Assembly (NCBI GenBank): GCA_016928755.1
Contig: JAFGKB010000065.1
Span: 1 to 20,564 of the forward strand
DNA from: Anaerolineae bacterium
Lineage (GTDB): Bacteria; Chloroflexota; Anaerolineae; B4-G1; SLSP01
DNA length: 20,564 nucleotides
Direction: 5' to 3'
In this document: positions 1 through 20,564 of the stretch, piece after piece
Layout: every line of letters begins with the position of its first letter
Numbering within the stretch: position 1 is the first letter of the stretch
The notes under the pieces: generated by a model
What the model was told of the DNA's origin: nothing
The model's input: only the letters and a program-made list of their open reading frames with translations
Databases searched by the model: none
Program-made: the position numbers and the translations under genes

Positions 1-40
1 ACGTTTTTCTCTGTCTGTCCTTCACAAAAGAGGTAAATAC

Positions 41-1294
41 TCATTCAACCACCTCCCCTGCTAACCGGAATTGCACAGGAGGCAAAAAATCACCCCAAAC
101 ACGTGGGTCCAACCCTGTTTCCAACCAGGTGAGTAAATTATCCGCATCAAACCAAGTAGATTTCAGATGACCTTGTTGCAGGTTGAGGAGAAAGGCTCTA
201 GTGTCATCGGGTGACAAGGCACCTTCCTGCAACATCTGAGTCAAGTGAGCAACCACTTCCAAACTATGAGAAACCATAAAAACTTGGATTGGTTTCCCGC
301 GTACAATATCAGCCACTTCTCGCAAAAGTTTACCTAATGTTTGTGGATTCTGAAACATCTCCGGCTCCTCCCACAGGAGCATAGCCGGCATAGCAGGTGT
401 AGCCAAGTGCGCAAGAGCAATGAGGGGCGTAAGTAGCTTGAAAGCGGACCGGGCACCATCTCCCCAGGCATCAATAGGTACAGCAGTACTCTCTTCCGGC
501 GCGATCCAGCCCTGAATAGCGTGTGGCTCATTTTTGGTAGGTAAAAACTGCACAGTAAAAGAGTCGGGAAGGTCAAAGATACGGGCAAAGCGTTGCGCTA
601 TTTTCTGGGTCCAGCCGGGGACCGTCGCCAACATCTCTTCATAAAAGTTCGCCGGCAAATGTTCCTGTACATTGAGCATATCATAATAAAGCACATGATT
701 AGCTGGGGGTAAATTGCCTTTTACCCACCAATTAGCACTTCCTTTGTAAAAATGAGTTAACTCCCGCTGCCAGCAAAAGACAAGTTTTTGATCATCTGGC
801 CAGTCTTCCAACGGGTGACCCATTAACTGAGTAGCAAATTCCATTAATCGGACTATCTCATCAGGGTTAGGTTGCAAACGAAATAGATATATTTGCAAAG
901 ACTCACGCTCAGTAAGCGGAGCATTATCAACAGCGAGATCAAAGGTATTAATAGGCACCCGTTCATCATCAACAGTAACTTGCAAGATATCCTGGCTAAA
1001 GCGATTACTACCATTTGTCACACCACTATGTTTGTGCCGTTTCGACAAATGATTAGTGGGATGCTGATTAAGCATATCTCTAGCTGGCAATCCAACAGTA
1101 TAGCTTTCAGAACGACCTTGGTCAGACACAATCAAACTAGCAGACCGGTTCGCCGTACTGGCTAAATAAATTAGTTCCAACACTGCTGTCTTACCCGCAT
1201 TATTTGGCCCCACAAGGAGGTTAAATTGGCGTAAACGGTCCAGTTTTCCAGTCCCAATACCACGAAAGTTATGAATCTCTAACTGTTCTATCAT
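41..1294 (-). CDS. ABC-type P-loop ATPase of the OLD/RecF-like (AAA_15/AAA_21) class with no fused nuclease domain. It is the downstream gene of the RAMP plus ATPase pair.
   Basis: The 417-aa ORF has an N-terminal 'LEIHNFRGI' motif typical of RecF/SMC/OLD-type ABC ATPases. Walker A is 'LLVGPNNAGKT'. A degenerate signature-like 'WGDGARSAF' sits upstream of Walker B 'AMLLWEEPE', and an H-loop 'FMVSHS' follows. I see no TOPRIM or HNH motif. The start ATG overlaps the stop of the upstream ORF (ATGA at 1291-1294). Confidence 0.8.
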   Translation of the reverse strand: MIEQLEIHNFRGIGTGKLDRLRQFNLLVGPNNAGKTAVLELIYLASTANRSASLIVSDQGRSESYTVGLPARDMLNQHPTNHLSKRHKHSGVTNGSNRFSQDILQVTVDDERVPINTFDLAVDNAPLTERESLQIYLFRLQPNPDEIVRLMEFATQLMGHPLEDWPDDQKLVFCWQRELTHFYKGSANWWVKGNLPPANHVLYYDMLNVQEHLPANFYEEMLATVPGWTQKIAQRFARIFDLPDSFTVQFLPTKNEPHAIQGWIAPEESTAVPIDAWGDGARSAFKLLTPLIALAHLATPAMPAMLLWEEPEMFQNPQTLGKLLREVADIVRGKPIQVFMVSHSLEVVAHLTQMLQEGALSPDDTRAFLLNLQQGHLKSTWFDADNLLTWLETGLDPRVWGDFLPPVQFRLAGEVVE

Positions 1295-2415
1295 ATCTCT
1301 GCCTCTGAAGGTAAAGTCTTATTAACAAAATCTTGTACTTGGATACTTGATAAAGACTGAAAAAATGTATCTGAAGAAGCAAAAGTTACCTCCGCAGTAC
1401 GATAACGAACCTTTAACGCACGCAACCATGTATCAGGTTTTCCTAAAACGGCTTGTAACCGTTGTCCTACTTCCTGCTGTTGGCTTTGTCTTACGTGTGG
1501 GGGATAAGCCCATCCACGTATCCGCCAAGTCGTCGAATCCGGTAATTGGTAAGCCCAACTCAAAACTATTTTACTACGACTACGCTTTTCACCATGCAAT
1601 GTGCCAAAAAATTGGTGGGGTAAAGAACCAGATGACCATGAAACACCATAACGCAGTACATTTCTCAAAGCTGGTGTTGTAGGTATAGTATGATAATGCA
1701 ATAGATCACTCACTTTGTTATGATGGTAATGCTCACGAATCACTCTGTCTATCCCTGGAACAGTCTGCCACCAATCGTCGCTCTGTGGCTCAAAGTTAAG
1801 AGCAAAAAAAGTAAAAGTACGTAAGTCAGGAAAATTATGGTTATTTTCGCCGCCAGTTAAAGTATTCCAACTGTAAGTTGACTGAGGTAGCTCATTCACT
1901 TTGACAATTGAGAATAATCCGTAACCAAGTTGAGGTCTAGCTCCCAAGTTACCCCATTTTTCAATAAATTTCAACAAAGCTAAAACAAAAGACTGTGTTT
2001 CAGGCTCTGCAATAATCTTAAGCTTGAGTGTCCCCATCTTCCCTGCGTTAAGATACCAACCATGATTACGGCCTGGAGGTTTAATATTTATTTGTCCACC
2101 TGACCAGGTATCACGCAATCCAGAACCATCCACTACTAACCGAAATCGACGCCGCCAGCCAGTAGCGCCAAATAGTTGACACGCATCACATAAGCCATCT
2201 TTGGAACTTTCCAAATCATAAACACAAGAGTGCTTTGTTGGATCACATACCCGCCCACCCAAGCCACGTACAATAGCTTCATACCACCAGCGCAGGCTAC
2301 CGATAATACCAGTTTCGTGGACGCGATCCATCTTACCAGATTCCACGCCGCCGGTCCACAGAGGCGTCAACATCTTGATTTCTAATTCCATTTCCAGCTC
2401 CACATAAAACAACAC
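1291..2415 (-). CDS. RAMP-superfamily (Cas7/Cmr-like RRM-fold) protein with no CRISPR array or other cas genes in the window.
   Basis: The 374-aa ORF has a beta-1 'KMLTPLWTGG' that resembles the TPLhIGGG of Cmr1/Cmr6/Csm5. The helix 'GIIGSLRWWYEAIVRG' resembles IPGSS[LI]KGxLR. A Cys/His cluster (C-x4-H-x-C ... C-x2-C) is followed directly by 'QLFGATGWRRRF', as in the CxxC-(R/K)LFG of Csm3/Cmr4/Cmr6. A G-rich loop 'GARPQLGYGLF' lies about 165 residues in. The remaining 200 aa are unassigned but include 'FFGTLHG'. Three in-frame ATGs are possible at 2415, 2391 and 2373, and the one at 2391 has GGAG 7 nt upstream. AT-rich codon usage matches the ATPase gene and differs from the neighbouring genes. 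Confidence 0.6.
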   Translation of the reverse strand: MLFYVELEMELEIKMLTPLWTGGVESGKMDRVHETGIIGSLRWWYEAIVRGLGGRVCDPTKHSCVYDLESSKDGLCDACQLFGATGWRRRFRLVVDGSGLRDTWSGGQINIKPPGRNHGWYLNAGKMGTLKLKIIAEPETQSFVLALLKFIEKWGNLGARPQLGYGLFSIVKVNELPQSTYSWNTLTGGENNHNFPDLRTFTFFALNFEPQSDDWWQTVPGIDRVIREHYHHNKVSDLLHYHTIPTTPALRNVLRYGVSWSSGSLPHQFFGTLHGEKRSRSKIVLSWAYQLPDSTTWRIRGWAYPPHVRQSQQQEVGQRLQAVLGKPDTWLRALKVRYRTAEVTFASSDTFFQSLSSIQVQDFVNKTLPSEAEI

Positions 2416-2512
2416 ATATTAGGCGTTTCAGAAATAACAAGAATACTAAAGTTGTTGCCGCGAATCAACCAGGCCAGGAAAAATCGTTGCCGAATTCAGC
2501 TACACCTAACTC

Positions 2513-3448
2513 TCACACCACCAACCACTCATAGAGGCCATTGAAGGTGATATACGGGCAGACTATTTCTTCACAGAGGATGGTTTGCGTGGCGGCGGCC
2601 ATACCAAGCCGCACTGCTTCTTCAGGGGAGACACCTTCTAACAAAGCATAGGCAACCGCGGCCGTCAGTGCATCGCCGGCACCGGCGGGGTCAACCACCT
2701 CCACCGGGAAAGCCGGCAGGCGTCCGCTCTCCTCTGGTGTGGCATAAGCAAGTCCATCTGCGCCCAGCGTGATAATGGCGAGGTCAACGCCTAATTGCAC
2801 CAGCCGCCGCGCCCCCTGGACGATATCCCCCTCACTAGAAAGGCTATCCCCCAAGAGACTTTCCGCCTCAGCCAGACCTGGGGTGAGCACACTGATTTCA
2901 GGAAAATAGGGGTGCAACCGGTGGGATAACAGAACCGCCGTGGGATCAACACAAACCGGGACATCATATTGATGCGCCAACCGGAAAACAGTCTTCAATG
3001 TCGCGGCAGAGAGATTCGCATCAATACAGACCATCTCAGTCTCGCTAAATAGCCGACGATTGCGGTTCAGATAGCCGGGGGTGATCTCACGTATGATCTT
3101 CATATCATCAAAGGCCACCCAGAGTTGCCCATCCAGATGGTGGAAAGCGGCATAGGATGCAGTAGACCGCTCAGGGATTTTGAGGGCGTGTTCTGTGTCC
3201 ACCCCCATCTCATGGAGGTTTTCCAACAGCCGTTGGCCATCGGCATCATCACCCACAGCGGTGATAAATTGGACATTCGCCCCTAAGCGGGCCAGGTTCT
3301 CGGCTATATTCCGGGCCACCCCGCCCCACCCCCAACGAATCTGGCCAGGATTGGAGCATCCCGATTCAATGGTCTCCGTGCGTGGCCAGACCTGCACATC
3401 CATTGTAGCCGCACCTATCACTAATAAGCTATGCTCTCCGTAACTCAT
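2513..3448 (-). CDS. PfkB-family carbohydrate/nucleoside kinase, pseudouridine kinase (YeiC/PsuK)-like.
   Basis: The 311-aa ORF has an N-terminal 'LLVIGAATMDV...SNPGQIRWGWGGVARNIAENLARLGANVQFITAVGDDADGQRLL' that closely matches the N-terminus of the pseudouridine kinase/ribokinase family. The C-terminal 'VVDPAGAGDALTAAVAYALLEG' is the PfkB anion-hole/catalytic DPxGAGD motif. The start overlaps the stop of the upstream ORF (ATGA at 3445-3448). Confidence 0.85.
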   Translation of the reverse strand: MSYGEHSLLVIGAATMDVQVWPRTETIESGCSNPGQIRWGWGGVARNIAENLARLGANVQFITAVGDDADGQRLLENLHEMGVDTEHALKIPERSTASYAAFHHLDGQLWVAFDDMKIIREITPGYLNRNRRLFSETEMVCIDANLSAATLKTVFRLAHQYDVPVCVDPTAVLLSHRLHPYFPEISVLTPGLAEAESLLGDSLSSEGDIVQGARRLVQLGVDLAIITLGADGLAYATPEESGRLPAFPVEVVDPAGAGDALTAAVAYALLEGVSPEEAVRLGMAAATQTILCEEIVCPYITFNGLYEWLVV

Positions 3449-4413
3449 ATTCCATCCTCCAAATCCTGTCTGATTAAAACTCGTGGTATTACCCTAGGAA
3501 CCCACTCCGAATCACCGGGGGCCTTAACCGGGCGCGAAAGAACACGCCCATCCCCCCGGCGCACAAACGGCCGATCGGTCGTTAAAACAATCTCATTAAC
3601 CAGGAATGCAGGAGAGATTACTTCCACCAGCAGCATATCGCCAGCGCGGCTCTCTTTTACCCATTGGCCATCTAGGAGAGCACGGAATATTAAATAATTG
3701 GCCTGGGGCCGGAATTCAAATAGAGATAAGCTATCTATATTTAACGGCACATTGCCGGATTCCACGTCATCGCAAAGTGCCTCGATAGGCATCGAAATCC
3801 GCGCAGGATAGATCGGGATCAAATCCTTACGCGCAAAGTGACTGTTATCAAGTTCATAGACCGGGACAAGGACAAAAAACTCATCCGGGGGGAGTTCTTG
3901 GGAGTCCTGGATATCTGTAATCCACTGTGATAAGTGTTGGCAGTCAATAACACGCTTATCATACCCCTCAAAGTTCCAATAATAACCACTTGCCCCCAAT
4001 AACTCCAGGGCTAAGACAAAAGACTGGGTAGCCTTAATGTCCGCACGGAGGGCAAAATGCAATATCCCCTCCAGGTAAGCGGCAATGGCCTCATTGTAAC
4101 GGGCGGTTGGCGTCACCACCATGCGCAACCAATCTGAGGCCCTGGAACAAGCCTCCAGGGCCTCTTCCCAACGCAACAAACTGCGGAACAGGTCCGCTTT
4201 ATAAAGCAAGGCTAAGGCAGCCGTATGCCGGTCGCCCTTAGACCACGAGATAGAGAAAACCCGCTCCACGAAACTCAGGGCCGCTTCGAACTGCCCGGCC
4301 AGGATATGCTGACGGGCCTGGTTATCCAGCATATCCCGCAAAAGCTGTGGCACATCCCTTAACTCTAACAGGTACAGGGGAGCCAGTTCTCCAGGAATGC
4401 AAATAAACCGCAT
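3445..4413 (-). CDS. Hypothetical protein with an alpha-helical TPR-like N-terminal region and a possible degenerate LexA/S24-like beta-barrel C-terminal region.
   Basis: The 322-aa ORF fills the gap exactly between the SPFH gene (9 nt upstream) and the kinase (4-nt overlap), which fits translational coupling. I recognise no clear family. The C-terminal 'ANYLIFRALLDGQWVKESRAGDMLLVEV...IVLTTDRPFVRRGDGRVLSRP...PRVIPRVLIRQ' can be aligned by eye to the LexA C-terminal domain ([16 protein letters not shown]...VVARIDDEVTVKRL...GVIR), but Ser is absent at the GMSM position and Arg replaces the dyad Lys. Confidence 0.55.
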   Translation of the reverse strand: MRFICIPGELAPLYLLELRDVPQLLRDMLDNQARQHILAGQFEAALSFVERVFSISWSKGDRHTAALALLYKADLFRSLLRWEEALEACSRASDWLRMVVTPTARYNEAIAAYLEGILHFALRADIKATQSFVLALELLGASGYYWNFEGYDKRVIDCQHLSQWITDIQDSQELPPDEFFVLVPVYELDNSHFARKDLIPIYPARISMPIEALCDDVESGNVPLNIDSLSLFEFRPQANYLIFRALLDGQWVKESRAGDMLLVEVISPAFLVNEIVLTTDRPFVRRGDGRVLSRPVKAPGDSEWVPRVIPRVLIRQDLEDGI

Positions 4414-4422
4414 AACGTCCTT

Positions 4423-5727
4423 TTAATCTTGCGTTATTAAAACATTTGAGGAATTATCAGCACCACCAAAGTTACCGCCATCGGCTTGCAAGACATTGAT
4501 GATCTGCATCAAACTCTCGATTTGTTTAAACATCTCTTTTTGAACTTCAGGATCACGTTCGACCATCGAGCGCAACACATCGACAAAGCTAAGCACAATC
4601 AGTTGTGATGGAACTTCAACGCCATTATTGACCATATGCTGAACGTCTTTTAACATAGTCGTAACTAAATTCGCTTCAGCACTGATACGAGCCTGCATAA
4701 CTACATCCGTGTATTTTGCTTCACCCTCATTGACTTTACGGTCAGCATAACTCTGTAACTTAGCCTGCCAGAATTCCAGCCATTGGCGCGAGATCGCCTC
4801 TTCGGCAGGCATAATAGGCCCAAGTTGCACGCTCTCAACCTCAATTCCCAGGTTAGCCCCGGCTTTCTTGGCCGCCCCCTCAAGCTGTACCTCAAGTGAA
4901 CCTAAAGTCTGTGGCTCAAGTTCCCTTTCCGGTTGCCCCTCTTCAGACCAATACTGGGGATTCAACAACTGGTCAAGGCGGTACTGTTCAAGCAAGTCAC
5001 GAATATCACCATCTAACACGCCCCCAGATATACGCCCGGTCCAATCTTGGAAAACACCCTCCCCCTTGACCCGCTTAATAGTTGTAGCGGTCATAATTGC
5101 CTCTTCAGAGAAGGGATAGGGTACAGATTCCGTCGGTGGCTCTTCACCACTGCTAATCCGGAAACGGATATCGGCTTCACAATGAGCCGGGATACCATCA
5201 CGGGTCATAAATTCAACTTCAACGGTCCGTCGCTGGGGGCGCAGGTCGACAACTTCCCAAACCCGCTCAAAAGCCTCTAATTTATGGAACCCCGGTTTGA
5301 GGATCCGCTTGAGTTTACCAAACTGGGAAGTGACTACCGCGCTATCATGGCTCACACCAAGGAAACCCGGCCCACCCAATTTAAGCATCGTTGCCGGGCC
5401 ATCGGGGTCGGTGTGGCCTTCTCGCACACTTAAAACAGGACTAAACGGAGGTTGTTTCGGCAAGCCAAAGACAATACGATTGACCAGGTCCCAGGCATCA
5501 TCAAAAGACAAGTCATAAAAGCTCTGAGCAAACTGGATCAACACACCGATGGAAGCGGCAAAAGCCAGCCCCAGACTCATACCAAAAGCCATTACCAGTA
5601 TAAAGAAGGTCAACTGCCGCTCAGAATAGAGGCTAGGAAAACCAAAGAGCAGCAATACAGCAAAGACTAGGGTAAAGATAACAACACTCAGACCAATAAC
5701 AGTTCTCGCATTAATTTTGCCACTCAT
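4423..5727 (-). CDS. Membrane-anchored SPFH/band-7 (flotillin/stomatin-like) protein.
   Basis: The 434-aa ORF has two N-terminal hydrophobic helices. The next segment, 'KLGGPGFLGVSHDS...LKPGFHKLEAFERVWEVVDLRPQRRTVEVEFMTRDGIPAHCEADIRFRI', follows the SPFH core pattern (PGhh..hP...h..VDhR.Q.h......TKD.h.h.hd..h.aRI). The C-terminal part is Ala/Glu/Gln-rich and coiled-coil-like, as in flotillins. Confidence 0.7.
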   Translation of the reverse strand: MSGKINARTVIGLSVVIFTLVFAVLLLFGFPSLYSERQLTFFILVMAFGMSLGLAFAASIGVLIQFAQSFYDLSFDDAWDLVNRIVFGLPKQPPFSPVLSVREGHTDPDGPATMLKLGGPGFLGVSHDSAVVTSQFGKLKRILKPGFHKLEAFERVWEVVDLRPQRRTVEVEFMTRDGIPAHCEADIRFRISSGEEPPTESVPYPFSEEAIMTATTIKRVKGEGVFQDWTGRISGGVLDGDIRDLLEQYRLDQLLNPQYWSEEGQPERELEPQTLGSLEVQLEGAAKKAGANLGIEVESVQLGPIMPAEEAISRQWLEFWQAKLQSYADRKVNEGEAKYTDVVMQARISAEANLVTTMLKDVQHMVNNGVEVPSQLIVLSFVDVLRSMVERDPEVQKEMFKQIESLMQIINVLQADGGNFGGADNSSNVLITQD

Positions 5728-5729
5728 GC

Positions 5730-7280
5730 TTACCCCTCCTTTTCCTTCTTAGTTTCCGGCTCTCGTTTAGTTTCTTTAGCCTTTTTGCGCAGGTTAACAA
5801 GTGCCGGCAACGCCAATTCAGGCAGCAAAGGCCGGACCTCTGGACTACGGGCAATACTCTCTAACGAGTCCAGGAGGTGATAAGCTATCAGATTATGTGT
5901 CAGTTTGCCATCCGCATGCTGGAGCTGGGCACTGGTTTTCTCCAAGAGCTTGTGAACCAAATCAACCCGTGCCTTACTCTGCGCCTCGGCAAATGCCTTA
6001 AAGCGCTCAGCCTGAGTCTGAGCCTGCCATTCCATAATTTTCCCGGTCCAGCTCGCTTTCCAGGCTTCAATACGCTGCTCGGTAACGCCCTGATCAGTAG
6101 GATAAATCTTATTTCCCACCCCACCCCCAAGAACCTTAAAGCCTTTGGCTTCCAGAGTCTCTTTAACAACTTCTCGTACTGCCGCACCTAAATCGGCTCG
6201 GACGGGTTTCTCAGTATTGGGGTTAGCATACAAATGGTTCAGACTATACTGGGCAACCACCTTCTTAAGCTGTGGAATTGCAACCCTAAGAGGTAAGTCT
6301 AACCAGGGAAAGGCATCGTGAGCTTTCAGCGGTGTCTTGCCCTGGGGATTAACTTCGGCAGCAGAAAAAACTACTTTAAAAGCATCACTCTTCCGGTATG
6401 GCCAGGGCTGCCCTAATTGGATTTGCCCGTCACCGGGGTTAACCTGGAAGATAGATGAGATCGGCAAACTAACACTTATACCGTCTCGTGTGATAGCTTC
6501 TACTCGCTGCGCCCTTAATTGCGGGCGCAGGTCAAGGACAGAGTGTATTAAATCCCCACTCTCAGTAAAAATCACACCAGGACCATCAATCCGGCGAATA
6601 TCGGAAGAACCCTTGATTACGATTGCATTATGCGGCTCAGACATCACCCAACCGGGGCCAGACCCTAAGAAGGGATTCCCCTTGATGCGCGGCTCAGCTT
6701 TACCATCCACCACCATCCAGGTATTCTTGGGAAAGGTCGTGAAAAACCCAACGATTAGAGAAAGTGTTTTACGCAGCTTTCCTTCTTCCTCTGGGTCAAC
6801 AGGGATAATTAAAGATCCCCAAAGCACCAGGGCAAAAATAGCGCAGAGGGGCGGAAGTCCCATAAAAAGGAGATAGAGCAAAAGTTGCGCCACCGTAAAA
6901 TCGTAAAACATAAGCAAGACCCCGCCCAGACCCAAAGGGACCAAGACGCCCACCAGAAAGACCGCCGGAATAGAAACAGGGACTATCTTGGTCCACATAA
7001 TGAAGATTAGGAAAGGTACCAGGGGGATACAAATACTCAACAGCAAAACAGATAGCATATGAGACGGCAACACCCCAAGCCACAACAGACCGGGCAAGGG
7101 CCACAATAAAACACCCCACATGCCTAAAATTGCCGCCAGAGTACGCGAAAGCGGGTCAACAAATTTTTTCTTAGGCGCAGGAGGTTTTTTAATGGTGTTC
7201 ATAAAAATATACACAGCACCCGTCATATAGATAATGAATATTAGCAAACGTAGCAACATACTACCTCCTCCCCACAGCAA
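5730..7280 (-). CDS. Polytopic membrane protein with a C-terminal SPFH/band-7 domain, a paralogue of the downstream gene.
   Basis: The 516-aa ORF has about six predicted TM helices in the first 170 aa. It then reads 'IDGPGVIFTESGDLIHSVLDLRPQLRAQRVEAITRDGISVSLPISSIFQV', an SPFH-like core that also matches 'GPGF...VVDLRPQ' in the 4423-5727 product. The tail is coiled-coil-like and ends with a Lys/Glu-rich C-terminus. RBS GGAGGAGG lies 7-14 nt upstream (7283-7295 on the minus strand). The stop is 2 nt from the next start. Confidence 0.65.
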   Translation of the reverse strand: MLWGGGSMLLRLLIFIIYMTGAVYIFMNTIKKPPAPKKKFVDPLSRTLAAILGMWGVLLWPLPGLLWLGVLPSHMLSVLLLSICIPLVPFLIFIMWTKIVPVSIPAVFLVGVLVPLGLGGVLLMFYDFTVAQLLLYLLFMGLPPLCAIFALVLWGSLIIPVDPEEEGKLRKTLSLIVGFFTTFPKNTWMVVDGKAEPRIKGNPFLGSGPGWVMSEPHNAIVIKGSSDIRRIDGPGVIFTESGDLIHSVLDLRPQLRAQRVEAITRDGISVSLPISSIFQVNPGDGQIQLGQPWPYRKSDAFKVVFSAAEVNPQGKTPLKAHDAFPWLDLPLRVAIPQLKKVVAQYSLNHLYANPNTEKPVRADLGAAVREVVKETLEAKGFKVLGGGVGNKIYPTDQGVTEQRIEAWKASWTGKIMEWQAQTQAERFKAFAEAQSKARVDLVHKLLEKTSAQLQHADGKLTHNLIAYHLLDSLESIARSPEVRPLLPELALPALVNLRKKAKETKREPETKKEKEG

Positions 7281-7344
7281 TTTCTTTAATCTACTTTAAC
7301 ACAGAAAAGCAAAAAAGGGAACTGTTAATATACCATATCATAAC

Positions 7345-10300
7345 CTATCCCCCTTTTATAATCAAGGGCAGATATACGACATGTGGTATTTGTAATACAT
7401 TCCCAGCAAAGATATTATTGGTCTCGATAGCTTCTTCAATCATACCAAAGGGTTTACCAAAGGGCGGATCCGCACCAAACCAGGTTACATCGGCCTGTCC
7501 ATAAGTGCGATACGTGCCAGCACCGGGGGCATAACCATCACAAGAATATTCTCGCGACTCCCCGGCCTCTAATGACGTTATCCAAGCGATACAGATACTA
7601 CCATAATGATCACCGACACTGGATGGCGGGGTATTACTCCCCTCTTTGAGATAAGCCTCAACAATTGCTATATAACCAGTATCCCCGTTCCAGTTGCGGT
7701 CAACTGCCATATTACCCTGATTTTCAATGGTGATATAAGCCCATAATGGCTCATTAGCAATGGGGGCAGATGGCTCCCAGCGTACATTGGTGATGACCAA
7801 ATCCGGGGCGATAAAGTAATCGTGATCTTCATCCTGATTGTCCGTCATGTCACTTTCTGCACTCTCCTGCCCGGTTACATACCCCATACTGACCGTATTC
7901 AACACCGACCTTACAGTATCCGTGGGAATAGATGAAGCGAGTTGAATACCAAAGGTCACAGAACGCGAAGCCCCTACGGCTAATGGCACGTTATCAACAA
8001 AGACAAAAACACCATCAGACACCTCTGTCCAGTCCTCCCATGCCAGCGGTGTGACATAGAGACGCGGGGTTATCGTATCGGTAAGTACCACACTCTCCAA
8101 CGGCAAATCAGAGGCTGAAGTATTGGTATACCGGATTGTGTAGTTCAAGGTCATACCAGGGTCTAACCACACCACACCGTCATCTTTGGATACCTGGACT
8201 TCCACTTTAGAGAGTCCGGAAACATCAACACAGGCCGTCTCTTCAACCGGCGATTGTCCTGTTACCGCCACCGTATTGCAATAATCAGCACCATCCGGGG
8301 CCAAGCGGTCCACTTTCGCGCGGAACGTCAAGGTGCGGGATTCTTCGGCTCCGATATTAAACGGCTTCCAGACCACAACCTGCCGGTCACCGGACATAAA
8401 CGGGGTTTCCACATCAGAGGTAGGGGCGATAAAAGTGAAGTTTACCGGCAGCGTATCTGTCACACGCACATTTGAATAAGAGACGGAATCATTGTTTACC
8501 AGTTGGATAGAATACACAACCTCCTCACCGGCAGTAACATGGGTAGGCGTGACCGACTTACTGACCTGAATACCCGATACTTCCAAGGCATCTATATCCT
8601 GGTCACTGTTGTTAGAGGGGTCAACATCCACCGCGTTATCCAGGGTGATGAAACCAACATCAACCTGATTGATGATAGAACCCACCCCAGGTATTGATGG
8701 ATCAATACGCACCGGGAATTTCACAAAATCCGCTTTGCCGGCAGCCAAGGGAGTAGGATAAGCGATCACCCGCCGGTAACGTCCGGTGCCGATCTCCTGC
8801 CAGGCAGAGTCTAAAACCTGGACATAACGACCGGGATCAACCGTCTCGGTCAAGATAACACTCTGTAAACCGGAGCCACCGGCATAAGCATTCGTGTAAT
8901 GAATCGTATAGGTAATCCATTGACCGGGACTAACCAGGGTCTCGCCATCATCCTTACTCACCTGCACGTCAACTTTAGGCGTGGGCAAGACATCCACCGG
9001 AGCCAGCCCGCCGTGAAGTGGCATATCAAATTCCCCGACTTTCACCTGGACCTTATTAAGCCGGACCCCAGACGTTGCAAAAGGTGAGACCTGTGCCCGG
9101 AAGACAAGTTGAACGGTCTTGCCCGGTTCTAAAAGTACTGCGGGCCAAGCAACACCACCGGGGAATGCTGCACCACCGGGCGGCGAGAGCACCTTATCCA
9201 AAGAAATATCACTGGGTAACGTATCGGTTACCCGGACGGTGTAGTTGTCCATTATACCATCCATTAAACGCAGCGAGATAGTATAGACAACCTGATCCCC
9301 GGCACGTACCCGGTCCGGGGAAACGGTCTTGGTCACCGTCACAATCTCCCGGCCACTGATAAGGTCAACATCCTCAGCCGTATTATCACTATGCGATGCT
9401 TCTACAGCATCCTCGGCTAGAGTATAACCAATCTCGACCTTGTTACGAATGCCCAGGTAATCCATAGGAATACTTTCATCAAGCTGTATCTGGAACACGG
9501 TGCTGCCGGAATCACCGGCGACCAAAGGTGTGGTAATCGTGCGCGTATAGCGACCACCGCCTAGGGAATGCCATGCACTTTCCGGGGAGAGCACCGTGAG
9601 ATAATCAGCCGGGAATATGGTTTCGGTCAAAATGATGGTCTCAAAGGTCTTGGCCTCAAGAGATGCATTCGTGTAGTAAATCGTATACTCAAGGGCTTCA
9701 CCCTCAGAAACCCAATCCAGACCATTGCTCTTGGACACCTGAGCGTCAACCCGAGGTAACTCGGTGACTTCAACCCGGGCCAGGTTTTCAACAGGCGGCA
9801 ACACCACCTCGCCCATCTCAACCTGAACACTGTTAAAGTAATTACCACTGGCAATTTCACGATTGGAATGCGCCTTAAATAAAAGCTCTATCGTATCACC
9901 GGCCTGACCTTTAGGGCTAATTGACATCCCCTCACCCTCCCAGACCACAAGTTGTTGACCATCACGTTCCACAACAGAGCCGGGGAAAGGAGCACTAAGC
10001 CCCCCCACCAACGTGAAACCGGCAGGTAAGGTATCGGTCACAATCAAAGGATAGGTGGTATCGGTGTCATTTTCCAGAGTGATCCGGTAGATCACATCCT
10101 CACCGGCCATCACAGCTTGTGGGTCAACAGTCTTCGCCACTTCCACCTTCGGACGGCCCCGCACATTGACCGGGGCTGTGAAATCTGTAGCCGAAAGCTC
10201 TATCAGCCCCTGGCCCTCTTTCTCAGCCTGGCCGGCCAACTGACTCGGATACTCCCCACTGAACATATTCGCATCACTCTGCACCTTATACGTGATCAAA

Positions 10301-13300
10301 TAGCTAGCACCATCATCAATAGGGCCGGGGACCTCCCAGACAAGGTCGTTCGACTCGCCTGCCGGCGTTAGCCCTGCCGGTTGGCTAGTACTGACAAAGG
10401 AGAACCCGTTAGGAATGGTGTCCGTGAATACCAGATTAGATAATTCAGCCCCAGAACCATTATAAAGAGTAAGCGTGTAGGTCGTAGCCTCACCGGCATT
10501 AATGTATTCCGGGTCTACCACTTTAAAGAAACCAATACCCGGCACGACTTCCACCTTAGCGTCGTCGGTGTAGTTCTTGCTGTAATTAACATTCATCGTC
10601 GCCGAGGCTTCCCACGAATTCAAAGCATTCAAACTCAGCCAACCATGAGCACGCGCCGTGAAGACAATCTCAACTTGCTCTAGTGGCGATATAACATCGA
10701 ATTCCCATACAAGCGGGGATTCGCTCACCGGCTCGGGACCATCAATAACCCGCAGGTATTCCCAGGCCAAAACATTCCCGCCACCGGCATCTTTCTGAGG
10801 CAAAATATCGGTATATACAACATTGTAAGCCGGTGCCCCGGTGAGATTTGCCAGTTCTAAAGTATATTGCACCTCGCCAAATGGGCCTACACGTTGCGGG
10901 TCTGCCGGTTTGGAAACTTCAATCCCTTGATTCAAGACCAGGGGTTCAACCTTTTCATCACACGTCACCGGCAACTCGTCGGTAACGACGAATTTAGTAA
11001 CCTTGGGGATACATATCGTCTCGACATCATCCAGCGCCACAACCTGCGCGATAAATTCTTTCGAATAGGTCTCTTTATCGCCGGGTTTATCATAAGTAGG
11101 GGCCTGGAGCGTCAATGTAAAGGCCAAGGTCTCGCCGGGCGGGATCTCTAACCCCTCCCACATATAATAGATGCCATTTTCTGGGTTATCACTAGTGGTA
11201 TCCGGAGGCGGTTCACTGGAGAGAATCTCAAATGGCCCGGCATCCCCTTTCGCTTGGGCCGGGAACCACTGTAGGTCAACACCGGTAACACCGGCGTCAG
11301 GTTCAAAGCGATTATTACGTAACGACACTACAATTGAGAACACCTCACCTACGGCAACCGGATTGGGATAGGACTTTTGGAACAAAGACACATGGGGGAA
11401 CACACAAACAGGGGCCAGCTTAGTATTATAGGCACCACTCCCCCATACCCCGTTATCCAGCATCCCCAGTATATCACTGCCCCTTTGCTCAATCACACCA
11501 TCATCAGGCTCGGCCAGCATATCACACCATGTATGACCTAGCCCATATCCCGACATCGTTACCGGGAATGTATGGGTCCAAGAAGTCGCCCGGTTAGGCT
11601 CCAAACGGAATGGGGTGGGCAGTGTATATTCATACATGGTATCACCATCAGCCGGGTCTTTGAGACCCTTATAAGTATTGGAGGCCGAATCCGGTTTGTC
11701 CAATAAATCGGCAAATGCAGTCAAGGTAAACGGCAAACTGGGTGAAATATTATTTAACCATACCGTATATGTAACCATATCTCCCTGCACTACCTGTTCC
11801 GGCACCACCTTTTTATCATAGCCAATGGGAGGTGTAATATTAATCTTGACATTATTCGTACAAACAGAAGTCGCAGCATGGTAACCGTAGACATAGTTGG
11901 GAATTTGCTTGCCTGACATACCGGCGCGCACAAGGAAAGAGAACTCCACGTGCCCCCCTGGTGACAAAGTAGTAGAGAGCACATCATCCCAACGCAGGAA
12001 TGTCCCGGTTATCAAATTTCCACTCACAACAGGCTCCCCAGGGAAGCTAGATACCATCGCTTCATACTGAAAGAAGGCAGACAAAGCATCGGTTATCACC
12101 AAGGGAGGGTTGATAGGGGTATTCCCCTCATTATCAATTGAAATCGTATAAGTAATCAACTCGCCAAATATCTGCGTAGAAGGCTGAACCGTCTTCTTAA
12201 CCATAAGTTGCGGTGCAACATCAATAGGAGCCAATTCATTATCATCGTGCCCATCATAATAGGGCACAGGGAATTGTGGAGAATATGCAATCACCGAATT
12301 GGGGTACTCAAGAGGCTTACAACGGTCTTCGACCGGAGTCTGTGACGAAATAAAGACCTGGAAAACAGTGCTTATACTCTCATAAGCCCCCACAGGAATG
12401 CTTGACCATTGTACCAAGGTCCCGGTGATTTTTGTAGGAGTCAATATATCACCGGTCACCGGCCCAACATATGAAAAATGCAGGGGCAAGTGGTCCTCAA
12501 TAGTCACAATAGTGGTCTGGGATAAAGGATTATAATAAGTTAAGGTATAAGTAATCATACGATTAGGATAGGAAACATAGGGGTCTACAGGGGGTGATTC
12601 TGTTTGCACGGCTTTATCAACAGGACTTAAAATCTTCACATCATGGTCTTTGGCAAGTGTAGCCGGACGGAACATAACACCATCACAACTAACCCTGACA
12701 TTTTCTGCATCATTCTTCAGTTCGCCCCGTGTCTTAGGATTGTAAATTATATCTACCGGAACCCGTCCCACAAATGTGACGGTTAAAGTCTCCCCGGTCC
12801 CTAAAGTATAAGTACTGGGGAGGGTCCACTGAATTTCATAGGTAGCGGGTGTGTAAACCACCGACACATCGAGATTCGGATGGTCGCTATCATAAGCACC
12901 TGAAGAATCAGGGATATACTCCAGTACGCCATCGTAACCATCCGGCAGCGTATCTTTAACCACCACATGCCTGGCCGGCCAGACATCAGGACGGTCGGCC
13001 TCTTCCTGGGAAAGATTATCAATGACAATCGTATAAGTCACTAAACGCCCCACCCGGCACTGTTCATCCCCGGCACTCTCACCGAAGGCCTTCTTGGTGA
13101 CCTCCAATAACGGGGCTACAATCTGCGCGGAAAGCGGCTCAGAGGAAACGCTCTGTTGACCCCCTAAAGCAACACTTACAGAATTATCAACCGTGGAAGG
13201 GCCGATCTCTTTGTAAGAAAAACTAAAAGGATAATTATCATAACTTTTCAGAGAGGGTTGCACCGTTATCGGAACACGGAGCCAGAATTCAATCTCGACA

Positions 13301-13782
13301 CTTTGGCCTGCCGGCAATGTCTTGAGCCACCATGTAGCCTCGCCGTTGTAACCTACTTCGTCAACCGTTTGGATGGCTTGGGAGATCAGATTGCTAGGTT
13401 CTGCCACAAAACCCTCAAAAGCCGGCAAAACGCCATAGCCCCACAATTTATCATCAATCTCCGGCGTCAGATTTGTGACCCAGGTATCAAAGACTACTAC
13501 ACCATCCAGGTCTCCCCCGCTGGTATTGGTCACTAGCAGGGTATAGGTGAGGCGGTCTCCGGCAAACACCGAATCCTCCCCTTTTAAGCTTACTGCAACA
13601 GCATCCAATGGCGCAGCCGGCCCGCGCTCGGCTTGAGATACAGCCGCACTCAAGGGCCATGCCCCGGTAGCAAAACCATCCAAGGTTGCCAAACACATCC
13701 CGAGGGTCCCCACAGCTATTATAAAAGCGAACACCAACCGCCAGGATTGATGCATACCTTGAAACCTACTGAAGTGTTCCAT
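7345..13782 (-). CDS. Giant secreted cell-surface protein of 2145 aa with multiple DUF11 ('conserved repeat domain') modules and a C-terminal CARDB-like domain.
   Basis: An N-terminal signal/TM segment 'WRLVFAFIIAVGTLGMCLATLDGFA' is present. At least ten repeats show the DUF11 signature, a [LIV]xYT[IL]x[LIV]xNxx run followed about 10 residues later by VTDT[LI]P. Examples are 'VIYRITLENDTDTTYPLIVTDTLPAGFTLV', 'VVYSIQLVNNDSVSYSNVRVTDTLPVNFTFI', 'TTYTLTLYNGSGAELSNLVFTDTIPNGFSFV' and 'LNYTIRYTNTSASDLPLESVVLTDTITP'. The C-terminal 'LVITNVRWEPSAPIANEPLWAYITIENQGNMAV' is CARDB-like. RBS GGGGGAG lies 9 nt upstream of the ATG. Confidence 0.85.
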   Translation of the reverse strand: MEHFSRFQGMHQSWRLVFAFIIAVGTLGMCLATLDGFATGAWPLSAAVSQAERGPAAPLDAVAVSLKGEDSVFAGDRLTYTLLVTNTSGGDLDGVVVFDTWVTNLTPEIDDKLWGYGVLPAFEGFVAEPSNLISQAIQTVDEVGYNGEATWWLKTLPAGQSVEIEFWLRVPITVQPSLKSYDNYPFSFSYKEIGPSTVDNSVSVALGGQQSVSSEPLSAQIVAPLLEVTKKAFGESAGDEQCRVGRLVTYTIVIDNLSQEEADRPDVWPARHVVVKDTLPDGYDGVLEYIPDSSGAYDSDHPNLDVSVVYTPATYEIQWTLPSTYTLGTGETLTVTFVGRVPVDIIYNPKTRGELKNDAENVRVSCDGVMFRPATLAKDHDVKILSPVDKAVQTESPPVDPYVSYPNRMITYTLTYYNPLSQTTIVTIEDHLPLHFSYVGPVTGDILTPTKITGTLVQWSSIPVGAYESISTVFQVFISSQTPVEDRCKPLEYPNSVIAYSPQFPVPYYDGHDDNELAPIDVAPQLMVKKTVQPSTQIFGELITYTISIDNEGNTPINPPLVITDALSAFFQYEAMVSSFPGEPVVSGNLITGTFLRWDDVLSTTLSPGGHVEFSFLVRAGMSGKQIPNYVYGYHAATSVCTNNVKINITPPIGYDKKVVPEQVVQGDMVTYTVWLNNISPSLPFTLTAFADLLDKPDSASNTYKGLKDPADGDTMYEYTLPTPFRLEPNRATSWTHTFPVTMSGYGLGHTWCDMLAEPDDGVIEQRGSDILGMLDNGVWGSGAYNTKLAPVCVFPHVSLFQKSYPNPVAVGEVFSIVVSLRNNRFEPDAGVTGVDLQWFPAQAKGDAGPFEILSSEPPPDTTSDNPENGIYYMWEGLEIPPGETLAFTLTLQAPTYDKPGDKETYSKEFIAQVVALDDVETICIPKVTKFVVTDELPVTCDEKVEPLVLNQGIEVSKPADPQRVGPFGEVQYTLELANLTGAPAYNVVYTDILPQKDAGGGNVLAWEYLRVIDGPEPVSESPLVWEFDVISPLEQVEIVFTARAHGWLSLNALNSWEASATMNVNYSKNYTDDAKVEVVPGIGFFKVVDPEYINAGEATTYTLTLYNGSGAELSNLVFTDTIPNGFSFVSTSQPAGLTPAGESNDLVWEVPGPIDDGASYLITYKVQSDANMFSGEYPSQLAGQAEKEGQGLIELSATDFTAPVNVRGRPKVEVAKTVDPQAVMAGEDVIYRITLENDTDTTYPLIVTDTLPAGFTLVGGLSAPFPGSVVERDGQQLVVWEGEGMSISPKGQAGDTIELLFKAHSNREIASGNYFNSVQVEMGEVVLPPVENLARVEVTELPRVDAQVSKSNGLDWVSEGEALEYTIYYTNASLEAKTFETIILTETIFPADYLTVLSPESAWHSLGGGRYTRTITTPLVAGDSGSTVFQIQLDESIPMDYLGIRNKVEIGYTLAEDAVEASHSDNTAEDVDLISGREIVTVTKTVSPDRVRAGDQVVYTISLRLMDGIMDNYTVRVTDTLPSDISLDKVLSPPGGAAFPGGVAWPAVLLEPGKTVQLVFRAQVSPFATSGVRLNKVQVKVGEFDMPLHGGLAPVDVLPTPKVDVQVSKDDGETLVSPGQWITYTIHYTNAYAGGSGLQSVILTETVDPGRYVQVLDSAWQEIGTGRYRRVIAYPTPLAAGKADFVKFPVRIDPSIPGVGSIINQVDVGFITLDNAVDVDPSNNSDQDIDALEVSGIQVSKSVTPTHVTAGEEVVYSIQLVNNDSVSYSNVRVTDTLPVNFTFIAPTSDVETPFMSGDRQVVVWKPFNIGAEESRTLTFRAKVDRLAPDGADYCNTVAVTGQSPVEETACVDVSGLSKVEVQVSKDDGVVWLDPGMTLNYTIRYTNTSASDLPLESVVLTDTITPRLYVTPLAWEDWTEVSDGVFVFVDNVPLAVGASRSVTFGIQLASSIPTDTVRSVLNTVSMGYVTGQESAESDMTDNQDEDHDYFIAPDLVITNVRWEPSAPIANEPLWAYITIENQGNMAVDRNWNGDTGYIAIVEAYLKEGSNTPPSSVGDHYGSICIAWITSLEAGESREYSCDGYAPGAGTYRTYGQADVTWFGADPPFGKPFGMIEEAIETNNIFAGNVLQIPHVVYLPLIIKGG

Positions 13783-13814
13783 TTATGCTCCCCCACTATT
13801 TTAAATGATAACCC

Positions 13815-13841
13815 CCGCACCGGCCTATAAAACCGGTGCGG
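13815..13841. terminator. GC-rich hairpin with a perfect 9-bp stem (CCGCACCGG / CCGGTGCGG) and a 9-nt loop, lying between the LPXTG gene and the giant DUF11 gene. It may be a terminator or attenuator.
   Basis: The inverted repeat 13815-13823 / 13833-13841 was read directly. On the plus strand it is followed by the T-rich run 'TTCCTATTT'. On the minus strand, which is the one transcribed here, it is followed by 'GGGGTTATCATTT'. It is the only strong secondary structure in the 101-bp spacer. Confidence 0.35.
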
Positions 13842-13883
13842 TTCCTATTTACACAACAAAAGGGCGCCACCAATTGTCAATAC

Positions 13884-14768
13884 CTAATGTAATGGTCCCT
13901 GTCCCGATTCCTGCCGGCGACGCACCCAAGCCACCCCGATCATAACCATAGCTAGACCAATACCCAAAGCCGCAAATCCCAAACCCAATCCGGTCTTAGG
14001 TAAAATACCGGTTTGCTCGGCACCGGTATCTGAGGCACCCTCCACAGCACCACCTGCTCCCATCTGACTTGCGCCAACTCCGGAGGCGGCACCGGTGTCT
14101 GCAGCGGCGGCACCGGTGGCCGTAGCACTTGCCCCAACATCGCTTGTGCCAGAGCCATCAACCGGCGTGGAAGTGGGAGCAATCACACCACCATCACCGC
14201 GTGTTGGTGTAGCAGGTGGACCGGGCAACGGTGGAGATGTAGGCTGTGGTTGGTCCGGGTCATCCGGTTCATCTGGCTCAGTCGTCGGGGGCGGCGGAGT
14301 CTCGCTTGTTGGGGGCGGCGTAGTTGGCGGCGCTGTTGTCGGGGGTGGTGTCGTTGGTGGTGCAGTTGTTGGCGGAGGCGTTGTCGGCGGTGCCGTTGTC
14401 GGTGGTGGCGTAGTGGGCGGTGCCGTTGTCGGTGGTGGCGTAGTGGGCGGCGCAGTGGTTGGTGGCGGCGTGGTTGGCGGCGGTGTAGTCGGAGGGGGTG
14501 TAGTGGGTGGTGCTGTGGTTGGCGGAGGCGTTGTCGGAGGCGCAGTTGTAGGTGGTGGCGTAGTTGGTGGAGCAGTTGTCGGCGGAGGCGTAGTCGGCGG
14601 AGGCGTAGTTGGTGGAGCAGTTGTTGGCGGGGGCGTAGTCGGAGGCGGTGTCGTCGGTTCTTGAGCGAAAACCTGGGGAACCGGCAACGCTCTTGTCCAT
14701 GCACCTAATGCCAATATAAACACTACCAGCAACGTAATCGTAATCCCAAGTAAACGTCGTATATTCAT
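13884..14768 (-). CDS. Sortase-anchored (LPKTG) Pro/Thr-rich repeat stalk protein with no globular domain.
   Basis: The 294-aa ORF has a signal peptide 'LLGITITLLVVFILALGAWT'. About 135 residues are (PTTPP/PTTAP)n repeats. A Gly/Ala/Ser/Thr-rich segment follows, then 'LPKTG', then the hydrophobic 'LGLGFAALGIGLAMVMIGVAWV', then 'RRRQ'. This last arrangement is the canonical LPXTG cell-wall sorting signal. RBS GGGAGGG lies 8 nt upstream. Confidence 0.8.
   Translation of the reverse strand: MNIRRLLGITITLLVVFILALGAWTRALPVPQVFAQEPTTPPPTTPPPTTAPPTTPPPTTPPPTTAPPTTPPPTTAPPTTPPPTTAPPTTPPPTTPPPTTPPPTTAPPTTPPPTTAPPTTPPPTTAPPTTPPPTTAPPTTPPPTTAPPTTPPPTSETPPPPTTEPDEPDDPDQPQPTSPPLPGPPATPTRGDGGVIAPTSTPVDGSGTSDVGASATATGAAAADTGAASGVGASQMGAGGAVEGASDTGAEQTGILPKTGLGLGFAALGIGLAMVMIGVAWVRRRQESGQGPLH
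14306..14655 (-). repeat. In-frame tandem repeat with a 15-nt unit (GGNGGNGGNGTNGTN on the plus strand) and a 30-nt super-period. It encodes (PTTPP/PTTAP)n.
   Basis: The near-identical units 'ggtggtggcgtagtgggcggtgccgttgtc' occur at 14401-14430 and 14431-14460 and continue on either side. The degenerate copies differ mainly at third codon positions and at the Pro/Ala codon. Confidence 0.85.
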
Positions 14769-14810
14769 TTTTCTACACCCTCCCTTACAACCGAGGAACC
14801 TTGATTATAT

Positions 14811-17800
14811 TTAAAAACGTATCACAACCGGCAGATAAATAGTTGAGATTAAGTATTGCTCGCAACCCATAAACTCCTCACTGCCATTATACCCACACAC
14901 TCGCCACGTGAAGGGGCCGGCAACCACGGCTTTAGGCTTAGATTCAGGCACATACATAGTGTTGTTAATCTCTTTGTAAAGCTGGTAATTAACCGAGAAG
15001 TTGTTATCCGAAGCCACTTCCAAATTATAGTAGGAGGCACCCGGTAAAACCGACCACCGGAAATAAGCGGTATCGGTAAACGAATCGGTACGCAACGGGA
15101 AGACTAAGCTTGGAACATCCGAACCTTTGGTAAAACGCCCCTCAGCATAATTATCCTGGCTCATATTTCCTGTGTCTGTGCCATCATACATGCGCACCCG
15201 CCAGACATAGTCACCATTAGGGATTGCGTCCTCAGGTACAAAAATATTATTCACCATCTCATCTTCACTGAAACTATACCCGCCCCCTTCTAGCTCAAAG
15301 TGGTACCGGGCAGCCCCTTGAACAGGAGACCAACTAAAAGTCGGGGTGCTCTTCACAAATTCGCCAGTAGACGGTGATAAATTGGTAGGAACCTGGGCAC
15401 GCTTGCTAAAACGAATCGCACGACTCCAATTAGATTCCAGTATATTCTTACTCCAACTAGATGTAATAGCCCAGGGATCAGGATACCGGCTCTGCAGACG
15501 CCAGAAGTAAACGTTATCCGCATAAACATCAGCTGTCAAATAATAAGGATTAGAATCCGAGAAGGACATAATCAATGGGATTTGACCATTAGGCTCCTCC
15601 CCCTCCTCAATTTGCGAAAAGGTATCATCAGTGCTGCTTTGGTAACGCACATTACGGATATCTTCCATTGTGTGCCAGGTCATCAATGGCATGCGAGGAT
15701 AAATAACTGTACGATCTTCCAAAAGGTGCATATTAGGCGGTGTCCGGGGTGTAGGGGCAGAGGTGACGGCAACATACCCGCGGTCCACCGTATCTATAAT
15801 CGTATCACTTGAAGCATCCACAGAAACCAGGTGGGCATTCACCGTAGCCGGGCTGCCAATCGCAGTCTGGGGTACGGCCAGCATCACAAAACCGGCGGTA
15901 TCACTGTAAATCTGGGTGGTGGTAAACACAGCATAACCAAGTTTATCTAAAAGTGATGCATAATCCCAATTTGCACCCAACTTGGAAAACAACGTCACAG
16001 TGGGCATGCCACTGGCGCCGAACATATCCCACTGTAAAACATTCTCAGGGCGATAAGGATCTCCCGTATCAGGTAAAGCGTTTCCATCAGGATAAGGCGA
16101 ACTATCCATACCGCTATTATGTGCCCCATCCGTATCCAGATAAAGCTGAAACCGCACGGGACTACCGCTTTGCCGGATGGCCCAACCAAAATACCAATAG
16201 CTGTTGTCCATCGCAGTATACAACGCGGTCAAATCATAGCCATTATGTCCAGAATGGTCCCCTAATAAGTCAGCAGTTAATAACGCCTCCTGGCTAAACG
16301 GCTGATTTAACTTCTGTTCCGCATCACTATAAATAGGTTCCGGCGAGAATTGGCGTACCAGGGAGAAATAATACGACCAACTCCACCCATCCCCGCTTCC
16401 CATCGGTTCATTAATACTGTTAAGCGCGCGTACCCGCCAGTAGTAAGTATCAGGGGGATAACGCTTAACAGGAGTATAGTTAGTTAACTCAGTAGCGGTT
16501 GTCTCAACTACAGAATCTCCAAAATCTGAAGACGTAGCGATCTGTACCTCATAATGATCTACGCCGTTAACCGGCACCCATTCCAGGTGGGGGAAGTGTT
16601 CCAATATCTGTTGGCCGTAAATCAAACCATCGCCCTCCTGTTGGCAGGTCGGCTGAACTAATCCAGGCGGCGCAACAGTAGGCGTATAAACATAACGGTT
16701 CTGGTCAATACGGGTCTGCCAAATCTGGCTCCAGGCCCCGTCCCCGGCATTCACCCGCCAATAGTAGATACCCGGATCACTAAAAGGTTCCAGTGAGGTC
16801 GGTGTCGCGCTGAGATTCTCGGTGGTCAACTCCCAGGCAACCGGGGAGAAAAATTTATTATCCGCAACCTGCACAGTATACGTCATCGCTCCCTGGATCT
16901 GGTTCCACATAAAGGTCGGTATTGCTGCAGTTCGGTCTTCCCACCTTAACGTGGTCGGCAAGACAACCGATTGCCCCGGTTCAAGATTGCTATACAGCGG
17001 ATCATAGTAGAATTCGGGATACAACAGATCAGGGGCTACGGCATAAGGGATTCCGGGATAAGAAGGATGGGTCGCTTTCTCCGGGCGGAAAGAGGCACTG
17101 GCATTGGGGGATTCATTATTCCATTCACCGGCTACCTCATAATAGTTAACGGCACGCACCCGCCAGAAGATCTGATTTAAACTTGTAAGATAGTCCCAAT
17201 CACCATCTGATTTCAACTCTTTAACAAGAAAACCAGTATTAATTATATCATCAAAAAAGCCTAAAACATTGGAACTAGGATCCTGTTGGAATGATGAAGT
17301 CTGGTTCATTTCCAACACATAATAGGCAACACCCTCAACCGGGGTCCAGCTAAAATAAGCACTGTTGATATGGTCCTCATTATTCACCGGTGTCAAGGGC
17401 AAAGGACGGCGGTCATTCCCTGCACCTAGCTTACTATCCAGGTTACAGGACCAGCAATAGCTAAATTTACGGCCATTGCCACCATTACTCCAGGGGCCAG
17501 AACGGGTCAGTGCATCCCGCAGATTACTACTATGTACAGCCCGCACCCGCCAATAGATAGTATCATCATTAGGTAATTTATAATCTCGCGCCGCTCCTGT
17601 AGATAGAGCAAAAGCCGTATTCCGGGGTTCATAAGTGTAAGTAAAGCCCGGCCAGCTTGGGTCATCAGGGAAATCAGGGTCAGAGCTGACCTGTAGAATA
17701 TAATATTCCGCGCCATCCACAGCCGTCCATTTTAGAAGTGGCGGCTTATAGAGTACGGCATCCTCTTCTGGCTGAACCAGGTTAGGCGCAATCCCCCAGT

Positions 17801-18260
17801 GGCGCGTAAAGGTCCACCAAGTAGACCAATTCCCCCAGCTTCCCTCTTCATAACTATAGGCCCGTACCCGCCAATAGTAGGTCTGCCCATCTTTAATGCC
17901 CTGACTGGTACGCTCAAAGTCATGGGCGGTGGGACAATACTTAGTCTGCTCAATCTGGTTCATATCCAAGACCAGCGCCGTATCCTGGGGCACTTCAGAA
18001 ATCTGCAATTGGTAACGCCGGGCCGCCGGCACCTCTAACCACTGAAAACACGGAATGCCCAGGGGTCGGCAAAGTAACCGGCTAGAATCCGGGTCTTTAG
18101 GATTCCCGGTCGTCTCGGTTTTATCAAGGGGCTGTAGTAATTGAGGGGCAGGTAACGTATCAGGCGCAAGCGGCGCCGACAGCACATTAGCAGGTACTAA
18201 TAGTGTAATCAGGAGACAGATAGTGACAAGACTAAGAGTACCCCAAACCTTATAACTCAT
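14811..18260 (-). CDS. Large secreted multi-FN3-like repeat protein of about 1150 aa.
   Basis: The signal peptide is 'WGTLSLVTICLLITLLVPANVLSA'. The likely true start is the second ATG at 18260, which has GGAGG 8 nt upstream. The maximal ORF start is 18278. Eight spaced FN3-type C-terminal strand motifs are present: 'YYWRVRAYSYEEGSWGNWS', 'IYWRVRAVHSS', 'IFWRVRAVNYYEVAGEWNNES', 'YYWRVNAGDGAWSQIW', 'YYWRVRALNS..GDGWSWS', 'YFWRLQSRY', 'YVWRVRMYDGTD' and 'FTWRVCGYNGSEEF'. A central region of about 200 aa, 'YWYFGWAIRQSG...RFQLYLDTDG', is unassigned. Confidence 0.8.
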   Translation of the reverse strand: MSYKVWGTLSLVTICLLITLLVPANVLSAPLAPDTLPAPQLLQPLDKTETTGNPKDPDSSRLLCRPLGIPCFQWLEVPAARRYQLQISEVPQDTALVLDMNQIEQTKYCPTAHDFERTSQGIKDGQTYYWRVRAYSYEEGSWGNWSTWWTFTRHWGIAPNLVQPEEDAVLYKPPLLKWTAVDGAEYYILQVSSDPDFPDDPSWPGFTYTYEPRNTAFALSTGAARDYKLPNDDTIYWRVRAVHSSNLRDALTRSGPWSNGGNGRKFSYCWSCNLDSKLGAGNDRRPLPLTPVNNEDHINSAYFSWTPVEGVAYYVLEMNQTSSFQQDPSSNVLGFFDDIINTGFLVKELKSDGDWDYLTSLNQIFWRVRAVNYYEVAGEWNNESPNASASFRPEKATHPSYPGIPYAVAPDLLYPEFYYDPLYSNLEPGQSVVLPTTLRWEDRTAAIPTFMWNQIQGAMTYTVQVADNKFFSPVAWELTTENLSATPTSLEPFSDPGIYYWRVNAGDGAWSQIWQTRIDQNRYVYTPTVAPPGLVQPTCQQEGDGLIYGQQILEHFPHLEWVPVNGVDHYEVQIATSSDFGDSVVETTATELTNYTPVKRYPPDTYYWRVRALNSINEPMGSGDGWSWSYYFSLVRQFSPEPIYSDAEQKLNQPFSQEALLTADLLGDHSGHNGYDLTALYTAMDNSYWYFGWAIRQSGSPVRFQLYLDTDGAHNSGMDSSPYPDGNALPDTGDPYRPENVLQWDMFGASGMPTVTLFSKLGANWDYASLLDKLGYAVFTTTQIYSDTAGFVMLAVPQTAIGSPATVNAHLVSVDASSDTIIDTVDRGYVAVTSAPTPRTPPNMHLLEDRTVIYPRMPLMTWHTMEDIRNVRYQSSTDDTFSQIEEGEEPNGQIPLIMSFSDSNPYYLTADVYADNVYFWRLQSRYPDPWAITSSWSKNILESNWSRAIRFSKRAQVPTNLSPSTGEFVKSTPTFSWSPVQGAARYHFELEGGGYSFSEDEMVNNIFVPEDAIPNGDYVWRVRMYDGTDTGNMSQDNYAEGRFTKGSDVPSLVFPLRTDSFTDTAYFRWSVLPGASYYNLEVASDNNFSVNYQLYKEINNTMYVPESKPKAVVAGPFTWRVCGYNGSEEFMGCEQYLISTIYLPVVIRF

Positions 18261-18370
18261 CAGAAGAACCTCCGCCATAACATATTTCTCATCTTCTTAA
18301 TAGGATTTTAAAGGAAAAATTTCCCATTCACAATTTAAGAATATCACTGAGATGATAAGGTTAAAGTCAC

Positions 18371-18376
18371 ATTATA
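18371..18376 (-). promoter_or_regulatory. Candidate -10 hexamer (TATAAT on the minus strand) for the FN3-protein gene, inside the AT-rich divergent intergenic region.
   Basis: The minus strand reads '...cagttgTATAATgtgac'. No convincing -35 hexamer is present. It lies about 95-110 nt upstream of the start codon. Confidence 0.2.
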
Positions 18377-18490
18377 CAACTGTCCTTACCATTCCCATTA
18401 TAGATTAGAGAATAGATAGTGTCAATTAGAGCAAGACAACTTTCCACACAAGGTTTTATATATAAGCATTTGCTCAAAAAAATTTCTCTC

Positions 18491-18518
18491 TTGTCCTTCC
18501 TTCACTTTCAGGTATACT
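18491..18518 (+). promoter_or_regulatory. Candidate sigma70-type promoter for malQ, with -35 TTGTCC and -10 TATACT separated by 16 nt.
   Basis: TTGTCC is at 18491-18496 and TATACT at 18513-18518, about 40 nt upstream of the malQ ATG. Both sit in an AT-rich intergenic region of about 30% GC. Confidence 0.35.
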
Positions 18519-18543
18519 AAAAGTTGATAACCCGTTAAGTTTT

Positions 18544-18549
18544 GAGGAG
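18544..18549 (+). promoter_or_regulatory. Ribosome-binding site GAGGAG for malQ.
   Basis: GAGGAG lies 8 nt upstream of the ATG at 18558. Confidence 0.6.
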
Positions 18550-18557
18550 AAAAAAGC

Positions 18558-20084
18558 ATGCGTTTTCCACGCTCAGCCGGCATTTTATTACACCCAACCT
18601 CCTTGCCTGGAGGTTATGGAATTGGAGAACTCGGGGAACAAGCCTACCGCTTTATAGATTTCCTGGTTGAAAGCGGGCAATCCCTCTGGCAAGTATTGCC
18701 CTTAGGCCCCACTGGTTACGCGGACTCACCTTATGCCTGTTTTTCTGCATTTGCAGGCAATCCATTACTCATCAACCTGAATTGGCTGGCCTCTGAAGGG
18801 GATATTGATCCCCAAGACCTGGAACAGGCCCCCCACTTTCCCAACGAGTATGTTGATTACGGACCTGTGATTAACTTCAAGATGGCCATCTTGCACCGTG
18901 CGGCACGGAAATTCCGCGCGGAGGCAACTAGCGAACGCCGAGAGAAATTTGAGGCGTTCTGCGAAGAGAACTCGGCCTGGCTAGATGATTATATCCTTTT
19001 TATGGCCCTCAAAGAGGCCCACGGCGGCGCGGTCTGGAACACCTGGGAATGGGAATTAGCAGCCCGTGATCCTGAGACATTAGCCGCATGGCACGAACGA
19101 CTCGACGAGAACATCTTCGCCCATCGCTATCTCCAATACCAATTCTTCCGCCAGTGGGATGAACTCAAGAAATACGCCAATGACAAAGGTGTTCAAATTG
19201 TGGGCGATATCCCGATCTTCGTTGCCTATGACAGCGCGGACGTATGGGCACACCCGGAGCTTTTCCATCTCGATGATGACTATCTCCCCACTATCGTGGC
19301 CGGGGTTCCACCGGATTACTTCAGTCCTACCGGCCAACTATGGGGCAACCCCCTATACTGTTGGGATAAGATGGCAGAGGGTAATTACGAGTGGTGGATT
19401 GCGCGCCTTAGCCAATGTTTACAAATGGTGGATATAGTGCGCCTGGACCACTTCAGAGGTTTTGCCGCCTATTGGGAAATTCCGGCCGGTGAACCCACCG
19501 CAGTTAACGGCAAGTGGAAAGAAGGCCCTGGAGCACCTCTGTTCACAGCAATTAGAGATGCCTTGGGCGAACTCCCCATCATCGCCGAAGACCTGGGCCA
19601 CATCACAGAAGACGTAGAAGAGTTGCGCGACCAGTTCAAATTCCCCGGGATGAAGATTCTGCAGTTTGCGTTTACAACCGATGCGACAAACCCCTATCTC
19701 CCCCATAATTGCGAACCTAACTGCGTTATTTACACCGGGACCCATGACAATGACACAACTTTAGGTTGGTTTGAGAGTCGCGAAGAAGAAGAAAAGCTAA
19801 AGGCATGGCGATATCTGGGACCCATTAGCGAATCTATAAACTGGGCCTTAATCCGCATGGCTTATAGGTCAGTGGTGGATATAGCCATAGCGCCATTACA
19901 GGACGTGCTCGGACTGGGCAACAGTGCCCGGATGAACACACCGGGGAATGCAAGCGGCAACTGGAGTTGGCGCTTCACCGAGAATATGCTACGTGAGGAA
20001 ATCAGCAGTAAGCTAATGGAAATGGCCCTTACTTATGGGCGCAAAGAACCCGAAGAACCGGAAAGCCGTCCATCCTGGATGTAG
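18558..20084 (+). CDS. malQ: 4-alpha-glucanotransferase (amylomaltase, GH77).
   Basis: The 508-aa ORF starts 'MRFPRSAGILLHPTSLPGGYGIGELG...FLVESGQSLWQVLPLGPTGYADSPYACFSAFAGNPLLI'. This is the characteristic GH77 MalQ N-terminus. 'VRLDHFRGF' and 'GDIPIFVAYDSADVW' are conserved catalytic-region motifs. Confidence 0.95.
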   Translation: MRFPRSAGILLHPTSLPGGYGIGELGEQAYRFIDFLVESGQSLWQVLPLGPTGYADSPYACFSAFAGNPLLINLNWLASEGDIDPQDLEQAPHFPNEYVDYGPVINFKMAILHRAARKFRAEATSERREKFEAFCEENSAWLDDYILFMALKEAHGGAVWNTWEWELAARDPETLAAWHERLDENIFAHRYLQYQFFRQWDELKKYANDKGVQIVGDIPIFVAYDSADVWAHPELFHLDDDYLPTIVAGVPPDYFSPTGQLWGNPLYCWDKMAEGNYEWWIARLSQCLQMVDIVRLDHFRGFAAYWEIPAGEPTAVNGKWKEGPGAPLFTAIRDALGELPIIAEDLGHITEDVEELRDQFKFPGMKILQFAFTTDATNPYLPHNCEPNCVIYTGTHDNDTTLGWFESREEEEKLKAWRYLGPISESINWALIRMAYRSVVDIAIAPLQDVLGLGNSARMNTPGNASGNWSWRFTENMLREEISSKLMEMALTYGRKEPEEPESRPSWM

Positions 20085-20096
20085 AAAGTCATTTAA

Positions 20097-20200
20097 GTTA
20101 AGACTACAAAGGTCTTAGCAGGCTATCGCTTTAGCATAAGCCCTATCTTAATGTGCGAAAGTCCGCTTTACAAGAGATCTGTTAAGACTTTTGTAGTCTA
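20097..20200. repeat. Pair of related short palindromic elements in the convergent-gene spacer: hairpin A at 20097-20119 and hairpin B at 20185-20199.
   Basis: Hairpin A is GTTAAGAC-tacaaag-GTCTTAGC, with an 8-bp stem that includes one G-U pair. Hairpin B is AGACT-tttgt-AGTCT. 'gttaagact' is directly repeated at 20097-20105 and 20181-20189. 'agactacaaa' at 20101-20110 is the reverse complement of 'tttgtagtct' at 20190-20199. Neither hairpin is followed by a U-tract. Confidence 0.4.
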
Positions 20201-20210
20201 TCTTCATGTT

Positions 20211-20564
20211 TTATCTTTGGTCATACAACCATCTATAGTGGGCAAAGTGCTCCGTAATGCGCTCCACATAGGTCCGGGTCTCGTTAAACGTAATCAACTC
20301 GACAAAGAGGTCTATATCCTCCTGGGCCGCCTCACGCCACCGGGCAGCATTGCCCGGACCGCCATTATAACCGGCCATTGCAGCATATAAATCACCGTCA
20401 AACCGGTCACGCTGTTTTGCCAGGTACCAGGTCCCATAACGTACACTGACCATCGGGCGATACAAATCAGGGGTCTCATAATCCGGCGGCCATCCCAACG
20501 CCTGGAAAATCTCCGCTCCAGTCGGCGGGATCACCTGCATTAAGCCTTGGGCCGCAGCATAAGA
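20211..20564 (-). CDS. Lytic transglycosylase (SLT domain, GH23). Only the C-terminal part is in the window, and the gene runs off the right edge.
   Basis: The frame stays open to the window end. The translation '...SYAAAQGLMQVIPPTGAEI...YAAMAGYNGGPGNAARW...ITFNETRTYVERITEHFAHYRWLY' matches the Slt70 catalytic-domain motifs (AGAxGLMQxMPxTA, AAYNAGPGRVxxW, IPFSETRGYVKxVLxYxxYY). Confidence 0.85.
   Translation of the reverse strand, partial: SYAAAQGLMQVIPPTGAEIFQALGWPPDYETPDLYRPMVSVRYGTWYLAKQRDRFDGDLYAAMAGYNGGPGNAARWREAAQEDIDLFVELITFNETRTYVERITEHFAHYRWLYDQR

Follow-up and report, generated by a model that had tools for sequence, protein, structure and literature searches.

At one end of an Anaerolineae contig, a gene for a RAMP protein is translationally coupled to a gene for an OLD-type ABC ATPase, which raises the question of whether the two form a defense module outside CRISPR or belong to a CRISPR-Cas locus. 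The preliminary description took the former view and proposed that a standalone RAMP serves the ATPase as its effector partner. The window, that is, the whole stretch of DNA that was analyzed, is the entire contig of 20,564 bp, and its position 1 is a contig end. With a probability of about 0.9, window positions 1–2415 (minus strand) are the 5′-terminal part of a type III-C CRISPR-Cas interference operon, truncated by the contig end 14 codons into its third gene.

The RAMP and ATPase genes

The first gene of the proposed operon, cmr1, occupies positions 1291–2415 (minus strand) and was listed as an open reading frame of 374 aa with a GTG start at 2415. Its true start is probably the ATG at 2391, giving a product of 366 aa, since the NCBI call is a Cmr1 of that length (P0001, 366 aa) and homologues align from residue 9. 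The product contains all of the motifs on which the RAMP assignment had been founded, namely LTPLWTGG, IIGSLRWWYEAIVRG, a C/H cluster ending in CDACQLFGATG, and the G-rich loop GARPQLGYGLF. Searches against Cas7-group profiles bore this assignment out, with matches above the curated cut-offs of PF03787 (Pfam RAMPs; E = 6.8e-23, 82.6 bits, cut-off 22.1) and TIGR01894 (Cmr1; E = 1.4e-17, 64.4 bits, cut-off 28.65), as well as matches to the PADLOC Csm3 and Cmr1 models. Furthermore, the protein is 60–66% identical to the Cmr1 of four complete III-C loci (L001, L008, L011, and L013). By its profile matches and orthologue identity it is a genuine RAMP, specifically a predicted type III-C Cmr1 (group-7 RAMP), and it would act as the RAMP subunit of a crRNA-guided, Cmr-like effector complex rather than as a free-standing sensor. 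The notion that the C-terminal half of Cmr1 is peculiar to ATPase-bearing loci was rejected, as the Cmr1 of L001, a locus without the ATPase, aligns over its full length with 60% identity. The C/H cluster, ending in CDACQLFG, also matches a short stretch of the Cas7-11e and gRAMP models and of PDB gRAMP chains, but this is a local motif match (E about 0.002–0.04), and the protein is a single-domain Cmr1 rather than a fused multi-Cas7 effector.

The cmr1 stop codon overlaps the start of the second gene in an ATGA at 1291–1294, and the translational coupling reported earlier is thus real. This gene (41–1294, minus strand) encodes a protein of 417 aa that matches AAA_15 (5.5e-14) and AAA_21 (3.1e-12). 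The motifs that had been pointed out, GPNNAGKT (Walker A), LLWEEPE (Walker B, hhhhEEPE), and IHNFRGI, are present, with most residues invariant or nearly so in family alignments. Together with a signature region and a Rad50-like head fold, they place the protein in the AAA_15/AAA_21 (Rad50/SMC/OLD/PtuA) class. No TOPRIM or other nuclease domain was found in the 417 aa, as stated before. Judged by motifs and profiles, the product is an ABC ATPase of the OLD/PtuA/AriA class that lacks a nuclease domain of its own, and its gene is a putative accessory embedded in the III-C operon.

Comparison with models of individual defense systems upheld the class of the ATPase. It is matched by the PADLOC AbiLi, AriA, and mad3 models and by the NCBIfam MADS3 model, the top PADLOC match being AbiLi (3.5e-20, in two partial stretches). 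However, these matches are confined to the segments around Walker A and the signature/Walker B region, and they fall far under family cut-offs, as does that to PtuA (NF041760, 17.3 bits against 500).

The third gene and the probable type III-C operon

A second ATGA overlap, absent from the preliminary description, lies at positions 41–44, where a third open reading frame starts on the minus strand and runs off the contig end. Positions 44–1 encode MSIYLFCEGQTEKN, the first 14 codons of this gene plus 2 nt. All 14 agree without a difference with the beginning of a 236-aa TOPRIM gene, which in orthologous loci comes after the ATPase gene and overlaps it in an ATGA in the same way. In orthologous loci the encoded partner (about 236 aa) is DUF3226/DUF4276-like, with a TOPRIM fold and the catalytic-type residues E...DxD. 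The RAMP had been cast as the partner of the ATPase in place of a nuclease. Because the third gene starts as a TOPRIM gene and related loci run on into cmr6, csx11/cas10c, cmr4, cmr5, and cmr3, the predicted partner of the ATPase is instead a TOPRIM nuclease, which conforms to the two-gene systems already known, while the RAMP most probably belongs to the III-C effector complex as one of its subunits. The claim of a RAMP used outside CRISPR falls, and the locus is most probably a piece of an unremarkable cas operon cut by the contig edge.

The nearest loci (Cmr1 63–66% and ATPase 73–78% identical to the window proteins) share the gene order cmr1, 417-aa ATPase, 236 aa, Cmr6-like, Csx11, Cmr4, ~130 aa, and ~300 aa. 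Downstream genes in orthologous loci match TIGR02682 Csx11 (2.8e-135, 452.9 bits, cut-off 248.95) and PADLOC Cas10c (1.1e-189), along with PADLOC Cmr6 (8e-81) and TIGR02580 Cmr4 (1.4e-32). Both window proteins and the start of the third gene are identified within the window itself, and synteny with complete III-C loci is conserved. The full operon would comprise cmr1, ABC ATPase, TOPRIM protein, cmr6, csx11/cas10c, cmr4, cmr5, and cmr3; of these, the window shows cmr1, the ATPase gene, and no more than 14 codons of the TOPRIM gene. That the missing ~8 kb follows in this genome is something we infer, since the assembly stops at window position 1. As in type III-C (MTH326-like; Csx11-type Cas10), a Cmr1-type RAMP is gene 1, orthologous loci keep the canonical cmr1, cmr6, csx11/cas10c, cmr4, cmr5, and cmr3 (PMC3973734; PMC12669027), and their Cas10 matches TIGR02682 without GGDD. 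The difference is the insertion of the ABC ATPase and TOPRIM genes between cmr1 and cmr6, seen in ~23% of sampled loci.

In agreement with the earlier reading, array searches of the full 20,564 bp found no CRISPR array, and profile searches of the window ORFs found no cas gene besides cmr1. An Rfam scan of the window gave no match, and a promoter and terminator scan gave nothing beyond shuffled expectation. The genomic context counts against the operon reading, in that genes for housekeeping and envelope functions (pfkB kinase, SPFH, DUF11) lie upstream of cmr1 in the window, whereas in close relatives this place is taken by cas genes of type I-C or I-D. The lack of an array is not disqualifying, since most III-C loci lack one (PMC12669027) and the arrays of relatives lie downstream of cmr3. 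Several III-C loci have arrays in that position, one of which (L095) is of the L008 lineage.

It is very improbable that the RAMP, ATPase, and TOPRIM genes form a small non-CRISPR system in this genome, left over from a III-C locus that shed cas10c and the other subunits. Such a reading draws on the contig end at position 1, which leaves the rest of the operon out of view, on the 18 kb upstream without cas genes or arrays, and on the scarcity of arrays in III-C loci generally (PMC12669027). However, among the matches listed, none of ~30 related loci with downstream sequence has the reduced form, and the window proteins are full-length conserved orthologues (ATPase 73–78%) of complete-operon proteins. 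Contig breaks within multi-copy or strain-variable cas loci are, moreover, common in MAG assemblies. An exact-sequence lookup of the window ATPase returned no second contig on record with the same protein. The caveat raised at the outset, that cas genes could sit just left of the window, was well placed: the contig end cuts the operon, and relatives continue into III-C genes.

Distribution of the ATPase/TOPRIM cassette

A profile search of genome contigs recovered at least 12 full-length ATPase homologues (≥29% identity), each beside III-C genes. Cmr1 is encoded directly upstream of the ATPase in all of the full-length homologues listed except L022, in which the ATPase gene lies close to the start of the contig and has a second copy of the partner gene before it. 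Among the matches listed, cmr6 and later genes come after the pair wherever sequence exists; no locus of the ~30 with sequence past the pair lacks III-C genes, and these continue with cmr6, cas10c, cmr4, cmr5, and cmr3 to the extent that the contigs allow. The hosts include Caldilineaceae, Spirulina, Desulfofundulus, Heliomicrobium, Roseiflexus, Chloroflexus, Thermodesulfatator, and ANME-2 and ANME-3 archaea. The co-occurrence of the two window genes elsewhere, proposed earlier as a check, was thus confirmed by neighborhood analysis: the cmr1–ATPase pairing is conserved across phyla, within III-C loci. A plasmid collection searched with the window ATPase gave no match.

From the opposite direction, a Cas10c profile search of metagenomes gave 47 informative III-C loci, of which 11 have the pair, in each case in the slot from cmr1 to cmr6. 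In the dereplicated set it was present in 9 of 39 (about 23% of the sample, with about 77% lacking it). The literature searched, classification papers included, yielded no description of an ATPase/TOPRIM cassette in III-C. About one in four of the III-C loci sampled, in distant bacterial phyla and in ANME archaea, has the OLD-like cassette in this fixed position, a conserved but apparently undescribed form of III-C. Other selfish modules, of the MNT/HEPN kind, also occur inside these III-C operons.

Possible roles of the pair

The ATPase and the product of the third gene would make up an OLD-like pair split over two genes, with an ABC ATPase of the Rad50/OLD class beside a TOPRIM nuclease, which recurs as an optional cassette between cmr1 and cmr6. 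This resembles PARIS AriA/AriB, AbiL (AbiLi/AbiLii), and MADS Mad3/Mad4, in which an AAA_15/AAA_21 ATPase gene is likewise followed by one for a small TOPRIM protein with E...DxD, and the partner is weakly matched by the HEC-01B, AbiLii (one partner, at only E = 0.02), and mad4 models. There are also differences. The partner is DUF3226/PH0156-like, whereas AriB is a DUF4435 TOPRIM, and for MADS the ATPase scores 32.2 bits against a cut-off of 420 (NF047739, N-terminus only), with a mad4 match of E = 0.023 and no methyltransferase in the window or the related-locus gene tables. Septu and Gabija do not fit either, as the partner is TOPRIM rather than HNH and, among the matches listed, no helicase gene follows the pair in related loci. 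The single-polypeptide OLD nucleases (class 1/2) are set apart by the separate downstream gene that carries the TOPRIM domain here. Among the matches listed, the full-length pair occurs only inside III-C cas operons and never free-standing.

Could the pair be an autonomous OLD/PARIS/AbiL-like abortive-infection system nested in III-C operons, as a defense-island hitch-hiker or anti-anti-CRISPR guard, acting independently of crRNA and Cmr1? This is an appreciable though minority possibility. Self-sufficient two-gene systems share its architecture, an AAA_15/21-class ABC ATPase with a TOPRIM protein (PMC11464382), and the cassette is optional and comes and goes among close relatives, as in the near-isogenic loci L153 and L155 (~90% nucleotide identity in cas10c–cmr3), which differ by its presence. 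The tandem duplication of the pair in Roseiflexus and Chloroflexus, and the other selfish modules (MNT/HEPN) that share these operons, point the same way. Against autonomy, the full-length ATPase subfamily members with context, among the matches listed, all sit in one cmr1–cmr6 slot from bacteria to ANME archaea. The sole copy outside a cas locus among those matches (L021, Myxococcota) was rejected as a stand-alone case, being a remnant of the ATPase (225 aa) that carries an internal deletion and has no RAMP in its neighborhood. Furthermore, ATPase and cmr1 overlap at start and stop in the window and close relatives, and pairwise identities of ATPase and Cmr1 co-vary (Pearson 0.85, Spearman 0.62) more strongly than those of Cmr1 and Cas10c (0.54 and 0.13).

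We infer instead that the pair works with the III-C complex, likeliest as an accessory nuclease module that depends on ATP and that the complex licenses or the module guards. Counting against this, about 77% of III-C loci do without the pair, and L153 and L155 differ in it. Such a role would suit III-C because this subtype cannot signal through cyclic oligoadenylates; according to published surveys its cyclase is inactivated and no effectors are known for it (PMC11229360; PMC12669027). In the Cas10c of the loci studied here, the cyclase motif is lost, with no canonical GGDD found apart from isolated loose matches to [GSA]G[DE][DE] (four SGDD/AGDD). The LHD (HD) motif is retained in most Cas10c proteins with or without the pair, and the pair is thus not an obvious replacement for a lost HD nuclease, an idea that was set aside. 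More specifically, and tentatively, the pair may be a physically integrated, crRNA-licensed effector in a subset of III-C complexes, in which target-RNA binding would be relayed via Cmr1/Cmr6 to the ATP-dependent TOPRIM nuclease. If so, cyclase-dead III-C would gain an output in place of cyclic oligoadenylates, and this would be the first OLD/PARIS-type module under CRISPR guidance, connecting two large defense families, CRISPR type III and the OLD/PARIS-class ATPase-nucleases. As III-C is the type III subtype whose cyclase is dead and for which ancillary effectors are not known, a nuclease pair that is encoded within the operon and depends on ATP is a concrete candidate for the means by which it protects cells.

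A non-effector service to the complex, such as maturing the crRNA 3′ end, assembling or turning over the complex, or releasing the target, is improbable. The pair adjoins cmr1, and in Cmr complexes (type III-B) Cmr1 is the subunit at the crRNA 3′ end. No cas6 was seen in the window and several related loci, though cas6 lies directly upstream of cmr1 in L001 and L018 has a cas6-like match. TOPRIM RNases such as RNase M5 exist (PMC12065111), and ATPases have been speculated to power type III complexes (Shah et al., PMC6546367). However, ~77% of III-C loci lack the pair, which therefore cannot be a core maturation factor.

ABC/SMC-type ATPases with small partners are known beside type III cassettes, namely Cas_RecF with RFas, the crenarchaeal 'Cas ABC ATPase' with a small RRM protein, and C3a152 (PMC3973734; PMC6546367). 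These non-CARF accessories are crenarchaeal, ~330 aa long with partners of ~160–170 aa (unknown or RRM fold), and lie beside III-A/B/D, whereas the pair described here is bacterial and ANME, consists of 417 aa and a 236-aa TOPRIM protein, and lies inside III-C. C3a152, labeled 'Type III-C specific' (Cylst_6373, Cylindrospermum; Shah et al.), may be one of these two genes.

Cmr1 and its operon

The ORF at 1291–2415 on the minus strand encodes, from a GTG start, a 374-aa product that the preliminary description had taken for a RAMP on the basis of quoted motifs, every one of which is present. Profile searches bear out this identity: PF03787 RAMPs (E=6.8e-23, full profile 1–189) and TIGR01894 Cmr1 (E=1.4e-17) match far over their curated cut-offs, and several PADLOC Cmr1 and Csm3 models match too. 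Because the NCBI call (P0001, "type III-B CRISPR module RAMP protein Cmr1") is 366 aa long and homologues align from residue 9, translation probably starts at the ATG at 2391. The minus strand carries all long ORFs between 41 and 18278, and the reported ATGA overlap of the cmr1 stop and the start of the ABC ATPase gene at 1291–1294 is real. A second ATGA overlap (41–44) joins the ATPase gene to a third ORF (1–44, minus strand), which starts at 44 and encodes MSIYLFCEGQTEKN before the sequence ends inside the gene. The window is a complete contig of 20,564 bp; with the operon oriented towards position 1, just 40 bp remain after the ATPase stop. The 236-aa protein of the related locus L008 starts with the same MSIYLFCEGQTEKN (14/14 identity), and the first 14 codons of this TOPRIM gene, including the invariant EGxTE, thus lie in the window.

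The three nearest Cmr1 homologues on long contigs (P0005, P0002, and P0006; 63–66% identity) belong to loci that begin with cmr1, a 417-aa ATPase (73–78% identical to the window ATPase over its full length), a 236-aa protein, and a 379–432-aa RAMP, and continue with a 908–927-aa protein, a ~300-aa RAMP, a ~130-aa protein, and a ~270–300-aa protein. Their downstream genes include Cmr6 (PADLOC, 8e-81), Csx11/Cas10c (TIGR02682, 452.9 bits against a cut-off of 248.95; PADLOC Cas10c, 1.1e-189), Cmr4 (TIGR02580, 1.4e-32), a small subunit, and a Csx10-like Cas5/Cmr3. Subtype III-C is defined by Csx11, a Cas10 analogue (PMC3973734); an operon of this order is therefore type III-C, and what the window shows of it is the first two genes and the start of the third. 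Very probably, the window operon itself continues into a III-C operon. The earlier claim of a standalone, non-CRISPR module is very probably a contig-edge artefact. Orthologues of the window Cmr1, ATPase, and TOPRIM protein sit in complete III-C operons. CRISPR repeats and further cas genes are indeed absent from the window, wherein no CRISPR array, no Rfam match, and no cas gene besides cmr1 was found.

The loci of the three relatives are bordered by cas1, cas2, and cas genes of type I-C or I-D. III-C operons lie directly downstream of type I-C or I-D modules at L008 (1491–9953), L011 (420–5067), L013 (2850–7532), and L001 (1280–8305), a locus that lacks the ATPase. The type I-C modules read cas3-cas5d-csd1-cas7-cas4-cas1 and the type I-D modules feature csc2/csc1. 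Unlike in these close relatives, the window cmr1 is preceded by a housekeeping kinase gene.

The ATPase/TOPRIM cassette

A protein search for the 236-aa family gave 89 matches, among which no curated Pfam domain scores above threshold save an occasional DUF3226; two members are named "DUF4276 family" in UniRef. The invariant residues are E8-G9-x-T11-E12, D60-x-D62, H117, D133-D134, and E183-x-K185, and their E...DxD pattern is the TOPRIM signature. Comparison of the partner protein gave values of 12.9 with PH0156 (2p62), 8.5 with the C-terminal TOPRIM region of a class 2 OLD nuclease (6nk8), 6.8 with Thermus scotoductus OLD, and 6.3 with both AriB and Retron Ec67. Published work assigns DUF4276 and RloB to the Toprim superfamily and regards Mad4 as homologous to DUF4276 (PMC12065111), and AAA15/21 ATPases have TOPRIM partners in OLD, Gabija, PARIS, AbiL, and MADS3-4 (PMC11464382). 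The preliminary description was right that ATPases of this class are partnered by a nuclease; the nuclease gene is the third ORF and not the RAMP it had proposed for that place.

Scanning one genome per species with an ATPase-family profile returned at least 12 full-length homologues at ≥29% identity, and all those among the matches listed adjoin III-C genes. Among these matches cmr1 is directly upstream of the ATPase in 11/12; the exception is L022, whose ATPase comes after a second copy of the partner gene, close to where the contig begins. Wherever the contig goes on, the 236-aa gene, cmr6, cas10c, cmr4, cmr5, and cmr3 come next. Among the matches listed, hosts are bacterial (Caldilineaceae, Anaerolineae, Roseiflexus, Chloroflexus, Spirulina, Desulfofundulus, Desulfotomaculum, Heliomicrobium, Thermodesulfatator) and archaeal (the ANME Methanovorans and Methanogaster). 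The protein identities and RAMP–ATPase pairing first described stand, the latter being kept across loci from bacteria to ANME archaea. The sole copy outside a cas locus among the matches listed is an internally deleted 225-aa relative in a Myxococcota MAG (L021, 6678–7355). Its Walker A N-terminus is fused straight to the signature/Walker B C-terminal half, its neighbours are unrelated genes with no cas gene among them, and it is probably a decayed remnant.

Searching metagenomes with a Cas10c profile yielded 80 III-C loci, 47 of them informative (both cmr1 and cmr6 seen, or the ATPase seen). The pair occurs in 11/47, every time between cmr1 and cmr6, and in 9/39 after dereplication at 95% nucleotide identity (~23% both ways). 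None of the ~30 loci with sequence downstream of the pair lacks III-C genes.

Type III-C has already been described (PMC3973734), and the window locus is no new class but a little-described variant of this known subtype. Crenarchaeal type III loci carry known ABC/SMC ATPase accessories, namely Cas_RecF, which goes with RFas, and a "Cas ABC ATPase" encoded alongside a small RRM protein (PMC3973734, PMC6546367). Among the clusters listed by Shah et al. (PMC6546367), the uncharacterised C3a152, labelled "Type III-C specific" (Cylst_6373, 3 members), may be one of these pair genes. Neither an ATPase nor a TOPRIM is named for III-C in the 2025 classification update, and no paper joining III-C, Toprim, and Cas10 turned up in the literature search. 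The interest of the locus rests on an OLD-like cassette embedded in III-C, rather than on a standalone RAMP.

Possible roles of the pair

In III-C, the Cas10 cyclase is inactivated, no ancillary effectors are known, and an HD domain is found in about half of systems (PMC11229360, PMC12669027). In the compared loci Cas10c mostly keeps the N-terminal LHD motif and features no canonical GGDD, just scattered loose matches, and this state is alike with or without the pair. Cmr1 would belong to the crRNA-guided complex as one of its subunits. The pair's fixed slot, overlap coupling, III-C-only occurrence, and co-variation with cmr1 argue for an accessory working with that complex, most likely as an ATP-dependent nuclease output, or as a guard; we give such integration as effector or guard a probability of about 0.6. 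In pairwise identity, Cmr1 and the ATPase vary together over 18 loci (Pearson 0.85, Spearman 0.62), more tightly than Cmr1 does with Cas10c (Pearson 0.54, Spearman 0.13); this is suggestive only.

The main rival holds that the pair acts on its own as a PARIS/AbiL-like system and merely nests in the operon. This would fit the pair's optional presence and tandem duplication, as well as the MNT/HEPN modules also found inside III-C operons; we consider it unlikely. L153 carries the pair and L155 lacks it; the two loci share ~90% nucleotide identity over cas10c-cmr3 and differ in a block that takes in two-thirds of cmr1 (its 3′ portion), runs through the pair, and ends within cmr6, of which it covers the 5′ part (L153 4764–7958 vs L155 588–1715); the cassette is therefore optional and recently exchanged. 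Tandem duplication occurs in Roseiflexus and Chloroflexus III-C loci. A role for the pair in maturation or assembly of the III-C complex is more improbable still than autonomy.

Duplicated pairs are seen at L005 (11068–15129) and L027 (7960–12029), and also at L154, L162, and L165; the L005 ATPase copies have diverged, atp1 and atp2 being 35% and 40% identical to the window ATPase. III-C operons also harbour another type of inserted cassette, a small nucleotidyltransferase module between cmr6 and cas10c, present either as a toxin-antitoxin-like pair of MNT (NTP_transf_2/Polbeta) and HEPN genes (L011 9411–10321, L013 11988–12901) or as two adjacent NTP_transf_2/Polbeta genes (L004 14237–14973).

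Other genes in the window

The rest of the window encodes a pfkB kinase, a TPR-like protein, a pair of SPFH proteins, a giant DUF11 protein, MalQ, and an SLT fragment. The adjacent SPFH/Band 7 membrane proteins (434 and 516 aa; 4423–7280, minus strand) are followed by the 322-aa, weakly TPR-like protein, whose stop overlaps the pfkB kinase start at 3445–3448. Three further minus-strand genes may form an envelope or adhesin cluster. These encode a 2145-aa surface protein with six DUF11 stretches plus DUF7927, DUF7507, and DUF7933 (7345–13782), a 294-aa PTTPPP/PTTAPP repeat protein (13884–14768), and a 1155-aa protein with a signal-peptide-like N-terminus (14811–18278), the latter two without a Pfam match. 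The coding PTTPPP repeats (about 14246–14680) are the sole tandem repeats in the window, and the repeat protein terminates in LPKTG, then hydrophobic residues and RRRQ, an arrangement resembling the cell-wall sorting signals of sortase substrates.

What the first reader, a model, noticed from the sequence alone, without database searches (positions are those of the whole stretch)
1291..2415. The RAMP protein seems to hold a full RRM-plus-G-rich-loop unit in its first 170 residues, followed by about 200 residues of unknown function
Canonical Cas7 proteins place the G-rich loop near the C-terminus of a single RRM. Here the loop 'LGARPQLGYG' comes at about residue 160-170. A further 200 residues follow: 'TYSWNTLTGGENNHNF...VSWSSGSLPHQFFGTLHGEKRSRS...RIRGWAYPP'. 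They could be a second, degenerate RRM, as in Cmr1 or Cas7-11-like fusions, or a distinct effector or sensor domain. Aromatic and basic patches ('RIRGWAYPPHVRQ', 'KVRYRTAEV') fit nucleic-acid binding. Three alternative in-frame start codons (2415, 2391, 2373) make the true N-terminus ambiguous. The ATG at 2391 has the best Shine-Dalgarno, a GGAG 7 nt upstream.
Basis: partly seen in the sequence, partly recalled or inferred. Interest (0 to 1): 0.6.

Follow-up and report, generated by a model that had tools for sequence, protein, structure and literature searches.

The report
Ordinary two-domain Cmr1 CRISPR subunit
The gene encodes Cmr1, a known subunit of type III CRISPR RNA-guided complexes whose family is already known to carry two tandem RNA-binding (RAMP) domains, so the extra 200 residues are the expected second domain rather than something new.

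Summary

The contig ends 44 nt into the third gene of the operon. Relatives at 61-64% identity continue into a full type III-C cassette (cmr6, cas10c/csx11, cmr4, cmr5, cmr3).

The most interesting item lies outside the finding. An ABC-ATPase plus Toprim-like gene pair sits directly after cmr1 in 51 of 61 related loci, and I found no paper describing it.

The parts
1291..2391 (-). cmr1 coding sequence, 366 aa from ATG 2391, stop codon at 1291-1293
   Evidence: ORF list. TIGR01894 Cmr1 scores 64.4 bits against a cutoff of 28.65. PADLOC Cmr1 profiles match, including PDLC01111 over residues 9-321. NCBI model P0001 is 366 aa and named Cmr1. The start is supported by homologue N-termini.
2398..2401 (-). 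GGAG Shine-Dalgarno-like motif, 6-nt spacer before ATG 2391
   Evidence: Read directly from the sequence.
1882..2391 (-). RAMP domain 1 (residues 1-170): beta1 2-7, alpha1 26-43, beta2 83-88, beta3 118-128, alpha2 130-146, G-rich loop, beta4 160-166
   Evidence: Pfam RAMPs matches its full profile length. Secondary structure comes from the AF2 model.
2263..2301 (-). alpha1 motif GSLRWWYEAIVRG (residues 31-43), counterpart of the RNA-binding first helix of Cmr1
   Evidence: G31, R34, W35, W36 and E38 are invariant or >=90% conserved. The motif aligns with AfCmr1 'IKGLMRWWFRAL'. The residues mutated in S. islandicus Cmr1-alpha are described in PMC5737701.
2179..2247 (-). Four-cysteine knuckle (C49, C56, C68, C71) inserted between alpha1 and beta2 of domain 1; predicted zinc site
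   Evidence: Conservation is 108, 103, 119 and 105 of 120 homologues. It aligns with the Cys-rich insert of gRAMP/Cas7-11-type chains. Metal binding is inferred, not tested.
1918..1953 (-). G-rich loop GNLGARPQLGYG (residues 147-158)
   Evidence: Q154, G156 and G158 are invariant; G147, G150, L155 and Y157 are >=90% conserved.
1318..1830 (-). RAMP domain 2 (residues 188-358): beta1' 194-202, helical insert 207-262, beta2' 275-282, beta3' 289-295, alpha2' 302-325, beta4' 330-338, C-terminal helix 349-357; no G-rich loop
41..1294 (-). ABC-type ATPase (AAA_15/AAA_21, 417 aa); its start overlaps the cmr1 stop (ATGA)
   Evidence: Pfam. PADLOC matches AbiLi at 3.5e-20, PDC-M38A at 3.8e-20 and AriA at 1.4e-16. 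A homologue lies directly after cmr1 in 51 of 61 related loci.
1..44 (-). First 14 codons (plus 2 bases of the 15th) of a third gene (MSIYLFCEGQTEKN...), cut by the contig end; a Toprim-like partner of the ATPase
   Evidence: Sequence. The 14 residues are identical to the N-terminus of the 236-aa gene in L007. That family conserves E8-G-x-T-E12 and D60-x-D62.

Best explanation
The gene encodes Cmr1, the two-RAMP-domain (double Cas7) subunit of a Cmr-type type III CRISPR effector complex, here most likely of subtype III-C. Translation starts at ATG 2391 and gives 366 residues. Residues 1-170 form a Cas7-like RRM with a conserved first helix (G-S-L-R-W-W), a four-cysteine knuckle and a G-rich loop. 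Residues 190-358 form a second, diverged Cas7-like RRM with a helical insert and no G-rich loop. By homology with characterised Cmr1 proteins, it should sit with Cmr6 at the 3' end of the crRNA, at the head of the Cmr4/Cmr5 filament, and help bind crRNA and capture target RNA rather than cut it. Shown here: the fold, the family assignment, the start codon and the operon context in relatives. Inferred only: position in the complex, RNA binding and zinc binding. The rest of the operon lies beyond the contig end.
For: Sequence family. TIGR01894 Cmr1 gives E 1.4e-17 and 64.4 bits against a cutoff of 28.65. Several PADLOC Cmr1 profiles match, one covering residues 9-321. A profile of 120 homologues hits the solved Cmr1 of A. 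fulgidus (4l6u, E 3.6e-4) and a Cmr1-MntA chain.

Context. The third gene at 1-44 has the same 14 N-terminal residues as the 236-aa gene of L007. In L007-L010 (Cmr1 61-64% identical) the operon continues with Cmr6 (8e-81), Cas10c (1e-189; TIGR02682 Csx11 2.8e-135), Cmr4 (1.4e-32), Cmr5 (7.5e-42) and Cmr3 (1e-75). Of 36 related loci that have the ATPase and at least 6 kb downstream, 34 carry Cas10 (my hand count from the table).

Literature. [quoted passage not shown] PMC5737701 reports that first-helix residues I52, G54, R57, W58, F59 and R61 of S. islandicus Cmr1-alpha act in crRNA and target RNA binding. Five of the six have counterparts here: I29, G31, R34, W35 and W36.
Against: The window itself contains no cas10, cmr3-6, cas6 or CRISPR array, so operon membership rests on relatives. 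Sequence identity to solved Cmr1 proteins is only 12-15%, and sequence profiles align just the N-terminal ~45 residues plus the G-rich loop region. The two halves show no significant sequence similarity to each other (hhalign E 0.24), so internal duplication is a structural inference. The counterpart of R61 is an invariant Glu (E38). Foldseek TM-scores to Cmr1 are moderate (0.38-0.56), which implies different domain orientation or inserts. Two related loci (L083, L046) have cmr1 plus the ATPase pair without cas10, so a truncated or stand-alone arrangement cannot be excluded for this contig.
Confidence: 0.87

Rival explanations
1. The C-terminal ~200 residues are a distinct effector or sensor domain fused to a single-RRM Cas7, not a second RAMP domain.
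For: The region has no Pfam family. It has no significant sequence similarity to the N-terminal RAMP. It contains a ~55-residue helical insert (residues 207-262).
Confidence: 0.03
2. The gene belongs to a stand-alone three-gene module (Cmr1-like RAMP, ABC ATPase, Toprim-like protein) that acts without a Cas10 complex. The RAMP would sense RNA and the ATPase/Toprim pair would execute.
For: The window holds only these three genes, next to housekeeping genes. L083 has Cmr1-ATPase-Toprim in a restriction-modification island with no cas10 within 10 kb, and L046 has Cmr1-ATPase-partner-Cmr6 followed by a type IIG enzyme. The genes overlap by 4 nt, which suggests translational coupling.
Against: The contig simply ends inside the third gene. 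The closest relatives, with the same gene order and overlaps, continue into a full III-C cassette. By my count, 34 of 36 loci with the ATPase and enough downstream sequence carry cas10. The genome with the cas10-less copy (L083) also has a complete cassette on the same contig (L038).
Confidence: 0.07
3. The N-terminal RAMP domain is a catalytically active Cas7 that cleaves target RNA, because it keeps an acidic residue (D22) in the beta1-alpha1 loop where Cmr4/Csm3 carry their catalytic Asp.
For: D22 is D in 107 and E in 10 of 120 homologues, inside a conserved D-R-x-H-E-T-G motif. The strongest PADLOC hit by E-value is a Csm3-named RAMP profile.
Against: In the alignment, a conserved Glu lies one position from D22 in the non-catalytic Cmr1 proteins of A. 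fulgidus and the Cmr1-MntA chain, so a neighbouring acidic residue is a Cmr1 family trait. PMC5737701 cites earlier work showing that Cmr complexes lacking Cmr1 still cleave RNA, and that Cmr4 is the slicer. No active-site geometry was tested here.
Confidence: 0.03

Closest known systems
Cmr1 of type III-B Cmr complexes (A. fulgidus AF1868, PDB 4L6U/9L7C; P. furiosus Cmr1-1, 4W8X/4W8Z; S. islandicus Cmr-beta Cmr1, 6S6B chain J)
   Different: Only 12-15% identity. It carries a four-cysteine knuckle between alpha1 and beta2 and a helical insert in domain 2. Glu replaces the R61-equivalent Arg. Relatives pair it with a cyclase-dead Cas10c/Csx11 (subtype III-C) rather than Cmr2.
Cas7-2x of the Synechocystis type III-D variant effector (PDB 8S9T chain D)
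   Different: Cas7-2x is 506 residues and belongs to a fused-subunit III-D complex with a different gene set. Identity is 14%. The match says the protein works like a double Cas7, not that it belongs to that family.
Cas7-11 / gRAMP (type III-E) Cas7 domains
   Different: Cas7-11 fuses four Cas7 domains and a Cas11-like domain in 1200-1800 residues and acts as a single-protein effector. This protein has two domains and is one subunit of a multi-subunit cassette.
Type VII Cas7 (PDB 8YHD and related entries)
   Different: Type VII Cas7 is a single-RRM protein of about 200 residues with no second domain.

Membership tests
Cmr1 (Cas7-group RAMP of type III-B/III-C) | Scores above the curated threshold of the Cmr1 model | tested here: met
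   TIGR01894 scores 64.4 bits against a cutoff of 28.65. Six PADLOC Cmr1 profiles match, E 2.3e-18 to 0.029.
Cmr1 (Cas7-group RAMP of type III-B/III-C) | Two tandem RAMP / ferredoxin-like domains ('double Cas7') | tested here: met
Cmr1 (Cas7-group RAMP of type III-B/III-C) | Conserved first-helix residues implicated in crRNA and target RNA binding (I52, G54, R57, W58, F59, R61 in S. islandicus Cmr1-alpha) | tested here: met
   I29, G31, R34, W35 and W36 are present and conserved. The R61 position is an invariant Glu (E38), so 5 of 6 are met.
Cmr1 (Cas7-group RAMP of type III-B/III-C) | Encoded in a cassette with cas10 and cmr3-cmr6 | tested here: inconclusive
   The window ends 44 nt into the third gene. 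Relatives with the same first three genes carry cmr6, cas10c, cmr4, cmr5 and cmr3, as do 34 of 36 informative loci (my count).
Cmr1 (Cas7-group RAMP of type III-B/III-C) | Sits at the crRNA 3' end of the effector complex and promotes target RNA capture | not testable with these tools
   Needs purification or a structure of the complex.
Subtype III-C CRISPR-Cas locus | Cas10 of the Csx11/Cas10c kind with an inactive cyclase site | tested here: inconclusive
   The window has no cas10. In L007 the 927-aa protein matches Cas10c at 1.1e-189 and Csx11 at 2.8e-135, has an N-terminal HD motif (LLHDVGK) and no GGDD.
Subtype III-C CRISPR-Cas locus | Gene order cmr1-cmr6-cas10-cmr4-cmr5-cmr3 | tested here: inconclusive
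   Seen in relatives and in the RefSeq-annotated Anabaena cylindrica plasmid locus. In the window only cmr1 is visible, and an ATPase pair follows it.
Canonical single-RRM Cas7 (Csm3/Cmr4/Cas7 proper) | [quoted passage not shown] | tested here: not met
   A second RAMP domain follows at residues 190-358.
Cas7-11 / gRAMP single-protein effector | Four Cas7 domains plus a Cas11-like domain in one polypeptide of more than 1200 residues | tested here: not met
   366 residues and two domains. The NF041225 match is only 11.4 bits against a cutoff of 700.

The most novel reading that the evidence does not exclude
The diverged C-terminal RAMP domain of this Cmr1 clade may be the docking or signalling surface for the co-conserved ABC-ATPase/Toprim pair encoded directly after cmr1. 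Cyclase-dead type III-C complexes, which have no known effector, would then act as RNA-guided triggers of an OLD/PARIS/AbiL-like nuclease module. The evidence does not exclude this. The pair is present in 51 of 61 related loci across many phyla, the genes overlap, and no paper describing the association was found. The evidence does not support it specifically either. Cmr1 proteins from loci without the ATPase keep the same C-terminal domain, and the residues that differ between the two groups are spread over both domains.
Probability: 0.1. Interest if true: 0.6.

Novelty: new member of a known kind. Interest (0 to 1): 0.15.

Why it matters
For the finding itself, very little. It confirms that an automatically annotated Cmr1 has the two-RAMP architecture already documented for the family, and it fixes the start codon.

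Three smaller points have modest value. First, the C-terminal RAMP domain is invisible to Pfam, so sequence-only readers will keep flagging it as unknown. Second, this clade adds a conserved four-cysteine knuckle to domain 1. Third, the apparent 'orphan RAMP plus ATPase' arrangement in this window is an artefact of a contig end, not a stand-alone system.

The neighbouring ATPase/Toprim pair is the more useful lead. [quoted passage not shown]

Tried and rejected
- **Internal duplication by sequence.** hhalign of the N-terminal against the C-terminal half of the 120-sequence alignment gave E 0.24 and probability 0.25%. This is not significant, although the F-G-[AT]...R-x-R and R-G-W segments line up by eye. 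I do not claim a sequence-level duplication.
- **Pfam on the C-terminal 191 residues.** Nothing meaningful.
- **Direct sequence search of PDB.** Only the Cys-rich segment matched gRAMP-type chains. The profile search reached Cmr1 only through the N-terminal ~45 residues and the G-rich region.
- **C-terminal domain in other architectures.** An exhaustive phmmer search found 55 clusters, all at the C-terminal end of Cmr1-sized proteins or fragments of them.
- **CRISPR array or RNA genes in the window.** None. The only tandem repeats are inside a Pro/Thr-rich gene.
- **Promoter scan upstream of cmr1.** No site in the 2392-2512 gap, and counts were at background level.
- **ATPase linked to particular C-domain residues.** Differences between loci with and without the ATPase occur in both domains and track overall divergence.
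- **Literature on an ATPase/Toprim pair in type III-C.** Nothing found. The library is incomplete. An unexamined 'Type III-C specific' cluster (C3a152, Cylst_6373) in PMC6546367 could be one of these genes.
- **tblastn of the ATPase against plasmids.** No match.
Full report
**1.

Pfam's RAMP model (PF03787) matches residues 12-169 of the 374-residue reading over the full 189-position profile (E 6.8e-23). A complete RAMP unit, including the G-rich loop GNLGARPQLGYG, therefore ends near residue 170. The remaining ~200 residues match no Pfam family. The three in-frame starts and the GGAG six bases before ATG 2391 can be read directly from the sequence.

**2. Start codon**

I aligned 120 homologues and counted the residues preceding the conserved LTPLW strand.
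- 39 sequences have 7 residues, exactly what ATG 2391 gives (MELEIKM).
- 24 have 10 and 33 have 11.
- None has the single residue that ATG 2373 would give.
- Only one has the 15 residues that GTG 2415 would give.

NCBI's own model of this gene (P0001, 366 aa) also starts at 2391. ATG 2373 would remove the first beta-strand of the fold (residues 2-7 in the model). ATG 2391 is therefore the supported start, and all residue numbers below use it.

**3. Family**

- NCBIfam TIGR01894 (Cmr1) scores 64.4 bits against a cutoff of 28.65.
- Several PADLOC Cmr1 profiles match, and one (PDLC01111, 'Cmr1gr7') aligns residues 9-321, well into the 'unknown' half.
- The database holds 1606 relatives at E <= 0.001; many are named Cmr1 by NCBI or JGI.
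- A profile of 120 of them reaches the solved Cmr1 of Archaeoglobus fulgidus (4l6u, E 3.6e-4) and a 'Cmr1-MntA' chain. The match runs through the N-terminal strand, the first helix and weakly the G-rich loop region.

**4. Structure**

With the 120-sequence alignment, AlphaFold2 gives a confident model (mean pLDDT 92.8, pTM 0.92). It has two units, each in the order beta-alpha-beta-beta-alpha-beta.
- Domain 1: beta 2-7, alpha 26-43, beta 83-88, beta 118-128, alpha 130-146, G-rich loop 147-158, beta 160-166.
- Domain 2: beta 194-202, a helical insert 207-262, beta 275-282, beta 289-295, alpha 302-325, beta 330-338, and a C-terminal helix 349-357.

These aligned lengths are well beyond one 170-residue domain. 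Foldseek, a different method, puts four Cmr1 chains first (E 4e-11 to 7e-9, 351-378 alignment columns).

The C-terminal 200 residues are therefore a second, diverged Cas7-type RRM. It lacks a G-rich loop: the alpha2'-beta4' connection reads LGKPDTWLRALKV, and the single Gly of the family consensus 'ALG' is Lys in this protein.

**5. This is known**

[quoted passage not shown] Crystal structures of Cmr1 (4L6U, 4W8X/Z) were released in 2014.

The 'effector or sensor domain' alternative is not supported. An exhaustive search of 1.84 billion representative proteins with the C-terminal half found 55 clusters. In every one the match lies at the C-terminal end of a 300-455-residue protein or a shorter fragment, never in another architecture.

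The two halves are not detectably similar in sequence (hhalign E 0.24), so the duplication is visible only in structure.

**6. Likely function (inferred by homology)**

In S. islandicus Cmr1-alpha, first-helix residues W58 and F59 affect target RNA capture, and I52, G54, R57 and R61 affect crRNA binding. Complexes without Cmr1 still cleave RNA but capture targets poorly (PMC5737701). The same helix here reads I29-I-G31-S-L-R34-W35-W36-Y-E38. Five of the six positions are conserved, and the sixth is an invariant Glu instead of Arg.

From general knowledge of Cmr complexes, Cmr1 and Cmr6 cap the crRNA 3' end at the head of the Cmr4/Cmr5 filament. I infer the same role here; none of this was tested.

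The conserved residues of domain 2 are compatible with an RNA or subunit interface, but that is inference. They are PDLR 188-191, W207, W208, P237, K243, N244, R247, F262-G263, R272, S-W-A-Y 278-281, W289 and R292-G293.

**7. Context: the 'orphan' look is a contig-end artefact**

The whole contig is the window. The cmr1 stop overlaps the start of an ABC-type ATPase at 41..1294 (AAA_15/AAA_21). The ATPase stop overlaps an ATG at 44-42 that opens a third gene, of which only 14 complete codons fit before the contig ends. Those 14 residues, MSIYLFCEGQTEKN, are identical to the N-terminus of the 236-aa gene that follows the ATPase in L007.

In L007-L010 (Cmr1 61-64% identical) the order is cmr1, ATPase, 236-aa gene, then:
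- Cmr6 (8e-81)
- Cas10c (1.1e-189; TIGR02682 Csx11 2.8e-135)
- Cmr4 (1.4e-32)
- Cmr5 (7.5e-42)
- Cmr3 (1.1e-75)

That Cas10 has an HD motif and no GGDD. This is a subtype III-C cassette. A RefSeq-annotated Anabaena cylindrica plasmid shows the same cassette without the ATPase pair.

A scan of one genome per species found 398 loci encoding relatives, in Chloroflexota, Cyanobacteria, Methanosarcinales and ANME archaea, Saprospiraceae, WOR-3, Bipolaricaulia, Desulfobacterota, Bacillota and others. By my hand count from the table, 34 of the 36 loci with the ATPase and at least 6 kb downstream carry cas10. The window has no CRISPR array. The 2025 classification notes that most III-C loci lack one (PMC12669027).

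**8. What is mildly distinctive**

- Four cysteines (C49, C56, C68, C71) between alpha1 and beta2 are conserved in 86-99% of 120 homologues. They align with the Cys-rich inserts of gRAMP/Cas7-11-type and type VII Cas7 proteins. This is a predicted zinc knuckle, not tested.
- Cyanobacterial members have lost two or three of these cysteines.
- GC content of 1-2500 is 0.40-0.47, against about 0.50 for the rest, as expected for a transferred defence island.

**9. The passing lead**

The ATPase lies directly after cmr1 in 51 of 61 related loci that have enough downstream sequence. Some Chloroflexus and Roseiflexus loci carry two copies.

Its 236-aa partner family conserves E8-G-x-T-E12, D60-x-D62, H117, D133 and K185-D186. 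The Glu plus DxD pattern is Toprim-like, and there are weak matches to DUF3226, DUF4276 and HEC-01B. The ATPase resembles AbiLi, PDC-M38A, AriA, Old and GajA.

Published surveys say III-C systems lack cyclase sites and known effectors (PMC11229360). I found no paper describing this pair, but the library is incomplete. The pair also occurs apart from CRISPR genes, between methyltransferase genes in L083. L083 and L046 have cmr1 plus the pair without cas10.

I could not link the pair to the C-terminal domain of Cmr1 specifically.

**10. Verdict**

- The feature is an ordinary, already-annotated Cmr1 of a known architecture.
- Interest in the finding itself is low.

Noticed in passing
window 41-1294 (-) and 1-44 (-); related loci L007-L090: An ABC-type ATPase (AbiLi/AriA/Old-like) and a ~240-aa partner with a Toprim-like motif (E...DxD) sit between cmr1 and cmr6 in 51 of 61 related type III-C loci across many phyla. 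The genes overlap by 4 nt. Type III-C is reported to have no known effector, and I found no paper describing this pair.
   Followed up: partly
window 1-44 (-): The contig ends 14 complete codons (plus 2 bases of the 15th) into the third gene of the operon. Those 14 residues are identical to those of the 236-aa gene in L007. The apparent 'RAMP plus ATPase only' arrangement is therefore a truncation, not a two-gene system.
   Followed up: yes
window 2179-2247 (-): A four-cysteine knuckle (C49, C56, C68, C71) is inserted in RAMP domain 1 and conserved in 86-99% of 120 homologues. Cyanobacterial members have replaced two or three of the cysteines. It resembles the Cys-rich inserts of Cas7-11 and type VII Cas7.
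   Followed up: partly
L083 3712-14488 (same contig as L038): A cas10-less copy of Cmr1-ATPase-Toprim-like gene, plus an unassigned 340-aa ORF, lies in a restriction-modification island. A second ATPase/Toprim-like pair sits between a type IIG enzyme and a DrmMI-like methylase. The same contig also holds a complete III-C cassette (L038). L046 is similar: Cmr1-ATPase-partner-Cmr6, then a type IIG enzyme.
   Followed up: partly
L005 9068-13129; L020, L021, L026: Roseiflexus and Chloroflexus loci carry two tandem ATPase-plus-partner pairs after cmr1.
   Followed up: no
L004 12237-12973 (Cronbergia sp. UHCC 0137): Two small nucleotidyltransferase genes (NTP_transf_2/Polbeta) lie between the Cmr6-like RAMP gene and the cas10-sized gene of a related locus. 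The PDB holds a chain named 'Cmr1-MntA' (9z7q), so nucleotidyltransferases recur next to Cmr1.
   Followed up: no
window 2263-2301 (-): In the Cmr1 first-helix motif, the position of the functionally tested Arg (R61 of S. islandicus Cmr1-alpha) is an invariant Glu (E38) across this clade.
   Followed up: partly
window 1-2500: GC content is 0.40-0.47 across cmr1 and the ATPase, against about 0.50 for the rest of the contig. This is consistent with horizontal acquisition.
   Followed up: no
window 7345-18278 (-): A run of large probable cell-surface genes lies here. One is a 2145-aa protein with six DUF11 repeats. One is a 294-aa protein made largely of PPTT(A/P) repeats, which accounts for the tandem repeats at 14306-14642 and a local GC of 0.66. 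One is a 1155-aa protein with no Pfam hit.
   Followed up: no
window 4423-7280 (-): Two adjacent membrane proteins with SPFH/Band 7 domains (434 and 516 aa) are followed by a TPR-like protein and a PfkB-family kinase just upstream of cmr1. These are ordinary housekeeping-type neighbours.
   Followed up: no

Follow-up and report, generated by a model that had tools for sequence, protein, structure and literature searches.

Two giant surface proteins with a common C-terminal tail

The locus studied here raises the question of whether two giant surface proteins that share little else carry a common C-terminal signal and, if so, what that signal does. The window, that is, the whole stretch of 20,564 nucleotides analysed, belongs to an Anaerolineae MAG and thus to Chloroflexota, the lineage that uses the motif described below. 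Its relevant features, all on the minus strand, are as follows.

7345..13782, minus strand: carrier 1, the DUF11/CLIPPER giant, a fibrillar-adhesin-like surface protein of 2145 aa (Pfam and NCBIfam scans)
7354..7377, minus strand: YLP box of the DUF11/CLIPPER giant, V-Y-L-P-L-I-I-K, then GG (7348-7353) and the stop codon (7345-7347)
13681..13743, minus strand: WRLVFAFIIAVGTLGMCLATL, the hydrophobic core of the signal peptide or signal anchor at the N-terminus of carrier 1, read from the translation
13884..14768, minus strand: PT-repeat protein, a sortase-type substrate, between the two giants
14811..18278, minus strand: carrier 2, an FN3/Ig-like secreted protein of 1155 aa with repeated FN3/Ig-like modules
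14817..14840, minus strand: YLP box of the FN3/Ig-like giant, I-Y-L-P-V-V-I-R, then F (14814-14816) and the stop codon (14811-14813)
18174..18245, minus strand: WGTLSLVTICLLITLLVPANVLSA, the hydrophobic core of the signal peptide at the N-terminus of carrier 2, read from the translation

Translation bears out the original prediction that both giants close with the same terminal tail, eight residues in length. The open reading frame at 7345..13782 ends in NVLQIPHVVYLPLIIKGG, its last residues being VVYLPLIIKGG, and that at 14811..18278 ends in CEQYLISTIYLPVVIRF, with TIYLPVVIRF before the stop codon. Two residues separate the K of the box from the stop codon in the DUF11 giant and one residue separates the R in the FN3-like giant, so that only five to six residues lie between the P and the stop codon. 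The hydrophobic run after the P comprises three residues in both tails, in keeping with the earlier view that a tail of this length could not cross a membrane. A six-frame search of the window for LP[LIVM]3[KR] gives two matches and no more, and these are the C-termini of the giants. As also predicted, the proteins are otherwise unrelated, with no significant similarity in a BLASTP comparison of giant against giant (best E 0.22). At the DNA level, the tail-encoding sequences have only TATCTGCC in common; the likeness is therefore one of protein sequence and not a DNA repeat. Given the residue composition of the proteins in the window, the probability that at least two of ten carry [YF][LIVM]P[LIVM]3[KR] within three residues of the C-terminus by chance is ~1.6e-9, and a chance origin of the tail was rejected.

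Both giants are built from extracellular-type domains (CLIPPER/DUF11, CARDB and Ig/FN3-like). In carrier 1, an N-terminal hydrophobic signal segment is followed by a stalk of many isopeptide-type domains (DUF11/CLIPPER, CLIPPER_2, DUF7927 and DUF7933 in Pfam and NCBIfam scans), a CARDB-like last domain and the YLP box; CLIPPER is an isopeptide stalk domain (PMC12617251). The modules of carrier 2 bear a '...YYWRVRA' signature, and a Cys pair directly precedes its tail. The 'FN3' label of the original prediction is justified only in part: the giant itself has just a weak Pfam match (PF25788 Ig_Rha78A_N) below the cut-off, and some of its homologues do have fn3 domains. In the NCBI annotation this protein starts at Met7, is 1149 aa long and bears the name 'hypothetical protein JW981_02025'. 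By eye, both N-termini consist of a basic n-region and a hydrophobic stretch of ~20 residues, with a likely cleavage site directly after WGTLSLVTICLLITLLVPANVLSA in carrier 2.

The tails belong to a curated but easily missed family

The tag had been thought unrecognised, which does not hold. NCBIfam release 20 contains two models, NF053834 ('ultrashort_CTERM') and NF050076 ('sort_motif_YLP'), both named 'YLP-box putative sorting motif-containing protein', and both match the tails. Scored in isolation, the tails of the DUF11 and FN3-like giants reach 13.2 and 16.4 bits on NF053834, above its cut-off of 10 bits, and 12.9 and 14.8 bits on NF050076, narrowly below its cut-off of 15 bits. Undoubted Chloroflexota carriers themselves straddle the latter cut-off (13.5-21 bits), and the window tails, at 13-16 bits, fall inside the range of 13-21 bits that such carriers cover on the two models. 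In the alignments, both tails cover model positions 2/3-10/11 and have the Y-L-P...R/K core at the very end of the protein. The motif of the models is the same as that of the window, with no difference in kind; the tail of the DUF11 giant has K followed by GG, and that of the FN3-like giant has V at the first hydrophobic position.

Neither model matches the full-length giants, since the HMMER filters drop such short matches in long sequences. When only the last 99 aa are scanned with NF053834, the FN3-like giant is recovered (14.6 bits) and the DUF11 giant is not matched. Owing to the lack of detection on the full-length proteins, the public record reads 'hypothetical protein'. The two giants are thus unflagged members of the already known YLP-box family. 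A literature search on the motif found no experimental data or paper. The NCBIfam entry states no taxon, and the Chloroflexota usage reported here comes from the present survey.

The YLP box is position-specific and nearly confined to Chloroflexota

The box has the form [KR]-[VIL]-[YF]-L-P-[LV]-[VI]-[LIVM]-[RK], followed by 0-5 variable residues and the stop codon. Basic residues flank it at -2 and +7, and its hydrophobic residues alternate. Among 149 pooled tails, the hydrophobic run after the P is two to three residues long in 98%, and 0-5 residues, variable in number and composition, follow the basic position. We probed its placement using a DNA pattern for YLPL-h-h-[RS] in species-representative genomes and viral contigs. 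Of the Chloroflexota coding matches with in-frame YLPLxx[RS], 31 out of 43 fall at most five residues short of the stop codon, versus 1 of 60 elsewhere (1/46 in other genomes and 0/14 in viral contigs; Fisher p = 2e-15). At position -1, which the search pattern leaves free, 29 of 32 carriers have V, L or I, and six further tails written in different codons adjoin the seed genes. A codon-independent scan of open reading frames gave 34 C-terminal and 8 internal occurrences in Chloroflexota, as against 1 and 32 elsewhere. The carriers cluster in genomes.

About 18 of the 20 complete carriers found elsewhere have a Sec-type N-terminus. The 35 carriers span 45 Pfam families, all of extracellular module types, and the last domains preceding the box are unrelated folds (CARDB, beta-helix, PKD, RCC1, peptidases and FN3-like). 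The motif is position-specific, nearly confined to one phylum, portable between domain families and found on signal-peptide proteins, a description in which we have high confidence. The proposal that secreted proteins carry a C-terminal tag for sorting or processing is upheld by this C-terminal position within one phylum and by the Sec-type N-termini; the objection that the motif might occur on no other secreted protein is answered by the many signal-peptide carriers in Chloroflexota. Thus, the YLP box is a real, ultrashort, lineage-specific C-terminal tag, largely confined to Chloroflexota.

Known anchoring modules take the place of the box in homologues

A YLP box closes all 12 of the closest homologues of the DUF11 giant and 36-51 of its best 150. 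Homologues with other ends carry LPXTG (P0052 and P0023), IPTL-CTERM (P0050) or a C-terminal T9SS type B domain (P0019, P0058 and P0137), each above its curated cut-off. For the FN3-like giant, YLP-type box ends are seen in ~70 of 120 homologues among the matches listed, and others have a terminal T9SS CTD or an SLH domain. In other phyla, LPXTG, IPTL-CTERM, T9SS or SLH modules therefore occupy the position of the box in homologous proteins; for both giants, the homologues with T9SS CTDs belong to the Bacteroidota/Ignavibacteria group. The expected likeness in role to LPXTG, PEP-CTERM and GlyGly-CTERM is in line with this exchange for known modules and with the many extracellular architectures that bear the box.

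The linker between the box and the last domain varies in length across homologues. A homologue 51% identical to the FN3-like giant retains the box as IYLPVVLRG despite a four-residue indel directly upstream, and two homologues have a tandem pair of boxes. The tandem boxes and the variable trailing residues accord with a linear motif for recognition or cleavage, rather than with a register fixed at the C-terminus.

The neighbouring sortase substrate and the search for a cognate factor

The protein encoded between the giants (13884..14768) consists of a signal peptide, a stalk of PTTPPPTTA-type repeats and a C-terminal ILPKTG followed by a hydrophobic transmembrane helix and RRRQ. It matches both TIGR01167 and PF00746 weakly and scores 15.2 bits on LPXTG_anchor (cut-off 15.9). 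Its presence shows that a classical sortase signal is in use in this organism next to the YLP box. The original prediction was correct in placing an LPXTG protein between the giants; as a part of the system it does not stand, because no LPXTG-type protein adjoins YLP-box genes in 48 other Chloroflexota loci and no conservation of gene order was found around orthologues. The LPKTG neighbour is a local accident outside the YLP system. Among 100 neighbouring genes, no Pfam family recurs near YLP-box genes more than twice, and the TLxTC signature of sortases is absent from the 1,374 open reading frames of the loci. This local context yielded no candidate for a cognate sorting enzyme.

Comparison with known sorting systems

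Like the YLP box, the LPXTG/sortase signal (TIGR01167, PF00746) is a C-terminal tag of Sec-exported surface adhesins with an L-P dipeptide and a basic end. It is, however, about 35 residues long, comprising the pentapeptide, a transmembrane helix of ~20 residues and a basic tail, and the helix and basic tail keep the substrate membrane-bound for sortase. In the YLP box, only two to three hydrophobic residues come after the P; it cannot span a membrane and has no T-G. Neither TIGR01167 nor PF00746 matched the two tails (LPLII and LPVVI; E <= 10), and an LPXTG, LAXTG or NPXTG pentapeptide is absent from them.

The tripartite domains of PEP-CTERM/exosortase, PGF-CTERM/archaeosortase, GlyGly-CTERM/rhombosortase, IPTL-CTERM and MYXO-CTERM are likewise lineage-specific, with many paralogous carriers per genome. 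They, too, run from a signature motif through a hydrophobic to a basic part and exclude other anchors in homologues (IPTL-CTERM in P0050), and the YLP box resembles a miniature of this layout, with the motif, three hydrophobic residues and one basic residue. What sets them apart from the box is that each comes with a complete transmembrane helix and with an intramembrane sorting enzyme, identified or proposed. The PEP-CTERM, PGF-CTERM, GlyGly-CTERM and IPTL-CTERM models did not match either tail.

T9SS CTDs (TIGR04183, type A; TIGR04131, type B) share with the box the absence of a transmembrane helix and the same position in homologues, and they are removed after export during surface attachment. 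They are folded beta-sandwiches of 70-100 residues that work with an outer-membrane translocon and the PorU sortase in diderms, whereas the YLP box is a linear stretch of eight residues. The two models clearly match homologues P0019, P0058 and P0137 and match neither the last 171 aa of the DUF11 giant nor the last 99 aa of either giant. In eukaryotes, the CAAX box and KDEL illustrate that C-terminal motifs of four residues suffice for a processing enzyme or a sorting receptor. These occupy a set place at the end of the chain, whereas 0-8 residues may trail the YLP box; since sequences, compartments and organisms are unrelated, the comparison concerns only how such a motif might work.

Proposed mechanism and alternative explanations

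As an overall explanation, export by Sec, recognition after export by an envelope factor and retention at the surface are rather probable. The carrier would be exported by Sec, and its exposed tail, not long enough for membrane retention, would be read as a short linear motif. The reader would be an envelope factor dedicated to this task, with its gene elsewhere in the genome, and it would keep the giant adhesin-like proteins on the cell surface; retention of the carriers by way of the box is itself a reasonably likely outcome. In the sub-mechanism that we prefer, cleavage would occur at or just after the box, the variable last residues would be removed, and the new C-terminus would be transferred to an envelope acceptor, following sortase-like logic with a different enzyme. 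This covalent cleavage-and-transfer step is our inference and tentative. Against the explanation count the failure to find a recognising factor among the neighbouring genes and in the loci, the lack of conserved gene order around orthologues, the silence of the curated models on the full-length giants and the NF050076 scores just under the cut-off; moreover, no characterised covalent sorting signal consists of as little as eight residues without an element for membrane retention.

An uncleaved box might instead dock non-covalently onto an envelope receptor and hold the protein reversibly at the surface, a reading we consider somewhat unlikely. Candidates for the receptor are an S-layer or sheath protein, a cell-wall polymer or a membrane protein, with binding, for example, by beta-strand addition. 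The box is very short and beta-strand-like, with its alternating hydrophobic and flanking basic residues; an SLH domain, itself a non-covalent wall anchor, takes the equivalent position in some homologues; no transpeptidase-like gene was found among the neighbouring genes and the open reading frames of the loci; and the evidence from position, taxonomy and anchor swapping is equally compatible with this reading and the covalent one. However, a peptide of eight residues provides little binding energy for an adhesin of 2,000 residues under load, the force-resistant, isopeptide-cross-linked stalk domains argue for a strong and probably covalent anchor, and PDZ-style recognition of the C-terminus is ruled out by a spacing to the free carboxyl end that varies from 0 to 8 residues. 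Improbable in our view is a signal unrelated to anchoring, serving as the cue for a further export step through an outer layer, or acting as a quality-control or processing tag for a C-terminal protease. The T9SS CTDs of Bacteroidota/Ignavibacteria homologues do act first in export and then in attachment, and a hydrophobic, ssrA-like tail resembles known protease recognition tags. Nevertheless, the carriers already have Sec signals, Chloroflexota are generally described as having no classical outer membrane, there would be little sense in marking dozens of giant and costly structural proteins for degradation, and the modules swapped for the box are mostly anchors (LPXTG, IPTL-CTERM and SLH).

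It is very unlikely that the box is a degenerate sortase signal, with LP-x-x-x in place of LPXTG, handled by the sortase of the LPKTG neighbour. The two signals do share the invariant L-P dipeptide and a terminal basic residue, and the bona fide LPKTG substrate between the carriers implies that a sortase is presumably present in the organism. Yet the box has no T-G, transmembrane helix or charged cytoplasmic tail, is not matched by the LPXTG models and is curated by NCBI as a separate motif; LPXTG proteins are not neighbours of YLP-box genes in other loci; and the LPKTG protein retains its full canonical signal in the same genome, indicating that the two signals are kept distinct. Least credible of all, to the point of being negligible, is a chance resemblance or a last structural strand of the final domain with no sorting role. 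The original observation consisted of two sequences, and the box is short and hydrophobic like many terminal beta-strands; against this stand the chance probability given above, the restriction to one phylum and the independent curation, and the 'packing motif' once offered as an alternative finds no support, as the box ends unrelated last-domain folds through variable linkers.

Significance

Taken alone, the finding is of modest importance, being the rediscovery of a motif that a curated annotation library already lists. Long proteins escape the curated models, so that the largest and probably most important carriers are labelled 'hypothetical protein'; scanning only the last ~30 residues would remedy this. 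Chloroflexota are a major environmental phylum with an atypical envelope, and what is at issue is how they display surface proteins, for which the YLP box is a very short candidate tag. Its position, its restriction to the phylum and its swapping with LPXTG, IPTL-CTERM, T9SS and SLH modules make a concrete, testable case for the YLP box as the main anchoring signal of Chloroflexota. It is possible, if still doubtful, that the box marks the substrates of a protein-sorting system belonging to a new mechanistic class, in which an enzyme largely specific to Chloroflexota attaches giant adhesins to the unusual envelope of this phylum. Such an enzyme would act after export and would be unrelated to sortases, exosortases, rhombosortases or PorU. 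If so, the YLP box would be the first prokaryotic C-terminal anchoring signal with neither a membrane-spanning segment nor a folded domain.

The giants share a C-terminal tail

The minus strand of the window carries a long co-directional gene run that includes two giant surface-protein genes and a PT-repeat sortase-type substrate encoded between them. Genes of the window include:

41-2415 (-): Cmr1-like type III CRISPR RAMP protein (TIGR01894/PF03787) and AAA_15/AAA_21 ATPase
3445-4413 (-): 322-aa protein with weak TPR matches, after the two SPFH/Band_7 membrane proteins
4423-7280 (-): two paralogous-looking membrane proteins immediately downstream of the DUF11 giant; both combine a hydrophobic N-terminus of several helices with a divergent SPFH/Band_7 domain
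7345..13782 (-): DUF11 giant, 2145 aa, C-terminus ...NVLQIPHVVYLPLIIKGG (stop)
13884..14768 (-): LPKTG protein, 294 aa; signal peptide, PTTPPPTTA-type repeats, ILPKTG, hydrophobic helix, RRRQ
14811..18278 (-): FN3-like giant, 1155 aa, C-terminus ...CEQYLISTIYLPVVIRF (stop)
18558-20084 (divergently oriented): 4-alpha-glucanotransferase
20211-20564 (-): TPR-rich soluble lytic transglycosylase (SLT-type), leaving the right window end and continuing in L001:5791-7458

Translation of both giant ORFs bore out the original prediction that they carry the same tail, the YLP box (VYLPLIIK and IYLPVVIR). The pattern LP[LIVM]3[KR] occurs only twice in the six reading frames of the window, both times at these C-termini. 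A DNA-level repeat as the source is ruled out, since the codons differ and the DNA of the two tails has only TATCTGCC in common. As had also been proposed, the giants are otherwise unrelated, with no kinship detectable by BLASTP (best E 0.22). The amino-acid make-up of the window's proteins puts the probability that two in ten would end this way at ~1.6e-9, and the motif is C-terminal in many other carriers; the chance match that the original prediction had allowed for, like a mere structural strand, can be regarded as excluded.

The DUF11 giant is built up from DUF11 (now CLIPPER), DUF7507 (CLIPPER_2), DUF7927, DUF7933 and DUF7619 domains, with a further match to TIGR04226 (isopeptide-forming fimbrial domain) and a CARDB-like last domain. 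In fibrillar adhesins, CLIPPER domains form stalk modules cross-linked by isopeptide bonds (PMC12617251). The FN3-like giant consists of repeated FN3/Ig-like modules, matches PF25788 only weakly, and is called from Met7 in the NCBI record as the 1149-aa 'hypothetical protein JW981_02025'. By exact identity, the window corresponds to an entire 20,564-bp contig of an NCBI metagenome-assembled genome with the label Anaerolineae bacterium. Both N-termini are basic and then hydrophobic, typical of Sec export. Predicted structures of the two C-terminal regions were too low in confidence to be informative (mean pLDDT 47 and 40).

Curated models match the tails and miss the long proteins

Scanning only the last 32-34 residues, we found that both tails match NCBIfam models described as 'YLP-box putative sorting motif-containing protein'. 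The isolated tails of the DUF11 and FN3-like giants score 13.2 and 16.4 bits on the 10-position NF053834 ('ultrashort_CTERM', cut-off 10), and 12.9 and 14.8 bits on the 11-position NF050076 ('sort_motif_YLP', cut-off 15). The motif is therefore already recognised by NCBI's curators, and the suggestion of an unrecognised tag falls: its functional reading as a sorting or processing signal was largely right, its novelty was not. The two giants are unflagged members of this curated family in an Anaerolineae MAG.

When the full-length proteins were scanned against Pfam and NCBIfam, nothing was reported at either C-terminus, which accounts for the 'hypothetical protein' label. The YLP-box HMMs match fragments of 99 aa or less, not the full-length 1155-aa and 2145-aa proteins, so that public annotation probably misses long carriers systematically. 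Our literature searches found no paper using the YLP-box name, the model accessions or the common tail peptides, and nothing relevant to the box in work on the Chloroflexota envelope or sortases; knowledge of it seems limited to the library entry, a name without a mechanism.

Homologues exchange the YLP box for known anchors

Indexed homologue searches returned nothing for the C-terminal 171 aa of the DUF11 giant and one match for the C-terminal 229 aa of the FN3-like giant; the homologue sets came from exhaustive HMMER searching and a full-length query. Queried with the C-terminal 600 aa of the DUF11 giant, the exhaustive search gave 5,405 homologues. Among the best 150 of these, 36 end in a YLP box by a strict definition and 51 by a looser one, including all 12 closest; others end in LPXTG/LAXTG plus helix plus RRR, in IPTL-like tails or in T9SS-type domains. 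Above cut-off are LPXTG_anchor in two homologues (P0052, P0023), IPTL_CTERM in one (P0050) and the T9SS type B domain in three (P0019, P0058, P0137).

For the FN3-like giant, a YLP-type box closes ~70 of 120 listed homologues, and near-variants of it close roughly twelve others. Among the matches listed, all taxon-labelled NCBI names of YLP-ending homologues are Anaerolineae, Chloroflexi or Caldilineaceae, the Bacteroidota and Ignavibacteria homologues end in T9SS C-terminal domains, and two homologues end in SLH domains. Judged from these C-termini, established sorting or anchoring modules take the place of the YLP box in other lineages, and by the classical argument from such a swap the box would serve the same purpose.

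In the closest homologues the box is kept and the preceding linker varies in length. Two contexts recur 10-15 residues before it, a CARDB-like end ('...FGLI.EA.E.NN...') and 'Y.YWL.EVE..G....YGP', of which the FN3-like family has the version 'YYWRVA..D..G..GP...IILDPYPY.I'. Immediately ahead of the tail, close FN3-like relatives of the window also keep a pair of cysteines (VCGYNG....MGCE).

Position and taxonomic range

We scanned public collections with the DNA pattern TACCTGCCGCTGNTNNTNMGN, which encodes YLPL-h-h-[R/S], and recorded for each in-frame match how far away the next stop codon lies and how long the frame stays open upstream; the fixed YLPL codons bias this sample to GC-rich genomes and R-ending boxes. 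The refuting outcome named in the original prediction, a motif at the C-terminus of no other secreted protein, did not occur. Among the matches listed (at least 120 species-representative loci), a stop follows within 5 residues in 31/43 coding matches from Chloroflexota-titled records (Anaerolineae, Thermoflexia, Chloroflexia/Chloroflexaceae and unclassified Chloroflexota), against 1/46 from all other phyla; on viral contigs, none of the 14 matches in long open frames is C-terminal (Chloroflexota versus other phyla plus viral set, Fisher p = 2e-15). A codon-independent regex, run on all ORFs of 100 aa or more, gave 34 C-terminal and 8 internal matches in Chloroflexota loci versus 1 and 32 in other loci, again among the matches listed. 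In 29/32 listed carriers, position -1, which the DNA pattern does not cover, holds V, L or I, in agreement with V-YLP and I-YLP of the window. Carrier tails score 13-21 bits on NF053834 and NF050076 and thus belong to the same family.

The sole C-terminal outlier among the matches listed, and the only clear C-terminal box outside Chloroflexota-labelled records, comes from a MAG that bears the label 'uncultured Acidobacteria': an RCC1-repeat protein of 1294 aa (L097:571-4455, -) that has a signal peptide and the C-terminus ...TWIYLPLLMR. It could be due to mis-binning or horizontal transfer, or the motif could be more widely distributed.

Carriers and anatomy of the box

A Sec-type N-terminus is present in about 18 of the 20 carriers that are genuine and complete, and the remainder look like start-codon or assembly problems. 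Thirty-five carriers gave 45 Pfam families, all extracellular module types, including DUF11/CLIPPER, beta-helix, CARDB, PKD, PPC, RCC1 propellers, C25 and M14 peptidases and Big_3. Carrier genes cluster, as in the window, with three each at two loci (L078, L111) and two each at three (L084, L098, L113).

From 149 pooled tails the box reads [KR]-[VIL]-[YF]-L-P-[LV]-[VI]-[LIVM]-[RK]. Behind the proline stand 3 hydrophobic residues in 81% of the tails and 2 in 17%, and the basic position is followed by 0-5 variable residues, often N or Q first. With 2-3 hydrophobic residues the tail cannot span a membrane, as originally argued. Two DUF11-giant homologues (P0074, P0129) carry a tandem pair of YLP-type boxes near the C-terminus, e.g. 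...VFLPILLKHTAHILAKEAERPNQLFLPVVVKEPAK, which suggests that the box can be doubled and may be recognised as a linear motif.

A 108-aa secreted family from Thermoflexia and Anaerolineae MAGs (L171:7320-7646, +; L173:5756-6082, -; also tails in L137 and L074) begins with a signal peptide, has 'LGTGY.LTW.TVDGGG' in its Gly-rich core and ends in ...YLPLVLRN-. Its members are minimal carriers and would be convenient experimental substrates.

Genomic neighbourhood

No Pfam family recurs in more than 2 of the 100 genes neighbouring carriers, and the sortase TLxTC signature is absent from the 1,374 ORFs of the loci. Gene order around two orthologues is unlike that of the window: P0158, an orthologue of the FN3-like giant, is followed by at least four PMT_2-family (GT-C, protein-mannosyltransferase-like) membrane glycosyltransferases in a row (L184, 13944-23519), and the other lies near a 4,621-aa beta-helix/CLIPPER giant. 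The PMT_2 row could be a hint that these bacteria glycosylate their surface proteins. Since synteny is not kept, we reject the cluster of FN3 giant, LPXTG protein, DUF11 giant and SPFH proteins as a conserved unit, and the PT-rich LPKTG stalk and the two SPFH membrane proteins as parts of the YLP system; they are local neighbours only. The flanking of an LPXTG protein, to which the original prediction drew attention, likewise reduces to local adjacency, as no LPXTG-type protein was found beside YLP genes in other loci.

The LPKTG protein itself lacks a globular domain: its PTTPPPTTA repeats occupy ~160 aa (TRF period 30/45, 14306-14642), and a G/A/D-rich segment leads on to the anchor. It is a putative bare wall-spanning stalk between two adhesin genes, and its gene causes a local GC-skew reversal at 14-15 kb. 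The C-terminus of the 322-aa protein has 'SM...GDMLLVEV', which by eye recalls LexA/S24-type peptidases, a likeness without support from any model match. The Cmr1-like RAMP and ATPase genes overlap by 4 bases and the ATPase resembles defence-system ATPases; TRF found no CRISPR array within the window, and Rfam no RNA family. The SLT-type transglycosylase gene sits beyond that of the 4-alpha-glucanotransferase, and a search for sequence extending the contig past the window gave only shorter Logan contigs from the same sample.

Discussion

Our data show the YLP box to be a portable tag of exported proteins, specific in its position and restricted by phylum, which sits in the slot of known anchors. 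In the mechanism we propose, Sec export would come first and leave the tail exposed outside, where, with only 2-3 hydrophobic residues, it would not span the membrane; a dedicated envelope factor would then read it as a short linear motif and so hold the protein on the cell.

How it is held can be weighed only tentatively. We lean to cleavage and covalent transfer, a possible rather than a probable chemistry, because the carriers include force-bearing stalks, because neither the number nor the type of residues behind the basic position is constrained, and because covalent anchors make up most of the swapped modules. The main rival, non-covalent docking, would also keep the protein on the cell; we judge it somewhat less likely. 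An export or quality-control signal appears improbable, and we give very little credence to a degenerate sortase signal. The interest lies in the reader enzyme and the chemistry of the YLP box, and in a tag that current models miss on long proteins.
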